Part shown: positions 1 to 64,000 of the stretch, in pieces
Layout of the letters: each line of letters starts with the position of its first letter
Position numbering within the stretch: position 1 is the first letter of the stretch
Source: Minisyncoccota bacterium
Lineage (GTDB): Bacteria; Patescibacteriota; Minisyncoccia; Phycocordibacterales; UBA9973
DNA: 64,000 nt
Reading direction: 5' to 3'
Assembly (NCBI GenBank): GCA_041662525.1
Contig: JBAZSF010000004.1
Location: 1,190 to 65,189 of the forward strand
Made by a program: the position numbers and the translations under genes
The notes under the pieces: generated by a model
What the model was told of the DNA's origin: nothing
Databases searched by the model: none
Seen by the model: the letters and a program-made list of their open reading frames with translations, nothing else

Positions 1-359
1 AAGCATTTCCTCTTTTGGCAGGTTTGTTTGATGGCATTTCAATCCGAGTGCCTGTACCGGCTGGATCAATCGTCGATGTTACTTTTATTGCAAAAAGAGA
101 TACAAGTGTTGAAGAAATAAATGCAATACTGAAAAAAGCATCGAGCTTAGATAGATGGAAAAATATTTTTTCAGTTACAGATGAGCCCCTCGTGTCCTCT
201 GATATTTTAGGAAGCAAATATGCTTCAATAGTTGACCTAGCTATGACACGCGTAGTGGGGGGTAATCTGGTAAAAGTAATGGCTTGGTATGATAATGAAA
301 TGGGGTATACGCATACTTTGGTAGACCATGTTGTTAAAACAGGGAGTACAATATTATAA
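1..359 (+). CDS. gap: Glyceraldehyde-3-phosphate dehydrogenase, C-terminal part; the 5' end lies outside the window
   Basis: The translation has the GAPDH C-terminal signature (…VMAWYDNEMGYTHTLVDHV) and the upstream RVPVP…VDVTF catalytic-domain motifs. The frame is open to position 1. Confidence 0.85.
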   Translation, partial: AFPLLAGLFDGISIRVPVPAGSIVDVTFIAKRDTSVEEINAILKKASSLDRWKNIFSVTDEPLVSSDILGSKYASIVDLAMTRVVGGNLVKVMAWYDNEMGYTHTLVDHVVKTGSTIL

Positions 360-373
360 ATAATAAAAAACAT

Positions 374-862
374 ATGAAAATTTACATTGGGACAGATCAC
401 GCAGGGTATGTATTAAAGGAGGCACTTGTAGTTTTTTTAAAAGGGGAGGGTCATGAAGTAGTAGATGAAGGTGCATATACTTATGATGAAGATGATGATT
501 ATCCAGATTTTATTTCTAAAGTCGCTCGAGCAGTTTCTAGAGATGTGCATGATTCGACAAAAGTGAGAGGTATTATTTTGGGTGGTACCGGACAAGGAGA
601 GGCGATAGTAGCCAATAGATTTCCTCATGTCAGGGCTATAGTTTATTATGGTAAAGCAACTCCCATAGTAGAAGCTGAGTCTGGTATTCTTCATAGATCA
701 AGGGAGCACAATGATGCAAATGTTCTTTCTTTGGGTGCTCGATATTTTACTGAAGCTGATCTGGTGGAAATTGTTAATTTTTGGCTGAATGCTCCTTATA
801 GTGGTGGGGAAAGACATGTTCGTCGTTTGGCAAAAATAGATCAAATAGACATAAATAAATAA
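374..862 (+). CDS. rpiB: Ribose-5-phosphate isomerase B (RpiB/LacAB family)
   Basis: N-terminal MKIYIGTDHAGY…LK motif typical of RpiB. About 160 aa. Sits next to rpe and tkt. Confidence 0.85.
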   Translation: MKIYIGTDHAGYVLKEALVVFLKGEGHEVVDEGAYTYDEDDDYPDFISKVARAVSRDVHDSTKVRGIILGGTGQGEAIVANRFPHVRAIVYYGKATPIVEAESGILHRSREHNDANVLSLGARYFTEADLVEIVNFWLNAPYSGGERHVRRLAKIDQIDINK

Positions 863-870
863 AAAAAATT

Positions 871-1566
871 ATGACTGAAATTATTCCGGCAATTTTGGAA
901 GAAAATTATGAAGATTTGAAGAACAAAATTGCCTTAGTGCGAGGGGTCGTACCTCTCGTGCAAATAGATTTTTGTGATGGAATTTTTGTACCTACTCGTA
1001 CTTGGCCATTTTCTTCTGGAGGAGGGGCAGATGAACATTTCCAGAGAATTCAAAATGAACAAGAAGGAATGCCTTTTTGGGAAGATGTTGATTTTGAACT
1101 TGATCTGATGGTGGCTGATGCCGTAGAGAATTTTGATATTTATACTAAGCTCGGACCGAAAAGAATAATATTTCATATTGAAGCGGTGGGGGAATTTGAA
1201 AATTTTAAGCATTTTTTAGAAGGGATCGATATGTATATCAGAGATAGTATTGAAATAGGGGTGGCTATAAATCCAACCACTTCCCTTGAGCAAATTTTTC
1301 CTTTGATTTCTTGTATAGATTTTGTGCAATGTATGGGAAACGATAAAATTGGGCACAGAGGAATTCTACTCGATGAACAGGTTTATGAAAAAATTAAGGT
1401 TTTGAGAGAAAAATATCCTGATTTTCCGATTGCCGTTGATATAGGTGTTAATAGATCAACAGCACCATTGTTGGTTGAGAGCGGAGCAACAAAACTCGTG
1501 GCTGGTTCAGCTATTTTTAAAACCGATGATATTATTGGAACGATAGAAGATTTTGAGAATTTATAG
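871..1566 (+). CDS. rpe: Ribulose-phosphate 3-epimerase
   Basis: IIPAILE…VQIDFCDG…MGNDKIGHRG…AGSAIF motifs of the Rpe TIM barrel. Confidence 0.88.
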   Translation: MTEIIPAILEENYEDLKNKIALVRGVVPLVQIDFCDGIFVPTRTWPFSSGGGADEHFQRIQNEQEGMPFWEDVDFELDLMVADAVENFDIYTKLGPKRIIFHIEAVGEFENFKHFLEGIDMYIRDSIEIGVAINPTTSLEQIFPLISCIDFVQCMGNDKIGHRGILLDEQVYEKIKVLREKYPDFPIAVDIGVNRSTAPLLVESGATKLVAGSAIFKTDDIIGTIEDFENL

Positions 1567-1589
1567 TTTTTTATGGTTAACTTAATATA

Positions 1590-2201
1590 ATGAAATTTTT
1601 TTTGAATAAAAAAGGTTTTACATTAATCGAACTTTTAGTGGTGGTTGCTATTATCGGGCTTCTTTCTTCGGTGGTTCTAGCTTCTTTGAATTCCAGCAGA
1701 GCAAAAACTCGCGATGCAAAACGATTGTCTGAATTACGACAAATAGTTAATGCGCTTGAATTGTATGCGATCGATAATGGGGGAATTTATCCGAGTACGG
1801 GCAATATGAATAACGTTTATATAGACTTAGGTTGTCCTCAAACAATTACTGCTCTTCCCGACTTAAAAACAGCTGATTGGGTCCCTGGACTTGCCCCTAC
1901 CTATATACCTGCCTTACCCCAAGATCCAAAACCAATAAGTAGTGGCGCTGGTGGTGGTTGCTATATGTATTCAAGTAATGGGAATAAGTATCTTTTAAGT
2001 GCTTATGGTACTGTTGAAGCGAGTTCAAATGGAGGAAAAATGGATTCAAATTTTGGTTATCGCGAGCTTAGTCTTATGAATGCACCATCTTGCTATTACT
2101 CTACTAGTTATCCTTCGATTGACAATGTTAAGAGAAAATCTTTTACTTATACTAATCTAACCACAAATGATTTTACCATATGTCCCAAAATTGGTCCTTA
2201 A
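1590..2201 (+). CDS. Type IV pilin-like / pseudopilin protein with an N-terminal prepilin cleavage-methylation motif
   Basis: KGFTLIELLVVVAIIGLLSSVVLASL is a class III signal peptide (G|FTLIE). The rest is a variable C-terminal domain with Cys residues. Confidence 0.75.
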   Translation: MKFFLNKKGFTLIELLVVVAIIGLLSSVVLASLNSSRAKTRDAKRLSELRQIVNALELYAIDNGGIYPSTGNMNNVYIDLGCPQTITALPDLKTADWVPGLAPTYIPALPQDPKPISSGAGGGCYMYSSNGNKYLLSAYGTVEASSNGGKMDSNFGYRELSLMNAPSCYYSTSYPSIDNVKRKSFTYTNLTTNDFTICPKIGP

Positions 2202-2236
2202 GTAAAGTTATGAAACAAAACCTAACAATTTGTAAT

Positions 2237-2473
2237 TTATAGTTTTTTTACAAGAATTTTTATTTTTAAAAAATTAAATATTTTTTTGCCCAGAACTTCT
2301 TTTAAGAAATATGAAGTTCTTTTTTTTCCTATTAACCAAATACAACCCAAGATAATCAATAGCGTAGATCCTGGTACTGGGGTTAGATAGGTTATTATCC
2401 CAATTAATATAAAAATAATGCCACATATTTTATGAAAATATTCCCACTTTTTCATGATTGTTTTGATACCCAA
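2237..2473 (-). CDS. Small hydrophobic membrane protein (hypothetical)
   Basis: 78-aa ORF with a hydrophobic core and an AT-rich codon style matching its neighbours. No recognised motif. Confidence 0.3.
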   Translation of the reverse strand: MGIKTIMKKWEYFHKICGIIFILIGIITYLTPVPGSTLLIILGCIWLIGKKRTSYFLKEVLGKKIFNFLKIKILVKKL

Positions 2474-3144
2474 TTTTTAAAATTTTTAATAAATATTGCT
2501 TCTTTTATTGCTTCCAATTCATGAGATAGATGTGTCCAAGAAATGTGATCTTTTATATTTTTTTCTTTAAGTAATTTTATTAACTTTTTTCCATTGGCGA
2601 TTGGAATTACTTTGTCATTTTTAGACAAAATGATATTGAATTCTGTATTATAGCTTTTATTTTTGAAATAATGATCAGGAGAAATTATCCTCCAACATTT
2701 TTTTAATTCAGGTAAGGTCGTTTGATGTTTTTTTATCATTTCATTTTTTAATTTTTGAGTATGTTCACCTAACCAAAAAGCTTCAGCTAAATTATAACCT
2801 GGCACAATGAGCATGACTTTTTTTATATCAATTTTATCTGAAACAATCATGCAGAATAATCCACCAAGGCTTTGACCATATAAATAAAAAGAACGATATT
2901 TTTTCTCTTTTAATTTTTTTAAATCCTTTTGGATAGCCGTAATTAAATAAATAAAATTTTCTTTTGTCTTGATTGGATCGGAACATAAAATTTTATTAGG
3001 ATAGGCATATTGTATATAGCCATATTCATTTGGGATAGATTCTCGTATTAAATAATATAGGTTTTCAAACGAAGACCAGCCATCTACTAATATTATAATT
3101 TTTTCTTTATCTAGTCTTTTACTTATTTTGGAAATTTCTATCAT
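2452..3144 (-). CDS. Alpha/beta-hydrolase fold esterase/lipase-like protein
   Basis: GQSLGG nucleophile elbow (GxSxG) within about 230 aa. A downstream His and Asp are plausible catalytic residues. Confidence 0.5.
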   Translation of the reverse strand: MIEISKISKRLDKEKIIILVDGWSSFENLYYLIRESIPNEYGYIQYAYPNKILCSDPIKTKENFIYLITAIQKDLKKLKEKKYRSFYLYGQSLGGLFCMIVSDKIDIKKVMLIVPGYNLAEAFWLGEHTQKLKNEMIKKHQTTLPELKKCWRIISPDHYFKNKSYNTEFNIILSKNDKVIPIANGKKLIKLLKEKNIKDHISWTHLSHELEAIKEAIFIKNFKNWVSKQS

Positions 3145-3205
3145 TTTGTTGAATTATATCTATTTTTAATAGTATTTACAAATTTAGTTTGTTATAATTA
3201 ATCTT

Positions 3206-4051
3206 ATGTCTCACTTAACAGATGAAAAAATTACAGAGTTGGAAAAGAAAGCGAATGATATTCGTATCTCTATTATTGAAATGCTCATAGAAGCAGGAAG
3301 TGGACACACTGCTGGGCCTCTTGGTATGGCAGATATTTTTACTCTTTTTTATTTTCATATTTTAAAACACGATCCGAAAAATCCTTCCTGGGAAGGACGA
3401 GATAGATTTATACTTTCAAATGGTCATATTTGTCCGGTATTGTATTCCACCATGGCACATGCGGGATATTTTCCAGTCGAAGAATTAAAAACTTTAAGAA
3501 AATTTGGTACTAGACTGCAAGGACATCCACATCGAGAATATTTGCCGTATGTGGAAAATTCTTCTGGTCCGCTTGGTTCTGGGCTTTCGCAGGCTGTAGG
3601 GATGGCGCTCGCTGATAAAATAGACAAGAAAGACAAAGATAGATTCATTTATTGTTTTATGTCAGACGGGGAGATGGACGAAGGAAATACTTGGGAAGCT
3701 ATTATGCTGGCTGGAAAACATAAATTAAGAAATTTGATTGCCGTGGTTGATAGAAACAATATTCAAATTGAAGGATTTACGGAAGATGTGATGCCCTTAG
3801 AACCTTTTCATAGTAAATGGAAAAGTTTTAATTGGCATGTGATAGAAGTTTCTGGACACGATTTTAGATCCTTAAACGAGGTTATAGAAGAAGCACAAAC
3901 CATCTATGAAAAACCCACGGTCATTATTGCACATACGATACCGGGCAAAGGAGTAAAAGAATTTGAAAGGAATTATAAATGGCATGGAAAACCGCCTTCC
4001 AAAGAAGAAGGAGAAATGGCGTTAAAAGAATTAAGAAATTTAAGATTTTAA
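3206..4051 (+). CDS. tktA: Transketolase, N-terminal (TPP-binding) subunit of a split enzyme
   Basis: GSGHTAGPLGMADI…GRDRFILSNGH…MSDGEMDEG…VVDRNNIQIEG motifs. Followed 1 bp later by the C-terminal subunit. Confidence 0.9.
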   Translation: MSHLTDEKITELEKKANDIRISIIEMLIEAGSGHTAGPLGMADIFTLFYFHILKHDPKNPSWEGRDRFILSNGHICPVLYSTMAHAGYFPVEELKTLRKFGTRLQGHPHREYLPYVENSSGPLGSGLSQAVGMALADKIDKKDKDRFIYCFMSDGEMDEGNTWEAIMLAGKHKLRNLIAVVDRNNIQIEGFTEDVMPLEPFHSKWKSFNWHVIEVSGHDFRSLNEVIEEAQTIYEKPTVIIAHTIPGKGVKEFERNYKWHGKPPSKEEGEMALKELRNLRF

Positions 4052-4052
4052 T

Positions 4053-5051
4053 ATGCTTAACCCTAAACTAAAACTTAATACCAAGGTGTTTAATGACGAT
4101 GTCGAGCAAGTACCGATTCGTAAAGGTTTTGGGCAGGGGTTATTGCTTGCGGGCGAGGAAAATGAAAACGTAGTGGGACTTTGTGCAGATTTAACAGAAA
4201 GTACTCAGATGCATTTATTTGCCGATAAATTTCCAAATAGATTTATACAAATCGGAGTCGCAGAGCAAAATTTAGTAACAGTGGCTTCTGGTATGGCAAC
4301 TATGGGCAAAATCCCTTTTTGTTCTTCTTATGCGATGTTTTCTCCTGGGAGAAACTGGGAACAAATAAGGACGACGATATCTTACAACGATAGAAAAGTT
4401 ATTATCGTGGGCTCACATTCAGGTATTTCTGTAGGACCTGATGGTGGGACGCATCAAGCACTAGAAGATATTGCTTTGATGCGGGTGATGCCAAATATGG
4501 ACGTTCTTTCTCCTTGTGATGCAATAGAAGCAAAGAAGGCGACAGTAGCGCTTGCAAAAACTAGTAAGCCAGCATACTTGCGTTTAGTTCGTGAAAAAAC
4601 TCCAATCATTACCACAGAGGAAACTCCTATGCAAATAGGCAAAGCAGAAATTTATTGGATGCCGGATTTAGGGCTCGCGCAAGTGGGTATCATCGCTATG
4701 GGTGGACTCGTATATAATGCACTTTTGGCTGCTAAAGAATTAGAGCAAGAGGGAATAAAAACTAAAGTGATGAATTTAGCTACAATAAAACCAATAGATT
4801 CTGAGGCAGTTATAAATTTAGCCAAAGAATGTAAAGCAATAATAACAGTAGAAGAACATCAAATAGCTGGGGGGATGGGTTCGGCTGTGGCAGAAGTCTT
4901 AGCACAGAATTTTCCGGTGCCAATAGAATTTATCGGAGTGCACGACAAATTCGGTCAATCCGGCACACCAAAAGAACTCATAGAACATTATGGTATGGGT
5001 AAAGATTCTATCAAAGAAGCGGTGAGGAAAGTTTTGAAAAGAAAAATTTAG
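4053..5051 (+). CDS. tktB: Transketolase, C-terminal (pyrimidine-binding) subunit
   Basis: Transketolase pyrimidine-binding and C-terminal domain motifs (…GVAEQNLVTVASGMA…GGTHQALEDIALMR…). Confidence 0.9.
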   Translation: MLNPKLKLNTKVFNDDVEQVPIRKGFGQGLLLAGEENENVVGLCADLTESTQMHLFADKFPNRFIQIGVAEQNLVTVASGMATMGKIPFCSSYAMFSPGRNWEQIRTTISYNDRKVIIVGSHSGISVGPDGGTHQALEDIALMRVMPNMDVLSPCDAIEAKKATVALAKTSKPAYLRLVREKTPIITTEETPMQIGKAEIYWMPDLGLAQVGIIAMGGLVYNALLAAKELEQEGIKTKVMNLATIKPIDSEAVINLAKECKAIITVEEHQIAGGMGSAVAEVLAQNFPVPIEFIGVHDKFGQSGTPKELIEHYGMGKDSIKEAVRKVLKRKI

Positions 5052-5085
5052 AAAAGAAATTAGACTTAATTTTAATAAAAACAAA

Positions 5086-5137
5086 ACCCCGTTTAGACGA
5101 GCTTGAGGCTTTGTCTATAACGGGGTTGATTACTGTT
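5086..5137. terminator. Hairpin between convergent genes (candidate bidirectional terminator)
   Basis: aaaaccccgtt…aacggggtt inverted repeat between the tktB stop and the stop of the minus-strand ORF. Confidence 0.4.
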
Positions 5138-5465
5138 TAAGGTATAAGTTGAAACTTCCGCACCATGCCGACGAAGCCTCGGCCTTGAGATTCTTATTAC
5201 TCGAACTTAGAATTCGTTTCAAGATCTCGATTTCTTCTGTCGGTCTTTCAAAAATGCTTTCTCCAGCATAATCACACCCCTTATGTTCAAAGATGATTCT
5301 ATTGCCGTGGAATCTAATATCGGCTTGGCCCTGCATGAGTGCTCGTACAAAACTTGTGCAGTAGATATTAGACTCCGTACTACCATCACCGGAAAGTCCG
5401 GCCCCAATAATCTCTCCCGCGTCGTTTCTTTTGAGATTAAAATTGAGATTTAAAATTGTTTCCAT
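5130..5465 (-). CDS. Hypothetical protein (~111 aa) with locally elevated GC
   Basis: ORF with an aaagga SD-like sequence before METILNL…. No recognisable family. The start is chosen at the internal Met preceded by the SD. Confidence 0.4.
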   Translation of the reverse strand: METILNLNFNLKRNDAGEIIGAGLSGDGSTESNIYCTSFVRALMQGQADIRFHGNRIIFEHKGCDYAGESIFERPTEEIEILKRILSSSNKNLKAEASSAWCGSFNLYLKQ

Positions 5466-5613
5466 GTTTTTCCTTTTGATATGTGTATTTTTGCCGACCA
5501 TCCAAAGAATGGTTTATTACAAAGTTTCAGAGCTTCAAAGTTCAGAAATCTGATATAATAAAAGCACAAAAAATATATTTTGTAAAGGCCAGCGTCTATT
5601 TTCAATACCGCTT

Positions 5614-6615
5614 TTATATTTTTCTAGCTTTGTAACCCTCTCCCGCATTTTTAAGATATTCTTCCAATTTTTCTTTAGTGAGGAGGCCTTTTTGGGCGCC
5701 GACTTCTTGAACTACGGACATGGAGTTTATGCCTGCCCAGGTTAGGGCTTCAGACATAGTTTTACCCAAGATGTTTGCAATTACTATGGTAGCAGAAAAA
5801 GCGTCTCCAGCACCAGTGCGTTCATAAGGCGGTTTGGGGTCAGGATAGGGAGGCATAAATAAATATTCTACCCCGTCATATGTATAAGCACCCTTGGGCC
5901 CATCTGTGATCACTACTGTCTTGGGTCCTAAGCTATGAATTTTTTCCAGCAATTCTTTTATCTCTCCACTATCGAGACCTAATATTTTTCTCGCTTCTTC
6001 AACATTGCAGAAAAACATATCTGTATGTTTATAAAGTCTTTGTAATTTTTCTTTTCCTAACTTTATTTCAAACTTACCAGGTTCGAAAGCGAATTTTGTT
6101 TCTGGATGGGCATCTAGATAGTCCGCGATAGTGTAATGAAAAGGAAAAGCAGTTTCATTTACTGAACTAAAATAAATCCATTTTGGTTCATCAAATTCTG
6201 GTAAACTATATGGGTAAATTTCATGTTTGATTAAAATAGTTCTTTCAGCTTCATACCATAAAACAAAATGCTGATTAGTTTTTATTCCTGTATTTATTCT
6301 TATTAGTTCTGTGCCAACTTCATCTTTTTTAAGTGAATCTAAACAATCTGTGCCTGCTTTATCATCACCAATATTGGAGATGAGTTTTGTCTGGAGTCCG
6401 AGCCGAGCAGCTGCGACAGCAACATTTGGAGCATTACCTACTGCGGGGAGAACGTAAACTTCTTCGTATGGAACTTTGTCGGCAAAAGGCAGGCATATTT
6501 TATAGTCTTTATTGTCTGGAGTACCCTCGATGCTTGCATCTTTTAATTTTATAAAAGTATCTATTACGATATCCCCAATTGCTAAGAAATCTATTTTATT
6601 ATTGTTTTCGCTCAT
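5614..6615 (-). CDS. PfkB-family carbohydrate kinase (ribokinase-like)
   Basis: C-terminal …TGAGDAFSA… anion-hole motif. The N-terminal …LAIGDIVIDT… is typical of ribokinase/PfkB kinases. Confidence 0.8.
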   Translation of the reverse strand: MSENNNKIDFLAIGDIVIDTFIKLKDASIEGTPDNKDYKICLPFADKVPYEEVYVLPAVGNAPNVAVAAARLGLQTKLISNIGDDKAGTDCLDSLKKDEVGTELIRINTGIKTNQHFVLWYEAERTILIKHEIYPYSLPEFDEPKWIYFSSVNETAFPFHYTIADYLDAHPETKFAFEPGKFEIKLGKEKLQRLYKHTDMFFCNVEEARKILGLDSGEIKELLEKIHSLGPKTVVITDGPKGAYTYDGVEYLFMPPYPDPKPPYERTGAGDAFSATIVIANILGKTMSEALTWAGINSMSVVQEVGAQKGLLTKEKLEEYLKNAGEGYKARKI

Positions 6616-6645
6616 GGTACTATTCTAACATATTATAAAAAATTT

Positions 6646-8019
6646 ATGAAAAAATTAATTTTAGTTCTTACAGGTTTTGTTTTTTTCTTTAGTTTTAATT
6701 TGGCGCAAGCAAGTGTTGTTATAAATGAAATAAAAATATCACCAACTGAAGATAGATTTATTAAGCTTTACAATCAAGATAATGCTGAAGTTGATTTAAC
6801 TAATTGGTATATTCAAAGAAAAACACAAACTGGAACTAGTTTCACTTCTTTAGTCACAAAGACTTATTTTGAAAATAAAAAAATTAATGCAAATGGTTAT
6901 TTTTTAATTTCTCGTGCTCAAATGGAAAATTCTGAAATTGTTGTTGATAATTTGACACTTACTGAATCAAATGTAATCCAACTTAAAAACTCAAGCGGGG
7001 AAGTAGTAGATAAGGTTTGTTGGGGAGATGTAGATAGCTGTGGAAACCCTAATCCAGATTTAGGTCAAAGTATTCTTGTAACAGATCATGCTTCATCCAC
7101 CGTACCGGCAACTGAAACTTCTTCTTCGAATTCAGACACTGTAGTATCCAATGATGATTCTTCTACAGTACAAATAAAACCTAAAGTAATTGAAAATCCA
7201 GTTATGAAAGTAAAAATTTTAGTTAATACTTTAGCTTTTGCCGGGGAGCCATTTGAAATAAAAACTAATGTTTTAGGGTTTTCTAATGAAAATGTAGTTC
7301 TTGGTAGAGCTTCTTGGAATTTTGGCGACGGTAGTTCATTTGAACAAATAAATAATTTTGAAAAGTTTTCTCATATTTATTATTATCCGGGAGAGTATGT
7401 TTTATTTTTGGAATATTATCAAAATAGTTTTTCAAAAATTCCAGAGGCGACGAGCAAGATGGTAATTAAAGTTCTCCCCACGACTGTTTCTATTTCTAAA
7501 GTAGGGGACGCAAAAGATTTTTTTATAGAACTTTCAAACAATGCTAGTTCGGACATCGATATCTCAAATTGGGTTATTAATGCCAATGGAAAAACTTTTA
7601 TTTTACCAAAAAATAGTGTGATTATGTCTAAAAAACAAATGACAATTTCTGGTAAACTAACTGGATTTACTCTTGGTGATCAAAACAACTTAAAGCTTTA
7701 TTCTGGAACAGGAGAATTGGTGTTTGATTATTTGTCATCTAAAGTTCCCATTGTCGCTAGGCAAGACCTAATAACGACAGCAACTAAGCCAAAAATTTCT
7801 ACAGCGATTCCTCCAGCGGTGAAACCGCTGGAAAATTTAGGCGCTACTGTTTTACAAAGTGATGTCGTAAACAGTGAAAGTTCAAACAATTCAAATACCC
7901 CCATTGTTCCTATTGCTTCTTTTGCTTTTATTGGAGCTGGTGCCGGTGCAGTTTATTTTATTCGTCGAAAAAAAGTTATTCCAAAAGAAGGAGAAGACTT
8001 CGAGATCCTAGATGCATAA
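6646..8019 (+). CDS. Secreted protein with two lamin-tail-like (LTD) domains and a C-terminal TM anchor
   Basis: Signal peptide. VVINEIKISPT…DLTNWYI and a second …FIELSNNASSDIDISNWVI LTD-type motif. The C-terminal GAGAGAVYFIRRKK is a hydrophobic anchor with a basic tail. Confidence 0.65.
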   Translation: MKKLILVLTGFVFFFSFNLAQASVVINEIKISPTEDRFIKLYNQDNAEVDLTNWYIQRKTQTGTSFTSLVTKTYFENKKINANGYFLISRAQMENSEIVVDNLTLTESNVIQLKNSSGEVVDKVCWGDVDSCGNPNPDLGQSILVTDHASSTVPATETSSSNSDTVVSNDDSSTVQIKPKVIENPVMKVKILVNTLAFAGEPFEIKTNVLGFSNENVVLGRASWNFGDGSSFEQINNFEKFSHIYYYPGEYVLFLEYYQNSFSKIPEATSKMVIKVLPTTVSISKVGDAKDFFIELSNNASSDIDISNWVINANGKTFILPKNSVIMSKKQMTISGKLTGFTLGDQNNLKLYSGTGELVFDYLSSKVPIVARQDLITTATKPKISTAIPPAVKPLENLGATVLQSDVVNSESSNNSNTPIVPIASFAFIGAGAGAVYFIRRKKVIPKEGEDFEILDA

Positions 8020-8078
8020 TCTCTCTTTGAAGCTTTGAAATAAGGGTTTTTTCTGATAGAATAAAAAAAGGGCAAGAA

Positions 8079-9863
8079 TTGTCCTATTTTTATATGGAAA
8101 AAGACTATTCAAATTTGCACATTAGATTGGTGCTTAAATATTATTGGCAGGTAATAAAGAATTATAGAATATCTTTTTTTTGTGTTGTTTTTTTTACAAT
8201 ATTTTTTTCTATTTTAGACATTTATATACCACTTCAGTTTTTAAAACTTTGGGATGTATTAAGCACAAATAACTTTGCAATTATTTCAACTGCTAAATCA
8301 ATAATTATTTTAATTTTGATATTAGGATTAACTCGTTGGTTTTTTAGTAGATCTTCTGGATTTTGTTTATCTTATTTTGAGGCTGGAGTTATGGCAGGTC
8401 TTAGAGAGCAAGCTTTTTCTTATATGATTGGTCATTCTCATTCTTTTTTTGCAAATAATTTTGCAGGATCATTAACTAGAAAAATAAATAAATATGCTGG
8501 TGCTTTTGAGAGATTAACTGACAAAATGGCTGCTGATGGATTACCTCTTTTAGTCCGTGGTATTGGTACATTTTTTGCTATTTATTCTTTAGTTCCGAAA
8601 TATGCTTACATTTTAGGAATATTTTGTTTAATTTTTTTATTAACCGCTTTTATTTATATTCGATTTAAAATTAAATATGATGTGCTTTCTGCTTTGGCTG
8701 ATACAAAAACCACTGGGGTTTTAGCTGATGCCATTGGTAACCATTCTTCAATTCAGATTTTTACGGGTCATCTGTATGAAGAAAATCGTACTAGAGAAAC
8801 GATCCAAAAACAACGCAAAGCAACCGTTTTTAATTGGTATTTATGGGAAGGGCTCAATGCTATCCAAGGATTTTACTCAGTCATTATAGGGTTTATTATT
8901 TTTTGGGTTGCGATTGATGATTGGAGACTTTCTCTAGTTACGCTACCTTTTATAGTATTACTTCAAAGTTATTTAGTACGTTTAATAGATAGTCTATGGA
9001 GTTTTGGGGGGATAGTCCGTACTTTTTATAATAGTTTTGCTGATGCTCAAGAAATGGCTCTTGTTTTAAATACACCATATGAGATTAGCGATAAAGTGGA
9101 AAAAGTGGCTAAAAATATAAAAGGAGAAGTTGTCTTTAATAATGTAACTTATTTTTACAAAAATAATAATAATAAAGTATTAGATAATTTTTCTCTAACC
9201 ATAATGCCTGGACAAAAAATAGCCATTGTTGGTTCTTCTGGCGCTGGTAAGACGACTCTGGTTCGTCTTTTAATGAGATTGTTTAATACAAGTTTGGGTG
9301 AGATTGCTATTGACGGAATTGATATTAGTAAAATTTCTCAAGAAAATCTCCGGGAACAAATAGCTTTTGTTCCGCAAGATCCAGTTCTCTTTCATCGTAC
9401 TTTGATGGAAAATATACGTTATGGTAGAAGAAGTGCTACAGATGAAGAAGTTTTAAAAGCTGCAACGCTTGCGCATTGTGATGAGTTTATTGATTCTTTG
9501 CCATTTCGTTATGAGACATATGTAGGAGAGCGAGGGATAAAGCTCTCAGGTGGAGAACGTCAAAGAGTGGCTATTGCTCGCGCAATAATTAAAAATGCGC
9601 CGATTCTTATTTTAGATGAAGCAACCTCTTCGCTTGATTCCCACTCTGAATCTTTAATTCAAGATGCTCTCGCAAAACTTATTGATGGTAAAACTACTAT
9701 TGTCATCGCCCATCGACTTTCCACCATTAGACAAATGGATAGGATTATCGTTTTAGAGAAGGGGAAAATTGTCGAGGATGGAGTTCACGAAGAACTTATA
9801 AATAAAAAAGATGGATTTTATAAAAAATTATGGGATCTTCAGGCAGGAGGATTTTTAGATTAA
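8079..9863 (+). CDS. ABC exporter, fused permease plus ATP-binding domains (MsbA/lipid-A-exporter-like)
   Basis: Six TM segments at the N-terminus. Walker A GSSGAGKTT, signature LSGGERQRVAIARA, Walker B ILILDEATS. Confidence 0.88.
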   Translation: MSYFYMEKDYSNLHIRLVLKYYWQVIKNYRISFFCVVFFTIFFSILDIYIPLQFLKLWDVLSTNNFAIISTAKSIIILILILGLTRWFFSRSSGFCLSYFEAGVMAGLREQAFSYMIGHSHSFFANNFAGSLTRKINKYAGAFERLTDKMAADGLPLLVRGIGTFFAIYSLVPKYAYILGIFCLIFLLTAFIYIRFKIKYDVLSALADTKTTGVLADAIGNHSSIQIFTGHLYEENRTRETIQKQRKATVFNWYLWEGLNAIQGFYSVIIGFIIFWVAIDDWRLSLVTLPFIVLLQSYLVRLIDSLWSFGGIVRTFYNSFADAQEMALVLNTPYEISDKVEKVAKNIKGEVVFNNVTYFYKNNNNKVLDNFSLTIMPGQKIAIVGSSGAGKTTLVRLLMRLFNTSLGEIAIDGIDISKISQENLREQIAFVPQDPVLFHRTLMENIRYGRRSATDEEVLKAATLAHCDEFIDSLPFRYETYVGERGIKLSGGERQRVAIARAIIKNAPILILDEATSSLDSHSESLIQDALAKLIDGKTTIVIAHRLSTIRQMDRIIVLEKGKIVEDGVHEELINKKDGFYKKLWDLQAGGFLD

Positions 9864-9875
9864 TGAATTTTATTT

Positions 9876-11708
9876 ATGGATTTAAAACACATTAGAAATT
9901 TTAGTATTATCGCTCACATTGACCATGGTAAAAGTACTTTGGCAGACAGAATGCTTGAAATTACACATACTATAGAAACACGCAAAATGCGGGATCAAGT
10001 ATTGGATTCTATGGACCTGGAGCGTGAAAGAGGAATTACTATCAAAATGCAACCAGTTCGAATGGAGTATGTTTTCGAAGGCGAAAATTATATTTTAAAT
10101 CTTATTGATACCCCTGGGCATATAGATTTTTCTTATGAAGTGTCTAGAGCTCTGAAGGCAGTAGAGGGGTCTATTTTACTTGTTGATTCAACTCAAGGAG
10201 TGCAAGCACAAACGCTTACTACTCTTGCTATGGCTCGCGATAGTGGACTCAAGATTATTCCTGTACTTTCTAAAATTGATTCTCCATTATCTAGGGTTGA
10301 TGAGGTTAAAGAGGAAGTGGTGGAACTTTTGAATTGTGATCCAGATGAAATTTTATTAGTTTCTGGGCGTACAGGAGAAGGAGTACCCGAGCTTTTAAAA
10401 GAAGTCATAAAACGAATTTCAGAACCAAAAGAAACTATTTCGGACGTTGGACGTCCGGATTTCCGAGGTCCAACGTCCGAAATATTACGCGCATTAGTTT
10501 TTGATTTTAAATATTCAAATCATAGAGGGGTGATAGTTTTTGTGCGAGTTTTTGATGGAAAAGTTGCTAAGGGTGATAGTTTAAATTTTGCAGTTTCTGG
10601 TGAGAAATTTACCGCTCTCGAAGTTGGGACTTTTTCTCCAGAAGAAACTCCTCGAGATTTTCTTTATCCCGGAGATACGGGTTATATTGTTACTGGTATA
10701 AAGAAACCCGGCATAGCATCTGTCGGAGATACTATTACGATGTCTAAAAATCCATTGGAAGCTTTTGAGGGCTATATGCAACCATTGCCTGTAGTGTGGG
10801 CGAGCGTATTTCCAGAAGACGCAGATGATTTTGCCGAATTAAAACTTGCCTTAGGAAAATTAAAACTATCTGATTCAGCCTTTTCACATGAAGAAGAATC
10901 CTCTGGGTCTTTAGGTAGAGGATTTAGGTGTGGATTTTTAGGAATGCTTCATTTGGAAATTATTACCGAGAGACTAAAAAGAGAATTTAATTTAGAACTT
11001 GTCGTTACTACTCCATCTATAACTTATGAAGTAACAAACAAACATGGTAAAAAAGAAAAAATTTATTCCCCATATTTTTTTCCAGATGATGGAAATATAG
11101 AAGATGTGCATGAGCCTTGGGTGGATGCAAAAATAATTAGCCCGTCTTTTTACCTAGGAGCTATTATGCAACTTCTTTTTGACCATGAGGCAGAAGTAGG
11201 AGAGACGGATAATTTTGGGGACAATAGATCATCAATTAGTGTCAAAATGCCTTTGCGTGAATTGATGCGAAATTTCTTTGATGAATTAAAAAGTGTTTCT
11301 TCAGGTTATGCTTCCATTTCTTATAAATTAAATGAAAATCGTGAAGCGAGTGTGACTAGATTAGACATTTTGGTGGCGGATGAAATAGTGCCAGCTTTTT
11401 CTAGAGTTGTTTCTAAAAAGAGAGCAGAAGTTGAAGCAGAAAATGCAGTTTTAAAATTAGAAGGTTTGCTTCCTAGACAGATGTTTACTTTGAAAATTCA
11501 AGGTCGCGCTTTTGGGCGCATTATTTCTTCTCGTACTCTTTCAGGTATGAAAAAAGATGTGACTCAACATATGTATGGAGGAGATATTACTCGAAAAATG
11601 AAACTTCGAGAGAAACAAAAGAAAGGCAAAAAGAAAATGAAAGAGCGCGGACGCGTTAATATTCCACAAGATGTATTCCTAAAAATGATGCGATCAGGGG
11701 AAAAGTAG
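9876..11708 (+). CDS. lepA: Elongation factor 4 (LepA)
   Basis: NFSIIAHIDHGKSTLADR G1 motif, DTPGHIDF, and the LepA-specific C-terminal domain. Contains an in-frame GC-rich palindromic insert at 10436-10484. Confidence 0.95.
   Translation: MDLKHIRNFSIIAHIDHGKSTLADRMLEITHTIETRKMRDQVLDSMDLERERGITIKMQPVRMEYVFEGENYILNLIDTPGHIDFSYEVSRALKAVEGSILLVDSTQGVQAQTLTTLAMARDSGLKIIPVLSKIDSPLSRVDEVKEEVVELLNCDPDEILLVSGRTGEGVPELLKEVIKRISEPKETISDVGRPDFRGPTSEILRALVFDFKYSNHRGVIVFVRVFDGKVAKGDSLNFAVSGEKFTALEVGTFSPEETPRDFLYPGDTGYIVTGIKKPGIASVGDTITMSKNPLEAFEGYMQPLPVVWASVFPEDADDFAELKLALGKLKLSDSAFSHEEESSGSLGRGFRCGFLGMLHLEIITERLKREFNLELVVTTPSITYEVTNKHGKKEKIYSPYFFPDDGNIEDVHEPWVDAKIISPSFYLGAIMQLLFDHEAEVGETDNFGDNRSSISVKMPLRELMRNFFDELKSVSSGYASISYKLNENREASVTRLDILVADEIVPAFSRVVSKKRAEVEAENAVLKLEGLLPRQMFTLKIQGRAFGRIISSRTLSGMKKDVTQHMYGGDITRKMKLREKQKKGKKKMKERGRVNIPQDVFLKMMRSGEK
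10436..10484. repeat. GC-rich perfect palindrome embedded in-frame in lepA
   Basis: tatttcggacgttggac…gtccaacgtccgaaata: 17-bp arms with a 15-nt spacer. GC-rich against an AT-rich background. Encodes …SDVGRPDFRGPTSE…. Confidence 0.7.
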
Positions 11709-11712
11709 AGAT

Positions 11713-11860
11713 TAAAAAAATCTAAAATAAACTTTTTCCGGTACGGATTTTTCGAAGCTTGAAAAATCTCTTCGAGCCTGAGGCCCTCAGAGCCGAAGGC
11801 CTGAAATTCTCGGCTCGACAGCCTCGAAACCCCTCCAAAAGCTTATTTTAGATTTTTTTA
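11713..11860 (+). mobile_element. MITE-like element, copy 1, with ~25-bp AT-rich terminal inverted repeats and a GC-rich structured core
   Basis: Left TIR taaaaaaatctaaaataaacttttt and right TIR caaaagcttattttagattttttta are near-perfect reverse complements. The core (ggtacggatttttcgaagcttgaaaaatct … ttctcggctcgacagcctcgaaacccct) recurs at 48961-49078. Inserted immediately after the lepA stop. Confidence 0.65.
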
Positions 11861-12030
11861 TCTAAAAATCGGTGAGTAAAGCAATATCATACTGATAATA
11901 ATCAATATGCTAACGATAGCCCAAGCAATTTGTATCTTCTTTTGATGTTTTTTGTTGAAAAGCATATACTAAGTATATCATATTATGACCCGTTCGACAA
12001 ACTCAGGGTCATGGTGAATAAAATTGAACC

Positions 12031-12405
12031 ATGAGAAATTTTCAAGAAAAAAGAGGTTGGAGAAATATAGTTCAATCAAAACCATTTTTAATATTTTTTG
12101 GCATTGTAATATTGTTTTTTTCTTGGAATGTTTTTACTTTCTGGAATAAAATGCAAGAGACGGTAAAAAATAAAAAAATAGTCGAAGATAAAGTTGCTTT
12201 ATTGAAACAACAAAAAGAAAATATTTCTTCTGAAATAAATAGTTTAAATACAGTAGAAGGTAAGGAAAAATTTTTTAGAGAAAATTTGGGCTTAGCAAAA
12301 GAGGGGGAAGATATGACCATAATAGTAGAAGAAAAAAAATTACCCGAAGTTTCCAAACCAGCATCTTCAGGATTTTGGTCTTTTTTTATTAATTTGTTTA
12401 AATAA
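12031..12405 (+). CDS. Septum formation initiator-like protein (FtsB/DivIC family candidate)
   Basis: Single N-terminal TM followed by a coiled-coil-rich segment. Small size. Confidence 0.4.
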   Translation: MRNFQEKRGWRNIVQSKPFLIFFGIVILFFSWNVFTFWNKMQETVKNKKIVEDKVALLKQQKENISSEINSLNTVEGKEKFFRENLGLAKEGEDMTIIVEEKKLPEVSKPASSGFWSFFINLFK

Positions 12406-12426
12406 TATTTATGATACAATAAAACT

Positions 12427-13434
12427 ATGAAAATTATATTTTTTGAGGTACCAAAAGTAGAACAAGCCTCTTTTCCACAATCCATAAATGGAACCGAAGT
12501 TTCTTTTTTTGAGGAAAAATTAAATGAAAATAGTGTTGAAAAAGCAAAAGATGCGGATGTGGTCAGTATTTTTGTTACTTCAACAATAAATAAAAATGTT
12601 ATAGATGCAATACCAAATTTAAAGTTTATCGCTACGCGTTCTACAGGTTTTGATCACATTGATTGTGTTTATGCCTCCACTAAAGGTATAAAAGTTTCGA
12701 ATGTACCTGCTTATGGTTCTCATACCGTAGCTGAGTTTGCCTTTACTTTAATGTTAAGTCTTTCGAGAAATATAATAAAAGCAAATAATTATCTGACAGA
12801 TTCCTTAGATTTTCATTATTTTTCGAATATGGAAGGTTTTGATTTAAACAATAAAACGCTTGGTGTCGTGGGTACAGGAAAAATTGGGAAAAATGTCGTA
12901 AAAATTGCCCAAGGTTTTAATATGAATGTCATTGCTTATGATTTATATCCAGACTTAGTTTTTGCAAAAGAAAATAATTTTACATATAAAAGTTTAGCAG
13001 AAGTTGTGTCTCTGGCTGATATTGTAACTCTCCATACTCCTTATAATAAAGATGATGGTTATTTAATAAATAAAGAAAATATTTCTTTAATGAAAAAAGG
13101 AACTTATTTGATAAATACAGCTAGAGGGGAGCTTGTAGATACTGAGGCACTCGTCTCCGGTTTAAAAGAGGGAATTATCGCTGGTTTTGGAGCAGATGTA
13201 TTAGAAGGTGAGAAACCATTAAAAGAGGGGGCTAGTTTTTTGACTAGTGGTAAAGCAACAGAGGAAGAAAAAAAGATAATAAACTTGAATCTTGAACTTA
13301 TAAAAATGCCTAATGTTATCATAACTCCCCATATTGCTTTTTATACTCGTGAAGCAGTTGCTTCAATATTGAAAACGACGGTTGATAATATTCAAGGTTT
13401 TTTGGCGGGGAGTCCGATAAATTTAATAAAATAA
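12427..13434 (+). CDS. D-isomer-specific 2-hydroxyacid dehydrogenase (NAD-binding)
   Basis: GVVGTGKIGKNV Rossmann motif. Catalytic-domain layout of the D-2-hydroxyacid dehydrogenase family. Confidence 0.85.
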   Translation: MKIIFFEVPKVEQASFPQSINGTEVSFFEEKLNENSVEKAKDADVVSIFVTSTINKNVIDAIPNLKFIATRSTGFDHIDCVYASTKGIKVSNVPAYGSHTVAEFAFTLMLSLSRNIIKANNYLTDSLDFHYFSNMEGFDLNNKTLGVVGTGKIGKNVVKIAQGFNMNVIAYDLYPDLVFAKENNFTYKSLAEVVSLADIVTLHTPYNKDDGYLINKENISLMKKGTYLINTARGELVDTEALVSGLKEGIIAGFGADVLEGEKPLKEGASFLTSGKATEEEKKIINLNLELIKMPNVIITPHIAFYTREAVASILKTTVDNIQGFLAGSPINLIK

Positions 13435-13438
13435 TATT

Positions 13439-14788
13439 ATGACCAAGCATTGGATCAAAAATTTTGATCAGTTGGCTACGACTGAAAATAGGAAAAATGC
13501 GTTAAAAATAGTAGAAGCTGGTTTTGATGCTATAAATACAGAGGAAGTAATAAAAAACAAGATAAAACTTGAAGATAATATTTTATTTATTAATAACGAA
13601 AGTTTCGATTTAAATAAATTCAAAAACATAAAAGTTGTTGGTTTTGGTAAAGATTCCATGGATGGCGCCTTAGCAATTGAGAAAATTTTAGGTTCTAAGA
13701 TAAAGGAAGGTGCTGTCATCGGAATTACTAAAGTAGATTGCACACACATTGAAACTTTTACAGGTACACATCCTAGGCCAAGCGAGGTAAATGTTACTGC
13801 AGGAAAAAAGATATATGAAATGATTAAAGATTCTAATACTGATGATTTGATTATTGTTCTTGTTTCTGGTGGAGGATCATCTCTTTTGTGTTACCCTGAG
13901 AGTGAAAATACAGAAGGTTCAAAACTCTATGATGCATTTTTGGGATCTGGTAAAACAATCATTGAGATGAATACTATTAGAAAACATTTGTCTCTCTTGA
14001 AAGGGGGTGGTTTAGCAAAGTTAGCTTACCCAGCTACCGTTATCGGTCTTATTTTTTCTGATGTTCCCGGAAATGATTTTGAGGATGTTGCCTCTGGGGC
14101 AACTTATAAGGATGAAACCACTATAGATGATGCGAAAAAAATTATTACCGAGAATAATTTAGGAGAATTTGATTTGATTGAAACTCCCAAAGAAGATAAA
14201 TATTTTGAAAAAGTTCATAATTTTGTTTTAGTTTCAAACAAAACTGCAGTGGAAGCAATGGCGAAAAAAGCGGAAGAATTTAATTTAGAAACTAATATTG
14301 TTTCAACTGAATTATATGATGAAATAAAAGAAGCGCTTAAAAAAATATTTTCCAGCAACAAAACCAATGAAGGATTTTCTCAGGTCCTCGGTTCTCCGGG
14401 TCCCTATCCCGGCCAGACCATTCAAAAACCCTTCATTGGTTTTGTTAAACTTGCAGCTGGTGAGCCAAGTATTGAAGTCACCAAAGAAGGAAGCAAGGGG
14501 GGTAGGAATTTACATATGGGATTAGAAGCTATAAAAATGAAATTAGTGGATGATGATTCTGTTTTTATAGCTTTTGCTTCAGATGGTATGGACAATAGCG
14601 ATGTGGCTGGAGCGATAATAGATAAAGATACTTTAGATAAAGTCGAAAAACTTGGTTTGGATGTTGATGATTATATAGAAAGATTTGATTCTTATGATTT
14701 TTTTCAAAAAACTGGGGATGTGATTATTACTGGACCTACTGGCGCGAATGTTTCTGATTTGATGATTCTTTTAACTAAGAAAAATTAA
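13439..14788 (+). CDS. Glycerate 2-kinase (MOFRL/DUF4147 family)
   Basis: …LVSGGGSSLL… and …LKGGGLAKLA… motifs characteristic of MOFRL-family glycerate kinases. Confidence 0.72.
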   Translation: MTKHWIKNFDQLATTENRKNALKIVEAGFDAINTEEVIKNKIKLEDNILFINNESFDLNKFKNIKVVGFGKDSMDGALAIEKILGSKIKEGAVIGITKVDCTHIETFTGTHPRPSEVNVTAGKKIYEMIKDSNTDDLIIVLVSGGGSSLLCYPESENTEGSKLYDAFLGSGKTIIEMNTIRKHLSLLKGGGLAKLAYPATVIGLIFSDVPGNDFEDVASGATYKDETTIDDAKKIITENNLGEFDLIETPKEDKYFEKVHNFVLVSNKTAVEAMAKKAEEFNLETNIVSTELYDEIKEALKKIFSSNKTNEGFSQVLGSPGPYPGQTIQKPFIGFVKLAAGEPSIEVTKEGSKGGRNLHMGLEAIKMKLVDDDSVFIAFASDGMDNSDVAGAIIDKDTLDKVEKLGLDVDDYIERFDSYDFFQKTGDVIITGPTGANVSDLMILLTKKN

Positions 14789-14864
14789 AAAAATGAATCC
14801 CGTTAGAAATTCAATAATGGGAAGTATGATTGATAAAATATTATAAATTAAAATTTCTAACGGG

Positions 14865-16100
14865 ATGAATAAAATTACAAAAATATTAGCAGAAGAAATA
14901 AATGATTCACGGGGGAATCCTACTATTAAGGTGACTGTATGGTGTGGAGAGGATTATGGAAATTTTTCTGTTCCTTCCGGGGCATCTACGGGGGCTCATG
15001 AAGCTCATGAATTGCGGGATGCTGACGGCAAAGGGGTAAAAAATGATCTAGAAAAAGTAAATAAAATTATTGCTCCAGTTTTAATAGGACAAGATATTTT
15101 AAATCAAAAAGAAATAGATAGAATAATGATTGAGTTAGACGGCACTTCTAATAAAGATAATTTAGGCGGTAATTCTATGATCGGTGTTAGTATCGCTTGT
15201 GCAAAAGTAGGGGCAAAAGTTTCTGGCTTAGAAACTTTTGCCTATTTACGAACCCTGGCTGAAATAAAACCATCCCTTCGGTTAGACTCAGGGCAAGCAA
15301 AAAAAGTTCCTTATTTATATATGAATTTAATAAATGGAGGCAAACACGCAAAAAATAATTTGGCTTTTCAGGAATATCATATTGTGCCTGATACGGAAAA
15401 CATAGAAGAAGCTGTGAAAATAGGAATATCTATACAAAATACTTTAAAAGAAATAATCTTGAAAGATTTGCGTGAAGATTCTGTGGTATTGGGAGATGAA
15501 GGAGGATTTGCTCCAAAAATAAGTGATATAAAGCAACCACTTTTTTATCTTCGAGCTGCGATAAAGCAAAATGACTTAGAAGACAAAGTGAGACTTGCTC
15601 TAGATGTAGCTAGTTCTTCGTTTTATAAAAATGGAATATATAAAATTGATGGTAAAGATGTTTCTAAAGAAGAACTATTAGATATTTACGGTTCTCTTAT
15701 TAAAGAATTTAATTTACTTTCGATTGAAGACCCTTTTTATGAAGAAGATTTTGAAAGCTTTAAAAAGTTAAAAGAAAATAATAAAACCATAGTCGTTGGA
15801 GATGATTTGACCGTTACCAATAAAAATCTTTTACAAAAAGCCATAGAAAAGGGGTGCATAAATGCAATGATTATTAAGCCGAACCAAATCGGTACCCTGA
15901 CAGAGACATTGGAAACGATGAAATTAGCCAGAGAAAATAATATTGAGTTGATTGTCAGCCACAGGAGCGGGGAAACAGATGATGATTTTATTGCTGATTT
16001 AGCTTTTGCATTTCATTGTTTTGGTTTAAAAGCTGGTGCTCCCACAAAGCCAGAAAGAATGGTAAAATATGATAGGTTAATAAAGATTATAAATTATTAG
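14865..16100 (+). CDS. eno: Enolase
   Basis: …SRGNPTIKVTVW… N-terminus, …SHRSGETDD… and the IKPNQIGTLTE motif. Confidence 0.95.
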   Translation: MNKITKILAEEINDSRGNPTIKVTVWCGEDYGNFSVPSGASTGAHEAHELRDADGKGVKNDLEKVNKIIAPVLIGQDILNQKEIDRIMIELDGTSNKDNLGGNSMIGVSIACAKVGAKVSGLETFAYLRTLAEIKPSLRLDSGQAKKVPYLYMNLINGGKHAKNNLAFQEYHIVPDTENIEEAVKIGISIQNTLKEIILKDLREDSVVLGDEGGFAPKISDIKQPLFYLRAAIKQNDLEDKVRLALDVASSSFYKNGIYKIDGKDVSKEELLDIYGSLIKEFNLLSIEDPFYEEDFESFKKLKENNKTIVVGDDLTVTNKNLLQKAIEKGCINAMIIKPNQIGTLTETLETMKLARENNIELIVSHRSGETDDDFIADLAFAFHCFGLKAGAPTKPERMVKYDRLIKIINY

Positions 16101-16119
16101 TAATAAGCAAGAATTATTT

Positions 16120-18540
16120 ATGGAAGAAGGGAAAAAAGGAGTTTTTGTAAAGTGGTTCAATGAAGTGAATATCGATGATGTGGGAATTGTGGGAGGGAAG
16201 AATGCAGCTTTGGGAGAAATGTTTTCTAATCTTGTACCACTTGGTATAAATATACCAGATGGTTTTGCTCTTACAGCAGACGCATATAGACATTTTTTTA
16301 AAGATACAGGTTTAGATGAAAAAATAAAAGAAATCCTTGCTGATTTAGATACTAAAGATCTTCGCAATCTTCAAAAAAGAGGAGAAAAGGTCCGCAATGC
16401 TATTTTAAAAGCTAAATTACCACAAGATCTAAATGATGTAATTAAAGAATATTATATAAAGTTGGGGGAAAAATACGGCAAAGATCCGGACGTAGCTGTA
16501 CGTTCTTCGGCTACAGCCGAAGATCTTCCGGGGGCTTCTTTTGCTGGTCAACAAGAAACTTATTTAAATATTCAGGGCATCGACAATGTTTTGGAAGCAA
16601 CAAAAAAATGTATTGCTTCTCTCTTCACAGATAGAGCTATCTCTTATCGAGCTGATAAAGGATTTTCACATTTTGATGTAGCACTTTCTGTAGGTGTTCA
16701 ATGCATGATACGTTCAGATCTTTCTTCCTCAGGTGTGGCTTTTACCATAGACACTGAAACAGGTTTTGATAAAGTCGTGGTGGTTACTAGTATTTATGGT
16801 TTAGGAGAATTTATCGTCCAAGGCAAAGTTATCCCAGATGAATATATAATTTTCAAACCTGCTCTCGATAATGGAAATAAGTATCCTATAATTTCAAAAA
16901 ATATTGGTAAGAAAAATATAAAACTCGTGTATGCCAGAAATGGAACTAAAGAAGAAAAAGTATCAGCAGAGGAGCAACAAAAATTTTCTCTTTCAGATAC
17001 CGAAGTGATAAAGCTCGCAACATGGTGTTATGAGATAGAAAAATATTTCTCGAAAAGACATGGGCATTATCAACCTATGGATATCGAATGGGCAAAGGAC
17101 GGAAAAACAGGAGAGCTTTATATAGTGCAGGCTCGTCCTGAGACTGTTGCTTCAGCCAATGATAGAAACATTTTGAAAGAATATAAACTTGAAAAAACTA
17201 GTAATGTTCGATTAAAAGGTATTGCTGTGGGCTCTAAGATCGGCGCAGGAAAGGTGCGGGTGTTAGATAACGCAAAAGATATTAATGCATTTAAAGAAGG
17301 AGAAGTTTTGGTTACGGAAATTACTGACCCAGATTGGGAACCTATCATGAAGATAGCGAGCGCTATTGTGACGGATAAGGGAGGGCGTACATCACATGCA
17401 GCCATAGTGTCGAGAGAGCTCGGTATTCCTTGCATCGTGGGTTCTAATAATGCTACTAGTTTATTAAAAACAGGGGAAGAAGTGACCGTGGATTGTTCTT
17501 CTGGAAATGTTGGTAATGTCTATGAAGGAATTTTACCATTTAAAATAAATGAACATCACTTAGACAAAATACCTCAAATACAAACAAAGATCATGGTGAA
17601 TATCGGTTCTCCAGATGAAGCTTTTAAGAATTACAATCTTCCAGCGGAGGGTGTGGGCCTCGGAAGACTAGAATTCATAATCGCTTCACATATTGGTGTA
17701 CATCCAAATGTTTTGATTGATTATGATAAATTACAGCAAGAAAAGAAAACTCCTGAAATACAAAAAGTATTAAACAAGATCGATGAGCTTACACCTTTAT
17801 ATAAAGATAAGAAACAATATTATGTAGACAATCTTGCTTTAGGTATCGCAAAGATTGGTGCAACATTTTATCCAAACAAAGTCATTATTCGTTTTTCTGA
17901 TTTCAAGACAAACGAGTACCGCACTTTACTAGGAGGAGAAATGTATGAACCTCATGAAGAGAATCCAATGTTGGGTTGGCGTGGAGCTTCAAGGTATTAC
18001 GATATAAAATTTAAAGAAGCTTTCAGTCTTGAATGTATTGCTATGAAACGTGTAAGAGAAGACATGGGTCTTACAAATGTTCTCCCTATGATTCCATTTT
18101 GTAGAACTCCAGAAGAGGGGAAACAAGTCATCGAAGTGATGAAAGAAAATGGTTTAGACCGCGAAAAAGATGAAACACTCAAAATTTATGTAATGTGTGA
18201 AATCCCTTCGAATATTCTTTTGGCTGATGAATTTCTTGATATTTTTGACGGTATGTCAATTGGATCTAATGATTTGACTCAGCTTACTCTAGGGCTCGAT
18301 CGAGATTCTGGCATAGTCACTCATATTGCAAATGAAAACAACCCTGCAGTAAAAAAACTGGTGGCTCAAATCATTCATAAATGTAAAGAAAAAGGGAAGT
18401 ATATAGGCATCTGTGGCCAAGCCCCATCCGACTATCCAGAGTTTGCTAAATTCCTAGTAGATGAAGGTATAGAAAGTATGTCGCTTAACCCTGATACAGT
18501 AATTAAAATAATCATGGCACTTGGGGAAAAAAATACATAG
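16120..18540 (+). CDS. ppsA: Phosphoenolpyruvate synthase (pyruvate, water dikinase)
   Basis: N-terminal PEP/pyruvate-binding ATP-grasp domain. Mobile domain GGRTSHAAIVSRELGIPCIVG. C-terminal PEP-utilising TIM barrel. 806 aa. Confidence 0.9.
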   Translation: MEEGKKGVFVKWFNEVNIDDVGIVGGKNAALGEMFSNLVPLGINIPDGFALTADAYRHFFKDTGLDEKIKEILADLDTKDLRNLQKRGEKVRNAILKAKLPQDLNDVIKEYYIKLGEKYGKDPDVAVRSSATAEDLPGASFAGQQETYLNIQGIDNVLEATKKCIASLFTDRAISYRADKGFSHFDVALSVGVQCMIRSDLSSSGVAFTIDTETGFDKVVVVTSIYGLGEFIVQGKVIPDEYIIFKPALDNGNKYPIISKNIGKKNIKLVYARNGTKEEKVSAEEQQKFSLSDTEVIKLATWCYEIEKYFSKRHGHYQPMDIEWAKDGKTGELYIVQARPETVASANDRNILKEYKLEKTSNVRLKGIAVGSKIGAGKVRVLDNAKDINAFKEGEVLVTEITDPDWEPIMKIASAIVTDKGGRTSHAAIVSRELGIPCIVGSNNATSLLKTGEEVTVDCSSGNVGNVYEGILPFKINEHHLDKIPQIQTKIMVNIGSPDEAFKNYNLPAEGVGLGRLEFIIASHIGVHPNVLIDYDKLQQEKKTPEIQKVLNKIDELTPLYKDKKQYYVDNLALGIAKIGATFYPNKVIIRFSDFKTNEYRTLLGGEMYEPHEENPMLGWRGASRYYDIKFKEAFSLECIAMKRVREDMGLTNVLPMIPFCRTPEEGKQVIEVMKENGLDREKDETLKIYVMCEIPSNILLADEFLDIFDGMSIGSNDLTQLTLGLDRDSGIVTHIANENNPAVKKLVAQIIHKCKEKGKYIGICGQAPSDYPEFAKFLVDEGIESMSLNPDTVIKIIMALGEKNT

Positions 18541-18559
18541 GAATTTCCTATGTATTGAG

Positions 18560-18630
18560 GCGGGATTGGTTTAGTGGTAGAATGAGTCCTTCCCAAGGAT
18601 TAGACGCGAGTTCGATTCTCGCATCCCGCA
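18560..18630 (+). tRNA. tRNA-Gly (anticodon CCC)
   Basis: Cloverleaf with acceptor GCGGGAT/ATCCCGC, anticodon stem AGTCC/GGATT, loop TTCCCAA, T-arm GCGAG-TTCGATT-CTCGC. No encoded CCA. Confidence 0.8.
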
Positions 18631-18703
18631 CAGAAATATGATAAAATAATGTATTAATATTTAATTTAGAAAAGCGTCGCGTTTTTAATGGACACTACAC
18701 GAC

Positions 18704-18955
18704 GTGATTCTGCAGAATCATATGCAAAAAGTAACAGTTTATTCAACAAATACGTGTCATTTTTGTCACTTGGCAAAAGATTTCTTTATTGAAAAGGGGA
18801 TAGTTTTCACGGAATATAATGTAGGAACTGATATAGAAAAAAGAAAAGAAATGATGGAAAAAAGCGGACAAATGGGTGTGCCTGTCATTATTATTGGCGA
18901 TGAAATTATTGTAGGTTTTGACAAGCAAAAAATAGTTCAACTCCTTGGACTTTAG
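18704..18955 (+). CDS. Glutaredoxin-like (NrdH/Grx family) small redox protein
   Basis: CHFC active-site CxxC near the N-terminus (KVTVYSTNTCHFCH) and …GVPVIIIGDEIIVGFD… glutaredoxin fold motif. The true start is probably the Met at 18722. Confidence 0.7.
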   Translation: MILQNHMQKVTVYSTNTCHFCHLAKDFFIEKGIVFTEYNVGTDIEKRKEMMEKSGQMGVPVIIIGDEIIVGFDKQKIVQLLGL

Positions 18956-18983
18956 TCTATTTCTAATATATTATTGTTCTATT

Positions 18984-19055
18984 GCCCTCGTAGTTCAATG
19001 GATAGAACAGTTCCGTCCTAAGGAATAGATGCACGTTCGATTCGTACCGAGGGCA
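18984..19055 (+). tRNA. tRNA-Arg (anticodon CCT)
   Basis: Acceptor GCCCTCG/CGAGGGC, anticodon stem GTTCC/GGAAT, loop GTCCTAA, T-loop TTCGATT. No encoded CCA. Confidence 0.75.
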
Positions 19056-19109
19056 CAAAAGGGTTCTTTTAGGAGTTGGTTTTTTAGAGAATTGTGTTAA
19101 AATATTAAC

Positions 19110-19817
19110 ATGATGGAAAAAACGTTTCAAAAACAAAAAGATGACCCTCTAGAACCAGAAAATACTTTAGAGGAAGTTAAGGTAGGAATGAGAGAGATGG
19201 TGGAAGAAACAAGAGCAAAAATAGAAAAACTTGAGACTGAAAATGAAGAGCTAAGAAATATTATCGAGAATTTAGATCATAGACTTCATATTGATTCCCT
19301 GACTGGTCTATTAAAAGATGTAGAGCCAAGATTGGGAAGATTAATCAAAAGACTAGAATTTTCCAAAGAATTAAAACCGGAACAATCTGCCTTACGTGCT
19401 ATTGTGATTGTTGCTATAGATTTAAATCGTTTTAAATTTTTAAATGATACTCATGGTCATGCTGCAGGAGATGAGGCATTAGTTCTTTTTGCTGAACGTC
19501 TTCAAGCAGTTTCAAGAGAGGGTAAGAATATTCTATTTAGACCCCATGGTGATGAGTTTGTTATGATACTTCCCATTGAAAATACAGAGGAAGCTATCAC
19601 CCCAGAAATTTATGAAACAATTTTTCAAAGACTTCAAAAAGAAGTGAATGATAATTTATTTGTTAAAGTTCCTGATGGAACTAATTTTCTGTTTTCCGCT
19701 TCAATGGGGTATGCAGTTTTGAAAAGGGGAGAGTCTAAAACTACTACAGAATTACTTCACGAGGCTGATTTGGAAATGTATAAAAATAAAGAAAAAAGAA
19801 AAGAAAAAAACGCATAA
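19110..19817 (+). CDS. GGDEF-domain protein with a variant HGDEF motif and an N-terminal coiled coil
   Basis: …IDLNRFKFLNDTHGHAAGDEALV…RPHGDEFVMIL… matches the GGDEF fold, with the first Gly of the signature replaced by His. Confidence 0.6.
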   Translation: MMEKTFQKQKDDPLEPENTLEEVKVGMREMVEETRAKIEKLETENEELRNIIENLDHRLHIDSLTGLLKDVEPRLGRLIKRLEFSKELKPEQSALRAIVIVAIDLNRFKFLNDTHGHAAGDEALVLFAERLQAVSREGKNILFRPHGDEFVMILPIENTEEAITPEIYETIFQRLQKEVNDNLFVKVPDGTNFLFSASMGYAVLKRGESKTTTELLHEADLEMYKNKEKRKEKNA

Positions 19818-19861
19818 ATTTGTACCTTTTATTTTATTTTAAATTATGCTAAATTATTGTT

Positions 19862-20119
19862 ATGGATCCTGAATCCAAAAAGTTATTAGAAGATACATTT
19901 GCTCTCGCACAGGAAAATAACAAAATGCTTCGTTCTGTATCGAGATCTATACGTATTTCTCGAATAATGAGCATTATATATTGGGCACTTGTTATTGGTT
20001 CTGCGGTTGGTGCTTATTATTTTATCCAGCCCTATATTGATCAATTGATTGGTGTATATAGTGGAGCAAAAAGTAATTTGGATAGTTTTGGTTCTTTACT
20101 TGATAATTTGAATAAATAA
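19862..20119 (+). CDS. Small membrane protein (hypothetical)
   Basis: 85-aa ORF with one strongly hydrophobic segment. No motif. Confidence 0.35.
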   Translation: MDPESKKLLEDTFALAQENNKMLRSVSRSIRISRIMSIIYWALVIGSAVGAYYFIQPYIDQLIGVYSGAKSNLDSFGSLLDNLNK

Positions 20120-20124
20120 ATATT

Positions 20125-20199
20125 GCCTGGGTAGCTCAGTAGTAGAGCGTTCCCCTGAAGAGGGACAGGTCGAGTGTGCGATTCACTCCCCAGGCACCA
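20125..20199 (+). tRNA. tRNA-Phe (anticodon GAA) with encoded CCA
   Basis: Acceptor GCCTGGG/CCCAGGC, D-arm GCTC…GAGC, anticodon loop CTGAAGA, T-stem GAGTG/CACTC, 3' ACCA. The T-loop reads TGCGATT (G at position 55). Confidence 0.75.
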
Positions 20200-20201
20200 C
20201 T

Positions 20202-20237
20202 AAAAACAAAACCCGCTTAAGCGGGTTTTGTTTTTAG
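20202..20237. terminator. Bidirectional Rho-independent terminator
   Basis: aaaacaaaacccgc-ttaa-gcgggttttgtttt is a perfect hairpin with A- and T-tracts, between the + tRNA-Phe and the minus hsp20 stop. Confidence 0.85.
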
Positions 20238-20719
20238 ATTGATTTCACCTTAACGGTATTTTTCTTTTCTCTATCCACCTTTTTTATTTTAACTGTAACG
20301 AGGCCGTGTTTTTCTGTTGCTTCAACTTCTTCTGGTTCTACTTCTACAGAAAGTGATATGGTGCGTGAAAATTTACCCCAATAGAGTTCCTTGGTAAAAT
20401 AATTCTCCTCATCTATGTTTCTATTTTCTTCACGTTTACCAGATATGGTGATAATGTCTCGGGCAATTGATAATTCTAAGTCTTCTGGTCTAACTCCAGC
20501 TATCATCGTTTGAATGACGATATCAGTTGGTGTTTGATAAACATCTACTGATAATTCTGCCTCTTCGTTTTCTTCTTCAATCCAATTGCTGTTTTTTTTA
20601 TCTTCAGTATTTTCTTTTAAATTTTTTCCCAAGTAATTTTTTTTAAACGTTGTTTCTTCATCTTCACTACTAACACTTCCAGTGAGTCTTTCAAAAAAAC
20701 TTCTTTTTTTATTTTCCAT
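20234..20719 (-). CDS. Small heat-shock protein, Hsp20/alpha-crystallin family
   Basis: Alpha-crystallin domain motifs (…VDVYQT…, …GKFSRTISL…, …GLVTVKI…). Confidence 0.85.
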   Translation of the reverse strand: MENKKRSFFERLTGSVSSEDEETTFKKNYLGKNLKENTEDKKNSNWIEEENEEAELSVDVYQTPTDIVIQTMIAGVRPEDLELSIARDIITISGKREENRNIDEENYFTKELYWGKFSRTISLSVEVEPEEVEATEKHGLVTVKIKKVDREKKNTVKVKSI

Positions 20720-20732
20720 ATGATTTTACGAA

Positions 20733-20806
20733 ATCATATCGCGCAATTGATTCTAATGAATCATGTCGCATTCTCCTTTAAAATGCGACCTAAGGCGCGA
20801 TACTTG
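20733..20806 (-). promoter_or_regulatory. Nested palindromes in the hsp20 5' leader (candidate repressor operator or RNA thermometer)
   Basis: Outer pair tatcgcgc…gcgcgata and inner pair tgtcgcat…atgcgac. Direct half-repeats aatcatatcgcgc and aatcatgtcgcat. The inner hairpin loop contains AAAGGAG in the transcript. Confidence 0.45.
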
Positions 20807-20816
20807 ATTTTATTAA

Positions 20817-21515
20817 TTAATAATTTTCACTCATTCTTCTTACTTTTTCAAAAAGTAACATAATTATAATTGTAACGACCCACAAAAATGCTAATACTTT
20901 CAAGAAATCACTTCCATCATTTCTTATTATAAAAAAATTAAAGGCGCTATGCAAGGCAATAGCAATTAAAAATCCAAAAAAAAGGAAACTATTTCTTTCC
21001 CATTTTTTCATAAAAAAAGAAATTCCTATCGAGATACCTATTATTCCACTTGAGATCGTGTGAAGGAGATTGGCCCCCAGAAATCTTAGATTACCAGTAC
21101 TTAGGCTCAAGGTAGTTCCTATTGAAGAAGGAAAAATTTTAAGCAAGAATAACATATTTTCAAGAGCAGCAAATCCTAGAGCTGCAGTAATCATATATAT
21201 CGGCCAATCTATTGGTTTGTCGGCATTTCTTGTTTTACACAAGATCACCAATACCGCAAGATATTTTAATATTTCTTCTGCGCTAGCCCATAATACAAGC
21301 TTACCTTCATAAGAGCTTATTTGATCTTGTATAAATTTTTGAATTGGCAAGACAAATATAACCATTATCATGCCCATTATAAATACTATAGCGACTAATC
21401 CTTTTGGTTCAGGGTGTTCTTCGTCTTCTTTCAACCAAAACCATAGCCATAAAAGAGAAGGGATAATTCCACCCAAAAATGCTACGATTAAAGTTTTTGG
21501 ATCAGTTGTTATCAT
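20817..21515 (-). CDS. PrsW-family intramembrane protease-like protein
   Basis: Multi-TM protein with EExxK (AEEILKY), FAxxEN (GFAALENM) and a downstream HxxxN/S motif typical of PrsW/YpdC. The start is taken at an internal Met to limit overlap with valS; the longest ORF runs to 21557. Confidence 0.55.
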   Translation of the reverse strand: MITTDPKTLIVAFLGGIIPSLLWLWFWLKEDEEHPEPKGLVAIVFIMGMIMVIFVLPIQKFIQDQISSYEGKLVLWASAEEILKYLAVLVILCKTRNADKPIDWPIYMITAALGFAALENMLFLLKIFPSSIGTTLSLSTGNLRFLGANLLHTISSGIIGISIGISFFMKKWERNSFLFFGFLIAIALHSAFNFFIIRNDGSDFLKVLAFLWVVTIIIMLLFEKVRRMSENY

Positions 21516-23715
21516 TATGGCCGTAGGTCCCGAGCGTAGCGAGGGGCCATTGTTCAATCATTAATAGATTTTTGTTTTGTTCTTGGTCTTTCGTGGGCAT
21601 CATCGACCAAATTTCTTCTGTAACGAATGGCATAAAAGGATGTAAGGTTTTAAGTAAGGTAATTAAATGTGTGTAAAGAAGAACTTTAGCTGAATCTGCA
21701 TTTTTATTTTCTAAAATCTTTTTCTTTGAACGTTCGATGATAATATCCGCGAAGGTGTGCCAGAAATAATGATAAAGTTTTTCGGCGACAAGAGAAAATT
21801 TAAATTCACTCATTTCTTTTGATACCTCAGCTATCAAACTTTCTAATTCTTTTTTACTTAGTGCATCTTCTTCATCGAGTTTTGATGTATTGATAATATT
21901 AAAATCTTTTGTTTGCTCTAAGACAAATCTGGAAGCGTTCCAAACTTTGTTAGTAAATTTTCCATAGCCACGAATATCGTTTTCATTTAATTTTAAATCA
22001 TTTCCTGGAGTATTGCCTATGACCATTGCCATCCGTAATGCATCATTGCCATATTTTTCTATTATATCTAATGGGTCGATAGCTTTTTCACCGAGTGATT
22101 TAGACATTTTTTTACCATCGGCTGTACGGACCATGCCATGTAGGTAAACTTTTTCAAACGGTATTTCTCCTAAGAGATACTGAGACATTAGAATCATACG
22201 GGCAATCCAGAAAAAAAGAATATCGTGTCCTGTTTCTAGAATAGTGGTCGGATGATAATCTTCAAGATCCTTTGTTTTTTCAGGCCAGCCCAAAGTAGAA
22301 AAGGTCCAAAGTCCTGAGGAAAACCAAGTATCTAACGTATCTTCATCTTGAATCCATCCTTCTTCTTTTGGTGCTTCAATACCACAATAAATTTCTTTAT
22401 CTTTATACCATACGGGTATTCTGTGCCCATACCAGATTTGTCTACTAATACACCAATCACGCAAGTTTTCAATCCAGTTGAAATACACTTTTTCGAAATG
22501 AGATGGCATTATTTTTATTTTTCCATTCCTTACTGGCTCTAGCATTAATTCTTTGAGGGATTTATTTTCTCTGTTTGGAATTTTTTTATTTACATCCACG
22601 AACCATTGGAGCATTATTTGAGGTTCGATCATTCCTCCAGTTCTCTCTGCGGTAGCCACTCTGTTTACATAATTTTCTTCAAGTTTTACTAGTAATCCTT
22701 TTTCTTTTAATTTTTCTACAATTTTTTCTCTAGCTTCAGTAATTTTCATACCTGCAAAATCTCCTGCAATAGGAAGGAGTTTGCCGTATTTGTCTATGAT
22801 TTGTTCTTTGTCTAATTTGTATTTTTCGGCAATGGCAAAGTCTTCGTGTGAATGCCACGGGGTTATAGTCATGACTCCAGTACCGAATTCCATATCGATT
22901 ATTTCATCTTTTATAACAGTAGCTTCTATTGGTCCATTTATCCACTCGACAGTCAGCTTGTCGCCATGTTTCCACTTTATATATCTTTTATCGTCTGGAT
23001 GCATCACAACGTATTTATCACCAAATTTTGTTTCTGGGCGAGCAGTACCTATTTCAAAAGGTCCATATTTAAAAGTATAAAACTTACCTTTTCTTTCTTC
23101 ATAGACTAATTCATCATCTGAAATGACTGTTTGCCCTTTTGGATCCCAGTTTACTATTCTGTGTCCACGATAAATAAGCCCATCGTCATACATTGTTTTA
23201 AAAGCAGTTTTTACGGCAATATTACGAGTTTCATCTAGGGTAAAAGCTTCGCGAGACCAGTCAAGGGAAGCACCGAGCTTTTTTGCTTGGTTCACTATCG
23301 TGTCGTGTGATTCTTTGGCAAATTTTTCTACTTGTTTTAAAAATTCTTCTCGGCCTAAAATATTTTTTCTAATACCTTCTTTTTCTAGCATTTTTTCTAC
23401 CTTGGATTGGGTGGCTATCGCAGCATGATCAGTACCAGGGAGCCAGAGAGTACGCTTGCCTTGCATACGAGCGTGCCGCACCATGATATCTTGGATTACG
23501 AGCATAAGTGCATGTCCAGTGTGTAAATTGCCAGTGACGTTTGGTGGGGGAAGTACTATGGAGAATTTTTCTGCATCAATTTTTGTTATTCCTTTTTCTA
23601 TACATACATCTGGATTAAAAAAACCAGATTCTTCCCAAAGCTTGTAAATTTTTTCTTCGGTATTTTTAGGGTCGTAGGGTTTGAGCAACTTTTCGTTCAT
23701 GCCTAAATATATCAC
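21502..23715 (-). CDS. valS: Valyl-tRNA synthetase (compact form)
   Basis: PPPNVTGNLHTGHA (HIGH region), KMSKSLGE (KMSKS) and the editing-domain layout of ValRS. 737 aa, so it lacks the long C-terminal coiled coil. Confidence 0.88.
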   Translation of the reverse strand: MIYLGMNEKLLKPYDPKNTEEKIYKLWEESGFFNPDVCIEKGITKIDAEKFSIVLPPPNVTGNLHTGHALMLVIQDIMVRHARMQGKRTLWLPGTDHAAIATQSKVEKMLEKEGIRKNILGREEFLKQVEKFAKESHDTIVNQAKKLGASLDWSREAFTLDETRNIAVKTAFKTMYDDGLIYRGHRIVNWDPKGQTVISDDELVYEERKGKFYTFKYGPFEIGTARPETKFGDKYVVMHPDDKRYIKWKHGDKLTVEWINGPIEATVIKDEIIDMEFGTGVMTITPWHSHEDFAIAEKYKLDKEQIIDKYGKLLPIAGDFAGMKITEAREKIVEKLKEKGLLVKLEENYVNRVATAERTGGMIEPQIMLQWFVDVNKKIPNRENKSLKELMLEPVRNGKIKIMPSHFEKVYFNWIENLRDWCISRQIWYGHRIPVWYKDKEIYCGIEAPKEEGWIQDEDTLDTWFSSGLWTFSTLGWPEKTKDLEDYHPTTILETGHDILFFWIARMILMSQYLLGEIPFEKVYLHGMVRTADGKKMSKSLGEKAIDPLDIIEKYGNDALRMAMVIGNTPGNDLKLNENDIRGYGKFTNKVWNASRFVLEQTKDFNIINTSKLDEEDALSKKELESLIAEVSKEMSEFKFSLVAEKLYHYFWHTFADIIIERSKKKILENKNADSAKVLLYTHLITLLKTLHPFMPFVTEEIWSMMPTKDQEQNKNLLMIEQWPLATLGTYGHNDNN

Positions 23716-23737
23716 ATTTATTCTGACTCGAGAAGGG

Positions 23738-24943
23738 TTAGAGCTTTAGATTACCAGTTGCTTTTACGTCATCTAATTTAGGAACTCTCTTTTTATTTTT
23801 TATATAATTTAAATATCCAGCGATACCGATCATTATAGAATTATCTCCCATAAGTTCTTTTGTGGGAAATAAGATTTTTATTTTTTTTCCGCCAGAGGCG
23901 GATCCGCCTAGGGCGGAGATTTCATTCTGTAAATGTTTATTAGCCACGACTCCTCCAGCAACGATAAGAGTTTTTATATTATATTTTTCTACAGCTTTTT
24001 TTGTTTTGTAAGTTAAACATTCGATAGCGGCGTTTTCAAATTCTAAAGCAATTTGTGCTTTTGTTTTTTGGTTGATTTTTTTGATACCACCTAAATCTCT
24101 TATCAAATACAAAACTGCTGTTTTGAGTCCAGAAAAAGAAAAATTAAAATCTTTAGTATATATCATTGGACGGGGGAGAGCTAAAGAAAAACTAATCTTT
24201 TTGGGGTTGCGTTCACAGGAGAAGCGAGAAACTCGTGCGGACTCAGCGCACATAATTTTCTGTTGAAAATTTGCTATGCTCGGCTCGCCAGCCTGCGCAA
24301 TGCTTCGCTCGCACGAGTTTCTCGCTTCTCCTGCCAATTTTGAAATCTGTGGTCCACCAGGATAAGGTAGATCAAGCATTCTGGCCACTTTATCGAAAGC
24401 TTCACCGACGGCATCGTCGAGTGTTTCCCCGATAATTTCATAATTCATAAATTTGTTAGAAAGTACTAATTGGGTGTGCCCGCCTGATACGAGCAACATC
24501 AGTATAGGTGTTTTTAATTTCTCTATTTTAAAAGTTCCCCTGCCTTTTCCAAAAACAGAAAGGATGTGTCCTTCCATATGGTTGACTGGTACTAAGGGTA
24601 CTTTCCATTTTTGCGAGAGCTCTTTGGCAAAAACGATCCCAGTCCAAAGAGACATTTCAAGTCCTGGACCATGAGTCACCATTATTGCGTCTATTGGTTT
24701 TTTATTTTTACTTAACTTAACTTTTTTCAAGCAGGCTTCTAATAAAATAGGCAGATTTTTTTCATGTTCCAGTTTTGCCAGTTTTGGAAAAACTCCGCCA
24801 TAGGGGATGTGAACATTGATTTGAGAATTTGAGCTGTTGGCTAAAACTTTAAAAGAAGCATTTGTAATGCCTCCTTTAGCTTCCATTATACTTATTGCTG
24901 TATCGTCGCAGGAAGTTTCGATGCTTAAAATTCTTATTGTCAT
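23738..24943 (-). CDS. tsaD: tRNA N6-adenosine threonylcarbamoyltransferase TsaD (Kae1/Gcp family)
   Basis: ILSIETSCDDTAISI N-terminus, …HMEGHIL… metal-binding motif, …FSFSGLKTAV…. Carries a ~40-aa in-frame insertion encoded by a GC-rich palindrome at 24216-24333. Confidence 0.88.
   Translation of the reverse strand: MTIRILSIETSCDDTAISIMEAKGGITNASFKVLANSSNSQINVHIPYGGVFPKLAKLEHEKNLPILLEACLKKVKLSKNKKPIDAIMVTHGPGLEMSLWTGIVFAKELSQKWKVPLVPVNHMEGHILSVFGKGRGTFKIEKLKTPILMLLVSGGHTQLVLSNKFMNYEIIGETLDDAVGEAFDKVARMLDLPYPGGPQISKLAGEARNSCERSIAQAGEPSIANFQQKIMCAESARVSRFSCERNPKKISFSLALPRPMIYTKDFNFSFSGLKTAVLYLIRDLGGIKKINQKTKAQIALEFENAAIECLTYKTKKAVEKYNIKTLIVAGGVVANKHLQNEISALGGSASGGKKIKILFPTKELMGDNSIMIGIAGYLNYIKNKKRVPKLDDVKATGNLKL
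24216..24333. repeat. GC-rich palindromic element inserted in-frame in tsaD
   Basis: Perfect 24-bp inverted repeats caggagaagcgagaaactcgtgcg / cgcacgagtttctcgcttctcctg flank a 70-bp core. The core contains ctcggctcgccagcct, a 15/16 match to the MITE core ctcggctcgacagcct. Confidence 0.7.
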
Positions 24944-24950
24944 ATTTATG

Positions 24951-25022
24951 TGCGCGGTGAGGGGATTGAACCCCCGGCCTACCCCACGTCAAGGGGTCGC
25001 TCTACCACTGAGCTAACCGCGC
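24951..25022 (-). tRNA. tRNA-Val (anticodon GAC)
   Basis: The reverse complement folds as GCGCGGT…ACCGCGC with anticodon stem ACCCC/GGGGT, loop TTGACGT, T-arm CCGGGGGTTCAATCCCC. Confidence 0.8.
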
Positions 25023-25031
25023 ATCTCATTA

Positions 25032-25787
25032 CTATACTATCAATTTCTCTAATGTTTCAAGCTCTTCTTTGGAATTTACTCCTAAAGCTTCATGGGGATC
25101 AATATTTATTGATTGTATTTGATTTTTTTCTTTCATCGCTATTTTTACTAAATCAGTCAAGTAATATTCTTTTTGAGCATTATTTGTGTTTAACGTTTTA
25201 AGGTTTTCCCAGAGCCATTTTGCTTCAAAACAAAAGTAACAAGGATTTAATTCTTTTACCTTTTTTTCTTCTTCGTCAGTATCTTTAAATTGGACGTCTT
25301 TTATAATATCTCCATTGGGATCTCGAATTATGCGAGAAAAATTTTTGTAAAACACAGCTCTCCAATCATCAAAATCTTGGACAGTAAAAGTAGCCATGGT
25401 TATTTTTTTACTGGAAGCCAGATGAGTATCTTTTAATTTTTTTATAGTTTCAGGACTGATAAGTGGATGGTCTCCATAGAGAACCATTATGTGATCCGCA
25501 TTATTTTCAAGCATTTTTTGGGTGATTATTACTGCATGTCCTGTGCCGAGTTGTTCTTCTTGAATCATGTAATCATAATCTTTACCAAGAGCTTCCATTA
25601 CTTTTTCTTTGCCGTAGCCGACGACAATAACAGGCCTGCTGTTTATGCCAGATTTTTCAATAGATTCAAGTAAGTATTTAATTATTGATTTACCTTTTAC
25701 TGTTTCTAAAACTTTAGGTAAATCACTCTGCATTCTTGTGCCTTTTCCAGCAGCCAAAATAATTATTTTTATTTGATTATTGTCCAT
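25032..25787 (-). CDS. Sugar-1-phosphate nucleotidyltransferase, GlmU N-terminal-domain-like (UDP-GlcNAc pyrophosphorylase candidate)
   Basis: IIILAAGKGTRMQSDLPKVL matches the GlmU/NTP-transferase G-loop. 251 aa, with no left-handed beta-helix acetyltransferase domain. Confidence 0.7.
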   Translation of the reverse strand: MDNNQIKIIILAAGKGTRMQSDLPKVLETVKGKSIIKYLLESIEKSGINSRPVIVVGYGKEKVMEALGKDYDYMIQEEQLGTGHAVIITQKMLENNADHIMVLYGDHPLISPETIKKLKDTHLASSKKITMATFTVQDFDDWRAVFYKNFSRIIRDPNGDIIKDVQFKDTDEEEKKVKELNPCYFCFEAKWLWENLKTLNTNNAQKEYYLTDLVKIAMKEKNQIQSINIDPHEALGVNSKEELETLEKLIV

Positions 25788-25835
25788 ATGGTGCTTAATG
25801 ATAGCAGATTAGAGAGTGGTTTTCAAATCATGAAT

Positions 25836-25856
25836 CCACTAGGTCTTTCCTAGCGG
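25836..25856. repeat. Conserved hairpin motif CCRCTAGG-N6-CCTAGYGG (copy 1)
   Basis: ccactaggtctttcctagcgg. A second copy sits at 35765-35785 in the opposite orientation with a compensatory G·U pair. Confidence 0.5.
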
Positions 25857-25971
25857 AAAGGCAATGTTTATGTGGTCCACAATAATTTGCTTTCCGTCGA
25901 AAGCAAATTTTCCAGACCCGGACTCAGCTATCCGCCAGCTGGCGGATTATGCTTCCGTCTTCACAAAGCAC

Positions 25972-26004
25972 AAAAAAAGAGCACAGCAGTGTGCTCTTTT
26001 TTAT
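25972..26004. terminator. Bidirectional Rho-independent terminator
   Basis: aaaaaaagagcacagcagtgtgctctttttt: a GC stem flanked by A- and T-runs. Confidence 0.8.
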
Positions 26005-26016
26005 GTAAGTGCTTTG

Positions 26017-26088
26017 TGACCCCACAGAGAATCGAACTCTGATTACCGGATTGAAAACCCGATGTCCTAACCGTTAGACGATGGGGCC
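26017..26088 (-). tRNA. tRNA-Glu (anticodon TTC)
   Basis: The reverse complement is GGCCCCATCGTCTAACGGTTAGGACA-TCGGG-TTTTCAA-TCCGG-…GTTCGATTC…TGGGGTC, closely resembling bacterial tRNA-Glu. Confidence 0.8.
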
Positions 26089-26161
26089 AATTTCTAAACT
26101 AAACTTAAAGTATCATAACATTTTTTGAAAAAACTGCAAAAAATGTTAGATTATCAAACGA

Positions 26162-26246
26162 GGAGGGTTCGCCTAATGGTATGGCACTGGTTTCGAAAAC
26201 CAGCGGGAGTAATCCCTTACAGGTTCAAGTCCTGTACCCTCCGCCA
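26162..26246 (+). tRNA. tRNA-Ser (anticodon CGA), type II with a long variable arm and encoded CCA
   Basis: Acceptor GGAGGGT/ACCCTCC, anticodon stem CTGGT/ACCAG, loop TTCGAAA, long variable arm CGGGAGTAATCCCTTAC, T-arm CAGG-TTCAAGT-CCTG, GCCA 3' end. Confidence 0.85.
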
Positions 26247-26249
26247 CTA

Positions 26250-26279
26250 TTGACAATTCAGCTTTTTTATGGCTAATAT
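26250..26279 (+). promoter_or_regulatory. Sigma-70-like promoter upstream of the NUDIX-REC gene
   Basis: TTGACA -N18- TAATAT, followed by a short inverted repeat (atgaca…gtcat). Confidence 0.45.
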
Positions 26280-26355
26280 GACATTGGAGGCACTTTGTCA
26301 TCTACAACCCAAAAATATATAAATAAATATGGCCTACACGGCTAAAGGAGGAGTT

Positions 26356-27267
26356 ATGGAATTGCATCATATTGCGTTAGTGCTTTTATTGAACGCAAAA
26401 GAAGAGGTGTTGCTCGCCCGTAGAGTTGACAATTGGGAGCTACCTGGTGGGCACGTTGAACCTGCCGATGGAAGTCGTGAAAAAGCATTCGTACGCGAAA
26501 TAAGAGAAGAAACACAACTGAGAGGGATTTTTAATAAACGCCTTTTGTTCAGTCGTGATGAACACAAGGAGGAAAAGTTGTACATGTTCGATATTTATGT
26601 CGGGCATTGCTACGATGAACGATTTCCTGGTTCACTCGTAGCCGAGGGGATTATCGAGACCAAGTGGTGGTCTCTAGACGAGACTAAAGGATTGACGCTG
26701 ACTCCTATGGCAAGTAAAGCGCTTAATTTTTTAAAGGAGAAGCGCTCGTCTTTTATCTCAGAGTGCCGGCATCACTTTCACGTGGTGTTGAACGAGGCAA
26801 AACTTCAGGGGGCTGGAGTTGAGAACATGGAAAACCTCAAGAAGAAAATGGAAGAATGCATAGAGATGTTGTCGATAATTGGCCAGTTACCGCCTGCTGT
26901 CAAGAGCAAAGCAGTCGGTAAGCAAAAGGTCATCGTTATGGTTGACGATGACGAGTATACTCTGTATACACTCAAAAAATTGTTTTCAGCTGAGAAATAC
27001 CGAGTCTACTCCTTTAGCGATCCAAGGGAAGCCTTGGATTGGTTGAAAGAGTCATCAGTTGAAGTTGACGCGCTTGTTACCGACCAGAGAATGCACTGTA
27101 TATATGGTTCAGAGCTTCTCAGGAAGGTGCGCGAGTTGAAGATACTCGCGTCGGCAAAGTTTGTTCTTATCAGCGGTGAAGAAGTTCCCGCTGATGACAA
27201 AAAAGGGTTTGATAAATTCTTTGTCAGACCAGTATCGCCCGATGAGCTCATTCGGGTAATATCATAG
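26356..27267 (+). CDS. NUDIX hydrolase fused to a C-terminal response-regulator receiver (REC) domain
   Basis: Nudix box GGHVEPADGSREKAFVREIREETQL. C-terminal KVIVMVDDDE…DALVTDQRM…KFVLISG has the REC acidic pocket, phospho-Asp and Lys positions. An aaaggagg SD lies 5 nt before ATG(MELHH); the longest ORF starts at 26329. Confidence 0.7.
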   Translation: MELHHIALVLLLNAKEEVLLARRVDNWELPGGHVEPADGSREKAFVREIREETQLRGIFNKRLLFSRDEHKEEKLYMFDIYVGHCYDERFPGSLVAEGIIETKWWSLDETKGLTLTPMASKALNFLKEKRSSFISECRHHFHVVLNEAKLQGAGVENMENLKKKMEECIEMLSIIGQLPPAVKSKAVGKQKVIVMVDDDEYTLYTLKKLFSAEKYRVYSFSDPREALDWLKESSVEVDALVTDQRMHCIYGSELLRKVRELKILASAKFVLISGEEVPADDKKGFDKFFVRPVSPDELIRVIS

Positions 27268-27280
27268 AATCTTAGATCTA

Positions 27281-27319
27281 AAAATCCCCGTTGCGTGCCA
27301 TAAGCACCAACGGGGATTT
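27281..27319 (+). terminator. Intrinsic-terminator-like hairpin after the NUDIX-REC gene
   Basis: aaaatccccgttg-cgtgccataagcac-caacggggattt: 12-bp GC-rich stem. Confidence 0.6.
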
Positions 27320-27346
27320 GCTATTTATAAAAGATAATTCATAATA

Positions 27347-28912
27347 ATGAGCATGGTTCGCCTATATGAAAAAATGTTCTCGATAATTAGAATGATTCTC
27401 ACCACAATGCGGCAGTACGTCATGGCACTTGAACATGTCCGGATGCATAAATTAGGAATCACCGATAGCGAACAAAAATTTCGCTTGATAGCGGAGTCGG
27501 TCAATAACGCTATCATCACGTTTGACGAAGCCGGATTCGTAGTGTACTGGAACAAGAGTGCTAAACGCATATTTGGTTTTAATGAAAGCGAGGTCCTAGG
27601 AAAACCATTTATTCTTGGTAAGCACGAAAAGAAAAACAACTGGGACATAGGAAAGAATATTTCAGTCGAGATGCAAGGGGTGCGGAAAAACGGCAAAGAA
27701 TTCCCCTTAAAGGTGTCGTATTCATCGTGGAAAATTGGCGAGAAACAATTCCATACAGCAATTGCCCGAGATGTAGGCCCTTATCGAGCAACAGAACAAA
27801 AGCTCCGCGATTATGCTCAAAAGATGAAAGAGGGTAGGGCATTCGACGACGCGCTTCTCTTGAGCATCGCAGACGGCATTCTAGTAACCGATACGGTAGG
27901 TAAAATTACCTATATCAACAAAGCGCTCGAGGAGCTCTGTGGCATGAAGTCCTCCGAGCTTTTGAACCATGATTTAGATGAAAAGATCCCTTTTTTCGAC
28001 GAGCTCGGGAGACGCGTCTCGAAGGAGAAACGGCCGCTCTATATGGCACTCGATACCGATAAAAAAAACAATGAACTCGCGGTTTCAACTGCGACGACTT
28101 TCCATCTCATTCACAAAAAAGACAAACGAATAGTTCCTCTCTCAATCAGTTCTGCGCCTCTCGTGATCAATGGTGATATTAAGGGGGCGGTGGTAGTCTG
28201 GCGCGATATTACTCAAGAAAAGGAGATCGAAAAAGCAAAAAGTGAGTTTATTTCTCTTGCTTCACACCAGCTCCGCACACCACTCACTACTATTTCCCTG
28301 ACAACTGAGATGTTAATGAAGGGTATGGTGGGTGATATGAGTAAGGAAAATAAAAAATATTTAAAAAAGATTTTTAAAGAAGTAAAAAATATGACAGAAG
28401 TGATCCAAACATTTTTGAATATTTCCCGCATCGAAATGGGCAAATTCGAAATAGAGTTGAAACCGGTAAAATTATTCGAAATTATGGAAGAAATAGTCGA
28501 AGAAATACTGCCACAGATTAATAATAAAAAAATATATTTCAAGAAACAATATAACAAAAATCTACCGACTATAAATTTAGACAAAAGAGTTATTAGAATT
28601 ATCTTGGAAAATCTTCTTTCGAATGCTATTAAATATTCAAAACCGGACGGCCAGATAACACTATTAACAAAAAAAACTGGCAATTATGTTATCATAGAGG
28701 TTTCGGACAATGGTATCGGCATTCCGAAAAAAGATCAAGATAAGATATTTACAAAAATGTTTCGGGCTAGAAACGCTTCGGAGCATGCCAATGTGAGTTC
28801 GGGGCTGGGTCTTTACCTAGTAAAAAATTTAGCAGAACAGAGCGGGTATAAAATCTCTGTTAAATCAAAAGAGGATAAGGGCACCACTTTTTCAATTTCA
28901 TTACCACTATAA
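27347..28912 (+). CDS. Sensor histidine kinase with tandem PAS domains (soluble; no obvious TM)
   Basis: PAS-like segments (…IITFDEAGFVVYWN…, …GILVTDTVGKITYIN…). HisKA H-box SHQLRTPL, N-box LLSNAIKYS, G1 DNGIGIP, G2 GLGLYLV. Confidence 0.85.
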   Translation: MSMVRLYEKMFSIIRMILTTMRQYVMALEHVRMHKLGITDSEQKFRLIAESVNNAIITFDEAGFVVYWNKSAKRIFGFNESEVLGKPFILGKHEKKNNWDIGKNISVEMQGVRKNGKEFPLKVSYSSWKIGEKQFHTAIARDVGPYRATEQKLRDYAQKMKEGRAFDDALLLSIADGILVTDTVGKITYINKALEELCGMKSSELLNHDLDEKIPFFDELGRRVSKEKRPLYMALDTDKKNNELAVSTATTFHLIHKKDKRIVPLSISSAPLVINGDIKGAVVVWRDITQEKEIEKAKSEFISLASHQLRTPLTTISLTTEMLMKGMVGDMSKENKKYLKKIFKEVKNMTEVIQTFLNISRIEMGKFEIELKPVKLFEIMEEIVEEILPQINNKKIYFKKQYNKNLPTINLDKRVIRIILENLLSNAIKYSKPDGQITLLTKKTGNYVIIEVSDNGIGIPKKDQDKIFTKMFRARNASEHANVSSGLGLYLVKNLAEQSGYKISVKSKEDKGTTFSISLPL

Positions 28913-28948
28913 TCTTTTATTATATTTCAATATAATATTATTTGCTTT

Positions 28949-29875
28949 TTATTTTGTACGTATCGTTAGATAGATATCTTCCATCGCGCGGACTGCGTCG
29001 CCGGCTGCGATGAGGTTTTGGTGGTAGTGAATATTGGTGCAATCTCCAGCAGCCCAGATGCCGGGGACTTCTGTTTTCTGGGACCAAGCGTCTATTTTTA
29101 CTTTGCCTATTTCATCTAAAGGCACTAAATCTTTTACGAAGTCAGTATTTGGAATTTGTCCGATTTCTACAAAAATGCCTGTTACTTTCAATTCTTTTTT
29201 TTCTCCAGAAGTTTTGTCTTTGTAAATTAATCCTTCCACGAATTTATCACCTTGGATTTCTAAAATTTCCGCATTTTTAATGATTGAAAATTTTGGATCC
29301 TTAGAGACTTTTTCAATGGTAATTTTTTCAGCACGAAAAATGTCGCTTCGGTTTATAAGGGTAACAGATTTACAGTATGCTAGAAGCTGGGAAGCTGATT
29401 CAAAAGCGGCATTGCCTCCACCTATCACAACTACATCCATATCTGCAAAGAGGGGTCCGTCACAGCTGGCACAATAGGTGAGGCCTTTGTGTTCTAATCT
29501 ATCGGCATTTAGAGCGGTGAGTTTCCTGCGACTACTGCCACTTGTTATTAAAATTGTTTTAGTTTCAAATTCTTCATTTTTTTCTGTCTTGACTAAGAAG
29601 TTCTCGTCTTTTTTAAAAATATTATTTACTCTTGAGCCCTCTTTTACTTCAAGACTTTCTCCCACATAAGATAAGACATGTTCTTTGAAATTTTGAGCCA
29701 GTTCTGCTCCAGAGATAGCAGGAGATCCAATCCAATTGTAAATATGTTCTGAAACCATACTTTGTCCACCCCACTCAGAAATAACTAAAAGCGTCTTTAA
29801 CTTTTTGCGAGCCGCGTAAACGGCTGCGGCAGATCCAGCCGGCCCACCTCCAATAATTATTAGGTCATATATCAT
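28949..29875 (-). CDS. trxB: Thioredoxin reductase
   Basis: MIYDLIIIGGGPAGSAAAVYAAR FAD motif, redox-active CASC, second NAD(P)H GGGN motif, …GDCT… C-terminal FAD motif. Confidence 0.9.
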   Translation of the reverse strand: MIYDLIIIGGGPAGSAAAVYAARKKLKTLLVISEWGGQSMVSEHIYNWIGSPAISGAELAQNFKEHVLSYVGESLEVKEGSRVNNIFKKDENFLVKTEKNEEFETKTILITSGSSRRKLTALNADRLEHKGLTYCASCDGPLFADMDVVVIGGGNAAFESASQLLAYCKSVTLINRSDIFRAEKITIEKVSKDPKFSIIKNAEILEIQGDKFVEGLIYKDKTSGEKKELKVTGIFVEIGQIPNTDFVKDLVPLDEIGKVKIDAWSQKTEVPGIWAAGDCTNIHYHQNLIAAGDAVRAMEDIYLTIRTK

Positions 29876-29954
29876 GATTACTATTATACACTAGGTGTCA
29901 AATCTTTTAAAATAAAAAAAAGACGTCGGTATTCCATCCAATGGAATACCGACG

Positions 29955-30170
29955 TTAAAGAGAATGCATTATTACCACAGGTTCATTGCATATAAGGCAA
30001 GTTTTACCCGTTTTTATGAGAGATGTCTCGTAACAATTATGAGGTGGAAATTCCAATTTCCTCATACATGAACAACAGTGAGCGTAAAATCTCTCATTGT
30101 AAGAACGAATTGTTTGAGTGTCTGAACAACGAGCGCACTTGTTTTCCTCGTTCATAACCCCTCCTTTCAA
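29955..30170 (-). CDS. Small Cys-rich (zinc-ribbon-like) protein immediately downstream of ftsZ
   Basis: CxxC…CCxC…C…CxxC pattern in about 66-71 aa. Moderately GC-rich. The start is uncertain (MKGGVMNEEN…). Confidence 0.35.
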   Translation of the reverse strand: MKGGVMNEENKCARCSDTQTIRSYNERFYAHCCSCMRKLEFPPHNCYETSLIKTGKTCLICNEPVVIMHSL

Positions 30171-30218
30171 GTAATAAATTATAACTTTTAAGTAATTTTG
30201 TCAAAAGTATAAAATTAT

Positions 30219-31436
30219 CTATTTCTTATTTCGTCTCAAAAATGCTGGAACAGCGCTCCAGTCATCACCATCATCTTCTATTATTATCTCTTCTTTAGGT
30301 TCTTTCTTTTCTATCTTTTTTATAAAATCATTGTTATGGATATTTGTATTATGTGTATTATGCGTATGATGTAGATTGCTTTGGATACTATTATGTATTT
30401 CTTTTTTTACAACTGCTGGAGTTTCTTCTTTTACAAGTGGGCCTGTCGTTGTTCCGCTAAAAAGACTCTTGCGAGGCGCATCGGCAGGGAAGCTGGTCGC
30501 GATAACAGTGACCTTGAGCTCTCCTTTTTTTAATTTTTCATCACGGATTGTCCCGAAGATTACTTTAGCGTCTTTATCTATTGATTCAGTGATTATTTTT
30601 GCAGCTTCTTGAACTTCGTTAATAGTTAAATCATCTCCGCCAGAGATAGCAAACAACACTCCTTTGGCACCGTGGATAGAAACTTCAAGAAGAGGGGAAT
30701 TGATAGCGGCTAGAGCAGCTTTCTCGGCGCGTTTTTCACCAGAAGCACTCCCAATACCCATCAGAGCTGATCCCGCATTTGCCATTACGGCTTTAATGTC
30801 CGCAAAGTCTACATTTATAATTCCTGGAGTGGTGATAAGATCAGAGATACCTTCTACGGCTTGGCGTAATACATCATCGCATTTTATAAATGCATCTTTG
30901 AAATTAGTATTTTTATCGGCTAATTGAAGTAGCTTGTCGTTTGGAATAATAATGATAGCATCCACTTCTTTAGCTAAGTCCTCGATTCCTTTTTCTGCTA
31001 GTTTCATGCGGTGATTTCCTTCAAAGAAGAAAGGCTTGGTAGTGACCGCTACGGTCAAGATGCCTTGTTCTCGAGCTGCGCGAGCGACGATAGGAGCAGC
31101 TCCTGTGCCGGTACCTCCACCCATTCCACAAGCAAGAAAAATCATGTCTGCTCCTTTGATGACGTCTTGGATTTCAGATTTTGTTTCTTCGGCTGCTTTT
31201 TTCCCGACTTCAGGATCCATGCCAGCACCGAGACCTTTGGTAAGATTTTTCCCAATATGAATTTTTTTCTCAGCGAGAGAGTGATGCAAGTCTTGAGTGT
31301 CGGTATTCATGCAAATAAAGGAAACACCTTTAACCTTAGAATTTATCATATGGTTAACTGCATTTTTCCCTGATCCACCGATTCCGATGACCATAATACG
31401 AGCAAAACTTTGTATTTCTTGATTTATTTTTGGCAT
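30219..31436 (-). CDS. ftsZ: Cell division GTPase FtsZ
   Basis: GIGGSGKNAVNHM and the tubulin signature GGGTGTGAAPIVA. The C-terminal variable tail ends with a basic peptide. Confidence 0.95.
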   Translation of the reverse strand: MPKINQEIQSFARIMVIGIGGSGKNAVNHMINSKVKGVSFICMNTDTQDLHHSLAEKKIHIGKNLTKGLGAGMDPEVGKKAAEETKSEIQDVIKGADMIFLACGMGGGTGTGAAPIVARAAREQGILTVAVTTKPFFFEGNHRMKLAEKGIEDLAKEVDAIIIIPNDKLLQLADKNTNFKDAFIKCDDVLRQAVEGISDLITTPGIINVDFADIKAVMANAGSALMGIGSASGEKRAEKAALAAINSPLLEVSIHGAKGVLFAISGGDDLTINEVQEAAKIITESIDKDAKVIFGTIRDEKLKKGELKVTVIATSFPADAPRKSLFSGTTTGPLVKEETPAVVKKEIHNSIQSNLHHTHNTHNTNIHNNDFIKKIEKKEPKEEIIIEDDGDDWSAVPAFLRRNKK

Positions 31437-31502
31437 AATTTTTACTTTAAAATGATTAGGTTTGTATGAAACTATACTAGCACTAGCCCAAAAAAAAGCA
31501 AA

Positions 31503-32666
31503 TTATGGCATCAATTGTTTTAGGTTTGATTTTAAGATGTTTTTTAAGTCTTTAAAAAGATTTCCTAAAGAACTGTCTCTGTAATTGTCGTTGTCTTTAC
31601 CAGAAGTCAAAAGACCAATCGCAGTAAAATAAGATGGGTCACGAAGTTTTGTTTTAGTATTACCAAAAATTTCCATTGCACCAATATTAGATGGAAGTTT
31701 GAGTATTGATTTTGATAATTCTGTTAAAAGGGAAGTGTTTGCGCCACCACCTACGAAGACTATGCCTGCTGGCAAGAGCTCTGATCTTTTTATTTTTTTT
31801 AAATTATTTTCTATTGATTCAAAAATATCACACAGTCTCGCTTCGATAATCTCGTCTAGTTTTTTCTTTGAGAATTCTCCTATATCATTTCCAAGTTTTA
31901 ATGCTTCTGCTTTTTCTAGTGGGATTTTAAAACCGAGAGCAATGTCATTGGTTATTTTGGTGGAACCTATTAAAAAAGTCGTCAATGATACTAATAATCC
32001 ATTTTCAAAAATAGAAAGGGAAGTTGTTTGATCTCCAATGTCAACCAATGCTACGCCTACGATTTTTTGTCGTTCAGACAAAGCGATACTACTGATAGCA
32101 ACCGGGGAAGCTATTACATCTATTGTTTCTACTCCAGCTTCTGCTATGGCTTTGATTAAATCTTCCAAATATAAAATAGAATAAGTGACAAAGAGGGTTT
32201 TAACTTCAAGTTTTGTTCCATACATTCCTTCTAGTCTTCCTAGTACTTCTTTTCCATCAAGTCGAAAAGTCTGTGGAAATATATGAATAATTTTTTTATT
32301 ATTTATATTTAAGTTGTTTTCGCAATCAGCAATGGCTTTATTGATATCGAGAGCAGTTACTTCACCATTGGCTTTTGAGATTATTGTTTCTCCTGAGCTT
32401 ATTTCACTACGCAAGGTCGCACCAGAAAGTGAAACAAAGCAGCGTTTAATTTTTAAGCCAGAAGTTCTTTCCGCCGCTTTCACTGCAGATTTTATTGAAG
32501 TGGTAACGAGAGATGAGTTTACTACATAGCCATGTCGCATACCAAGCGTCATGCTTTCACCCATACCAATAATCTTAGGATTTTTTTCTCCTTTAATGAA
32601 TTCTCCGACTACGACTCGCGTCATGAAGGACCCTACGTCTATCCCTACTGAAATATTTCTTATCAT
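31503..32666 (-). CDS. ftsA: Cell division protein FtsA (actin-like ATPase)
   Basis: …VGIDVGSFMTRVVVGE… phosphate-1 motif, actin-fold layout, positioned immediately upstream of ftsZ. Confidence 0.88.
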   Translation of the reverse strand: MIRNISVGIDVGSFMTRVVVGEFIKGEKNPKIIGMGESMTLGMRHGYVVNSSLVTTSIKSAVKAAERTSGLKIKRCFVSLSGATLRSEISSGETIISKANGEVTALDINKAIADCENNLNINNKKIIHIFPQTFRLDGKEVLGRLEGMYGTKLEVKTLFVTYSILYLEDLIKAIAEAGVETIDVIASPVAISSIALSERQKIVGVALVDIGDQTTSLSIFENGLLVSLTTFLIGSTKITNDIALGFKIPLEKAEALKLGNDIGEFSKKKLDEIIEARLCDIFESIENNLKKIKRSELLPAGIVFVGGGANTSLLTELSKSILKLPSNIGAMEIFGNTKTKLRDPSYFTAIGLLTSGKDNDNYRDSSLGNLFKDLKNILKSNLKQLMP

Positions 32667-33027
32667 ATTTTTCTTCTAATAATTCCATTGTACTACTATG
32701 TTCGAGACCTTTCAAATGAAGCATTCCGTGGATAACTAAAAAGCCCAAAAATTGGCTGAAAGTCCTCTCAAAATTTTTAGCTTCCTTTTTTATAATATCT
32801 GGACACAATATGATTTCTCCTTCTTTTTTACTCAACAGAAAAGATAATATGTTGGTGGGCTTATTTTTGTTTCTATATTTTTTATTTATTTTTTGAGATT
32901 CCTTTTTACTGACAAAAGCAATAGAAAGGGAATATTTTTTACCCAAGATGTCTTCTTTTAAAAGCACAAAAGGCAAGCGAGGAAGCTTGCCTTTTGTTTT
33001 ATTAATTAAAGAAAATTTTTCCTCCAT
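32593..33027 (-). CDS. ybeY: Endoribonuclease YbeY (rRNA maturation factor)
   Basis: HGMLHLKGLEH zinc-binding H-x3-H-x5-H motif. The ORF overlaps the ftsA start by 74 nt. Confidence 0.8.
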   Translation of the reverse strand: MEEKFSLINKTKGKLPRLPFVLLKEDILGKKYSLSIAFVSKKESQKINKKYRNKNKPTNILSFLLSKKEGEIILCPDIIKKEAKNFERTFSQFLGFLVIHGMLHLKGLEHSSTMELLEEKYDKKYFSRDRRRVLHDASRSRRIH

Positions 33028-33031
33028 GTTT

Positions 33032-33265
33032 TTACTTTGATGCCATTTTACCCAATTTACGAAGTTTTTCTATTTCTTTTCTCCTGCTTATTCTTTTAAG
33101 GGCGCTTCTTTTTAATTTAAGTTTTGATTCTTGTCTTAAATTATAGCGAGAACTTTTAACCTTGCGAACAATGCCTGACTCTTGAATCTTGCGTGAAAAA
33201 CGACGCAAAACACTTGAATTGTTTTCATTTGGGTTTTTCTTTACTTCGATTACTGTTTTTGCCAT
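33032..33265 (-). CDS. rpsU: 30S ribosomal protein S21
   Basis: Small basic protein …VLRRFSRKIQESGIVRKVKSSR…KRSALKR… matching the S21 pattern. Confidence 0.78.
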   Translation of the reverse strand: MAKTVIEVKKNPNENNSSVLRRFSRKIQESGIVRKVKSSRYNLRQESKLKLKRSALKRISRRKEIEKLRKLGKMASK

Positions 33266-33324
33266 ATAGATTACACTATCATATAATTGACTCTTTTGTC
33301 AAAAAAAGATAAGATATTTAAATT

Positions 33325-33792
33325 ATGCAACAAGCAGTGGATTATATAACTGAAGAAAAAAAGCAAATGCTTTTGGCAGAGTTGAAAGATTTAAAGGGTC
33401 CAAAAAGGAAAGAAATTTTGCAAAATTTAGAGTACGCTAAATCATTAGGGGATTTATCAGAAAATGCAGAATATCATCAATCTCGTGAAGATCAAGGTAA
33501 ATTAGAGGCGCGTATCGTAAAGATAGAACAGATTTTGCAGTCCTCGCAAGTTGTGTCGGGTGGAGGAGGTGATGTAGTTGAAATTGGTTCTAATGTCATC
33601 GTACAAAAAATCGGTACAAAAGAGGAAAAAAATTATACCATAGTCGGGTCAGAGGAAGCAGATATGACATCAGGGAAAATTTCTAATCGATCTCCTGTAG
33701 GTGTTGCACTTTTTGGTAAAAAGAAAGGTGATGATATTTCATTTCAAACTCCGAACGGCTTAGTCAATTATAAAATCATAAATGTTAGTTAA
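33325..33792 (+). CDS. greA: Transcription elongation factor GreA
   Basis: N-terminal coiled coil with …GDLSENAEYHQSREDQ… and a C-terminal FKBP-like domain. Confidence 0.9.
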   Translation: MQQAVDYITEEKKQMLLAELKDLKGPKRKEILQNLEYAKSLGDLSENAEYHQSREDQGKLEARIVKIEQILQSSQVVSGGGGDVVEIGSNVIVQKIGTKEEKNYTIVGSEEADMTSGKISNRSPVGVALFGKKKGDDISFQTPNGLVNYKIINVS

Positions 33793-33795
33793 TTT

Positions 33796-33836
33796 TTAGG
33801 TGTTGGACACCGAGATTCCAGGTGTCCAACACCTAA
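33796..33836. terminator. Perfect 16-bp-arm palindrome between greA and lysS (terminator or protein-binding site)
   Basis: ttaggtgttggacacc-gagattcca-ggtgtccaacacctaa. Confidence 0.55.
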
Positions 33837-33853
33837 GAAAATAAATAATTATA

Positions 33854-35752
33854 ATGTCCTCAATTGATGAAATTAGAGACGTCAGAATAAAAAAACTTGA
33901 ACTTCTAAAAAAGAGGGGTCATGAAGCGTATCCAGCAGATTCTAAAAGAGAAATCTCTCTCAAGGACGCCGTTGATGATTTCGAGAATTTAGAAAAGAGC
34001 AGAGAAGAAAAATGGATTGCCGGCAGGGTGATGTCTATCCGTGGACAAGGGGCAATTATTTTCATTACTTTAAATGATGGCACTGGAACTTTTCAAGGAC
34101 TTCTTAAAAAAGATGTTTTGGGTGATGAAAAGTTTGATTTTTGGAATGAGGTGGTAGACATTGGGGATTTTGTAGAAATACAAGGAACTTTTTTTACGAC
34201 CAAAAGAGGAGAGAAAACTTTAGAAGCCAGAGACTGGCGCATGCTTTCAAAAAGTCTGCGTCCGCTTCCAGAAAAATGGCATGGACTAGTGGATGTAGAA
34301 GAAAGATTTCGAAAAAGATATTTGGATATACTTTTTAATCCTGAAGTTAAGGAAATAGTGGAGAAAAAAGCTATTTTTTGGAATGCCGTTAGAGAGTTTC
34401 ATTTGAAGCATGGTTTTTTAGAAGTGGAAACACCTGTTTTAGAAAATACTACCGGAGGTGCTGATGCCACACCATTCAAAACTCATCATAATGCTTTAGA
34501 CTTAGATGTATATCTCAGAATATCAGCTGGAGAACTTTGGCAGAAAAAATTAATGGCGGCTGGAATTCCTAAAACTTTTGAAATAGGGAGAATCTTCCGT
34601 AATGAAGGAATGTCCCCAGAACATTTACAAGATTACACTCAGTGTGAAGCGTATTGGGCTTATGCCAACTATAAAGATATGTATAAGTTTTTACAGGAAT
34701 GCTATCAGTATGTGGCAGAGAAAACTTTTGGCACTTTGAAGTTTAAAATAAATAATTTTGATGTTGATCTTGGTAAAGAATGGCCTCTTATAGATTACAC
34801 TGAGGAAATAGAAAAACAGACCAAGATAAATATAGAGAAGGCGAGTGAAAAAGAAATTGAATCTAAATTGAAAGAATTAGGTGTGGAATATGAGGCAGAC
34901 AATAAGGCGCGCCTTATTGATTCTTTGTGGAAATACTGTCGTAAGAATATTGGTGGACCAGCTATTTTAATAAATGAACCAAAGATTACTTCTCCTTTGT
35001 CAAAATCTTCTCCTCTTAATCCTAATTTTACAGAACGCTTTCATTTCATCATTGCTGGGTCAGAGGTTGGGCAAGGTTATAGTGAGCTAAATGACCCTAT
35101 TGATCAGTATGAAAGATTTGATAGTCAAGAAAAATTGCGTAAAGCGGGGGACACAGAAGCTCAAATGATGGATAATGATTTCGTTGAAATGCTAGAGCAT
35201 GGAATGCCTCCTACTACTGGTCATGGTTTTAGTGAACGACTTTTTAGTTTCTTGATGAATAAACCGATTCGTGATACTCAAATATTTCCTTTTATGAAGC
35301 CGAAAGATGCAGAAAAGAAAACAGAAAATAAAAAAGGTATGATTGTGGTAGCTGTATTAAATAAAGAAGCCAAAATGGAACCATGGCAAGAATTAAACAC
35401 CGTTGCTCATTTGAATGCGGCTTTTGGTGCTAGAGTGGGGAGGGGAGATTTGTTTTATAGAGATACGATAACTTCCAAAGATAATCATAAAATAAAATTA
35501 AATATCAAAAATGCAATAATGATAAAAACTGCGCCATCTGGCAAAGTGTTGCGTGAATTATTAGAGAAGGCAAAAAAAGCAGAACTCGAAGTGGATGAAT
35601 TTATAAGAGAAATGGTAGAAACAACCAGCGATAAAAAAATTATTGAAATAACCGCTTCTAAAAATTTTGATGAAATTGAACATCTCGGTATTTTAATTTA
35701 TGGACCAAAAAATATCGTTGAGGATTTAACTTCGGATTTTAAGTTATACTAA
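33854..35752 (+). CDS. lysS: Lysyl-tRNA synthetase (class II) with a ~130-aa C-terminal extension of unknown function
   Basis: OB-fold anticodon-binding N-terminus. Class II motifs (…FRNEGMSPEHL…, …GHGFSERLF…). The core ends at about 500 aa; an extra domain (…MIVVAVLNKEAKMEPWQELNTVAHLNAAFGARVGRG…) follows. Confidence 0.88.
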   Translation: MSSIDEIRDVRIKKLELLKKRGHEAYPADSKREISLKDAVDDFENLEKSREEKWIAGRVMSIRGQGAIIFITLNDGTGTFQGLLKKDVLGDEKFDFWNEVVDIGDFVEIQGTFFTTKRGEKTLEARDWRMLSKSLRPLPEKWHGLVDVEERFRKRYLDILFNPEVKEIVEKKAIFWNAVREFHLKHGFLEVETPVLENTTGGADATPFKTHHNALDLDVYLRISAGELWQKKLMAAGIPKTFEIGRIFRNEGMSPEHLQDYTQCEAYWAYANYKDMYKFLQECYQYVAEKTFGTLKFKINNFDVDLGKEWPLIDYTEEIEKQTKINIEKASEKEIESKLKELGVEYEADNKARLIDSLWKYCRKNIGGPAILINEPKITSPLSKSSPLNPNFTERFHFIIAGSEVGQGYSELNDPIDQYERFDSQEKLRKAGDTEAQMMDNDFVEMLEHGMPPTTGHGFSERLFSFLMNKPIRDTQIFPFMKPKDAEKKTENKKGMIVVAVLNKEAKMEPWQELNTVAHLNAAFGARVGRGDLFYRDTITSKDNHKIKLNIKNAIMIKTAPSGKVLRELLEKAKKAELEVDEFIREMVETTSDKKIIEITASKNFDEIEHLGILIYGPKNIVEDLTSDFKLY

Positions 35753-35764
35753 TTTTTTATTACT

Positions 35765-35785
35765 CCGCTAGGTCTTTCCTAGTGG
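35765..35785. repeat. Conserved hairpin motif CCRCTAGG-N6-CCTAGYGG (copy 2)
   Basis: ccgctaggtctttcctagtgg, followed by the AT palindrome tagatttataaatcta (35795-35810). Confidence 0.5.
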
Positions 35786-35850
35786 AGAGAGTTTTAGATT
35801 TATAAATCTACCCTTTTTAATGCCATTTTTATAAAACGAAATTAAAAAGA

Positions 35851-35884
35851 GTCTGGTACCGCTGTAAAAAAGTGCGGTACCAGA
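35851..35884 (-). terminator. Terminator hairpin for the minus-strand lipoprotein gene
   Basis: tctggtaccgc-tgtaaaaaagt-gcggtaccaga: 11-bp stem with a T-run on the minus strand. Confidence 0.6.
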
Positions 35885-35890
35885 TGATGA

Positions 35891-36274
35891 TCAAATTTTC
35901 CCTGTTTTACTGGTGTTGATTGAGACCACAACACCATCGGGAGAAAAGGTAATACTTACTTGCCTTACCTCCCTTCCGACCAGGCTATTTTTTCTCATCT
36001 GGTCGGTGCTATCCACTCCTCTTGTGGTCAAGGCTTCCCACAAAATGTCATGCTTTTCCTTGACAGATACCCATGTGCAAACTTGGGTCCCGTTATCAGA
36101 TGTTATCTCTTGATCTGGGGGACCAAAAATATTTACTACATCAGCCTTGGTACTAACCCCCTTGATGATGCTGGAAACAGCATCAAGATTGTTGCTTCCT
36201 CTTGTTTCTGTTGTTGTTATACAACCACAACACATAAAAAAGAGAACCATAACAAAAGCAACCGACTTTTTCAT
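35891..36274 (-). CDS. Putative lipoprotein / secreted protein (hypothetical)
   Basis: MKKSVAFVMVLFFMCCGC signal peptide with a lipobox-like Cys, preceded by a taggagg SD. The start is taken at this Met rather than the longest ORF (36340). Confidence 0.45.
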   Translation of the reverse strand: MKKSVAFVMVLFFMCCGCITTTETRGSNNLDAVSSIIKGVSTKADVVNIFGPPDQEITSDNGTQVCTWVSVKEKHDILWEALTTRGVDSTDQMRKNSLVGREVRQVSITFSPDGVVVSINTSKTGKI

Positions 36275-36325
36275 ACGACCTCCTAAACGTTTAAAGGTTA
36301 ACAGAGAACTTCTTCTCCTCATCCA

Positions 36326-36400
36326 TCTATATATAAACATATAATTTTTACTTTGTCTAGAGGCTTTAAATTAGTATTTAAAGTTATTCACAGGAGAAGT
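36326..36400 (-). promoter_or_regulatory. Promoter/leader module, copy A (duplicated upstream of two adjacent minus-strand genes)
   Basis: ~70-bp segment (…aacatataattttta-ctttgtctagaggc-tttaaattagtatttaaagttattcacagga) homologous to 36706-36775. Contains the conserved CCYCTAGACAWAG box with a TCTAGA core. Confidence 0.5.
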
Positions 36401-36439
36401 TTGCGGAAGTCGGACTTTCGCAAGATGTTAAAACTGAAT

Positions 36440-36470
36440 AAAAAAAAGGAGGGGAAATCCCTCCTTGCCT
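36440..36470 (-). terminator. Rho-independent terminator of the small Cys-peptide gene
   Basis: Minus strand: ggcaaggagggatttcccctcc followed by a T9 run. Confidence 0.7.
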
Positions 36471-36486
36471 GTTTCTAGGACTTAGA

Positions 36487-36663
36487 TTAAAAACCGGTAC
36501 ATTCGAGAGAACTTCCTTCTTCAGTTAGTTCTCTTTCTGAAATATCAACGTCCTCCTTCGTTGGTATTTCTATTACACAGTCGCCGTCACACATACTCGA
36601 GCAGTTGTTTAACCGCCCAAGTTTGTCGAAATCCTCTCTAAAAGAACTACACCAAACTTTCAT
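36487..36663 (-). CDS. Small acidic Cys-containing peptide (58 aa), not in the supplied ORF track
   Basis: Minus-strand ORF MKVWCSSFREDFDKLGRLNNCSSMCDGDCVIEIPTKEDVDISERELTEEGSSLECTGF with an aaaggag SD 7 nt upstream. Preceded by promoter module copy B and followed by its own terminator. Confidence 0.4.
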   Translation of the reverse strand: MKVWCSSFREDFDKLGRLNNCSSMCDGDCVIEIPTKEDVDISERELTEEGSSLECTGF

Positions 36664-36705
36664 AGCTTATCTCCTTTCATTTTAAGTATGGAATTTCTTT
36701 TTTAC

Positions 36706-36775
36706 ATCTAAACATATAATTTTTGCTATGTCTAGGGGCATTTAGTCAATATAAAGAGTTATCCACAGGGGAGGG
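36706..36775 (-). promoter_or_regulatory. Promoter/leader module, copy B
   Basis: Homologous to 36326-36400. In transcript sense it contains a TTGACT -35-like hexamer and the conserved CCCCTAGACATAG box. Confidence 0.5.
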
Positions 36776-36841
36776 CTTGGAGGTATTTTTATAGTGGTTT
36801 ATAATGTTAACTAGGTGGGAAAAAGTGGGAAATATAATTTT

Positions 36842-37276
36842 ATGCTTATCGGCGAATACATACACACAATAGATGAGAAGAACCGAATGTCTTTGCCTGC
36901 AAAGTTTCGCAAGGAGCTAGGTAAGAAAATTATTATCACCCCCGGACTCGGACAATGTTTATTTATTTTTACAAATAAAGAATGGGAAAAGGTGAGTAAG
37001 AAACTTTCTGATTCAGATAATGACCTTTCATTTTTAAAAGCAGATCAAAGAAATTTTAATAGATATATGTTTGGACGAGCAGCAGAGGTAGAGATAGATT
37101 CCATCGGCAGAATTTTAATTCCAGATTTTCTGAAAGAAAGAATCGGACTTAAAAACACAGCAGCCATTGTCGGAGTCAAAGACAGAGTAGAAGTTTGGAA
37201 TGAGAAGAAGTGGTCGGAGGAAAAAGAGTTAGTAGAGAAGCAGGCAGAAGCATTAGCAGAAAAGCTTGCAAAATAG
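36842..37276 (+). CDS. mraZ: Transcriptional regulator MraZ
   Basis: MLIGEYIHTIDEKNRMSLPAKFR… is the MraZ DXXXR motif, with a duplicated SpoVT/AbrB-like half. The longest ORF starts at 36815. Confidence 0.85.
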   Translation: MLIGEYIHTIDEKNRMSLPAKFRKELGKKIIITPGLGQCLFIFTNKEWEKVSKKLSDSDNDLSFLKADQRNFNRYMFGRAAEVEIDSIGRILIPDFLKERIGLKNTAAIVGVKDRVEVWNEKKWSEEKELVEKQAEALAEKLAK

Positions 37277-38191
37277 ATGCAAAGCATACACAAGACAGTT
37301 CTTTTAAATGAAACAATAGATGGTTTGAACTTAAGGTCAGATTCTGTCGTTTTGGATTGCACTTTTGGAGGGGGCGGACATAGTATGGAAGTTTTAAAAA
37401 GATTTCCAAAAGCGAAAATCATTGCGCTTGATCAAGATGCTGCTACTTTTGAAAAAGCGAAAGGAAAGTTCAAAGGATTAGAGAACAGAATTACTTTTGT
37501 AAATGGTAATTTTAGAGATTTAGACAAAGTTTTTTCCCCGAAGCCGGGCTTAGGGGAATCAGGGACGGGAGAGATAGACGGAATTATTTTTGACTTAGGT
37601 TTGAGTTCTGACCAATTAGAAAATTCTGGACGAGGATTTTCCTTCATGAAAGATGAGCCATTACTCATGACCATGAAAGAAAACCCTCGGGTAGAAGACC
37701 TTACTGCACAAGACATCGTAAACACATGGAGTGAAAAAAGTTTAGCTGATATTATCTACGGCTACGGAGAAGAAAGATATAGCCGAAAGATAGCAAAGGT
37801 GATAGTAGAAGCAAGAGAGAAGGGGAAGATAGAGACAACTTTTGATCTAGTAAAGATAATTAGCGGGTCAGTTCCGGCAGGATACAGAAGAGGAAGATTG
37901 CATTTTGCCACTAGAACATTTCAAGCATTACGGATAGCGGTCAATGATGAGTTAGGGGTCTTGAAAGATGGGTTAGAAAAAGGATTTAATCAGTTGAAAA
38001 TTGGGGGCAGGATGTCGGTGATTTCATTTCATAGTTTAGAAGACAGGATAGTAAAAAGATTTTATAAAGAATTAGAAAAAGAGGAAAAAGGAAGATTAAT
38101 AAATAAGAAACCCATTTTAGAAAGTGAAAAAGAATTAAAAGATAATCCTCGGTCGAGAAGCGCAAAATTAAGAATTTTAGAAAAATTATGA
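37277..38191 (+). CDS. rsmH: 16S rRNA (cytosine1402-N4)-methyltransferase RsmH (MraW)
   Basis: HKTVLLNETIDGL…DCTFGGGGHS SAM-binding motif. Position after mraZ. Confidence 0.9.
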   Translation: MQSIHKTVLLNETIDGLNLRSDSVVLDCTFGGGGHSMEVLKRFPKAKIIALDQDAATFEKAKGKFKGLENRITFVNGNFRDLDKVFSPKPGLGESGTGEIDGIIFDLGLSSDQLENSGRGFSFMKDEPLLMTMKENPRVEDLTAQDIVNTWSEKSLADIIYGYGEERYSRKIAKVIVEAREKGKIETTFDLVKIISGSVPAGYRRGRLHFATRTFQALRIAVNDELGVLKDGLEKGFNQLKIGGRMSVISFHSLEDRIVKRFYKELEKEEKGRLINKKPILESEKELKDNPRSRSAKLRILEKL

Positions 38192-38598
38192 AACAAGCAA
38201 CCTTACAATTTAAGACACGCATCCATAACGTAAATATTATGAACAATAATATTGAAATTGAAAAGAATATTTTTTATACAATGGTTTTTATTTTTATAGG
38301 ACTAGCATTTTTTTATGTGTTTATTTTAGGGAACATGGTTTTTAGTATTGTAGCGAGGAGAGCTCTAGAAAAAGAAATGGTTGCTCTTTCTAGTGAAATA
38401 AGTAAATTAGAGGTTTCTTATTTAACTGTTTCTAATAGTATTGATATGAATCTTTCTTCTACTATGGGATTTAAAGAAACCAAAGCAACTTTTGCCACTC
38501 GCAAACCCCTCGGACGTAGTTCTACGGGTGAGACCCTTGGATTTAATGTGAGCGGGGGGCATCTTGGAAATATAAAACTTAATAATAATGAAATCTAG
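38188..38598 (+). CDS. FtsL-like cell division membrane protein (candidate)
   Basis: Single TM plus a coiled coil, located between rsmH and ftsI as in dcw clusters. Confidence 0.45.
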   Translation: MKQATLQFKTRIHNVNIMNNNIEIEKNIFYTMVFIFIGLAFFYVFILGNMVFSIVARRALEKEMVALSSEISKLEVSYLTVSNSIDMNLSSTMGFKETKATFATRKPLGRSSTGETLGFNVSGGHLGNIKLNNNEI

Positions 38599-40303
38599 TT
38601 TTGTTTTTAGATCTAGAATAATTCTTTTTTTCGTTTTAATTTTTGCCGCCGTACTTATGACAAAACTTTTTTTTGTGCAATTTGTGCATGGTGGTACTTA
38701 TTCGCAAGCCGCAGATCGTCAATATTCAACACCTTCATCAAATATTTATGAACGCGGGACTATTTATTTTGAGCGCAAAGATGGAGAGCTTGTTTCTGCC
38801 GCTGTTCAGACCGCTGGTTTTAAAATGGCTATCAATCCTAGTAAAATTACTAATGGAGAATCTGTTTATAAAAAATTGTCAAAAATAATAACTTTTGATC
38901 ATGATGATTTTATATCAAGGGTAGGACAAAAGAATGATCCGTATGAAGAAATAGCAAACCATCTTTCTAAAGAACAAGCTGATGCTATTTCTGCATTAAA
39001 AATAGGAGGAGTAAATATTTTTAAAGAAAAATGGCGTTTTTATCCTGGAGGTAGCTTGGCCGCGCATTCTATTGGTTTCGTGGGTTATAAAGGCAATGAA
39101 TTAGGTGGACGTTATGGACTTGAGAGACAATATGATTCCATTTTGGCTCGCAATGTAAACAACCCTTACATTAATTTTTTTGCTGAAGTTTTCTCTAACA
39201 TAAATGAAACTTTATTTTCCGATAAAATAGCCGAAGGAGATATAGTAACGACGATCGAACCTCAGGTTCAAAGTTTTTTAGAAAAAAAAATAATTGAAGT
39301 AAAGAATAAATATCAAGCTGATTCTGTGGGTGGGATAATTATGAATCCTATAGATGGATCTATTTTTGCCTTAGGGGCTCTTCCTTCTTTTGATCCAAAT
39401 ATTTTTAATCAAAATAAAACAGTTTCAGTATTTTCAAATCCATTAGTAGAAAATGTCTTAGAATTTGGTTCTGTAGTCAAGCCTTTGGTTATGTCCGGTG
39501 CTCTAGATGCAGGAGTGCTGACTGCTGACACGAAATACAACGATACTGGCAAGGTTATTGTCGAAAAACATGAAATATTTAATTTTGACAAAAAAGGCAG
39601 GGGACCAGGGACAAGCATGCAAGAAGTTTTAAATCAATCTCTTAACACGGGTATGGTTTTAGTAGAACAGAGGTTAGGTAAAGTAAAATTGCGGGATTAT
39701 TTATTAGGTTTTGGTATTAAAGAAAAAACAGGAATTGATTTACCGAATGAAACTTCGGGGCTTGTCTCGGGTATTTTAACAAGTCCTCGTGAAATTGAAT
39801 ACGCTAACGCTGCTTTTGGTCAAGGAATTGCTTTTACTCCATTTGAATTAATTCGAGCGTTAGCTTCTCTCAGCAATGGTGGGAATTTAGTTGTCCCGCA
39901 TCTTGTTAAAGAAATAAAATATACTGATGGGACTTCTAAAAAAATTACTTATGGAACGGTTCCTGCAAAAATTACAAAAGCCACCTCTTTAGAAATAACT
40001 AGAATGCTTGTGCAGGTTATGGATAAAGGGATAGCTGGGGATGCAAAAAAACTTGATCATTTTAGCGTGGCAGCAAAAACAGGTACCGCGCAAGTTGCGG
40101 ATAATGTAAATGGAGGATATTATGTAAATAGGCATAACCATTCTTTTGTAGGTTATTTCCCAGCTTATGACCCGAAGTTTATAGTTTTTCTTTATGCTAT
40201 AAATCCTAAAGGAGTGCTTTATTCCGCGACGACTTGGACTGATCCTTTTTTAGAGATTACAAAATTTTTATTAAATTATTACAATGTCCCGCCAGATAGA
40301 TAA
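38588..40303 (+). CDS. ftsI: Peptidoglycan D,D-transpeptidase (PBP2/FtsI class B penicillin-binding protein)
   Basis: N-terminal TM. SxxK (GSVVKP), SxN (NQSLN), KTG(T) (AAKTGTAQV). Confidence 0.85.
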   Translation: MKSSFVFRSRIILFFVLIFAAVLMTKLFFVQFVHGGTYSQAADRQYSTPSSNIYERGTIYFERKDGELVSAAVQTAGFKMAINPSKITNGESVYKKLSKIITFDHDDFISRVGQKNDPYEEIANHLSKEQADAISALKIGGVNIFKEKWRFYPGGSLAAHSIGFVGYKGNELGGRYGLERQYDSILARNVNNPYINFFAEVFSNINETLFSDKIAEGDIVTTIEPQVQSFLEKKIIEVKNKYQADSVGGIIMNPIDGSIFALGALPSFDPNIFNQNKTVSVFSNPLVENVLEFGSVVKPLVMSGALDAGVLTADTKYNDTGKVIVEKHEIFNFDKKGRGPGTSMQEVLNQSLNTGMVLVEQRLGKVKLRDYLLGFGIKEKTGIDLPNETSGLVSGILTSPREIEYANAAFGQGIAFTPFELIRALASLSNGGNLVVPHLVKEIKYTDGTSKKITYGTVPAKITKATSLEITRMLVQVMDKGIAGDAKKLDHFSVAAKTGTAQVADNVNGGYYVNRHNHSFVGYFPAYDPKFIVFLYAINPKGVLYSATTWTDPFLEITKFLLNYYNVPPDR

Positions 40304-40343
40304 CCTCACCCCAGCCCTCTCCTGACAAGAGAGGAAGAAATCA

Positions 40344-41684
40344 ATGAAAACAACTTTTAGAAACGCAATAGTTTATATTTTAAAAATTGAGTCGCAACTC
40401 GTGCTTTTTAGATATAAGCCAAAAATAATAGCAGTTACTGGATCAGTCGGTAAGACTTCTACTAAAGATGCAGTCTATGCTGTGCTTTCAAAGATTTCCC
40501 ATGTTCGTAAAAGTGAAAAAAGTTTTAATAGCGAAATAGGTTTGCCCCTTACTATTTTAGGTATTCCTAATGGATGGAATAATCTTTTCGTTTGGCTCTT
40601 AAATATATTAAAAGGCTTGTGGCTTTTTTTAAATCCTTTTGGGCCTAAATATCCAAAATGGCTCGTACTTGAAGTCGGGATAGGAAAGCCAGGAGACATG
40701 AAAAAAACTGCCTCTTGGATTAAAACTGACGCTGTTATTATGACTGCCATAGGGGATACTCCTTCTCATGTTGAATTCTTTCTCTCCCATAAACATCTCG
40801 TAGAAGAAAAAAGTCAACTTATAAAAACCTTAAAAAAAGACGGAATTTTAGTATTGAATGCAGACGACAAAATGATTCTTAATATGAAAGAAAAAAGCAA
40901 ACACTATACCATCACATATGGATTTAAAGAAGGCGCTGATGTGATAGGCTCTGGTGATACTATTTTTTACAATAAAGACAATGAACCAGAAGGGGTAATC
41001 TTTAGAGTAGACGAAGGGGGCAGCAGTTTACCCGTCGTGATAGAAAAAGTTTTTGGACGAAACCATATTTATGCTGCACTCTCGGCTTTGGCATTATCTT
41101 TTGGTTTAAAGTTCAATATGTTGGCAGCAGTGGATGCGCTTAAAGATTATGATGTGGCACCTGGGCGGATGAGATTACACAAAGGGATAAATGATAGTTT
41201 GATTATTGATGATACATACAATTCTTCGCCTTTTGCTTGTGAGTTTGCATTAAAGACTTTAGGTGAAATGAAAGGGTCAGGAAGAAAAATTGCTATCTTG
41301 GGTGATATGTTAGAACTCGGCAAACATACTATTGAAGCTCATAAAAATATTGGGAAAATTGCTAAAGATAATATAGATATTTTAATTGTGGTTGGACAAA
41401 GGGCAGAAAAAATAAAAGAAGGAGCGATAGAAGCAGGAATGAGAGAAAAAAACCCGCCTCGCGTCGACGAGTCTTCGCGAGTCGAGGCGGGTATTTTTCA
41501 ATTTTTAAATTCTAATGAAGCAGGGGATTTTATAAAAACTTTTGTAGAGAAAAATGATATTGTGCTAGTGAAAGGATCCCAAGGTATGCGAATGGAGCGA
41601 GTAGTAGGAGCGATACTTTTAGATCAAGAAAATAAATATAAGTTGTTAGTGCGCCAAGAGCCAGAGTGGCTAGAGAAAAAATAA
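40344..41684 (+). CDS. murF: Mur ligase, probably UDP-MurNAc-tripeptide--D-Ala-D-Ala ligase MurF
   Basis: IIAVTGSVGKTSTKD P-loop, Mur ligase middle and C-terminal domains, 446 aa. Carries an in-frame GC-rich hairpin at 41446-41498. Confidence 0.65.
   Translation: MKTTFRNAIVYILKIESQLVLFRYKPKIIAVTGSVGKTSTKDAVYAVLSKISHVRKSEKSFNSEIGLPLTILGIPNGWNNLFVWLLNILKGLWLFLNPFGPKYPKWLVLEVGIGKPGDMKKTASWIKTDAVIMTAIGDTPSHVEFFLSHKHLVEEKSQLIKTLKKDGILVLNADDKMILNMKEKSKHYTITYGFKEGADVIGSGDTIFYNKDNEPEGVIFRVDEGGSSLPVVIEKVFGRNHIYAALSALALSFGLKFNMLAAVDALKDYDVAPGRMRLHKGINDSLIIDDTYNSSPFACEFALKTLGEMKGSGRKIAILGDMLELGKHTIEAHKNIGKIAKDNIDILIVVGQRAEKIKEGAIEAGMREKNPPRVDESSRVEAGIFQFLNSNEAGDFIKTFVEKNDIVLVKGSQGMRMERVVGAILLDQENKYKLLVRQEPEWLEKK
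41446..41498. repeat. Terminator-shaped GC-rich palindrome inside the murF coding sequence
   Basis: aaaaaaacccgcctcg-cgtcgacgagtcttcgcgagt-cgaggcgggtattttt encodes …REKNPPRVDESSRVEAGIF… in frame. Confidence 0.65.
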
Positions 41685-41701
41685 ATTTTTATTTTTGAAG
41701 T

Positions 41702-41736
41702 AAAAAAAGGGGATGAGCTCCTAAAAGCTCACCCCT
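41702..41736. terminator. Bidirectional terminator between murF and the DsrC-like gene
   Basis: aaaaaaaggggatgagct-cctaaa-agctcacccct. Confidence 0.6.
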
Positions 41737-41755
41737 AACGACTAAAAGGAAACGA

Positions 41756-42091
41756 TTATATGCAACCTGTTGGTTTGGGAAGTCCTGCATATTTACATGA
41801 CCGTTTTACAGGACTACCCGGATATAATTTGAAAAGGTGTTTTGAGTTGCCTTTTTCTGGTCCCAACACCCTCCCTATCACCCTTATAAGGTTATTAAAA
41901 AAAGGAACAATCTGGTACTGCTTGTAATGGTCTCTGAGTAAATTGATCACCTCCCAGTGTTCTGGTGTCAATTCTGTATTGTCCTGTTTAGCAAGAACTT
42001 CTGCAAGCTCCTTGCTCCAGTCATCGAGGTTCAGAAGATAGCCGTCGTCATCCACCTCAATCTGTCTTCCTTGAAAATCTATTGTTGGCAT
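41756..42091 (-). CDS. DsrC/TusE-family sulfur-relay-like protein
   Basis: The C-terminal …CKYAGLPKPTGCI has the conserved penultimate Cys and a second Cys 10-11 residues upstream, as in DsrC/TusE. Confidence 0.65.
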   Translation of the reverse strand: MPTIDFQGRQIEVDDDGYLLNLDDWSKELAEVLAKQDNTELTPEHWEVINLLRDHYKQYQIVPFFNNLIRVIGRVLGPEKGNSKHLFKLYPGSPVKRSCKYAGLPKPTGCI

Positions 42092-42177
42092 TTTTGCCCT
42101 CCTTTGAACTTTAATTCCCTACAAAGTAGGGAAGTTTCATCTAAGGTGATTCTAGTGAAATAACCAAGAAAGTCAAT

Positions 42178-42426
42178 TTAGATTTTTCCAACAATTTTTG
42201 CGAGCCAATTTTCTATTTTATTTACAAAGGAAAGGGAGTGTTTGTTTTTTTGCGCGTGTTTTTGAATCTGCAGGCGAATTTTTGGGAAATAAAGAGAAAG
42301 AATCATAAATCCAATAATCAAGAAAGGAATCCCCTGCAAAAAAGGTATTATTAAACCAATCAATCCAAATAAGATGAAAATAATCCCAAGAGTTAAAATA
42401 AAAACTTTTTTTATTTTCTTTCGCAT
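42178..42426 (-). CDS. Small two-TM membrane protein (hypothetical)
   Basis: 82 aa with two hydrophobic helices. Confidence 0.3.
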   Translation of the reverse strand: MRKKIKKVFILTLGIIFILFGLIGLIIPFLQGIPFLIIGFMILSLYFPKIRLQIQKHAQKNKHSLSFVNKIENWLAKIVGKI

Positions 42427-42489
42427 CGTGAAAGCATTATAGCATTATTTGATTTTTGTGACGTGTTCTAATTATGGTATCATTATTTT

Positions 42490-43044
42490 ATGAAACTCTT
42501 GATAATTTTTGGCCCTCCGGCGGTAGGGAAAACCACAGTAGGGAAGATAATAGAATCAAAGTCTGATTTTAAACTTTTTCATAACCATATGGCCTTGGAT
42601 GGAATAATGCATTTATTTGGGATTGGAACTCCTTCTGAAGACAAATTGAGTCGTGTTGTTCGAGAAAATATCATCAAAGAAGCTGCAGAGGCCGGTATGA
42701 ATTTAATTTTTACTTACGTGTGGAATTTTGCAAAAGAAAAAGGAAAAACCAACATAGACTCTTATAAAAAAATTTATGAATCAGCTGGCGGTAAAGTAAT
42801 TTTTGTGGAATTAGTTGCTCCGCTTTCTGTCCGAGCCCTACGTGCTGATGACCCTATGCGTAACGTAGAGAAAAAATATGCTCCAAATAAAGAACGTGTA
42901 CTTGCTTTAGAAAATACTATGGATTTTAATAGTCCTGATCCTTTCTTCTATCCAAATTATACAAAAATTGACACAGAAAATAAAACACCGGAAACCATTG
43001 CTGATGAAATTCTCCCATTACTTATGATAGAATTAAAGAAATGA
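42490..43044 (+). CDS. P-loop NTPase / small-molecule kinase-like protein
   Basis: LIIFGPPAVGKTT Walker A at the N-terminus. About 184 aa. Confidence 0.5.
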   Translation: MKLLIIFGPPAVGKTTVGKIIESKSDFKLFHNHMALDGIMHLFGIGTPSEDKLSRVVRENIIKEAAEAGMNLIFTYVWNFAKEKGKTNIDSYKKIYESAGGKVIFVELVAPLSVRALRADDPMRNVEKKYAPNKERVLALENTMDFNSPDPFFYPNYTKIDTENKTPETIADEILPLLMIELKK

Positions 43045-43415
43045 GAAATTATAATGCAAAAGATGTTGATTCTTATATTGCAGGTTCAGAGAAAGAGGCT
43101 CGTCCTCATCTGAAGGAGCTTCGGAAAATAATAAAATCAACTGTTCCAAAAGCAGAAGAGGGAATAAGCTGGGGTGTACCATTCTACAAGTATCACGGCC
43201 TTTTGGGCGGATTTGCAGTATTTAAAAACCATGTTAGCTTTGGTCTGGCTTTTGTGTTTGAAAAGAAAGACCGTGAAATACTTGAAAAAAAAGGTTACAA
43301 AACTGGAAGTAAAACGGTGCAAATTAAATTTGACCAAAAAGTGCCAATCAAAGAGATAAAACAAATTCTAAAAGCGAAAGCAAAAATGAATGAGGTCAAA
43401 AAAGTGATAAAATAA
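43041..43415 (+). CDS. DUF1801 (YdhG/YdeI-like) domain protein
   Basis: Size and …YIAG…PHLKELRKIIKS…GISWGVPFY… pattern. Confidence 0.45.
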   Translation: MRNYNAKDVDSYIAGSEKEARPHLKELRKIIKSTVPKAEEGISWGVPFYKYHGLLGGFAVFKNHVSFGLAFVFEKKDREILEKKGYKTGSKTVQIKFDQKVPIKEIKQILKAKAKMNEVKKVIK

Positions 43416-43427
43416 ATTTTTAGTTTT

Positions 43428-44396
43428 TTATCTTAGGATTAAATTAAAAAGATATCCTGTGAATATAATACCGACTGCTACAATTCCCGCAAATATAAAA
43501 ATTAATTTAATTTTCATCACTCTTTTTAAAATCATAAACTCTGGCAAAGATAAAGCCGTCACAGACATCATAAATGCCAGGGTGGTACCCACAGACACTC
43601 CCTTCTCTGTTAGAGCAGAAACAAGGGGTATAACTCCCGCAGCATTTGAATACAGAGGGATACCGATGATCACAGCCAAAGGCACAGCGTACCATTTATC
43701 ACTTCCCGCATATTGTGCTAGAAAATCAGCAGGAACATAACCATGTATCCAAGCACCAATTCCAATACCAATTAAAATATAAATCCAAACTTTTTTAATA
43801 ATATTTAATGTATAATTTTTAGCATAAATAATTCGCTCTCTTCTTGTCATTGTTGGTAAGTTTGCACTTCCATTTATGGTATTTTGATAAACGAATGGTT
43901 CAACTAAATTTTCTACTTTCATTTTGCCAATAATCATTCCTGAAAGGATAGAAATGATAAGTCCACTCACTATATACATCAGAGCAATTTTCCAACCAAA
44001 CATTCCTAGGAGTAAAATTAAAGCCACTTCGTTTATCATGGGCGAAGCTACAAGAAAAGAAAAAGTGGTTCCGAGTGGAACACCTGCTTGGATAAAACCT
44101 AAAAATAATGGTATGGCAGAACAAGAACAAAAAGGAGTGATGATTCCTAAAAGGGAGGCGAAAATATTCCCAACATATTTATTCTTACGAGATAATATTG
44201 CTCTTATTTTTTCTGGTGGTAAATATGAGCGAATAATTGAAACAAAAAAGATAATCACAAAAAGCAAGAGGAATATCTTTATGGTGTCATAGATAAAGAA
44301 ATTGATTGCGAGAGCTTTAAGAGTTTTTGGGGTAATTGCAAGAACAGAATAAGTAAGCCAATTAGCTAGTATTTGTATTGGATAGAAGATACTCAT
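43428..44396 (-). CDS. Permease of the YraQ/UPF0718 (DUF318) family
   Basis: Polytopic membrane protein with the family's …FCSCSAIPLF… motif. Confidence 0.65.
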   Translation of the reverse strand: MSIFYPIQILANWLTYSVLAITPKTLKALAINFFIYDTIKIFLLLFVIIFFVSIIRSYLPPEKIRAILSRKNKYVGNIFASLLGIITPFCSCSAIPLFLGFIQAGVPLGTTFSFLVASPMINEVALILLLGMFGWKIALMYIVSGLIISILSGMIIGKMKVENLVEPFVYQNTINGSANLPTMTRRERIIYAKNYTLNIIKKVWIYILIGIGIGAWIHGYVPADFLAQYAGSDKWYAVPLAVIIGIPLYSNAAGVIPLVSALTEKGVSVGTTLAFMMSVTALSLPEFMILKRVMKIKLIFIFAGIVAVGIIFTGYLFNLILR

Positions 44397-44404
44397 AACC
44401 TCTC

Positions 44405-44590
44405 TTATTTTCTAAATGAAATAAATCCAATATAAATAGCTAGAATCACCCCTAGCACTATTAATAAAGTTATGTATTGAGAAAAAACTTCATGCCAATA
44501 TGCACCGACAGCAAGCCCAAAAGAAAATAATGCTAATTTTAATAAACCAACCTGCCACCAACTATACGTGTAGTTTTTAAATATGTTCAT
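44405..44590 (-). CDS. Small membrane protein (hypothetical)
   Basis: 61 aa with two hydrophobic segments. Co-oriented directly after the permease. Confidence 0.3.
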   Translation of the reverse strand: MNIFKNYTYSWWQVGLLKLALFSFGLAVGAYWHEVFSQYITLLIVLGVILAIYIGFISFRK

Positions 44591-44646
44591 AGGTATATTG
44601 TACCATCAAAATTATATTAGTTTCAATTAAATAAAAGTTTTTAGTC

Positions 44647-45234
44647 TTACCTTATACCTGTATCGCAAAAAATAGTTGCGGATGTAAAAATATTTGGACT
44701 CACAGTAACCTCTGGATGATCGCACCTTGGTAATTTATTTTCTCCTGCACCTAAAGTATATTTTCCTGGTGGTAGGGAAGCAGAGAAATTTCCATCGGCA
44801 TCACTGGTAGTTATTACAAATGGATGCACTGGATCATTTGCACGGAAGACAACGACTGTGGTTTTGTATGGCTTGTCGGCACAATTTGGGTCTGGTGGGA
44901 TACGCTCTACTGGACATGTTGGTCCTAACATGACTTTTCCTTTTACTCCTGATTGATATGGAAGAATGCTAGGTGTTCCTTTATTGTCCGGTAAAGTAAC
45001 TTCAGGGCAAGCAGTAAATTCACAATTAGGCCCAAAACGTCCTACATAAGAACCATCTGGGCATAATTTTGCTTCCTTTGTGCATGCGACTGGATTATTA
45101 CCAAAATGATTATAGTTATGATTATAGTTTTTGTTGTATTTTTCGTATAAGATGCTACATCCCACAACACATAAAATTACTAATATTAGTAGCGCAATTG
45201 ATATATATAAAAAACGATGTTCACTGTTTTTCAT
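44647..45234 (-). CDS. Secreted/membrane-anchored Cys-rich protein (hypothetical)
   Basis: N-terminal TM/signal, eight-plus Cys residues, an NYNHNYNH low-complexity stretch, …PPGKYTL… beta-sandwich-like segment. Confidence 0.4.
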   Translation of the reverse strand: MKNSEHRFLYISIALLILVILCVVGCSILYEKYNKNYNHNYNHFGNNPVACTKEAKLCPDGSYVGRFGPNCEFTACPEVTLPDNKGTPSILPYQSGVKGKVMLGPTCPVERIPPDPNCADKPYKTTVVVFRANDPVHPFVITTSDADGNFSASLPPGKYTLGAGENKLPRCDHPEVTVSPNIFTSATIFCDTGIR

Positions 45235-45306
45235 GATTAATTATAATGATGACATTAAAGCTAAAAGATTTCAAGCTGAGGGAGATGTTTATGTTATAAT
45301 CATTTT

Positions 45307-46164
45307 ATGAAACTTAGCAAAGGATTCTATTTTACTTTTGGAGCAGCATTTTTCTGGGCATTAGGTATTATTACAACAAAATTTATTTTTCTTAGAGGAG
45401 AAAATGTATTTAACTTTACTTTTTGGGTAATTATTTTTGCTACTCCTTTTTGGATATTTACTCTCTATAAAAAAAGAGATGAATTAAAAAGAATTACTCG
45501 CCAAGATTATCTTTTATTGCTCAGCACAGGCCTAATCAGTATGGTTCTTTTGAATATAGTTGATTTCTTTGCCATAAAATACAGTTATGCTATAAATTAT
45601 TCTTTTTTAATTAGAACTAGTATTATTTTTACTATATTTTTCTCTTTTCTATTTTTAGGAGAAAAAATTACGCTTAAAAAGATTATTTTAGCCACCCTGA
45701 TTTTAATAGGTGCTTTTTTCCTTACAACCAAAGGTCAAAAAATTATTTTATCGAGAGGAGATATATTAACTTTGATAGATGCAGCTTTGGTATCTTTTGG
45801 AAATACAATCTTGGGTAAAATTGCTGTAAAAAGAATGAGTGCTGGGTTAAGCGCTTCAGCTACTTTTTTAGTTGGTGTAATACCAGTAACATTAATTGTT
45901 TTATTTCTTCATAAATTAGAAATACCAAATTCAATATATTTAATTATATTAGCTGCAATTTTTTCTACAGCTGGAGCCCTTTTAAGGTTTAGGGCATATC
46001 AGAATGCCACAGCTTCTTATGTAGCGATGGTTTACTCATTTACACCAGTGATAGTATTTATTTTGGCTGTTATTTTCTTAAAGGAATCTGTTACTTATTT
46101 TCAGCTCATTGGAGGAACTCTAATAGTATTTTCTGGTGTGCTTGTTGAAAAATTAAAGATATAA
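45307..46164 (+). CDS. EamA/DMT-superfamily transporter
   Basis: About 10 TM helices in two repeated halves. Confidence 0.6.
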   Translation: MKLSKGFYFTFGAAFFWALGIITTKFIFLRGENVFNFTFWVIIFATPFWIFTLYKKRDELKRITRQDYLLLLSTGLISMVLLNIVDFFAIKYSYAINYSFLIRTSIIFTIFFSFLFLGEKITLKKIILATLILIGAFFLTTKGQKIILSRGDILTLIDAALVSFGNTILGKIAVKRMSAGLSASATFLVGVIPVTLIVLFLHKLEIPNSIYLIILAAIFSTAGALLRFRAYQNATASYVAMVYSFTPVIVFILAVIFLKESVTYFQLIGGTLIVFSGVLVEKLKI

Positions 46165-46172
46165 ATAATTTG

Positions 46173-46244
46173 TGACCCTACGCGGAATCGAACCGCGATT
46201 CCATCCTTGAGAAGGATGTGTCCTAACCGTTAGACGATAGGGCC
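46173..46244 (-). tRNA. tRNA-Glu (anticodon CTC)
   Basis: The reverse complement is GGCCCTATCGTCTAACGGTTAGGACA-CATCC-TTCTCAA-GGATG-…GTTCGATTC…TAGGGTC. Confidence 0.8.
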
Positions 46245-46401
46245 ATTAAAAATTTTAAAACCTATCGTCTTGAGTAAGCCGTGGGGCGATAGAGCCTTAA
46301 AAATAACAACAAAGAAAATATAGCATTTTTTAGTAAAAAACTAAAGAAAAATTTATACAACTAGCAATAGCTGTTCTTGCTAATTATGTTATAATTATCG
46401 T

Positions 46402-46872
46402 ATGAAAAAATTTATTCCAGCGATAATAATTATTCATGTTATCGTAGTCGTGGTTTTTGTTTGGCGATTTAATATTAAGAAAGAAACGGTTCCGAAGCCG
46501 AGCCCAGTAATTATTGTTGACATAGGAAATGCAGAAGAGAAAAAAGATCTGATTCGAGTAGCTTTACCTAAGCCCAATGATGTGATAAAAAGCCCACTTG
46601 TTATAAAAGGTGAAGCGAGAGGGAATTGGTTTTTTGAAGCGTCATTTCCTATTAAATTAATAAACTCTGAGGGCAAAGAAGTTCCTCTTTCGCAGGGGTA
46701 CATCATGACTGCGGAAAATTGGATGACGACTGATTTTGTTCCCTTTGAGCAAGCCATCACTTTTCCTCTACAAAAAGCTGGGAAGGGAAAATTGATCTTA
46801 ATGAAGGATAATCCGTCTGGACTTCCTCAATTTGAGGATGAGCTCGTGATACCTATTTCGTTTGGACAATAA
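46402..46872 (+). CDS. Membrane-anchored Gmad2-type Ig-like domain protein
   Basis: N-terminal TM. …IKGEARGNWFFEASFPIKLINSEG… resembles the Gmad2 Ig-like domain. Confidence 0.45.
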   Translation: MKKFIPAIIIIHVIVVVVFVWRFNIKKETVPKPSPVIIVDIGNAEEKKDLIRVALPKPNDVIKSPLVIKGEARGNWFFEASFPIKLINSEGKEVPLSQGYIMTAENWMTTDFVPFEQAITFPLQKAGKGKLILMKDNPSGLPQFEDELVIPISFGQ

Positions 46873-46891
46873 AAATTCTTAAATCTAGTTT

Positions 46892-47107
46892 ATGTTTAAC
46901 CCTGAAAGATTTGTAAAACTAAAACCCTTAGTTCCAGGAGATTACAGAAAAGTTCCACCAGATTGTATCTGTGCTTTTGCGGATAGCAAATGTATTAAAA
47001 GAGTACACAACGGTAAATGTCCTACTAATTGTTTAGAAACTGGAGTATGTGGTGGCTGGGGTCCAAGAAAAGGATTACCAGAGAAAAGCAGGGTTGAGAA
47101 AAAGTAG
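46892..47107 (+). CDS. Small Cys-rich protein (hypothetical)
   Basis: 71-aa ORF with seven Cys. Weak support. Confidence 0.25.
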   Translation: MFNPERFVKLKPLVPGDYRKVPPDCICAFADSKCIKRVHNGKCPTNCLETGVCGGWGPRKGLPEKSRVEKK

Positions 47108-47126
47108 CCGTTGTTGGTTCATAAAG

Positions 47127-48179
47127 TTACTCTTCAATTTTTGGTTTTTCCACTTCGAGAAGGGCTAGCTCGGGGGAGGATCCGGCTATGCGGAGGACGT
47201 CTTTGTCTATTTTTTTAAGTTCTTTATTTGAAGCGTTGTAATGATTCACGACTGTCCCTAAGGCATTACCGAGCTTGTTGTGGTATTCGTCATAAGATTT
47301 TAAATGCTTGCCTAGGTCTTCCACTTTTTTAATTATTTCCTTGGCTGATTCTTCTATTTGGAGAGCTTTGAGTCCTTGCAGGACAGTCTGTAAATATGCG
47401 AGGAAGGAAGTGGGACTCGTGATGATGACTTTATATTTTCCAGCGGCGCGTTGGATTAGATTTTCATTTTCACTGTCATTTATGTTTACCGCTCCGACTT
47501 TATTGGTAAGTAAGTCGTAATAAATGGCTTCATGGGGGATAAACATAAAAGCAAAGTCGGTGGTGCCACGGGTGGGCTGGATGTATTTGGCTGTTTCGGT
47601 AATGCGATTTTTTAAATCATTCACAAAAATTGTTTCTAGCTTTTTCTTCTCTGCACCGTCTCGCTCTTCTACCATTTTATTATAATTTTCTAGTGAGAAT
47701 TTTGAATCTATCGGAATGATTTTATCTTTGACAAAGACGACTGCATCCACTATCGTGCCATCAGGAAAAGGGTATTGCATTTGATAGCTTCCAGGAGGAA
47801 GCACATTTTTCAAAACTGTTTCTAAATAATATTCACCTAAAATTCCTCTTTGTTTTGGATTTTTTAAAATATTTTCCAAGCTTTGGAGCTGATCTGCGAA
47901 AGAAATGACTTGTTTATTTGTCTCGTCTAGGCGAGTGAGTCTTTCTGTTACATCACGGATTATTTTATTAGATTCACTTGAGTGAAATTGCAAGCTTTCT
48001 CGTACTTGTTTATGTGATTCACCGATTTTACTATCTACAGTTCTAGAGAGTTCATTTATTTGAGTTAGAATTAGACTTAATCCTGTGTCATCTTTTTTTT
48101 CTTCTTTTTTCCCATTCAAAAGAAAGTAAACAATTAATCCTCCGCCAATTATTCCTAATATAATCCAAAGAATTTCCAT
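47127..48179 (-). CDS. rmuC: DNA recombination protein RmuC
   Basis: N-terminal TM, long coiled coil, C-terminal RmuC nuclease-like domain (…TTDFAFMFIPHEAIYYDLL…). Confidence 0.72.
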   Translation of the reverse strand: MEILWIILGIIGGGLIVYFLLNGKKEEKKDDTGLSLILTQINELSRTVDSKIGESHKQVRESLQFHSSESNKIIRDVTERLTRLDETNKQVISFADQLQSLENILKNPKQRGILGEYYLETVLKNVLPPGSYQMQYPFPDGTIVDAVVFVKDKIIPIDSKFSLENYNKMVEERDGAEKKKLETIFVNDLKNRITETAKYIQPTRGTTDFAFMFIPHEAIYYDLLTNKVGAVNINDSENENLIQRAAGKYKVIITSPTSFLAYLQTVLQGLKALQIEESAKEIIKKVEDLGKHLKSYDEYHNKLGNALGTVVNHYNASNKELKKIDKDVLRIAGSSPELALLEVEKPKIEE

Positions 48180-48194
48180 ATATTTATTTTAAAA

Positions 48195-48926
48195 TTATTT
48201 ATTTAAATAATGTTTCAAAGTATAAATCCAATCTTCGTCTATGCCGTCACCATTTAGCTTTTGATCTAAAAGCCATTGCAAGTAACCCCTGTCTGTCTTT
48301 ACCACTTCTTCGATTCTTTTGCCATTATGTTTACCGAATTTAAAAGTATGTAAAAGTGAAGGATGGGAAGAAATTTCTATCATTTTATTTATTATTTCTT
48401 CTTCAGTAAGTTCTCTTCCTTCCTCTGTCAGGATCTTCGACATTTTATTTTTTAGTCTTTCAAAAAGTTTTTCCAAGACTAAAACATCTCCCATAGCATC
48501 ATGAGCCGTTGCTTCTACTTCTATCTCTAATAGATAACGCAAGTATTGCAGGTTATATTTTTCTATTTTTTCTTCTTTGTCTAAATATCTCACTAGTCGT
48601 AAGGTGCAAATGAAATTGGCAGGGAAAATATCTTCTTTTTTTATGATAGCTAAGTCAAAGGAGGCATTGTGAGCTATGACAACAGAATCTTTAGCTTCAA
48701 AAAGTTTTTTAATTGTTGCTTGGTCAGTGCTTTCTTTGAAGGTAGGCTTTTCAGCCACCATTTTGTTGGTAATGTGGTGCACCGCTGAGGCTTCTGGGGG
48801 GATTTTTATTTCAGGTTTATAAAGACCCATAAAAATTCCGTCATTACTTTTATAAGCAATCTGAACCAAAAAATCTTTCTCTGTATTACCTGTAGTTTCC
48901 GTGTCAAAAAATATTAATTTAGACAT
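48195..48926 (-). CDS. DEDDh 3'-5' exonuclease (DnaQ/epsilon-like) with a C-terminal extension
   Basis: Exo I FFDTETTG, Exo II …AHNASFDL…, Exo III …HDAMGDV…. Confidence 0.8.
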   Translation of the reverse strand: MSKLIFFDTETTGNTEKDFLVQIAYKSNDGIFMGLYKPEIKIPPEASAVHHITNKMVAEKPTFKESTDQATIKKLFEAKDSVVIAHNASFDLAIIKKEDIFPANFICTLRLVRYLDKEEKIEKYNLQYLRYLLEIEVEATAHDAMGDVLVLEKLFERLKNKMSKILTEEGRELTEEEIINKMIEISSHPSLLHTFKFGKHNGKRIEEVVKTDRGYLQWLLDQKLNGDGIDEDWIYTLKHYLNK

Positions 48927-48960
48927 AGTGCTATTTTAGCATATTTTTGATATAATTTAT

Positions 48961-49078
48961 CCAGATTTTTAAAATATCAATTTTTCTTCGGTACAGATTT
49001 TTTGAAGCTTAAAAAATCTTGAAGTTCTCGGCTCGACAGCCTCGAAACCCCTGCAAAAAATTATATTTTTAAAATCTA
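48961..49078 (+). mobile_element. MITE-like element, copy 2
   Basis: TIRs cagatttttaaaatatcaattttt / aaaaaattatatttttaaaatctag. Same core as copy 1 but lacking its 37-bp GC-rich segment. A compensatory C-G to T-A change in the agattttt[c/t]gaagctt[g/a]aaaaatct hairpin. Confidence 0.65.
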
Positions 49079-49082
49079 GATT

Positions 49083-49532
49083 ATGCTACATGAACAAATA
49101 AAAAACGGAATAAAAGAAGCGATGATGGCCAAAGACGCTTTACGCTTAAAAGCTTTTCGCGCAATGTCTTCGGCTTTTACAAATGAGCTTGTAGCCAAGA
49201 ATAAAAAACCACAAGACATGTTAACTGATGAAGAAGCATTAGCTGTCATTACGAGACTTGCAAAACAAAGAAAAGACTCCATAGAACAATTTAAAAAAGG
49301 GAATCGTGAAGATTTGGTAAAAGAAGAACAAGAAGAGCTCGCTATTCTTGAAACTTATTTGCCAAAATTGATGGACAAAAGTGAGGTAGAAAAGATTGCG
49401 CGAATTAAAAAAGAAGAATTAGGCATTGTTGACGCCACTCAAAAAGGGATGTTGATGTCTGCTTTAATGAAAGATTTAAAAGGAAAAGCAGATGGAATGA
49501 TAGTTAAAGAAATTGTAGATAGTTTATTTTAG
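49083..49532 (+). CDS. GatB/YqeY-domain protein
   Basis: MLHEQIKNGIKEAMMAKD…LKAFRAM… pattern typical of YqeY. Confidence 0.78.
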   Translation: MLHEQIKNGIKEAMMAKDALRLKAFRAMSSAFTNELVAKNKKPQDMLTDEEALAVITRLAKQRKDSIEQFKKGNREDLVKEEQEELAILETYLPKLMDKSEVEKIARIKKEELGIVDATQKGMLMSALMKDLKGKADGMIVKEIVDSLF

Positions 49533-49547
49533 CTTTAATTTTATTGT

Positions 49548-50150
49548 ATGCATACAGTAAATCTTTTAACTAGCTTGGTAGAGAATCATCAGACTCTAGC
49601 TTATTTGGTAGTTTTTTTAGGATCAGTTTTTGAAGGAGAATTTCTTTTGATTTCTGCTGGAATTTTAGCGCATCTCGGAGCTTTAAATTTTTGGTTTTCT
49701 CTATCTTTTATTTTATTAGGCGCAATAACTAAAACTTTTATTGGGTATAGATTGGGTGAATTTTTGTTTAAAAAGTTTGAACACCATAAATTTTTTAAAT
49801 ATATTCAAAAAAAAGTATATGGTATTTTGCCTAGATTTAAAGAAAAACCTTTTTGGTCTATTTTTATATCTAAATTTATAATGGGCGCTAATAATTTAGT
49901 TATTATTTTTTCTGGTTATGAAAAAATAAATTATAGAAAATTCTTAATGGCAGAAATTTCTGCTACAATAATTTGGGCTCCAGTTTTATTATCACTTGGA
50001 TTTTTCTTTAGTTATACCGCATTGCATATCAGTAGGGAAATTTGGAAATTCTCGGCAATAATTTTGATTTTGTTTGTTTTATTTATTCTTTTTGATAAAT
50101 TAGTCAGTTGGTTTTATAAGATATTTGAAGAATTTTATGATAAAAAATGA
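49548..50150 (+). CDS. DedA-family (SNARE-associated) membrane protein
   Basis: …VFEGEFLLISAGILA… DedA signature and hydropathy profile. Confidence 0.68.
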   Translation: MHTVNLLTSLVENHQTLAYLVVFLGSVFEGEFLLISAGILAHLGALNFWFSLSFILLGAITKTFIGYRLGEFLFKKFEHHKFFKYIQKKVYGILPRFKEKPFWSIFISKFIMGANNLVIIFSGYEKINYRKFLMAEISATIIWAPVLLSLGFFFSYTALHISREIWKFSAIILILFVLFILFDKLVSWFYKIFEEFYDKK

Positions 50151-51054
50151 AAAATTAAAGTTAAGCAAAAAGTTAGTTACGCACAATGGTTCTTTTCATG
50201 CAGATGATATTTTTTCAGCAGCAATTTTTTTAATTTTGCTTGAAAAAAAAGGAGAGACTTTTGATATAATTCGCACTAGAGACGAAAAGATCATTGAGAC
50301 AGGTGACTATATTTTTGATATTGGAGGAATGTATAATCCTGAAGAAAACAAATTTGATCATCATCAGGTAGGTGGAGCAGGTAAGAGATCAAGCGGTATT
50401 GAGTATGCTGCATGCGGTTTGGTTTGGAAAAAATTCGGGATAGACCTTTGTGGATCTCAAAAAGTGGCTGATTTAGTAGATGGAATTTTAATTGCACCAA
50501 TTGATGCAGGAGATAACGGTTTTGATTTAGTAGAAAATAAATATGAAACTTCACCTTATTTTATTCAACATGCTTTTAATGCGATGCGACCAACTTGGAA
50601 AGAAGTAGATTTAAATGAAGATGAAATGTTTTTGAAATGTGTAGTGATGGCAAAAGAAATTTTAATGCGAGAAATAATTCAAGCACAAGATGCTCTTTTG
50701 GCGGAAGAAATGGTGTTTTCAATTTATGAAAAGACTGAGGATAAGAAAATTATTGTTTTAGATGAAAATTATCCATTTGAGTATACTTTAAATAATTTTC
50801 CTGAACCATTGTATGTGATTTACCCGAGAAAGAGTGATGGATTCTGGGGAATCAGAGCGGTACGGAAAGATCCAAAAACTTTTTTAAACAGGAAAAATTT
50901 CCCCAAACTCTGGGCAGGACTCAGGGATGAAGAGCTTCAGAATGTTACAGGAGTCAGAGATGCAATATTTTGTCATCGTGGATTATTTCTAGCCGTGGCA
51001 AAGTCAAAAGAAGGGGCTATCAAATTGGCGCAAATTGCGGTAGAATCACTATAG
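50125..51054 (+). CDS. UPF0160/MYG1-family metal-dependent hydrolase
   Basis: N-terminal HNGSFHADD motif and about 300 aa. Confidence 0.75.
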   Translation: MKNFMIKNEKLKLSKKLVTHNGSFHADDIFSAAIFLILLEKKGETFDIIRTRDEKIIETGDYIFDIGGMYNPEENKFDHHQVGGAGKRSSGIEYAACGLVWKKFGIDLCGSQKVADLVDGILIAPIDAGDNGFDLVENKYETSPYFIQHAFNAMRPTWKEVDLNEDEMFLKCVVMAKEILMREIIQAQDALLAEEMVFSIYEKTEDKKIIVLDENYPFEYTLNNFPEPLYVIYPRKSDGFWGIRAVRKDPKTFLNRKNFPKLWAGLRDEELQNVTGVRDAIFCHRGLFLAVAKSKEGAIKLAQIAVESL

Positions 51055-51097
51055 GCTCATAAAATATCAATTGATATTTTATGAGCCATATAAATAT

Positions 51098-52111
51098 ATG
51101 GCATTTATTGACGAAATTAAAATAGAGGCATCAGCAGGACGCGGTGGAGACGGTGTCGTGCGTTGGCGTCAAGAGAAATTTATACCAAAAGGTGGGCCTG
51201 CAGGCGGAGATGCCGGACGTGGTGGGGATTTCTATGTTATTGCTGTGCGTGATATCAATATTCTTTCAAAATATAAAGCAAAAAAAAGCTTCAAAGCTTT
51301 CCGTGGAGAGGACGGTGGAAATAAAAGTTTGCATGGCGCAAATGGTAAAGATTTTTATCTTGAATTACCAATTGGCTCTATCGTTACAAATATAGAGACT
51401 GATGAAGTTTGGCAACTCACAGAAGAAGGGCAGAAATTTATGATTTTAAGAGGTGGTTATGGTGGTTTTGGTAATGAACATTTTAAAAGCTCTACTAACA
51501 CAACTCCCCAAGAATCAAAAGAAGGGCAGGAGGGTGAAAAGGGAAATTTTAAAATAGAGCTAGAGATTTTTGCAGATGTAGGATTTGTCGGTCTTCCGAA
51601 TGCAGGGAAAACTTCTTTATTGAATTCCTTAACTAATGCAGAAGCGAGAGTCGGGGATTATGCTTTTACTACTCTCGATCCAAATTTGGGAGAATTTTAC
51701 GGTTATATTATTGCTGATATTCCAGGAATCATAGAAGGAGCATCAGAGGGTAAGGGTCTCGGTGTAAAATTCTTGCGACATATTAAACGTACAAAAATGC
51801 TCGCGCACCTAGTGTCTTTTGAGAATCTATCTAAGGGTTCGACTGGTATGATGAAGGTTTATAAAGAAATTCGCAAAGAGTTAGAAAAATATGATAAAAA
51901 ATTAGGTTTAGGTGAAAACGGATTGTCTTCTAAAAAAGAAATATTAATTTTAACAAAAAGTGATTTTATCGATGATAGTAAAATTATTGAAAGGGAAATA
52001 AAAAAATTCGAAAAACTTGGAAAAAAAGTTTTTGTCCTGTCTTTGTTTGATGATAAAATGGTAAAAAAATTCAGAGATGGGTTGGTAAAAATTTTAAAGT
52101 CTTCATCATAA
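51098..52111 (+). CDS. obg: GTPase Obg
   Basis: Obg fold with Gly-rich repeats (GRGGDGVV…GGPAGGDAGRGGD). G1 GLPNAGKTS, G3 DIPG. The longest ORF starts at 51071. Confidence 0.9.
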   Translation: MAFIDEIKIEASAGRGGDGVVRWRQEKFIPKGGPAGGDAGRGGDFYVIAVRDINILSKYKAKKSFKAFRGEDGGNKSLHGANGKDFYLELPIGSIVTNIETDEVWQLTEEGQKFMILRGGYGGFGNEHFKSSTNTTPQESKEGQEGEKGNFKIELEIFADVGFVGLPNAGKTSLLNSLTNAEARVGDYAFTTLDPNLGEFYGYIIADIPGIIEGASEGKGLGVKFLRHIKRTKMLAHLVSFENLSKGSTGMMKVYKEIRKELEKYDKKLGLGENGLSSKKEILILTKSDFIDDSKIIEREIKKFEKLGKKVFVLSLFDDKMVKKFRDGLVKILKSSS

Positions 52112-52115
52112 TTAT

Positions 52116-52146
52116 AAAAAGCCGGACAATCTGTCCGGCTTTTTAT
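52116..52146. terminator. Bidirectional Rho-independent terminator
   Basis: aaaaagccggacaatctgtccggcttttt. Confidence 0.85.
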
Positions 52147-52157
52147 AATTTGTCTAA

Positions 52158-53948
52158 TTAACAACCTACTCCCACTTTCCAAAATTCTATAGCTTGAAGA
52201 ATTAAGGAATTTAAAACATTGCCGATCTTCCATTGACCTATATAAGATAAAATTTCCGCATTACCAATAACACCATCGAGATTTGTGTCAGCTGTAGTTT
52301 GACAAGCAGGGCCGACCGCTGTCACGGTAACTATTGAAGCATTACTAGTTACTGCGTCTGAAGTCGCAGTGATGTTTGTCGTACCAGCAGCTACTGCTGT
52401 TACGAGACCCGTAGCACTCACTGTAGCTACTGCTGTATCAGAAGAATTCCAAGTCATCGCAGGTTGAGTCGCTAGAGCTACACTATTTTGATCTAAAGCA
52501 GAAGCTGATAGTTGAGAAGTACCTGCGACTACTATACTCGCTGTTGTTGGTGTGACTGAAATTGAAGTGAGGACGGGATTTGGGGTAATAGCCACCACAT
52601 TGACAGTCCTGGTAACCGACGTAGCTGGATTACCAGCGGCGTCAGAAACGTTGTAGGTCAAAATGTAACTCCCCAAAGTGGCTGTATCTACTGTACCGGT
52701 GACAATTATGTTGGCAGTGATATTGCCATCCACATCATCAGAAGCAGTGGCTCCTGGATCAGTGAAGACACTTGCTTGAACCACATCCACTGGGTTAGCT
52801 CCAAGTAATATAATGACTGGGAGAGTGGTGTCAGCAGGTGGTGAAACAGCTGTAATAATTATTGTGACTGGAGATGAAACTGGCGCTGATACCATGTCAT
52901 CAACAATTACATTAAAATTATAAGTTCCTGCTATGCTTGGGGTCCATGAAAATGTTCCCATGGCATTAATTGATGATCCAATAGGCGCATTCGCGTCAAG
53001 CGTATACATTAGCATTCCCTGATTTGGATTAGTGGCAATTACATCAAATGTTACTGCTTGCCCAACTGTTCCATTTTGTTGAGGTATTGGGGTTATGACT
53101 GGAGATGCTGCAAAGCTAGCGCTGATCGTATGAGCAATAGTAACGTTGGTGAAGGTGTAAGTCGCAACTGCGCCAACTGAAACTCCGTCCACCAAAACAT
53201 CCGCTACTACGAAATTAGTATTCGGAGTTATGGTGTAAGCTCTATTTGCTCCATGATTAACCGACGTCACTCCAAGAGGAGAAATTGTTCCGTTGGCGCC
53301 CGTCGAAGATGTAATGTTGTAAGTATTAATCGCGAAACTTGCATTGATCGTGTGAGTAGTTGTTACATTATTAAATGTATAATTTAAAACTGCTCCGACT
53401 GAAGATCCGTCAACTAAAACATTAGCTATATGATAACCGGTGTTTGGTGTAATTGTATAACTTTGACTTGATCCGGAGTTAACAGGGGTTGTTCCAGCTG
53501 GAGTAACTGTCCCTCCCGCGGTACTTGCAACTGAAACTATATTATGAGTTGTTGCTGTAGATGATATTACCAAATTTACGTTTGTTAACGGTTCAACAAC
53601 AAATGATCTGGTTACGTTTGTACTAAATGCTCCAAATGTCGCGTTTAATTGAATTTGATCTCCAGCAACGGTACAGATATTTAGGTTGCTTGTGTCGATC
53701 TGGTAAAATCCTCCCAAAGAGGTTACGACTGATAGTGCGGGGGATCCATTTGTAACGTCAGTAAGCGTGACAGTGGCATTATCAGTCGCTATACCATTAA
53801 ATGTAACTGTCCCATAAAATGTATTTAGCGGACATCCTTGAGCCGCAATAGCCGGGGTAGGCGAGATGAAAGCAAATTGCATTATCGCGGAAGCTACTAT
53901 CAAACTTACTATTTTTTTTATTGTATTTTTTGAGATATTTATGTTCAT
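52158..53948 (-). CDS. Secreted surface protein with Big_2 Ig-like domains and a Cys-flanked dockerin-like C-terminal module
   Basis: Signal peptide. Big_2-type segment (VLTSISVTPTTASIVVAGTSQLSA…). C-terminal CQTTADTNLDGVIGNAEILSYIGQWKIGNVLNSLILQAIEFWKVGVGC, almost identical to the C-terminus of the 60637-62598 protein. Confidence 0.6.
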   Translation of the reverse strand: MNINISKNTIKKIVSLIVASAIMQFAFISPTPAIAAQGCPLNTFYGTVTFNGIATDNATVTLTDVTNGSPALSVVTSLGGFYQIDTSNLNICTVAGDQIQLNATFGAFSTNVTRSFVVEPLTNVNLVISSTATTHNIVSVASTAGGTVTPAGTTPVNSGSSQSYTITPNTGYHIANVLVDGSSVGAVLNYTFNNVTTTHTINASFAINTYNITSSTGANGTISPLGVTSVNHGANRAYTITPNTNFVVADVLVDGVSVGAVATYTFTNVTIAHTISASFAASPVITPIPQQNGTVGQAVTFDVIATNPNQGMLMYTLDANAPIGSSINAMGTFSWTPSIAGTYNFNVIVDDMVSAPVSSPVTIIITAVSPPADTTLPVIILLGANPVDVVQASVFTDPGATASDDVDGNITANIIVTGTVDTATLGSYILTYNVSDAAGNPATSVTRTVNVVAITPNPVLTSISVTPTTASIVVAGTSQLSASALDQNSVALATQPAMTWNSSDTAVATVSATGLVTAVAAGTTNITATSDAVTSNASIVTVTAVGPACQTTADTNLDGVIGNAEILSYIGQWKIGNVLNSLILQAIEFWKVGVGC

Positions 53949-53999
53949 TTTTTTTATTAATTTTTTAATTGGTAAATATTTTTCGACTTTAAAATATTT

Positions 54000-56900
54000 T
54001 TATGGTCGGTGAATGAATATTCCATCACCTTGATTGATAATGAAATCATTCAATGGAAACCCGATTATATGGCTACTATATTGCTGTATTGCCGAGTCCC
54101 ATTTGGTAACAACATCAGTACCGGCAAGTGAAGCGCCAAAAGTTTCTGCCGTGGTTGATATTGCGCTGACCCATCCAAGAAGATTCCAGCCAGTTATGGG
54201 ATTATAAGTGGCTTGAGCTGGAGATCCTTGGAATACAAATGGACTAGCTGCTGGAACATTCACAAAGAAACCATCACCTATAGTAAGATTAAAGTTATTC
54301 AATGGAAATCCAACTATATGACTGCTGTATTTCTGTGTCAGAGAATCCCATTTTACAACGACCGTTGCACCGACTGTTTGTCCAAAGTTTTCCGCTGTTA
54401 ATGTCATAGGAGTCCCCTGAGCATCAAGCGGAGTTGCGGGTAGTGTAACTAAATTCCATCCATCGTTTAGTGAAAGCATATAACTTCCAGGAGGAAGATC
54501 TCCCGCTGTTACATTGGCAGTGTTGGAATATGTTGAATTAGCAGTTGCGGTAGGGAAGCCAATTGAGGGATCCGCGTATATTTGTGTATCGCCAACAACA
54601 TTATTGGCAAAAACTCTATAATAATATGTCTGCCCCGGTTGGATAGAATTATCCAAGTATGCGGTTGCATTAACCGGAGATGTGTAAGTTATCAATCCGC
54701 TCGTAAATCCAGAGTTGGTAGCTTTTTGAATTGTAAATCCAGTTTCACTTAATGAATTATCATTCCAATTTAACTGCACTGCATTAGAAGCAAAATTTGC
54801 TGTTAAATTTGAAGGAGCTTCCGGTGGAGTGGCGAATAAAACTGCATGCATCATATCCATTTCTTCATGCGCTAAGAGATGGCAGTGATAAACATATTCC
54901 CATCCATAGTTTACATAATGATTGTTTACTGTGACATTGTTTCCATTAGGATCTTTGAGTCCGCCAGGTGGTAGCATTAACGGCGCACCCTCAGGCAATG
55001 TGGGATCAATCAAGCGCACACTATTGGGAACTGGGAATGGTTGAGTTGGAGCAAATGCTCTGAAAGCAACTATGGTGTCTTGTAAAGGATTCACTCTAAA
55101 TGTTTCCTTCCACCCGAGTTCGTTGGCATCAGGCGGTCTTATAGCACCATCCCAGGCGACTCTGTTTATAAGCTGAGCATTAAACAGGTGGGTATGGATG
55201 GTATGAGTGTCTACACCATTGTGTGTAATTTTCCAGATTTGGGTGCCGTCATCAAGAGATCCTATCGGTGTTCCGTATACAGAGCCTTTGACGATTTCAA
55301 CTGGCGGAGAGGCAAAACCGGAAAGAATGAGTAATTGTCTGTTAACTTGTGATGCTGGAAGTTCAAGCCCGAGAAATCCACTCATTCTTCCGTATTCCGA
55401 ATCGAATGCTTCGCCCTGCTCATCTTGGATAGCTTTTGTTTGGAAAGGTATAGTGACATTATCACCGGCGAGAGTATTGAATGTTTTTGATGCGTCATGA
55501 ATACTGGCATAATTATCTGTTGTAATATTAGAATTATAAGCTGAATTATATGCAGTTTGCGGTATGATAACTTCATCCTGAGACACTTCGAAAACTCCGC
55601 GTTTTGTACCAGGTCCTTTGGCAAATACCGCTTCTAGTGCGCCTAGATTGTATGCAGTCGCTGGAGTGGTAGGCGCCACTCTGATTTGCATTACAGTTCT
55701 TATATTAGGACCGTAACCGGCTTGGGTTGTCGGAGCTCCGCCTATGTCTGTCAAATCCGGGTCTCCGGTATGATAATCATAACGAGCATCAGCGGCTGGA
55801 AATGCTGCCGGAGCATCGTTGTATAAAATAATTGTTTTGCCCGCGTACTGTGAAAAATCAACAATTACATCCGCTCGTTCAGCCGTACCAAGGATAAGAG
55901 TTCCTTTGTTAACTAATCCCATGTCAAAGTTTGTCGGGTCCATATTCCAGTCAACTGGTTGATTGGGCAATACTACCGGTGCTGGCAAGAATCCTCCTTC
56001 GGTTCCAATTTGAATAAATGTCGGACCTGCGGTTGTCGGATCAGGCACCCCTCCTTCTCGTCCATCTTTTGGCCAATCTTCCGGGAATCCGGGAGTAGAG
56101 ACAGCTGGTACCATTTTTATTTCCGTGTTTGTTCTGCCATCAGGGGTAATAATTGTCGGATCTGCAACATAGAACTGTAAATTAAGGAAACGATCATCTG
56201 CGGCATTTAAAATTCTAAATCTGTACGCTTTTGGGTCTACGTTCATATACGGATACACTGTTCCATTGACAATGGGAGTGTCCATAAAAGCTTCCATCGC
56301 CATAGACTCATTTGGTGTTCCAGGCATTTGAGCTGGTTCCCATGGTGCACCTACTGGATCATAATATGGATTTGGAAGCGGGCCTTGAGTTACCCCAGTT
56401 GTTGGTGGCCAAAACCATGGACCATAGTGCCATCTCCCAAAAGCATTCATTCCGCTGGGATCCGCAGGATTTTGGTTTGGCATATAAACGTGTGGGTACC
56501 AAAGATCGCCATCTTGGGGAACTCCTGGTACTGCTGAATCCCACGTTGGATCTTGCATCGCAAGAGTACTGGTATCAATAAATGTTCTATCTTGAATAAT
56601 TAACGGGATACCAATATCCGGAAGAACTTTCACCAACCCAGGGTTAACTCCGGAATCATTTGTTCCATTAATTAAATCTTGTTCTACTTGGTCGGTAATT
56701 AAATATCCAGCCGCTTCTCCTGCATAAACATTTAAACGGGTAATTCCAAAAGAATGATCATGATAGAACATCAATCTAGCACTTTGTTGGTTGTTATAGT
56801 AAAAAGTAAGTGAACCATCTCCAGGGTTATTTGTTGCTCCTGGGGTTGGCGCTGTAATTTGACCGACTGTGTCTGCGACTACACTGCCATTTACAAACCA

Positions 56901-57923
56901 CATGTCGGGAACATACTCAACACTCACACCTTTCGGATAAGATGTAGTTTCACCCGCCGGAGTAGTCCATTGATGAGGAGTTCCATCACTTATCCATGGA
57001 ACAAATCCTCCATGAAGGTGCAATGTTGCCCTATTTTCTTTGTACTCTTCTTTCATTCCAGGCATTCCCGGCATATCCAATGGACCCATACCGGCACCCA
57101 TTACTGATTTATCAACTGGCAAAAAAAGTTCTCCACCTGCTCCAGTTGGAAGTTTATTTGTAAATTTAATTCTTACAGCACGATCACGATTAGAAAGAAT
57201 TAGCGGACCAAGATAATGAATCGGATCCGGCGCAATCGTATTCTGGCTGTTGCCATCAGTACCTGAATTTACCTGTACATAACCGCGTAATTTTGTTGCC
57301 GGAAGATCGGAATGCATCTTTTCCGTATATTCCCTTAATTCAATTTCATAATAATCAGCTCCCGGATAAGTAATTGTATCCGGATGCGCTACTGGGATAT
57401 ATTGTCCAAGATTGTTGGCATTAGTTGAACCTAATCCTGGCAAAGAATCCACGAATTTTTTTATTCCTCCAGTTAATGTCGAGTATCCACTCCCACCATT
57501 GGTGATTGTAATTTCAGTAATGACACCGGCAGTTGTTGAAGCTGTTGCATTTGCTCCGGTTCCAGTAAGACTTGTGATTGCAACTATTGGAGAAATATAA
57601 TTTGTTCCTCCGTTAATAATTGATATTGCGGTAACAGCCCCATTAGTAATTGTTGCTGTTGCGATAGCTCCTGTAGCTCCGCTTGTTGTGTTTGAGTCTG
57701 TGATTGTTACAACAGTCGGTTCACCGACTGGCATAGGACTATTTGCCCAGTTTGGATAAGGACCAAAATAATGTGGAATCTCTCCGGTGTTGGGAATCGT
57801 CATCGCCATAGCAACTGTCGATTTTGCATATTTGATATTTTCAATCGGCAAAGCAACAAAAGAAAAAATAAAAGACAAAATTATAAAAATATTTCCTAAA
57901 TTTCTTAAATAATTATTTTTCAT
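54000..57923 (-). CDS. Giant secreted multicopper oxidase (laccase/CotA-like, three cupredoxin domains) with FN3 and tandem C-terminal repeat domains
   Basis: Signal peptide. All four MCO copper-ligand motifs are present: HLHGG, YHDHS, HTIHTHLF, HCHLLAHEEMDMM. An FN3-like segment and two about 90-aa C-terminal repeats (…KWDS…QYSSHI(V/I)GFPLN…GDG(F/I)F…). Confidence 0.75.
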   Translation of the reverse strand: MKNNYLRNLGNIFIILSFIFSFVALPIENIKYAKSTVAMAMTIPNTGEIPHYFGPYPNWANSPMPVGEPTVVTITDSNTTSGATGAIATATITNGAVTAISIINGGTNYISPIVAITSLTGTGANATASTTAGVITEITITNGGSGYSTLTGGIKKFVDSLPGLGSTNANNLGQYIPVAHPDTITYPGADYYEIELREYTEKMHSDLPATKLRGYVQVNSGTDGNSQNTIAPDPIHYLGPLILSNRDRAVRIKFTNKLPTGAGGELFLPVDKSVMGAGMGPLDMPGMPGMKEEYKENRATLHLHGGFVPWISDGTPHQWTTPAGETTSYPKGVSVEYVPDMWFVNGSVVADTVGQITAPTPGATNNPGDGSLTFYYNNQQSARLMFYHDHSFGITRLNVYAGEAAGYLITDQVEQDLINGTNDSGVNPGLVKVLPDIGIPLIIQDRTFIDTSTLAMQDPTWDSAVPGVPQDGDLWYPHVYMPNQNPADPSGMNAFGRWHYGPWFWPPTTGVTQGPLPNPYYDPVGAPWEPAQMPGTPNESMAMEAFMDTPIVNGTVYPYMNVDPKAYRFRILNAADDRFLNLQFYVADPTIITPDGRTNTEIKMVPAVSTPGFPEDWPKDGREGGVPDPTTAGPTFIQIGTEGGFLPAPVVLPNQPVDWNMDPTNFDMGLVNKGTLILGTAERADVIVDFSQYAGKTIILYNDAPAAFPAADARYDYHTGDPDLTDIGGAPTTQAGYGPNIRTVMQIRVAPTTPATAYNLGALEAVFAKGPGTKRGVFEVSQDEVIIPQTAYNSAYNSNITTDNYASIHDASKTFNTLAGDNVTIPFQTKAIQDEQGEAFDSEYGRMSGFLGLELPASQVNRQLLILSGFASPPVEIVKGSVYGTPIGSLDDGTQIWKITHNGVDTHTIHTHLFNAQLINRVAWDGAIRPPDANELGWKETFRVNPLQDTIVAFRAFAPTQPFPVPNSVRLIDPTLPEGAPLMLPPGGLKDPNGNNVTVNNHYVNYGWEYVYHCHLLAHEEMDMMHAVLFATPPEAPSNLTANFASNAVQLNWNDNSLSETGFTIQKATNSGFTSGLITYTSPVNATAYLDNSIQPGQTYYYRVFANNVVGDTQIYADPSIGFPTATANSTYSNTANVTAGDLPPGSYMLSLNDGWNLVTLPATPLDAQGTPMTLTAENFGQTVGATVVVKWDSLTQKYSSHIVGFPLNNFNLTIGDGFFVNVPAASPFVFQGSPAQATYNPITGWNLLGWVSAISTTAETFGASLAGTDVVTKWDSAIQQYSSHIIGFPLNDFIINQGDGIFIHRP

Positions 57924-58086
57924 ATATCTCTATATTAATTATTAATAATCGATTACTTTTTAGTATTAAAAAACTTACAAACTTAATAATAGTCAAACGA
58001 TAATAGCTGAAGTTAAATTTGACATTAAAGATTTTAAGGGCATTTTGATTTTTTAAAAAAATATTATTATTTCTGAGCAAAAAAAA

Positions 58087-58095
58087 GGGGGGGGG
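58087..58095. repeat. G9/C9 homopolymer in the MCO promoter region
   Basis: The only long G/C homopolymer seen in this AT-rich window. About 165 bp upstream of the MCO start, just downstream of the terminator of the preceding gene. Confidence 0.6.
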
Positions 58096-58114
58096 AGTCC
58101 TTGCTTAAAATAAC

Positions 58115-58146
58115 AAAAAACCGGAAGACTAGTCCGGTTTTTGTTA
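58115..58146. terminator. Rho-independent terminator after the PG-binding surface protein gene
   Basis: aaaaaaccggaagactagtccggtttttgtt. Confidence 0.8.
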
Positions 58147-58179
58147 TAACGTTTTTTTATAATTAAGACAGTTAATAAT

Positions 58180-60591
58180 TTATCTATTAAGTGCCGCGCG
58201 AGTGAGAGGTCCTACGATCCCATCGCCAATTAATCCATTCACTATTTGGAATTTAATGAGAGCCCCACCGGTTATTCTTCCAAATTTTCCATCAACCACT
58301 AGTGGACCATATTTGGTGTTGTTTAAGAACTTCTGAAGTTCCATAACTTCGTTTCCTATTGAGCCATTCCTAAGGAAAAGAGTAAAGAAGAATCTTTCAT
58401 CTCCGAGCACTTGACTTGTTCCAGTATTTCCAACACAAGATTGACCAGTAGTTACACTAAATCCAGTTGTTCTATTGCCACATCCAGGAATTGGTCCAGT
58501 ATTCCCAACACAAGATTGACCAGTAGTTACACTAAATCCAGTTGTTCTATCGCCACATCCAGGAATTGGTCCTCCTGTTCCAGTATTTCCAACACAAGAT
58601 TGACCAGTAGTTACACTAAATCCAGTTGCCCTATTGTCACATCCTGCAATTGGTCCTGTTGAAGCACCTAATACTTGGCCAATAAGGGGTCTTATAAAAC
58701 TACCGCCACCGCCTCCTCCACTAGATTGAGGCACTGCTGTCACCGTCACCAAAGTCGTTCCAGTCACTGCTCCACTAGTTGCGGTAACTGTGGTAGTTCC
58801 TACTGCGACTGCAGTAAACATTCCAGTGGTAGCATTAATCGTTCCGACTGCTAGATTAGAACTTGTCCAAGTGACAGTCGCTACAAATGGTGCTCCGTTT
58901 TGATCCAAAGTGGTAGCGGTCATTTGCTGAGTGTTTCCTACTACTACGGATGGGTTAGCTGGGTTAACAGTGATAGAAGTTAAAACTGGAACAGCCGTCA
59001 CCGTCACCAAAGTCGTTCCAGTCACTGCTCCACTAGTTGCGGTAACTGTGGTAGTTCCTACTGCGACTGCAGTAAACATTCCAGTGGTAGCATTAATCGT
59101 TCCGACTGCTGGATTGGAGCTTGTCCAAGAAACAGTGGCTGCGATTGGTGCTCCGTTTTGATCTAAAGTAGTTGCTGTCATTTGCTGAGTATTCCCAACC
59201 GTGACAGAAGGAGTAGTGGGGGTGACGTTGATGGTGGTGAGGACGGGGGTTGGGGCTGCCGTTACCGTCACTGACGTACCACCTAAAATTGGTACTTCTG
59301 TTACACCATTAGAATCAAAAGCGAATGTGCCAGAAAATGTACTTACTCCCGAAGCTGTTCCTGGGATAGCAAGTGTGTATTGTCTTGTACCTGAAGCAGC
59401 TCCAGTTAATTCAAGCCATCGAATGTGTCCACCAGCGATGGTTCCTGTACCAGAGAGGTCTGTGGCGACCCAACCAGCAGGGAATATTTCATCGATGAGA
59501 ACAGTTCCGTTTGCATCGGCTGGATCAACAGCAGAAGTCAAAGTTACGGTGATGACTGTTCCGGCAGTTGGAGTAGCATTACTGAAACTGCGGGTGACGG
59601 TGGAATTTACCACCACTGGTGCTGTCACTGTCACCAAAGTAGTCCCTGTCACTGCGCCACTTGTAGCGGTGATAGTCGTGGTTCCTACTGCGACTGCAGT
59701 AAACATTCCAGTGGTAGCATTAATCGTTCCGACTGCTGGATTGGAGCTTGTCCAAGAAACAGTGGCTGCGATTGGTGCTCCGTTTTGATCTAAAGTAGTT
59801 GCGGTCATTTGCTGAGTATTCCCAACCGTGACAGAAGGAGTAGCGGGGGTGACGTTGATGGTGGTGAGGACGGGGGTTGCTGTCACTGTAATTACTGAAA
59901 TATTACTGGTCACTGCCCCTGAGGTCGCTGTAATATTTGTTGTACCAACAGAAACCGCAGTCACTAAACCAGTCGCACTAACTGTGGCTACTGCGGGATT
60001 GGATGAGTTCCAAGTCATCACAGGTTGAGGGGACATTGCTACCGCATTTTGATCTAAAGCAGAAGCACTTAATTGAGAAGTGCCTGCGACTACCAAACTA
60101 GCTGTTGTTGGAGTTAAGTTTATTGAAGTAAGTACTGGCGTAACAATTACTGCTGTCACTGTCACCGATGTATCACCAAGAATTGGTACTTCCGTTGCAC
60201 CATTAGAGTTAAAAGCGAATGTGCCAGAAAATGTACTTACTCCCGAAGCTGTTCCTGGGATAGCAAGTGTGTATTGTCTTGTACCTGAAGCAGCTCCAGT
60301 TAATTCAAGCCATCGAATGTGTCCACCAGCGATGGTTCCTGTACCAGAGAGGTCTGTGGCGACCCAACCAGCAGGGAATATTTCATCGATGAGAACAGTT
60401 CCGTTTGCATCGGCTGGATCAACAGCAGAAGTCAAAGTTACGGTGATGACTGTTCCGGCAGTTGGAGTAGCATTACTGAAACTGCGGGTGACGGTGGAGG
60501 CGTCAGCGGCCTGAGCACCAATTCCCACAAAGAAAGCAATTACTGCCACTACCATTCCTATTTTTTTAATTATTGATTTTAAGTATTTCAT
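58180..60591 (-). CDS. Surface scaffold-like protein: duplicated novel ~110-aa domain, four Big_2 domains, three Cys-repeats and a C-terminal peptidoglycan-binding (PG_binding_1-like) domain
   Basis: Signal peptide. Novel domain (STVTRSFSNATPTAG…GTFAF) present twice. Repeated Big_2 domains. Gly-rich linker. 3x GC(D/G)xR(A/T)TGFSVTTGQSCVGNTG. C-terminal …KFLNN…VDGKFGRITGGALIKFQ…GLIGDGIVGPLT…. Confidence 0.65.
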   Translation of the reverse strand: MKYLKSIIKKIGMVVAVIAFFVGIGAQAADASTVTRSFSNATPTAGTVITVTLTSAVDPADANGTVLIDEIFPAGWVATDLSGTGTIAGGHIRWLELTGAASGTRQYTLAIPGTASGVSTFSGTFAFNSNGATEVPILGDTSVTVTAVIVTPVLTSINLTPTTASLVVAGTSQLSASALDQNAVAMSPQPVMTWNSSNPAVATVSATGLVTAVSVGTTNITATSGAVTSNISVITVTATPVLTTINVTPATPSVTVGNTQQMTATTLDQNGAPIAATVSWTSSNPAVGTINATTGMFTAVAVGTTTITATSGAVTGTTLVTVTAPVVVNSTVTRSFSNATPTAGTVITVTLTSAVDPADANGTVLIDEIFPAGWVATDLSGTGTIAGGHIRWLELTGAASGTRQYTLAIPGTASGVSTFSGTFAFDSNGVTEVPILGGTSVTVTAAPTPVLTTINVTPTTPSVTVGNTQQMTATTLDQNGAPIAATVSWTSSNPAVGTINATTGMFTAVAVGTTTVTATSGAVTGTTLVTVTAVPVLTSITVNPANPSVVVGNTQQMTATTLDQNGAPFVATVTWTSSNLAVGTINATTGMFTAVAVGTTTVTATSGAVTGTTLVTVTAVPQSSGGGGGGSFIRPLIGQVLGASTGPIAGCDNRATGFSVTTGQSCVGNTGTGGPIPGCGDRTTGFSVTTGQSCVGNTGPIPGCGNRTTGFSVTTGQSCVGNTGTSQVLGDERFFFTLFLRNGSIGNEVMELQKFLNNTKYGPLVVDGKFGRITGGALIKFQIVNGLIGDGIVGPLTRAALNR

Positions 60592-60636
60592 ATTTTTTAT
60601 TTTATTATTTTTAATTTTGATAATTTTTCGACACTT

Positions 60637-62598
60637 TTAACACCCTACTCCCACTTTCCAAAATCCTATGGCTTGAAGAATTAAGGAATTTAAAACATTA
60701 CCAAGTTTCCATTGACCTATGTAAGATAAAATTTCTACGTTGCCAATAATTCCATCGAGATTAGTGTCAGCTGCAGTTTGGCAAACTGCAGCAGTGGTAA
60801 CAGTAATTGCTGAAGTTCCCTCGACCGTAATTACTCCATCAATTGCAGTAGCTGTAATCGTGACAGTGCCAGGAGCGATCGCAGTAACTAATCCTGAACC
60901 ATCAACAGTGGCAATAGCATTATCACCTGAAGACCAATTTATTGTTGGTTGAGGAACTAAAGCATTTCCAAATTGATCCAAGGCTGATGCTGAAAGTTGT
61001 TGAGTTAATCCTGTATTTATCGAAGCAGTGGTTGGAGTGACATTTAACCCAGATAAAATAGTGACAGCGAGAGAATGATCGATCGTTGTGGAATTACTTC
61101 CATCAGTAGCTGTAATAGGGATATTAAATAATCCTGCTCTGTCCAAATTTGGTAGAATAAGCGACCAGGTACCGTCTGTTTCAGATCCAGCATTTCTAAT
61201 CATGTTTACTATGTTTGGAGTAGGAATTATTTGCCCACGAATTTCACCGTTTGAAAATAGAGTGGTGTGTATATTTACATAAGTTCTCCCAGCTAAAATT
61301 TCTGCTTCTATTTCTTCAGGATAATTCCAGGTTCCATTTGCTGGAAGTGTAGTTCCTAGATCAAAAGTAATTGCTGAATTTTGACCCAAAGCTCCGTTTG
61401 GAGGAACAACAGATCCATGAATATGCATTCCGGTGATTGATCCACCTTGCAAACCCGAAGCACTAATATTATAAGTTAATGTATTTGCATTTGTATCAAT
61501 AGTAAATGTTCCGGATCCTGTTGCTGTACTAGTGGTTGCAGGAACTTCTTGTGTTTTATTAAGAGTAGCAGTAAAGGTGTTGCTTAGTGCCCCCAAATCA
61601 GCGGTAACTCCAATCACCCTCAGATCATCAGTAACGTTTGCGCTTAAAACAACATTATTAGAACCAAGTGGTACAGAAGCAGGTGCAGTAGAAACTATGG
61701 TTGGAGCGATGGTGTCAACAACCGCGATACGTCCAGTAACAGTAAATAAATTTTCTTGAATGAAACCGGCACCAGCAAAACTTGTTGCGGGGCCCTCAAT
61801 TCTTATAAAGTTTTGTCCAACAGGGCTACCAGTAATAGCGTGCGGTATATTTGGATTACCAATATATCTTTTGGTTGGATTCTGAGCGTTGACCAAGAGA
61901 GGATCCGACAAAGCTGGATTTAGATTGAACGTGTCCCAAGTCAAGAACGGTCCGATACCACTGTTAAGAGTAAGAATAGGATCACAAATGGCTATACCTG
62001 GAACACCAGCACAACCGATATCAGACGAATCATTGATTTCTGGAGCTCCCGGATCTATTACGTCCACGACATAAGTTTTTGTACCGAAAGGATGTCTGAT
62101 GGTGTATGTTCCGGGCACATCTACATCGTATCTGTGTCTGATGCGACCAAAAATAGATTCACTACCCTCAACCGTTCCACCGAGATAAGCAACCTCTAAA
62201 GCTAAAATGGTCTTACTGACAGAGCCGGCAGGATTAACTGGGATAGCGTCAGCCGTCCAGTAGAATCCTTCGCCCGAAAATCCGAGTTCTGCGGAAAAAT
62301 CATTTCCACCCTGAATCGGCCCTGAGATACCGAAACCGTCGATGGCTTCCATGATCTCAATCGCAAGACCGTTCTGGTCCATAAACCATGCAGGTAAACT
62401 CTTACCAATACCTGCAGTTACAATAGGACCAGCCATTCCACCAGGCACGAATGCCGCTTGGGAGACGTTCGCGCTAAACAATAAAGCAAACACAAAAACA
62501 CCAGTCAAAAGAGATGCGCTATATTTATATTTAACCTTTTTATTCATTCTCGCTATTAATAAAACGTATAATAATTTTTGTATGATTGTTTTTTTCAT
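60637..62598 (-). CDS. Secreted surface protein with CHRD-like and Big_2 domains and the shared dockerin-like C-terminal module
   Basis: Signal peptide. CHRD-like segment (…LTYNISASGLQGGSITGMHIHG…). Big_2. C-terminal CQTAADTNLDGIIGNVEILSYIGQWKLGNVLNSLILQAIGFWKVGVGC. Confidence 0.6.
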   Translation of the reverse strand: MKKTIIQKLLYVLLIARMNKKVKYKYSASLLTGVFVFALLFSANVSQAAFVPGGMAGPIVTAGIGKSLPAWFMDQNGLAIEIMEAIDGFGISGPIQGGNDFSAELGFSGEGFYWTADAIPVNPAGSVSKTILALEVAYLGGTVEGSESIFGRIRHRYDVDVPGTYTIRHPFGTKTYVVDVIDPGAPEINDSSDIGCAGVPGIAICDPILTLNSGIGPFLTWDTFNLNPALSDPLLVNAQNPTKRYIGNPNIPHAITGSPVGQNFIRIEGPATSFAGAGFIQENLFTVTGRIAVVDTIAPTIVSTAPASVPLGSNNVVLSANVTDDLRVIGVTADLGALSNTFTATLNKTQEVPATTSTATGSGTFTIDTNANTLTYNISASGLQGGSITGMHIHGSVVPPNGALGQNSAITFDLGTTLPANGTWNYPEEIEAEILAGRTYVNIHTTLFSNGEIRGQIIPTPNIVNMIRNAGSETDGTWSLILPNLDRAGLFNIPITATDGSNSTTIDHSLAVTILSGLNVTPTTASINTGLTQQLSASALDQFGNALVPQPTINWSSGDNAIATVDGSGLVTAIAPGTVTITATAIDGVITVEGTSAITVTTAAVCQTAADTNLDGIIGNVEILSYIGQWKLGNVLNSLILQAIGFWKVGVGC

Positions 62599-62759
62599 AT
62601 TTTATTTAATATTTATAATATTAGTAATAATCAAACAATAATAGATAAAGTTAAATTTAATATTAACAATATAAAGGACATAAAAAACGTCAAGGACATT
62701 TTGATTAATCCTTCCTAAAGTATTACTATGTATAGTACTGATCGGATGTTTTTATTTAT

Positions 62760-64000
62760 ATGAAAAAATTTAACTTTTTTAAGGAATATAATAATATTTT
62801 TCCAATAACCTTGGTAGATTTATTAGTTACGATTATTTTTTTGTTTGTTTTATATTTAACTAGTTTTATTAGTTATGAGGTTTTTCATTCGTTATCAGAA
62901 TTCTTTAGTATAATAATTGCTTTTGGGATTTTTACTGTAGCTTGGAATGCTCGAAATTTTTTTGATAATCATTTTCTTTTCTTTTTGAGTATTGTATATG
63001 TTTTTATATCTTTGATTGATATTGCTCACACTTTGGCTTATAAGGGATTAAATTTATTTTATTCTTTTGATCCTACTTCTAATCTAGCCACTCAGCTTTG
63101 GGTGGCAGCCAGGTATCTACAGGCCTTATCTTTGCTTTTTGCTCCTATTTTTTTAAGTAAAAAAATAAAAAATATCAGTTTAGTTTTTTTAGGTTATTTT
63201 TGGATTATTATTTTCATTTTTATTTTAATTTTTTATCTAAAAATTTTTCCAACTGCTTATGTCGAAGGAACAGGATTAACTTTGTTTAAGATATGGAGCG
63301 AATATATAATATCCTTGATTTTAGTTGCTGCGGGTTTCTTTCTTTATAAAAAAAGAAAAATTCTTGATACTAAAGTCTTTCTCCTCGTGCTATTTTCGAT
63401 TATTTTTACAATTGCTTCGGAATTGTCTTTTACGACGTATTTCGGTGTATATGATTTTTCAAATATGTTGGGGCATCTATTTAAAATAATATCTTTTTTG
63501 TTGTTGTATAAAACAATTATGGAAACCGGATTAAAGAATCCTCTTTCTTATATTTTCAGAAGTATGGAACAAAATGCAGAAATTCTAAGAGCTTCAGAGT
63601 CTAAATATCGCCTACAGGCAAAGATAGCAACAGAGGAATCTTTGGAAAGAAAAAGAATAGATAAAGAGTTGATTAAAAAAAATAAGACACTGGAAAAAGC
63701 GGTTGAAAATCTTAAGATATTTCAACTAGCAATGGATAATGCTTTTTCTCATATCATTATTACTGATGAAAATGGCTCTGTTGTCTATGCCAATAAAGCA
63801 GTGGAAGATATCACTGGTTTTAGCAAAGAAGAAATCATAGGTAAAAATCCATCCATTTGGGGAAAACAAATGCCTACTTCTTTTTACCAGAATTTATGGA
63901 AAACCATAAAAGAAGATAAAAAATCTTTTGTAGGGGAAATACTTAATAAAAGAAAGGACGGTAGTTTGTATCAGGCAGATGTGAGAGTTTCTCCTATATT
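62760..64000 (+). CDS. Membrane sensor protein with an N-terminal multi-TM domain and PAS domain(s); 3' end outside the window
   Basis: ORF open to the window end. Not in the supplied track. About 7 predicted TM helices, then …IIITDENGSVVYANKAVEDITGFSKEEIIGKNPSIWG… PAS motif. Confidence 0.6.
   Translation, partial: MKKFNFFKEYNNIFPITLVDLLVTIIFLFVLYLTSFISYEVFHSLSEFFSIIIAFGIFTVAWNARNFFDNHFLFFLSIVYVFISLIDIAHTLAYKGLNLFYSFDPTSNLATQLWVAARYLQALSLLFAPIFLSKKIKNISLVFLGYFWIIIFIFILIFYLKIFPTAYVEGTGLTLFKIWSEYIISLILVAAGFFLYKKRKILDTKVFLLVLFSIIFTIASELSFTTYFGVYDFSNMLGHLFKIISFLLLYKTIMETGLKNPLSYIFRSMEQNAEILRASESKYRLQAKIATEESLERKRIDKELIKKNKTLEKAVENLKIFQLAMDNAFSHIIITDENGSVVYANKAVEDITGFSKEEIIGKNPSIWGKQMPTSFYQNLWKTIKEDKKSFVGEILNKRKDGSLYQADVRVSPI

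Follow-up and report, generated by a model that had tools for sequence, protein, structure and literature searches.

A palindrome within lepA of a Paceibacterota bacterium as a probable copy of a dispersed REPIN-type element

A 49-bp palindrome that lies in frame within lepA of a Paceibacterota MAG (CPR; Patescibacteria) is probably a copy of a dispersed, non-autonomous family of REPIN-type mobile elements in Paceibacteria-type CPR bacteria, which is tolerated by its host protein and translated as a surface loop. At the level of sequence, two REP-like units make up the palindrome, and RAYT-like transposase genes were found with units of related sequence on their flanks. By analogy with known REP systems, we infer that the copies are mobilised by a transposase. 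Unless another locus is named, positions refer to the window, i.e., the whole 64-kb stretch of DNA that was analysed.

The lepA palindrome and its folds

The palindrome occupies positions 10436-10484 and has the structure TATTTCGGACGTTGGAC-GTCCGGATTTCCGAG-GTCCAACGTCCGAAATA (arm-spacer-arm). Its 17-nt arms are perfectly complementary and enclose a spacer of 15 nt; if one mismatch is allowed, the arms reach 20 nt. Within the window the 17-mer arm occurs at these two places only, and two such matches were obtained in none of 100 dinucleotide-preserving shuffles. Folded as RNA, the palindrome has a free energy of -34.3 kcal/mol (z = -6.75 against 200 shuffles). The host gene, lepA (EF4; 9876-11708, + strand), codes for 610 aa with the Pfam domains GTP_EFTU, GTP_EFTU_D2, EFG_C, and LepA_C, and its ORF is intact through the element. 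An earlier, sequence-only reading had described a perfect palindrome with 17-bp arms that is GC-rich in an AT-rich gene and encodes the peptide ISDVGRPDFRGPTSEI. The sequence and the ORF agree with this description. The G+C content, as counted from the sequence, is 51% in the palindrome and 64% in its 39-nt core vs. 36.8% in the surrounding 2 kb, and ISDVGRPDFRGPTSEI is encoded by 16 codons (10437-10484, + strand; LepA residues 188-203), the peptide across the insert reading ...KETISDVGRPDFRGPTSEILR... No stop codon is present in any of the six frames of the lepA copy, as read directly from its sequence.

Because each arm is a small hairpin by itself (CGGACGT-TGG-ACGTCCG), the element can be described as an inverted doublet of REP-like units and is thus REPIN-like. 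The units are 17 nt long, with a G/C-rich stem of 7 bp and a 3-nt loop (TGG or CCA). The left unit (10441-10457, + strand) has the sequence just given and is self-pairing across 60 copies of the family. The right unit (10463-10479, + strand) is inverted and partly degenerate, as it reads CCGAGGT-CCA-ACGTCCG where the family alignment has the consensus CGGACGT-CCA-ACGTCCG; the intact form, GGACGTCCAACGTCC, is kept in a relative (L002). Since the two units are inverted and only a few bases apart, two folds are open to the DNA or RNA, a single long hairpin and a pair of small hairpins. Both folds find support in an alignment of the lepA element with 59 family copies. In the long hairpin, 87% of the cells are paired and 13 of 22 pairs show a compensatory change; in the fold with two small hairpins, the respective figures are 91% and 8 of 14 (60 copies). 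For neither fold was the observed covariation score reached by any of 500 shuffles. The outer stem is variable yet complementary: columns 3-5 pair with columns 45-47 in approximately 67-77% of the copies, with at least four pair types. Mismatches on the sense strand of the 46 intragenic copies comprise 24 G:U and 23 A:C, and thus no G:U excess.

Insertion relative to LepA orthologues

Judged by protein and gene alignments, the palindrome is an insertion relative to most LepA orthologues. Among the 120 closest proteins (83-94% identity), an insert is found at this site in 30, and most of the 90 without it are about 600 aa long. The presence or absence of the segment in orthologues had been proposed as a check in the sequence-only reading; it is absent from these 90 proteins and also from the EF4 of T. 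thermophilus (5imq), which has 12 residues fewer at the insert site. The empty site is typically a 6-residue linker, and this linker is what the 16 codons of the element replace. Filled and empty sites differ by a net gain of 30 nt, with 4-6 codons replaced. In the empty allele of L004, which reads GAAACC-TACCAAGGTGATAATAAT-TTACGG, 18 nt are found where the window has 48 nt. The AlphaFold model of LepA is poor (mean pLDDT 56.6) and shows the insert as a coil with a pLDDT below 50, which is weak evidence; therefore, the insert was placed by alignment to the solved EF4, in the linker that joins the G domain to domain II.

The inserts at this site in other relatives comprise at least three unrelated palindromic types, and the family of the lepA element itself is present in only about 10 of the 120 closest proteins. 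In the closest relative (L001), 29 of 45 element bases are kept; the gene overall is 87% identical. The elements in the window and in L002 are identical at 44 of 48 positions, vs. an identity of only 47% at the third codon positions of lepA. A neighbor-joining tree of LepA (83-94% identity) is poorly resolved and shows element-bearing and empty alleles interleaved, nothing more.

A dispersed family of copies

A genome-wide search for the arm sequence, the other check proposed beforehand, returned one further copy within the window itself and approximately 60 more from CPR genomes, mostly in frame in unrelated genes. The second copy in the window (33793-33839) represents a variant, v2 (the lepA copy being v1), with the structure TTAGGTGT-TGG-ACACC ... 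GGTGT-CCA-ACACCTAA. It is intergenic and situated straight after the greA stop codon and before lysS. The pattern GTTGGAC-N15-GTCCAAC occurs twice in the window vs. 0.01 expected occurrences. The scan covered 185,579 species genomes and detected 79 loci. CPR MAGs account for approximately 60 of these, a single MAG having as many as 8; as the scan pattern fixed the GTTGGAC core, the conservation of this core across the copies is partly built into the sample. Several CPR MAGs contain 3-8 exact-core copies each, and nhmmer found 18 further non-exact matches in the collected loci, most of which are additional copies. A search for extensions of the source contig yielded only short contigs from another sample and no new copies.

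The sequence-only reading had also postulated a class of short palindromes that colonize coding sequences without breaking the frame. Consistent with this claim, 44 of 62 copies (71%) are located at least 15 aa inside ORFs of at least 150 aa, a count whose members are not all independent, as many copies are orthologous. One codon phase is common to 37 of the 44 intragenic copies (84%). The host genes include topA, trxB, purH, pyrF, dnaG, gatA, gatB, guaA, purL, rnj, mnmA, parB, rsmH, mreC, and an ATP synthase gene, and some copies reside in spacers of a ribosomal-protein operon. The same sites are filled in several divergent genomes. The topA site is filled in L067, L012, L049, and L083 and empty in L033. 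At the trxB and rsmH sites, which are empty or different in the window, L008/L015/L056 and L037 carry the element. The right outer stem of the topA copies shares sequence with conserved codons of the host gene (GAA TTx, ELP motif). A GTAG/CTAC motif is restricted to a subset of the copies (L083, L033) and to the hairpins on the flanks of a RAYT-like gene (L031). The postulated class had included hairpins in tsaD and murF. These are indeed insertions and/or recurrent, the tsaD hairpin amounting to 37 extra aa compared to one relative and the murF hairpin recurring at two other loci, but they belong to sequence families different from that of the lepA element. Unrelated palindromes were also observed at the same permissive sites.

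Several other identities were considered and rejected. Screened against Rfam at the gathering threshold, the whole window gave tRNAs only, and the element alone (E <= 10) gave only sub-threshold, generic hairpin matches to miRNA precursors. Integron attC sites have the core order 5'-RYYYAAC ... GTTRRRY-3' and extrahelical bases, and they lie between cassettes next to intI. GTTGGAC and GTCCAAC fit both degenerate cores, but their order is reversed on both strands and the copies are inside genes. An intrinsic terminator would be a G+C-rich hairpin with a T run at a gene end; the lepA copy is in mid-gene, and no terminator-like site was called at the intergenic copy. Two matches in viral contigs, which might have pointed to a phage vector, do not have the flanks typical of the family and are probably fortuitous.

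Association with RAYT-like transposases

Y1_Tnp genes are present in 4 of the approximately 60 element loci (L031, L037, L008, and L077), at most 8 kb from an element copy. A further Y1_Tnp gene is located 6.4 kb upstream of lepA in an element-bearing LepA relative (P0014). The Y1 genes were first reached by a weak match to an approximate E. coli RAYT sequence and then confirmed by Pfam, their Y1_Tnp matches being above the Pfam cut-off; an approximate IS608 TnpA query gave no match. The sole NCBIfam match of the proteins is the REP-associated tyrosine transposase (NF047646 equivalog), with scores of 29.5-67.6 bits that are below the curated cut-off of 80. The RAYT-like proteins of CPR are about 210-230 aa long, compared to roughly 130-150 aa for IS200 TnpA.

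The majority of the 80 RAYT-like loci examined have matching hairpins with 3-nt loops on both sides. In L122, a metagenome contig, the RAYT-like gene at 334-969 is flanked by CTTGGGTGTTGGACACCTAAG and CTTAGGTGTTGGACACCCAAG, which equal the v2 arm and follow the pattern CTT[GA]GGTGT-TGG-ACACC[TC]AAG; the left arm of the second copy in the window matches this flanking hairpin at 16 of 16 nt. In L031, GTAGACGT-TAA-ACGTCTAC, a v1-like unit with a TAA loop, is found on both sides of the RAYT-like gene. Exact v1 units, as in the lepA copy, were not found as flanks among the RAYT-like loci examined, where only v2 (L122) and the v1-like unit (L031) were seen. The 64-kb window contains no transposase gene, and the ORF at the place where a relative has Y1_Tnp is hydrolase-like.

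Origin of the element and alternative explanations

The common features of the copies could also reflect a shared function instead of mobility. The hairpin would then be a signal selected at each site, such as an mRNA structure that pauses ribosomes between the LepA domains or controls mRNA decay, or a DNA or RNA site for a host factor. The similarity of the elements in the window and L002 (44/48), far above the third-position identity of 47%, would fit such a role, as would the filling of the same sites in divergent genomes, the stems that stay paired through compensatory changes, and the copies in ribosomal-protein operon spacers, which resemble REPs with proposed RNA roles. However, a signal of this kind is difficult to reconcile with the 90 of 120 closest LepA proteins that lack any insert, the mere 10 or so with this family, the decay of the element in L001, and the unrelated palindromes that other relatives carry at this LepA site. 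Neither is there an Rfam match to the element, and selection specifically on the mRNA fold was rejected in light of the even numbers of G:U and A:C mismatches on the sense strand. Altogether, we regard a functional signal as unlikely. It is even less probable that the palindrome arose or is maintained in place through template switching during replication (quasipalindrome correction), within weakly constrained loop codons and without any mobile element. This process cannot give the same sequence of approximately 30-40 nt in dozens of unrelated genes and spacers of several genomes and leaves the identical units beside transposase genes unexplained. It would account for an outer stem that varies between copies but remains complementary, for the overlap of this stem with conserved codons in topA, and for the unrelated palindromes at permissive sites; thus, template switching may contribute to arm matching and stem extension. 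The derivation of the sequence from a MAG is the only point in favor of an artefact of assembly or an inverted repeat that arose by chance. Shuffles never reproduced the palindrome, the same insert-bearing LepA protein has been recorded from NCBI and JGI on two contigs, and related copies occur in many independent assemblies (JGI, ENA, NCBI, Logan), which renders this explanation practically negligible.

If the lepA palindrome is a copy of a mobile REPIN-type family, a RAYT-like transposase would spread the copies in trans via single-stranded DNA and hairpin recognition, a mode that has been demonstrated for IS200/IS605 and proposed for REPINs. As these genomes are dense in genes, insertions would mostly hit coding sequence, and a copy would survive only if its net length is divisible by three, if it is free of stop codons, and if it resides in a permissive surface loop. 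The lepA copy would then be translated into a 16-residue loop rich in Gly, Pro, Ser, and Asp between the G domain and domain II, which is likely tolerated rather than needed. However, a simple history of insertion and decay does not predict the high identity of the elements in the window and L002. A more far-reaching and tentative scenario is that the REPIN-type elements in the gene-dense genomes of CPR have become mainly intragenic and translated, with loop insertions turning over at the same permissive loops of essential proteins (LepA, TopA, TrxB, RsmH), which are possibly conversion hot spots, and with elements even in frame inside their own RAYT-like genes. In this scenario the sequence of the element would be shaped for translation, the lepA copy being stop-free in six frames and 84% of the intragenic copies being in the phase that gives a Gly/Pro/Ser-rich loop. 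Local recombination or conversion could explain why an element is conserved far above the neighboring synonymous sites, and the elements would continually supply CPR proteins with new loop insertions.

A REPIN-type family of this kind would explain where some of the small, lineage-specific insertions in housekeeping proteins of CPR/Patescibacteria come from. Annotators and structure predictors should be aware that loops of this type can derive from mobile elements. The family would also extend REPIN/RAYT biology to the Patescibacteria, a phylum for which our literature search found no description of it. With a candidate transposase at hand, the spread of coding palindromes, a long-standing question, becomes directly testable.

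Comparison with known systems

In IS200/IS605 elements such as IS608, a Y1 HUH gene lies between subterminal hairpins recognized as single-stranded DNA (PMC3116915), an arrangement similar to that of the RAYT-like loci in CPR. Unlike these elements, the lepA element is devoid of genes. The palindromes in mitochondrial genes of Nematomorpha (PMC6649704) resemble the CPR family as hairpin repeats within coding sequences of AT-rich, compact genomes, and the GC clusters of yeast mitochondria are comparable. These repeats differ from the CPR family in being organellar or of far greater length, with up to 284 bp. To our knowledge, neither of them is related to a Y1 transposase.

REPINs and REP-RAYT systems are known from Pseudomonas and E. 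coli, and a definition of REPINs with their two alternative folds has been given by Bertels and Rainey (2011; PMC3116915). Like a REPIN, the lepA element consists of two short palindromic units, inverted and separated by a short spacer, and it can form one long hairpin or a "clover" made of two small ones, both of which are supported here; the stems carry compensatory changes, and the family is multi-copy with largely genome-specific variants. The Y1 (IS200-like) genes with element-type units on their flanks (v2 in L122, TAA-loop v1-like units in L031) resemble REP-RAYT systems. Several features differ, however. REPINs are extragenic, whereas the CPR copies are mostly intragenic and in frame (71%), and their copy number looks low (1-8 exact-core copies per MAG). 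The CPR units, with their 7-bp stem and 3-nt loop, are shorter than REPs, and the lepA unit lacks the GTAG tag and begins with TTCGG. Moreover, the associated proteins are only distant relatives of RAYTs (below the NF047646 cut-off), and the host phylum is Patescibacteria.

Intragenic REPs tagged with GTAG or CGTC (Di Nocera et al., 2013; PMC3733652) are units or dimers within genes, often those for replication and repair, and encode 20-30 aa. Similarly, dnaG and topA are among the hosts of the CPR element. In CGTC-tagged REPs the terminal CGTC is unpaired, the stems measure 8-9 bp and start with A/T, the loops comprise 4-5 nt, and a CCA tail is present (PMC3733652). None of these features fits the CPR unit, and v2 is without CGTC; this identity was thus rejected. 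Among the palindromic elements of Rickettsia (RPEs; Ogata et al., 2000), as far as they are summarized in PMC10969869 and PMC3733652, the CGTC-type RPE-4 and RPE-6 lack a dedicated transposase (PMC3733652). As portrayed in these summaries, RPEs are palindromes situated in frame in many unrelated housekeeping genes of a reduced genome and translated where the protein fold tolerates them, as are the CPR copies. Going by such descriptions, RPEs are set apart by the length of the classic element, approximately 150 bp (PMC10969869) vs. 49 bp. In addition, Rickettsia is an alphaproteobacterium, whereas the element described here is from a Paceibacterota MAG and, by length and host, would fall outside of RPE families 1-10. 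No transposase link is known for RPEs, whereas the CPR family has a RAYT-like link. The CPR family would thus represent a REP-type element that is found mostly inside genes, as are the RPEs in Rickettsia, but has a candidate transposase partner.

The lepA palindrome and its site

The palindrome at 10436-10484 (TATTTCGGACGTTGGAC GTCCGGATTTCCGAG GTCCAACGTCCGAAATA) lies within the lepA (EF4) ORF 9876..11708, whose product carries the domains typical of LepA/EF4 and matches a LepA protein from a Candidatus Paceibacterota MAG at 100% identity. The arms are perfectly complementary over 17 nt, or over 20 nt if one mismatch is allowed, and the predicted RNA fold has an energy of -34.3 kcal/mol (z = -6.75). 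Codons 188-203 translate into ISDVGRPDFRGPTSEI, and on direct reading all six frames are free of stop codons. The G+C content is 51% (64% in the core) against 36.8% regionally, and the perfect, in-frame and G+C-rich palindrome in an AT-rich gene that the sequence-only reading had described was thus confirmed. The insertion separates the G domain (Pfam, residues 4-181) from domain II (205-288) and would form a linker loop of 16 residues; an AlphaFold model of LepA, a poor one (mean pLDDT 56.6), weakly agrees in predicting residues 186-201 as coil with pLDDT <50.

In an alignment of the 120 closest LepA relatives (83-94% identity), the majority have ~600 aa and the motif ...EPKETY-xGDNx-LRALVFD, and 30 contain extra residues at exactly the element site, where T. 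thermophilus EF4 (PDB 5imq) has 12 residues fewer. The orthologues thus bear out presence and absence of the insert. At the DNA level, the relative L004 carries an empty allele of 18 nt (TACCAAGGTGATAATAAT) versus 48 nt in the window. In L002 (88% aa identity) this palindrome is present in a more perfect form, ATTTCGGACGTTGGACGTCAAGATTTCGGACGTCCAACGTCCGAAATT, and the closest relative, L001 (94%), retains a decayed remnant. The same site is occupied by a variant palindrome, GGGTGTTGGACACCC, in L085 and by different palindromes in L086 (CCTACCTCCCCCTAC/GTAGGGGGAGG) and L088 (ACAGGTATCCGGTAC-N12-GTACCGGATACCTGT); it is an insertion hot spot. Empty and element-bearing alleles are interleaved in a neighbour-joining LepA tree, which, being poorly resolved, demonstrates turnover and not its mechanism. 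In the LepA proteins of this lineage, hot spots of indels follow residues 67, 121-125, 188, 390 and 448, five in all, and their Gly/Pro/Ser-rich inserts (e.g., PSTGSGQAG, LPGRQAG) may be repeat-derived too.

A dispersed family of REPIN-like elements

The arm sequence proved not to be unique in a wider search. The core GTTGGAC-N15-GTCCAAC recurs in the window at 33802-33830, within a 47-nt palindrome directly 3' of the greA stop codon, and a scan of 185,579 species (one genome each) for GTTGGACRYC-N9-GRNGTCCAAC matched 79 loci. Approximately 60 of these, in Nomurabacteria/Paceibacterota-type MAGs, have flanks in common beyond the search pattern; the ~19 others lack the family flanks, and their number fits chance expectation. 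Several MAGs contain 3-8 copies, and copies in one MAG mostly share one of three core variants (v1, GGACGTTGGACGTCC; v2, GGGTGTTGGACACCC; v3, mixed). Some element-bearing MAGs (L011-L013, L022, L023, L033, L053, L054, L061, L071, and others) are titled 'uncultured Candidatus Saccharibacteria'. Since their ATP synthase and TopA share 86-91% identity with the proteins from Paceibacterota MAGs, these titles are doubtful and probably wrong, and the range of the family may thus not extend beyond Paceibacteria.

Every single arm forms an inverted repeat of its own, CGGACGT-TGG-ACGTCCG or, in v2, GGGTGT-TGG-ACACCC. In an alignment of 60 copies, 87.3% of cells are paired in the long hairpin, with both-side changes in 13 of 22 pairs, and 91.1% in the fold with two small hairpins (8 of 14 pairs), the seven core pairs being uninformative for or against pairing because they were set by the search pattern. 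For either fold the observed covariation score was reached by none of 500 shuffles, and the signal was lost when one partner was slid. Such a doublet architecture with two alternative folds defines REPINs according to Bertels and Rainey (PMC3116915), and the lepA element family is REPIN-like in anatomy.

The proposal that palindromes of this class colonise coding sequence while keeping the frame is supported by their distribution: 44 of 62 copies are placed 15 aa or more within ORFs of at least 150 aa, four are close to the end of an ORF, and the remaining 14 occur between genes or in short ORFs. The phase GAC-GTT-GGA-CGT, that of the lepA copy, is used by 37 of the 44 deep intragenic copies, although many are orthologous and the independent sample is thus smaller; by site, in our own grouping of orthologous copies, ~24 are in the main phase versus ~5 in others. 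The main-phase peptides are xSDVGRPxxGRPTSEx (v1) and SGVGHxxxGCPTPE (v2). The hosts are unrelated housekeeping genes (topA, trxB, class-V aminotransferase, purH, pyrF, ATP synthase, mnmA, dnaG, gatA, gatB, rnj, ABC transporter, purL, guaA, parB, rsmH, mreC, and an LTD protein). The topA site is empty in L033 (…VIKEHEELP…) and filled by v1 in L067 and L012 and by v2 in L049 and L083; the trxB site is empty in the window and filled in L008, L015, and L056. The window rsmH (37277..38191) has a small imperfect palindrome (TTCCCCGAAGCC/GGGCTTAGGGGAA, 37533-37575) at the protein position where L037 carries a GTTGGAC-family element. Intergenic copies occur within operons too, and in L016 (2404-7699) five are located between the ribosomal-protein genes (L6, S8, L5, L14, S17, L16, L22, S19) of a highly expressed operon.

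Other inserts in the window

The minus-strand tsaD (23738..24943) contains a palindromic 118-nt insert (24216-24333; 24-nt perfect arms, -72.8 kcal/mol), which adds 37 aa relative to the TsaD of L002; the inner portion of the insert is found again in L060, L044, L075, and L072, and the insert thus represents another repeat family. A second small tsaD palindrome (23888-23917, TCCGCCAGAGGCGGATC/GATCCGCCTAGGGCGGA) adds a GGSASGGK-type segment and has similar sequences in L078, L053, and L060. The DUF4147/MOFRL glycerate-kinase-like gene (13439..14788) has a hairpin-forming, in-frame 90-nt insert of 25 aa (14357-14446), which is shared by the L001 and L086 orthologues and not by that of L004. The in-frame, G+C-rich hairpin at 41445-41499 in the murF-like gene (40344..41684) recurs with 95-97% identity in L033 and within a leuS-like gene of L002, indicating a further dispersed family. 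On the minus strand, a perfect 15-nt-arm hairpin between ftsZ and trxB (29923-29955) precedes a T run and resembles an ordinary terminator downstream of ftsZ. The lysyl-tRNA synthetase gene (33854..35752) encodes a C-terminal DUF2000 domain (residues 499-632).

Association with RAYT-like genes

The first lead to a transposase was a weak match with an E. coli RAYT query. IS200-like Y1_Tnp genes in the element-bearing loci L037 and L077 were confirmed by Pfam, and tblastn detected homologues in L031 and L008; each of the four has its own hairpins on either side. Those of L031 (GTAGACGT-TAA-ACGTCTAC) equal the v1 arm except for the loop. A metagenome scan with an alignment of these transposases yielded at least 563 relatives, and most of the best 80 of these loci have matching 3-nt-loop hairpins at both sides. 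The RAYT-like gene of L122 has CTTGGGTGTTGGACACCTAAG ~20 nt before its start and CTTAGGTGTTGGACACCCAAG directly behind its stop; these are the v2 unit, with 16 nt identical to the left arm of the intergenic window copy. Units of the element family thus flank RAYT-like genes. The 13-mer GGTGTTGGACACC had no further occurrence in the 305 kb of the 80 loci. The sole NCBIfam match of these proteins was 'REP-associated tyrosine transposase', under the curated cut-off. No Y1_Tnp gene was found in the 64-kb window; one lies 6.4 kb upstream of lepA on the contig of an element-bearing LepA relative (P0014). In many RAYT-like genes (among L091-L170) the hairpin that flanks the gene is repeated in frame within the ORF, typically at residues ~55-70 or 150-160 (e.g., L096, 2661-2697; L103, 314-352; L109, 2457-2504; L136, 2675-2707).

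Origin and spread of the element

The lepA palindrome is an in-frame insertion and a member of a dispersed family. Chance or an assembly artefact is excluded, as the 17-mer arm has only its two sites in the window, two matches arose in 0 of 100 shuffles, family loci were recovered in the species scan and this LepA is on record in a Paceibacterota MAG. A purely in-situ origin is highly improbable because it leaves unexplained the core common to unrelated genes. The conservation of the element and its copies in operon spacers would be in line with a selected RNA or DNA signal. Such a role is nonetheless unlikely: most close relatives lack the element, the L001 copy has decayed, the LepA site also hosts unrelated palindromes, and sense-strand G:U and A:C combinations (24 vs 23) show no G:U excess.

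A RAYT-like transposase probably mobilises copies in trans via single-stranded DNA and hairpin recognition. In spacer-poor genomes most insertions would strike genes, and selection would remove all but the frame-preserving ones in permissive loops. Of the three peptides that a copy can encode, not all would be compatible with a loop, and the strong phase bias would reflect this. Some points fit less neatly. The window and L002 elements are identical at 44 of 48 positions, although the identity of lepA third codon positions is only 47%; the decayed element of the closer relative L001 matches at 29 of 45. One site can hold differing variants across genomes. Between filled and empty sites the net difference is +30 nt, and 4-6 codons are replaced. 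Outer stems vary with complementarity kept, sometimes including host codons. These points suggest re-insertion, inter-copy conversion, recombinational allele exchange, and/or arm-to-arm template-switch correction.

Comparison with known systems

CGTC-REPs were ruled out by the geometry of the element and attC sites by core-site order; the element does not fit a terminator, an Rfam search gave no match, and matches in viral contigs were chance-like only. Literature searches found no account of such elements in Patescibacteria, although one may still exist. Its anatomy and its association with transposases place the element among the REP/REPIN-RAYT systems, from whose usual features it departs in three respects: it is not extragenic, it has no GTAG tag, and the RAYT score does not reach equivalog level. 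Its position in genes has parallels: the RPEs of Rickettsia are in-frame coding palindromes (PMC10969869), as is the lepA element, and the intragenic REPs described by Di Nocera et al. (PMC3733652) work alike. The earlier interpretation of the lepA palindrome is supported and sharpened: it is a coding palindrome of REPIN/RPE-like type, newly observed in CPR bacteria, for which a transposase is a candidate partner.

Follow-up and report, generated by a model that had tools for sequence, protein, structure and literature searches.

Correia elements, the MITEs of Neisseria, have much in common with the repeat family described here: they are non-coding palindromes of 100-160 bp, present in tens of copies at gene boundaries, polymorphic for presence or absence and able to invert in place, and in transcripts they form a long paired stem, which in Neisseria is an RNase III substrate. 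RNase III cleaves them at their paired terminal inverted repeats (TIRs), and they carry regulatory sites and can invert (PMC10969869). However, their 26-bp TIRs are conserved between copies, their duplication is TA and their interior is variable with an IHF site, whereas the present family has variable ends, an invariant apex, a 7-bp duplication where one is present, and hosts in an unrelated clade. ERIC/IRU sequences of Enterobacteria and Vibrio are, like this family, imperfect palindromes (~127 bp) of very high cross-species conservation, intergenic and usually transcribed, and ERIC sequences alter mRNA decay (PMC10969869). For ERIC/IRU and this family alike, an effect on mRNA fate is shown or suspected and the mode of spread is unclear. 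Compared by description, ERIC is conserved over its full length, whereas this family conserves the apex only and its stem drifts with compensation. The palindromic elements of Rickettsia (RPEs) insert in frame (PMC10969869). They resemble this family as palindromic repeats of reduced genomes that can lie in frame in essential genes, but they have no shared invariant apex, no sequence similarity with them is expected, and both copies studied here are intergenic.

REP/REPIN repeats, which are associated with RAYT proteins, are also short, strand-specific hairpin repeats retained vertically at orthologous intergenic sites. A conserved tetranucleotide stands beside the hairpin foot, GTAG in REP and GTAC in this family. 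The REPIN arrangement is nevertheless the reverse of the present one, with conserved REP-unit arms around a variable loop, and relatives within this family have TIRs and 7-bp duplications. A further resemblance is to T-shaped hairpins, namely parvoviral ITRs, integron attC sites and the CTX-phage attP, in which a long stem bears two small hairpins and the structure is conserved on one strand. Dedicated proteins (Rep, integrase or Xer) recognise these hairpins through conserved sites in the stem base. The interior of the present element lies flip/flop-like between fixed tips in some family members, but the likeness is one of shape only, as the stem base is variable and no Rep-, integrase- or Xer-type gene is nearby. 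Altogether, the ends or the whole repeat are conserved in Correia, ERIC, REP/REPIN and RPE, whereas in this element free ends surround a fixed apex. It is set apart from the known kinds in this respect and is apparently new; no description of it was found in the literature searched, sequence strings included.

A conserved apex between unrelated arms

The window, which is the whole 64-kb stretch of DNA analysed, contains two copies of the element (Table 1), at the positions proposed by a first-pass annotation that had called them MITE-like. The 28-mer TTCTCGGCTCGACAGCCTCGAAACCCCT occurs in it exactly twice (11807-11834 and 49025-49052, on the plus strand each time) and had no match in 100 shuffles of the window, with up to 3 mismatches allowed. 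The lepA stop codon (11708) lies 4 nt upstream of copy 1, and a DivIC-like gene (12031) begins 170 nt downstream. Copy 2 follows a -10-like box, TGATATAAT (48949-48957), and precedes the start codon of yqeY (49083); it is upstream of a divergent RNase_T-type exonuclease gene (minus strand, start 48926). LepA, the RNase_T-type exonuclease and YqeY were recognised by domain search. No ORF is found within the element, and none of the 54 window ORFs that were scanned with Pfam has a domain of the transposase, integrase, HUH or reverse transcriptase type, in agreement with the annotation's remark that no transposase is encoded.

Table 1. Positions of the two copies, their parts and related palindromes in the window
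Feature	Position	Strand	Details
Copy 1, whole palindrome	11713..11860	- (best-folding strand)	covariance-model match 11762-11845 minus, 46.6 bits, E 1.9e-11
Copy 1, left arm	11713..11739	.	TAAAAAAATCTAAAATAAACTTTT + TCC; TCC is an internal loop
Copy 1, apex	11740..11833	-	order in plus reading: GGTAC; A.T hairpin 11745-11769; insertion; TGAAA; GC hairpin; ACCCC
Copy-1-specific GC-rich imperfect palindrome, 32 nt	11770..11801	.	in the junction between the two apex hairpins
Copy 1, right arm	11834..11860	.	TCC loop + AAAAGCTTATTTTAGATTTTTTTA
Probable distant relative	24216..24333	-	two hairpins, A.T and CTCGGCTCGCCAGCC, enclosed by perfect arms of 24 nt
Copy 2, canonical form without insertion	48961..49079	-	covariance-model match 48977-49063 minus, 102.9 bits, E 1.7e-28
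Copy 2, apex	48990..49051	-	plus reading: GGTAC 48990-48994; A.T hairpin 48995-49019; TGAAG; GC hairpin 49025-49046; ACCCC 49047-49051
Core-less perfect palindrome GGCTCATAAAATATCAATTGATATTTTATGAGCC, 34 bp	51054..51087	.	just before obg; family-type arms, no apex

In addition to the 28-mer, the two copies have in common GGTAC-R-GATTTTT-Y-GAAGCTT-R-AAAAATCT. Their A.T hairpins read GGATTTTTC-GAAGCTT-GAAAAATCT in copy 1 and AGATTTTTT-GAAGCTT-AAAAAATCT in copy 2, so that the uppermost pair of the stem is C-G in the one and T-A in the other. That this change is compensatory, as the annotation had held, is borne out across the family, where the pair is U-A in 97, C-G in 9, A-U in 1 and G-C in 1 of 113 members. 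The GC hairpin of copy 1 (11807-11828) is read on the plus strand as TTC-TC-GGCT-CGAC-AGCC-TC-GAA. The extra GC-rich palindromic segment reported for copy 1 is present, with a length of 32 nt instead of 37. Identity between the copies is restricted to the apex and the arm sequences are largely unlike: the inverted arms of copy 1 (11713-11736 and 11837-11860) are 24 nt long and 96% complementary, and those of copy 2 lie at about 48961-48989 and 49052-49079. The ~25-bp TIRs that the annotation had given as common to both copies were accordingly not recovered, since only self-complementarity is common and the sequences of the arms differ. On both strands, the two copies fold well beyond shuffles (z -3.2 to -7.6).

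The conserved part of the element is an apex of ~62 nt consisting of two hairpins at a three-way junction, with the consensus (window minus strand) 5'-GGGG-UUU-[Y-GA-GSNS-GNCG-SNSC-GA-R]-AAYUUCA-[GRAUUUUUU-AAGCUUC-AAAAAAUYY]-GUACC-3'. Ten stacked positions make up the first hairpin, Y-GA-GSNS-[GNCG]-SNSC-GA-R, including a tandem G.A/A.G mismatch, and the second is GRAUUUUUU-[AAGCUUC]-AAAAAAUYY. In an alignment of 113 distinct apex sequences (A2), 88.5% of the cells in the apex helices are paired, compared with 78.7% in shuffles, and 201 cells show double changes, compared with 64 in shuffles; none of 500 shuffles gave a value as high and slid controls did not exceed 12. Both apex hairpins covary. 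In the GC hairpin, GGCU/AGCC is replaced by GCGC/GCGC, GCAC/GUGC, GUGC/GCAC or GGCC/GGCC, and its base pair varies from C-G to U-A or G-C. The tandem G.A/A.G mismatch is found in 110 of the 113 sequences, in two registers (93 and 17) that leave the total length of the hairpin constant. Unrelated GC-rich insertions occur at the junction between the hairpins in copy 1 of the window and in two other family loci (L007 and L054), and another locus (L012) has a GC-rich insertion in the loop of the A.T hairpin. The annotation's argument for selection on structure is thus supported by the covariation of the apex, with the difference that the selected and conserved part is this apex rather than the ends of the element.

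A repeat family of Patescibacteria

A scan with a 20-mer from the core against one genome per prokaryotic species returned 74 loci, about 58 of them in low-GC (31-45%) MAGs of Nomurabacteria, Paceibacterota, Vogelbacteria, Taylorbacteria or Patescibacteria. The remaining loci, of high GC, were rejected as family members, since they are coding-sequence matches due to chance. In MFTH01 (Nomurabacteria RIFCSPHIGHO2_01_FULL_37_25) alone, there are more than 20 copies, near-identical and 143 bp long. With a gapped pattern independent of the GC hairpin, at least 120 metagenome contigs were matched. In total, ~190 copies were gathered among the matches listed from species genomes and metagenomes, in ~30 species-level Patescibacteria genomes and many metagenome contigs, and the dispersed family that the annotation had suggested is therefore real. 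The element is 105-165 bp long, and the window holds its two copies plus one or two relatives. Several family loci have flanks 70-87% identical to those of the window, which indicates that the window comes from the same clade. The element is a palindromic repeat family specific to Paceibacteria/Nomurabacteria-type Patescibacteria. The apex was not found in viral contigs. A 15-mer of the TIR carried by some relatives had 67 matches there, each of them single and together at about the level expected by chance, by estimate.

The relative at 24216-24333 matches the family covariance model weakly (13.3 bits, E 0.24). It lies in frame in tsaD and is translated as an extra segment of ~46 aa, on both sides of which the TsaD protein aligns to solved TsaD structures. 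It is a probable distant relative inside tsaD, comparable to the Rickettsia palindromic elements. An inverted repeat at 14357-14446, in a glycerate-kinase-like gene, was considered as another possible in-frame insertion, but no more than ~12 extra residues are seen there in the PDB alignment.

Signs of transposition and occupancy of orthologous sites

The arms are ~25-40 bp long, AT-rich and copy-specific yet mutually complementary, and they are semi-conserved only beside the apex (CTTTTT.../...AAAAAG). They had been taken for transposase-type TIRs in the annotation, which does not hold for the window copies, where they vary from copy to copy. Shared termini, (C)TTTGAATTACGAAACTC, are confined to a subfamily of relatives in MFTH01 and a few other genomes, and the window copies are without shared TIRs. 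Members of this subfamily measure 143 bp, with termini CTTTGAATTACGAAACTC ... GAGTTTCGTAATTCACGA and TIRs of 14-18 bp. Of 32 TIR-bearing copies, 13 are bordered at a fixed offset by exact direct repeats of 7 bp, compared with none of 32 shifted controls, of which none (0/32) reaches even 6 of 7; in several further TIR-bearing copies, the 7-bp repeats match after a 1-nt shift. The tips of these elements are unlike in their last four bases (CTTT vs TCGT) and the apex can point either way between them, which shows that the interior inverts. The TIR-bearing 143-bp subfamily has transposed recently and is truly MITE-like. The TIR-less class, to which the window copies belong, comprises 134 distinct copies with a median of 117 bp, and no flanking direct repeats above the shifted control were found around them. 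The MITE-like character proposed by the annotation, and the target-site duplications that it had called for, are therefore present in relatives, which have the TIR subfamily, the duplications and occupied/empty sites, and absent from the window copies, which have neither conserved TIRs nor duplications. A simple reading, drawn from the relatives, would be that TIRs and duplications decay after insertion and that the inner stem and the apex are kept.

Comparison of flanks between loci yielded many pairs of occupied and empty orthologous sites, more than 10 of them beyond the window sites. The site of copy 2 is empty in L188, where the yqeY leader is TGGTAGAAT-16 nt-ATG, and the comparison of L175 with L133 shows the same arrangement, with the element directly after the -10 box in L175. 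The empty sites contain no palindrome and no arm-like sequence, so the arms arrive with the element. That the arms were a pre-existing palindromic target is thereby ruled out. An inverted duplication of target flanks is ruled out by the lack of any arm-flank match, an apparent one at the mraZ end having proved to involve a non-orthologous segment. At the site 3' of lepA, MFTH01 has a TIR-bearing copy in the opposite orientation, and at the rsmH site both orientations occur among species. The rsmH and obg sites are occupied elsewhere and empty or reduced in the window; at the position of the core-less palindrome 51054-51087, a full element is found in L033 and L121 and nothing in L188. Sites downstream of ftsZ and of a dksA-like gene, and upstream of map and of rsmH, are each occupied in 4-6 species.

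Across 43 orthologous occupied pairs, identity is 0.91 in the apex, 0.745 in the flanks (mostly coding) and 0.64 in the arms; between random copies, it is 0.88 in the apex and 0.52 in the arms. The similarity of the two apex values means that the apex is near constant family-wide, independently of orthology. Its rate of evolution is far below that of the coding DNA in the flanks; the arms change faster than genes, yet remain paired. Such constancy is unlike that of a neutral dead transposon copy and points either to selection on each copy or to homogenisation with a constrained consensus. The annotation had been prepared to give up its reading if no further copies and no target-site duplications existed, or if both copies were transcribed within neighbouring mRNAs and orthologous loci showed no conserved structure; neither turned out to be the case.

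The folded strand and its neighbourhood

Judged from wobble pairs and folding energy, it seems to be the minus strand of the window that folds. G.U pairs occupy 39 cells of the apex helices on the minus strand and 5 on the plus strand, although 21 of the 39 come from a single terminal pair, and the minus-strand apex is the more stable in 112 of 113 sequences, by a mean of 3.9 kcal/mol. The conserved mismatch of the apex is purine-purine on this strand. Tandem G.A is a common stable motif, and U.C/C.U is not known to be one. A strong wobble asymmetry in the arms (111 vs 48) was set aside, because most of it stems from positions of the inner arm that subfamilies have inherited; in the outer arms the counts were 48 vs 38.

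In both window copies, the plus orientation is the sense of the neighbouring genes (lepA/divIC-like and yqeY) and the better-folding strand is antisense, a placement relative to adjacent genes that recurs at about two thirds of the family's sites. Read-through RNA of those genes therefore fails to explain the structure. Selection on read-through mRNA was also rejected as the cause of the wobble asymmetry, which is the same whichever strand the neighbours read. When MFTH01 is excluded, the GGTAC side faces 89 gene ends and 45 gene starts, and the CCCC side 69 and 70, respectively. Between co-directional genes, the window-plus orientation is mRNA-sense 43 times vs 23, and this orientation is on the G-rich strand 93 times vs 41. 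The elements occupy gene boundaries. On the CCCC side, the median distance from apex to start codon is 34 nt, which places the start at the arm's foot, and on the other side it is 57 nt; some elements are in 5' leaders and some overlap stop and start codons. An arm promoter for an independent small RNA was rejected, as no promoter-like hexamer is conserved in the arms on either strand, and the -35-like TCGACA in the GC hairpin loop, considered as a promoter, is absent from most family variants. With the better-folding strand antisense and no promoter, any simple RNA story is weakened and a role as single-stranded DNA is kept in play.

Known structured elements were searched for in the window. 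At the gathering threshold, Rfam 15 returned 7 tRNAs only, and with E up to 10, copies 1 and 2 gave noise far below the cut-offs. A hammerhead ribozyme on the plus strand (CUGAAGU...GAAAC) was rejected, since the A9-equivalent is U, there is no Rfam hammerhead match, and the GAA of the core is paired with UUC in a pair that covaries (C-G 72, U-A 29, G-C 9). The integron attC cores R''/R' (RYYYAAC / GTTRRRY) are absent from the variable AT-rich stem bases, and the window has no integrase. As regards REP/REPIN-RAYT systems, the arms are the variable part of the element, the window has no Y1 transposase domain, and no RAYT-like gene was seen. The stems are also too long and AT-rich for intrinsic terminators; a scan predicted no terminator-like site at either copy, and the ordinary terminators of the window differ, with short GC-rich stems (e.g. 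20200-20237). A pair of TIRs enclosing an ORF was found neither in the window nor in loci L001-L194 (~1.4 Mb).

Proposed mode of spread and persistence

Both loci are probably resident copies of a clade-specific palindromic repeat, a MITE-type lineage that spread in trans and then persisted. The element would be a non-autonomous DNA transposon, mobilised in trans via TIRs of the CTTTGAATTACGAAACTC type, and a cut-and-paste DDE-type enzyme encoded elsewhere would act on these TIRs. After insertion, the TIRs and duplications would decay and the stem of ~27 bp would persist with the apex, giving the TIR-less form. Persistence would need either selection for single-strand folding or homogenisation among copies. 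By analogy with Correia elements, the favoured possibility is that the long stem would turn a transcript passing through it into an RNase III-type processing or boundary site, and the element would thereby be harmless in the space separating a stop codon from the following start, or a promoter from a start codon. The apex may be a strand-specific recognition module for a putative factor, which is the weakest step of the scheme. Its best-supported part is that the short TIRs are dispensable and serve transposition and that the stem-plus-apex module persists; that insertions are made tolerable or useful at transcript boundaries is favoured on the Correia/RNase III precedent. Several points stand against this explanation. 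The mode of arrival of the TIR-less copies is deduced from their relatives, no autonomous partner with matching TIRs turned up in the window or in the ~1.4 Mb of other loci, and a purely selfish MITE should decay after insertion, which the apex does not. The antisense position of the better-folding strand, the arms without a conserved promoter and the lack of a predicted terminator-like site at either copy also count against it.

A serious rival is a cis-acting structured RNA of the host, which would serve in operon punctuation, processing or stability or as a small RNA gene, and be kept at gene boundaries; the burst in MFTH01 would then be a secondary capture of the module between transposon ends. 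The apex is more conserved than the flanks at orthologous sites and nearly as alike between unrelated copies, the same sites are occupied in 4-6 species, the covariation is of a kind typical for functional RNAs, and one junction accepts GC-rich hairpin insertions in some copies. The polarity relative to genes, with ends outnumbering starts on the GGTAC side and start codons near the CCCC side, also fits. Nevertheless, we consider this origin unlikely. Neither Rfam, with E up to 10, nor the arms yielded a known RNA or a conserved promoter, respectively, and the strand with the G.U pairs and tandem G.A is mostly antisense to the genes reading in, with a bias independent of the orientation of the neighbours. 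Furthermore, the sites are dispensable, being empty in close relatives, orientation at one and the same site differs between species, and relatives have target duplications. It is quite improbable, and more so than a host RNA, that the element acts as single-stranded DNA, with the T-shaped hairpin of one strand being acted on by a strand-specific enzyme (an HUH nuclease, a tyrosine recombinase, or a replication or repair factor) by which the short TIR-less copies would move or persist, as with IS200/IS605 ends, REP/RAYT, integron attC, the forked hairpin of CTX-phage attP and parvoviral ITRs. The asymmetry of the apex in wobble pairs and stability indeed goes with the element whichever way the neighbouring genes run, target duplications are lacking around TIR-less copies, and orientation is biased with respect to GC skew. 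The interior lies in both orientations between fixed tips, flip/flop-like, and the core-less palindrome before obg resembles a product of snap-back, template-switch repair. However, more than half of the wobble cells derive from one terminal pair, asymmetry is lacking in the outer arms, and genes for HUH enzymes or recombinases were seen neither in the window nor next to copies. The sole demonstrated signature of transposition, TIRs with a 7-bp duplication, is of the double-strand cut-and-paste type. The folded strand is also mostly on the C-rich strand, which in textbook replication geometry is the leading-strand template and less exposed.

That there is no family at all, but two intrinsic terminators that look alike by chance or an assembly artefact, has virtually no likelihood. 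Both copies do lie in intergenic spacers and have hairpins with A/T runs at the stem ends, but an identical 28-nt block, for which the chance expectation is zero, together with family copies in independent assemblies (~190 among the matches listed), refutes such an origin, and the terminators ordinarily found in the window look different from these copies, at which the terminator scan was empty. Thus, a resident MITE-type lineage is the preferred reading of both loci. It is rather unlikely, in addition, that the two-hairpin tandem-G.A apex is a new structured single-strand motif, of RNA or DNA, read by dedicated machinery of Paceibacteria. If it were, it would represent a new strand-specific system of mobilisation or maintenance, with a flip/flop like that of parvoviral ITRs, or a widespread non-coding RNA punctuating the operons of these reduced genomes, and the transposon ends in MFTH01 would be an occasional vehicle only.

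Implications for Patescibacteria

Patescibacteria (CPR) have tiny genomes and are thought to be poor in repeats and in known regulatory RNAs. The element occurs in dozens of their species, with up to more than 20 copies in a genome under about 1 Mb. For annotation, elements within 5' leaders or over stop and start codons call for caution, as does the probable relative translated inside TsaD. In CPR populations, the family can serve as a marker of insertion polymorphism; it also offers a test case of stems whose sequences diverge completely while pairing is kept. With a 62-nt motif more conserved than the neighbouring essential genes, it would count as the first well-defined MITE family in the clade, or else as a new structured nucleic-acid motif with a function for the host or for the element.

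Palindromes and inverted repeats in the window

The apex-less palindrome at 51054-51087 has arms of the family type. Among the loci fetched from related genomes, L033 and L121 carry a full element at this site, and L188 carries nothing there. The palindrome may be a remnant of template switching or excision, and no second example of such a palindrome was found among the fetched loci. The palindromic element inside tsaD is in-frame and adds approximately 46 residues (209-254 of the query), and no solved TsaD structure contains them. The interior of the element is similar to the family apex, but its covariance-model score is weak (13.3 bits). The gene carrying the 14357-14446 inverted repeat is glycerate-kinase-like, and its alignment with PDB 1x3l leaves merely about 12 extra residues at the repeat; an in-frame insertion there is therefore not established. 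The covariance-model match in the ABC transporter gene (GGGGTT...AATTCAGATTTT...AAAATCGTAC) is close to an 18-nt inverted repeat (8790-8807/8921-8938) and is probably due to chance. The palindrome at 20200-20237 is of the bidirectional-terminator type that is usual in this genome.

Palindromes, inverted repeats and model match located in the window
Position	Feature	Context
51054-51087	perfect 34-bp palindrome, GGCTCATAAAATATCAATTGATATTTTATGAGCC; family-type arms, no apex	
24216-24333	palindromic element; 24-nt perfect arms	in tsaD (minus strand, 23738-24943)
14357-14446	22-nt inverted repeat, 95% complementary; GC-rich 46-nt centre	within ORF 13439-14788
8703-8805 (+)	weak covariance-model match; 13.8 bits, E 0.17	within ABC transporter gene 8079-9863
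20200-20237	perfect 38-bp palindrome, CTAAAAACAAAACCCGCTT/AAGCGGGTTTTGTTTTTAG	between tRNA-Phe (+) and hsp20 gene (-)
52110-52150	palindrome resembling 20200-20237	
33793-33839	palindrome resembling 20200-20237	
29923-29955	palindrome resembling 20200-20237	

Other repeats and the surroundings of copy 2

Four large minus-strand genes at 52158-62598 encode surface proteins (Ig-like [Big_2], CHRD and peptidoglycan-binding), and long repeats occur within and between them as units of 259-300 nt (84-96% identity), along with 84-nt tandem units at 58417-58659. Upstream of mraZ is a 70-nt direct repeat with 79% identity (36328-36397 and 36703-36772, 375 nt apart). Copy 2 of the family (48961-49079) is a short distance upstream of an operon (47127-48926) formed by rmuC and an RNase_T/ExoX-like exonuclease gene. 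A role ascribed to RmuC is to limit inversion where short inverted repeats occur; the adjacency of rmuC to copy 2 is probably a coincidence.

Termini and interiors

In the Nomurabacteria genome MFTH01, the 143-bp copies bearing terminal inverted repeats have two unlike tips, CTTT... and TCGT... (contig loci L004, L005, L012, L032, L039, L040, L045, L050, L065, L066 and others). The apex is found in both orientations between these tips, and therefore the interior flips while the tips are fixed. Palindromic elements with different interiors also occur: that of L121 (L121:4820-5075) lies at the yqeY site and carries a CTGGCGAAGCTTCGCCAG hairpin, and there is one that starts with the same AAATTACGAAACTC terminus but contains an unrelated GC-rich hairpin (L030:1640-1760). 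From these two elements, the termini and apex of the family therefore look like separable modules.

Follow-up and report, generated by a model that had tools for sequence, protein, structure and literature searches.

To our knowledge, palindromic repeats lying in-frame within essential genes have hitherto been treated as a peculiarity of Rickettsia. The Rickettsia palindromic elements (RPEs), RPE-1 to RPE-10, were described by Ogata et al. (2000, 2002), as recounted in PMC6649704 and in the review PMC10969869. The element considered here lies within tsaD, which is an essential gene of tRNA modification, on a 64-kb stretch of Patescibacteria (CPR) DNA, which was analysed as a whole and is called the window throughout. 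It is probably one copy of a dispersed, selfish, RPE-like non-coding hairpin repeat family, translated within TsaD as a disordered loop, and the family is best read as a new variant within this known kind of element. The likeness to RPEs covers short palindromes (about 100–150 bp) in a small AT-rich genome with both intergenic copies and in-frame copies in housekeeping genes, a passenger peptide in a tolerated region of the protein, host genes that are not destroyed and no known transposase. A multi-copy palindrome found between genes and in-frame within unrelated open reading frames is the mark of an RPE-type element, and this is what is observed. The original prediction had drawn the same analogy, which holds at the level of the family given its in-frame members in at least 10 housekeeping genes. 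As the hosts are Patescibacteria, membership of the RPE family itself is not claimed, only that of the same kind of element; the host phylum is another one and a sequence relationship is not expected. The CPR family differs further in conserving an asymmetric three-way-junction core within mostly locus-specific outer arms, and in re-occupying one site with different sub-families, in both orientations and in tandem. According to PMC6649704, the repeats of RPEs become less identical with time, whereas the arms of the CPR family stay nearly perfect, with 92% of positions paired.

Bacterial MITEs include Correia/NEMIS, ERIC/IRU, BOX/RUP/SPRITE and the Coxiella QMITEs (review PMC10969869; PMC5896051). 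In common with the CPR family they are small, non-coding, hairpin-forming and multi-copy, are co-transcribed with genes and occasionally form in-frame fusions, are found inserted in or beside one another, and may take terminator-like positions (SPRITE). The CPR family differs from them in the absence of target-site duplications, in that a parent insertion sequence was not found, and in terminal repeats that are conserved in one sub-family and unconserved in most others. REP/BIME sequences are simple hairpins of 20–40 nt with a conserved 5' GTAG, extragenic by definition, and REPINs are mobilised by RAYT (Y1/HUH). Probable recognition of a strand-specific folded hairpin, occurrence in both orientations, positions at gene ends and the action in trans of any enzyme involved would be shared with these. 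However, the CPR element is about 100 nt long with a three-way junction, about one quarter of its copies are genic and no RAYT gene, nor any recurrent RAYT-like neighbour, turned up in some 1.1 Mb of flanking DNA, and assignment to REP/REPIN was rejected. Coding palindromes of Nematomorpha mitochondria, for which template switching or conversion has been proposed to maintain the arms (PMC6649704), resemble the CPR family as long near-perfect coding inverted repeats with both arms translated, dynamic gain and loss, and arm identity that is seemingly maintained actively. They lack a shared core or dispersed family, whereas the CPR family has a core and is also intergenic. A non-exhaustive literature search did not find such elements reported in CPR/Patescibacteria. 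The CPR family extends the same in-frame behaviour, on a large scale, to free-living or epibiotic Patescibacteria, a very different small-genome lineage.

The palindromic element within tsaD

The element consists of two 24-nt inverted arms, measured as 100% complementary, around a 70-nt core (Table 1), exactly as had been predicted. The arm sequence is unique within the 64 kb and a match occurred in none of 100 shuffles. The sense RNA of the element folds at −72.8 kcal/mol against −40.9 ± 4.0 in shuffles (z = −7.95), and its G+C content is 53%, compared with 35% in the remainder of tsaD and 36% in the window. Its 118 bp are not divisible by 3, and the 5' (gene-proximal) arm overlaps native-looking codons LAGEAR. 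The block SKLAGEARNS, originally regarded as native, is accordingly in part native-looking and in part the element's own arm.

The 32-nt remnant listed in Table 1 lies 3' of the type A element in the gene, directly before native PRPM. It is identical at 26/32 positions to the right arm of the type C element of L085 and is the sole match of at least 24/32 to that arm on either strand of the window; a comparable remnant is present in L087. The tsaD allele of the window combines a type A element and, after it, the stump of an older one. Orthologous type A copies (window, L087, L081 and L083) differ by paired changes in both arms, and these changes alter the encoded residues. Such a pattern suggests that constraint on type A copies acts at the nucleotide rather than the protein level.

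The host open reading frame belongs to the TsaD/Kae1/Qri7 family, on which Pfam, PDB matches and fold agree. The defining features of TsaD, an ASKHA fold with PF00814, a metal-binding HxxxH and a C-terminal GDN aspartate, are all present. PF00814 is assigned to all homologues of the window TsaD (precomputed Pfam), PDB TsaD sequences match the window reading frame (phmmer E 3e-63), and the AlphaFold model (pLDDT 87.7) superposes on Aquifex TsaD 8ifx_A with a Foldseek TM-score of 0.88. The reading frame is intact, with the NHMEGH and GDN motif columns invariant in the homologue alignment. An in-frame insertion adding about 40 residues that E. coli TsaD lacks had been proposed, and both points are borne out by the uninterrupted frame and by the structures: query residues 209–254 stand in place of about 3 residues in the solved TsaD 8iey_A, and the match to E. 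coli 4ydu covers the same ranges. In the AlphaFold model the pLDDT falls to 40–66 at about residues 211–250 and exceeds 90 in the flanks on either side. The added 40 or so residues are modelled with low confidence, and in the same prediction the TsaD fold and catalytic motifs are kept intact. From its open frame, the element would be translated as a disordered loop.

Table 1. Positions of tsaD, its palindromic element and the other palindromic repeats of the window
Feature	Position	Strand	Remarks
Host tsaD, 401 aa	23738-24943	minus	single ORF, reads through the element without a break
Complete type A palindromic element, 118 bp	24216-24333	minus	sense peptide AGEARNSCERSIAQAGEPSIANFQQKIMCAESARVSRFSC; R1 match, fold
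P1 closing-stem arm, 5' in gene sense, CAGGAGAAGCGAGAAACTCGTGCG	24310-24333	minus	overlaps codons (L)AGEARNSC
P1 closing-stem arm, 3' in gene sense, CGCACGAGTTTCTCGCTTCTCCTG	24216-24239	minus	encodes SARVSRFSC
Hairpin P2, sense GGCU-GGCG-AGCC	24282-24293	minus	in the most conserved motif CGCAGGCUGNCGAGCCGAG, inside the 16-mer
Hairpin P3, sense AAUUUUC-AACA-GAAAAUU	24254-24271	minus	
Right-arm remnant of a second element (type C/B-like), 32 nt, AACCCCAAAAAGATTAGTTTTTCTTTAGCTCT	24177-24208	minus	encodes NPKKISFSLAL
Intergenic family member	11713-11860	minus	R1 66.4 bits; convergent genes on either side
Intergenic family member	48962-49078	minus	between divergent genes; part of R1 training set
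Type G palindrome (second family)	14357-14446	minus	in-frame in DUF4147/MOFRL glycerate-kinase-like gene 13439-14788 (+)

A dispersed family with a three-way-junction core

The link between the coding insert and intergenic repeats was initially drawn from a 16-mer, CTCGGCTCGCCAGCCT at 24279–24294, which matches CTCGGCTCGACAGCCT at 11809 and 49027 in 15 of 16 positions (chance expectation 0.02). This link is real homology, as a covariance model (R1), trained on six other copies with type A left out, recognises the tsaD copy as well as both intergenic copies. R1 finds the window element at 24217–24332 on the minus strand with 43.7 bits (E about 2e-8), or 48.1 bits with filters off. Together with a type G palindrome, which encodes NEGFSQVLGSPGPYPGQTIQKPFIGF and is matched by R1 through its arms only, the window holds four copies of palindromic repeats. 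The same type G insertion is found in the glycerate-kinase-like gene of L089, and the type G core also occupies the tsaD hot spot in L089 and L214. Scanning metagenomes for a core 19-mer yielded 120 loci, of which R1 confirmed 65, spread over dozens of metagenomes; the repeats are about 85–120 nt long and their hosts are Nomurabacteria-like Patescibacteria (Parcubacteria/Paceibacteria).

In each copy a long stem, P1, closes off an asymmetric three-way junction that is conserved and contains P2 and P3. P2 is GGCU-GNCG-AGCC across the family, and P3 is a covarying stem of 6–8 bp with an AGCA-type loop whose stem varies freely among relatives (CUCCGCG/CGCGGAG, AUUCGCC/GGCGAAU and others). In alignment A4, P2 is 98.8% paired, with two-sided changes in sub-families that were not selected by the search pattern. 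Standard pairs fill 92.3% of cells compared with 58.1% in shuffles. Covariation scores 0.728, whereas shuffles give 0.178 (none of 500 reaches 0.728) and sliding the partners gives at most 0.146; two-sided changes occur in all 39 pairs. The outer arms are mostly locus-specific: over their outer 16 nt, pairwise identity averages 0.35 and is at least 80% in only 0.7% of pairs. One sub-family is the exception, with conserved termini AAYTYGTYGCAGG...CCRAGAAAGAGTT beyond which locus-specific perfect outer arms extend. Many outer arms have an A run at the start and a T run at the end.

Signatures of conventional mobility were sought around the copies. Of 69 copies, 62 lack direct repeats of at least 2 nt at the palindrome ends, and the remaining seven have direct repeats of 2–4 nt, in line with chance in AT-rich flanks. 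Between paired copies (L136, L169, L116, L135 and L112) there is no transposase, and ordinary genes are flanked. When the 911 open reading frames within 2.5 kb of copies were clustered, only host genes and syntenic neighbours recurred, and an insertion sequence with matching ends was not found beside the copies. The MITE label originally given to the intergenic repeats does not survive in its strict sense, given the lack of target-site duplications, termini that vary in most sub-families and the failure to find a related transposase. For phage carriage, the 19-mer occurred in three viral-contig matches, none of which was confirmed by the model. Comparison of a filled intergenic site (L213) with its empty counterpart (L212) showed no obvious pre-existing palindrome at the empty site, so landing in hairpins is not established there.

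Known RNA classes were also considered. At gathering thresholds Rfam 15 finds only tRNAs in the whole window, and at E values up to 10 the regions 24100–24450 and 11650–11920 return only sub-threshold miRNA-hairpin and snoRNA noise. The core was compared by eye with the consensus of hammerhead, twister, pistol, HDV-like and group II domain V RNAs and fits none of them; the hammerhead was dropped because, although CUGACGA resembles CUGANGA, neither GAAA nor a stem III follows it. A consensus scan for intrinsic terminators, requiring a short G+C-rich hairpin with a loop of 3–8 nt and a T run directly after it, calls neither intergenic window copy, and the sense strand of the tsaD copy has no T run after the stem. 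Given the A-run/T-run outer arms elsewhere, some copies may nevertheless sit in, or mimic, terminators.

It is doubtful, if by no means far-fetched, that the family is instead a functional structured RNA or RNA signal, acting in transcript-end formation or processing, as an RNase III or protein site, or as a small RNA. On this view the copies in genes would be by-products or regulators of the host mRNA, and conservation would stem from RNA function rather than mobility. The strong covariation of P2 and P3, the conserved junction and loop nucleotides and an excess of G.U on one strand all go beyond what a selfish palindrome alone requires and would also fit a functional RNA. G.U exceeds A.C mismatches by 73:28 over 30-nt arms and by 46:28 in the outer 16 nt (p = 0.047), and by 49:14 in intergenic copies on the strand reading CGCAGGCUGACGAGCCGAG. 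Intergenic copies sit in short spacers, mostly starting 0–50 bp past a stop codon and many between convergent genes (the copy at 11713–11860 starts 5 bp past the stop codon of the upstream plus-strand gene), positions that together with the A-run/T-run arms would also suit an RNA signal. However, genic copies are found in either orientation with respect to the mRNA, at about 60:40, and the G.U excess tracks the element rather than the mRNA, being 10:3 in copies antisense to the host gene. Where the genes on both sides run in one direction, the element is antisense to them in 17 cases and sense in 8, and some copies lie in divergent promoter regions, for example at 48962–49078. The negative terminator scan of the window copies and the lack of an Rfam match argue further against an RNA function, and occupancy that varies between close relatives fits a dispensable element.

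In-frame copies in housekeeping genes

About one quarter of the copies are genic, and some 22 in-frame insertions have been located in genes of at least 10 families. RecG carries them at three loci in one site, UvrD at three loci in one site and in both orientations, and class I aaRS (IleRS-like) at two loci; a second in-frame insertion site is also occupied in tsaD. Further hosts are TGT, Dus, RrnaAD (KsgA), Formyl_trans_N (Fmt) and Peptidase_M1. Scanning for in-frame copies beyond tsaD, as suggested originally, has thus been productive in recG, uvrD, tgt, dus, ksgA, fmt and others. Every genic copy is stop-free and leaves the host frame open, even though the DNA search pattern is blind to reading frame. 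Read in the sense direction, type A is interrupted by stop codons in two of three frames, and all sense-oriented coding copies read the one open frame, giving the peptide xIAQAxEPS.

This regularity bears on whether the element reaches the protein at all. Excision at the RNA level, intron-like and guided by the stem, or bypass during translation would leave TsaD without the extra residues. The perfect 24-bp stem would bring both junctions together, and the encoded peptide is wholly different between types, so that the peptide is clearly not what is conserved. CPR genomes are also known for intervening sequences in rRNA genes. Either process would lift the constraint on frame, so that a split host gene would be expected for two thirds of genic copies; this contrasts with the open frames found throughout and the consistent use of the one open frame by sense type A. 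At the checked intergenic copies the flanking reading frames are pairs of unrelated genes, never the two halves of one gene, and no Rfam ribozyme or intron family is matched. Excision or bypass is therefore considered very unlikely.

Turnover at the tsaD loop and a model for spread

The hot spot in tsaD is the loop bounded by GGPxISKLAE and LPRPM. An insert is present there in about 100 of 120 close TsaD homologues, and among the matches listed, mostly distant relatives, the loop is only 32–36 aa long in at least 70-odd genomes. Distant bacteria, including the E. coli and Aquifex TsaD structures, have no insert at the loop. Whether the insertion is specific to a lineage, a question raised by the original prediction, has a divided answer: it is absent from distant bacteria, and it is a hot spot at which most relatives carry some member of the family. 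Distinct types of insert peptide can be told apart, and these arise from the same DNA when it is read in another frame or orientation; type F in L090, for instance, is the inverse of type B in L005. Inserts differ in frame, orientation and number, some being in tandem. On the TsaD tree the types are interspersed, and sister sequences differ in the pairs A/E, B/G, B/F and A/none. Three genomes from one sample, with tsaD 83–87% identical, carry type B, type G or a 25-nt palindrome. Sites of the family are re-occupied across lineages by different sub-families, orientations and copy numbers, and the tsaD loop is one such site. Homologous recombination among relatives, in place of repeated insertion, could also have scattered the types over the TsaD tree.

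An old, vertically inherited, lineage-specific TsaD loop with a coincidental likeness to intergenic repeats would account for extra residues at the hot spot in most close homologues. It is highly improbable, as R1 still scores the tsaD copy at E of about 2e-8 without type A in its training, the same DNA occurs at the hot spot in other frames and inverted, sister sequences have another type or no insert, and identical cores recur between genes as well as in nine other gene families. An assembly or amplification artefact, such as a chimeric snap-back hairpin, is scarcely credible: multiple-displacement amplification or mis-assembly can yield perfect long inverted repeats and a chimera had been named as a possible refutation, but the reading frame is continuous, the same element occupies the same site in three independent NCBI assemblies (GCA_028718635.1, GCA_043812335.1 and GCA_018816985.1) with compensatory differences, and the family is present in dozens of metagenomes.

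With the tsaD insert read as a copy of a selfish, RPE-like repeat, the family may spread, or may have done so in the past, through a candidate trans-acting enzyme that recognises a folded single strand. Preferred landing places would be existing hairpins or quasi-palindromes, such as terminator-like sequences and earlier copies; in tsaD the target may have been purine-rich/pyrimidine-rich codon runs such as EERK...FSL. Selection would keep only in-frame, stop-free copies in permissive loops, where the element would be transcribed and translated along with the gene and its peptide carried as a passenger. Complementarity of the arms may be kept by intrastrand template switching or conversion rather than by selection on the protein.

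An undescribed mechanism of mobilisation or maintenance is suggested by the conserved three-way-junction core, by arms that are specific to each locus and by the absence of both target-site duplications and a transposase. A tentative possibility is that the family is an undescribed transposase-less mobile element and that a host enzyme, such as a Xer-like tyrosine recombinase or HUH enzyme, recognises its core when this is folded as single-stranded DNA. Integration would occur at the centre of hairpins or quasi-palindromes, and template switching would afterwards extend the stem into the flanking sequence. If true, this would explain the locus-specific perfect outer arms beyond conserved termini, the missing target-site duplications and the re-use of sites by different sub-families, and would provide a steady source of new surface loops in essential CPR proteins.

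Some of the length variation in CPR housekeeping proteins that had lacked an explanation, and some of their odd low-complexity loops, are explained by the repeats, which matter for the annotation, alignment, phylogeny and structure prediction of these proteins. A single protein site holding the same DNA in several frames and orientations is a natural experiment on the tolerance of random peptides. Hot spots in tsaD, recG, uvrD and ileS vary among close relatives and could serve as strain-level markers.

The element and its host gene

The tsaD gene remains intact despite the palindromic element it carries. Homologues of the encoded protein contain PF00814, solved TsaD chains are matched at E 3e-63, and the AlphaFold model (pLDDT 87.7) has TM-scores of 0.84–0.88 to Aquifex and E. 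coli TsaD. Within this model the insert (residues ~211–250) falls to pLDDT 40–66 between flanks that both exceed 90. As originally predicted, the reading frame runs uninterrupted across the element. Residues 209–254 stand in place of approximately 3 residues of solved TsaD. The predicted inverted repeat is likewise borne out, 24216–24239 and 24310–24333 being perfectly complementary 24-mers with 70 nt between them, as is the G+C richness (53% versus 35% for the remaining tsaD). The 24-mer arm occurs once in the window, with 0 matches from shuffles, and the folding energy of the sense RNA is -72.8 kcal/mol (z = -7.95). The allele is composite: after a type A element (types A–G being insert classes at the tsaD loop) comes a stump, 32 nt long, of a type C-like right arm. 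Its closest relative, L087 (L-numbers denote DNA loci of relatives or metagenomes), has the same type A plus stump architecture; the stump is absent from L081.

A tRNA-Val(GAC) gene (24950–25022), likewise on the minus strand, precedes the tsaD start by 7 bp, and valS (21502–23715) follows downstream after a 22-bp spacer. The order tsaD-valS-prsW-hsp20 is kept in all close relatives fetched.

A dispersed family of structured repeats

The original prediction linked the coding insertion to intergenic repeats through a 16-mer, which is found at 24279–24294 with counterparts at 11809 and 49027. Intergenic stretches at 11713–11860 and about 48960–49085 also form long hairpins and share a common core with each other. 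The tsaD inserts from relatives' DNA all adopt one fold at the loop site, with a closing stem of 20–30 bp (P1), a three-way junction holding P2, a short G+C hairpin such as GGCU-GGCG-AGCC, and a 6–8 bp hairpin (P3; AAUUUUC-AACA-GAAAAUU, CUCCGCG-AGCA-CGCGGAG and others). The covariance model of the family, R1, was trained on six copies, namely tsaD types B, C, D, E and F and window 48962–49080, with all type A copies left out. It recovers the tsaD element of the window with a score of 43.7 bits and E about 2e-8, or 48.1 bits once filters are switched off; the 11713–11860 copy scores 66.4 bits. As R1 finds a type A element unseen in training, the 16-mer link reflects real homology rather than chance. 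Rfam holds no family matching the repeat.

In a 68-row alignment, standard pairs occupy 92.3% of cells versus 58.1% in shuffles, and both-side changes are seen in 39/39 pairs. The covariation score is 0.728 versus 0.178 when shuffled (0/500 reach the real value) and at most 0.146 with partners slid. Conservation of P2 is imposed in part by the search pattern; independent covariation comes from P3, and from P2 in those sub-families that were reached by another path (types C and D, L022, L049 and L087).

A metagenome scan with the core 19-mer CGMRGGCTGNCGAGCCGAG returned at least 120 loci, and R1 confirms 65 of the 120 listed, some of these with two copies. Approximately one quarter of copies lie within long ORFs, in-frame and stop-free every time among the matches listed, across many housekeeping genes (table). 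The non-genic copies occupy short intergenic spacers, mostly beginning 0–50 bp past a stop codon, and the flanking ORFs checked are unrelated genes rather than gene halves.

Three of the host genes have further peculiarities. The L187 tsaD carries two members (6835–6940 and 7344–7456), one at the usual loop and one elsewhere, immediately ahead of the DAIAVTxGPG motif. The L142 UvrD ORF (3588–6755, minus strand) also holds an intein (Pfam Intein_splicing, residues 304–632). The L145 IleRS-like ORF (6571–10302, minus strand) has a histidine phosphatase match (His_Phos_1, residues 575–734) that separates the two parts of the catalytic domain of the synthetase.

Locations of the host gene, element remnants and family members
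Feature	Location	Strand	Remarks
tsaD ORF, 401 aa	window 23738–24943	minus	TsaD by domain, PDB matches and fold
Stump of type C-like right arm	window 24177–24208		26/32 identity to that arm; sole such match in window
Type G, second distinct palindromic family	window 14357–14446		in-frame in glycerate-kinase-like ORF 13439–14788 (+)
Further type G copies	L089 20376–20465; L089 about 10589–10668; L214 tsaD
RecG, in-frame copies	L143, L158, L140		one common site
UvrD, in-frame copies	L142, L130, L121		one common site, both orientations
Class I aminoacyl-tRNA synthetase (IleRS-like), in-frame copies	L145, L189		one common site
tsaD, in-frame copies	L137, L100, L119, L181, L187
TGT, Dus, KsgA (RrnaAD), Fmt (Formyl_trans_N) and M1 peptidase, in-frame copies
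Conserved-termini copies	L112 1916–2029; L102 399–513; L109 9515–9628; L190 810–924; L209 6–120; L208 1083–1197; L135 4726–4840; L171 804–918; L202 2672–2786

Repeated occupation of shared sites, with turnover

The expectation that other bacteria lack the insertion holds across ~75 genomes from many phyla, in which YPGGP to the start of FSFSGLKT spans 32–36 aa, but not among close homologues, ~100 of the 120 closest (62–100% identity) having 25–75 additional residues exactly at this loop. Discrete types can be told apart among the insert peptides, and at the DNA level these are one element in differing frames or orientations; L090 type F is an inverted L005 type B, and type E and the window intergenic copies are also inverted. 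Tandem pairs occur in some tsaD genes (L083 and the homologue proteins P0025 and P0101). On a TsaD tree computed with the insert excluded the types are scattered, with differing sisters (A/E, B/G, B/F, A/none, C/none), and three genomes from one metagenome, with tsaD 83–87% identical, carry type B, type G or a 25-nt palindrome alone. Recombination among relatives could account for part of this scatter. At the hot spot, the 'empty' L212 allele (about 10640–10670) holds a near-perfect palindrome of 25 nt, TTCCCGTACACCAGGTGTCCGGGAA, and L091 retains a 10-bp hairpin, GAAGCTAGA...TCTGGCTTC. The data contradict both an ancient protein loop in TsaD and an assembly artefact, including the chimera considered in the original prediction.

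Type G, with the core TCAGGTCCTCGG...GTCCCTATCCCGGCCAGACC, resembles the main family in its arms only, and in other genomes it occupies the hot spot in tsaD. Downstream of ftsZ, the spacer contains the main family in L087 (7769–7883) and L213 (4050–4158), a third, unrelated strong palindrome in L089 (about 7476–7560; -40 kcal/mol) and no such element in L212 (5058–5099), so different hairpin elements re-use intergenic sites as well. A single intergenic site allows a clean comparison of filled and empty states, L213 versus L212, and there the empty site has no palindrome.

Maintenance of the fold and likeness to known elements

Among the type A orthologues (window, L087, L081 and L083) the arms differ by paired changes, such as GCGAGA/TCTCGC versus GCCAGA/TCTGGC and ACTCGTGCG/CGCACGAGT versus ACTTGTGCG/CGCACAAGT, and also ATTTCGCGC/GCGCAAAAT, which preserve the stem and alter the amino acids. 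The structure is thus maintained at the nucleic-acid level, by constraint or a homogenising process, with the peptide as passenger. A functional RNA role for the family is the main rival to a selfish origin. RNA-level excision of the element is unlikely given the frame statistics of genic copies: type A in sense orientation has stops in 2/3 frames, and all genic sense-oriented type A copies use the single open frame (peptide xIAQAxEPS), the pattern expected from selection on a translated insert.

Arm mismatches favour G.U(T) over A.C on the strand reading CGCAGGCUGACGAGCCGAG (73:28 over 30-nt arms; 46:28 in the outer 16 nt, p = 0.047). The excess is seen in intergenic copies (49:14) and in genic copies that run antisense to their mRNA (10:3), which suggests that one particular single strand folds regardless of host transcription direction.

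The 'MITE' label does not hold, as there are no target-site duplications (62/69 copies) and most sub-families have no conserved terminal repeats. No transposase was found between or adjoining copies, and no recurrent neighbour gene among 911 flanking ORFs. Most sub-families conserve the inner ~80 nt, with the outer 10–26 bp of stem locus-unique yet still forming near-perfect palindromes. In one sub-family the termini, AAYTYGTYGCAGG...CCRAGAAAGAGTT, are conserved across unrelated loci, and outside them the flanks again form a locus-specific inverted repeat of up to 14 bp (L171, TAGACCTCTTTCAA|...|TTGAAAGAGGTCTA). This suggests insertion at palindrome centres or a stem growing outward.

The family does not fit the definition of REP elements either. 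Among known elements it comes nearest to the Rickettsia palindromic element (for a review see PMC10969869; PMC6649704 cites the primary papers), and the predicted parallel is apt in that the behaviour is comparable in another phylum. The Patescibacteria family differs in its conserved junction core with locus-specific arms, its re-use of hot-spot sites and the degree to which the arms are preserved. We found no account of such elements in CPR/Patescibacteria in literature of incomplete coverage, which is absence of evidence only.

We infer that the family is selfish DNA of the same kind as Rickettsia palindromic elements. It may spread via a putative trans-acting activity recognising a single strand in its folded state, with hairpin-prone sites either preferred or best for survival; such sites would include gene-end sequences, earlier copies and purine-rich/pyrimidine-rich codon runs (EERK...FSL in tsaD). 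Intrastrand template switching, previously proposed for coding palindromes (PMC6649704), might keep or extend arm complementarity, and the tsaD copy would be translated as a disordered loop.

Enolase in L085 (18183–19433) is called as two genes (84 and 314 aa) and on the near-identical contig L086 as a single 416-aa gene, a discrepancy that may reflect a frameshift or differing assemblies. Large direct repeats at window 58400–60800 and 52150–52580 (84-nt tandem units; 148–300-nt copies, 77–96% identity) probably lie inside a repetitive surface-protein gene.
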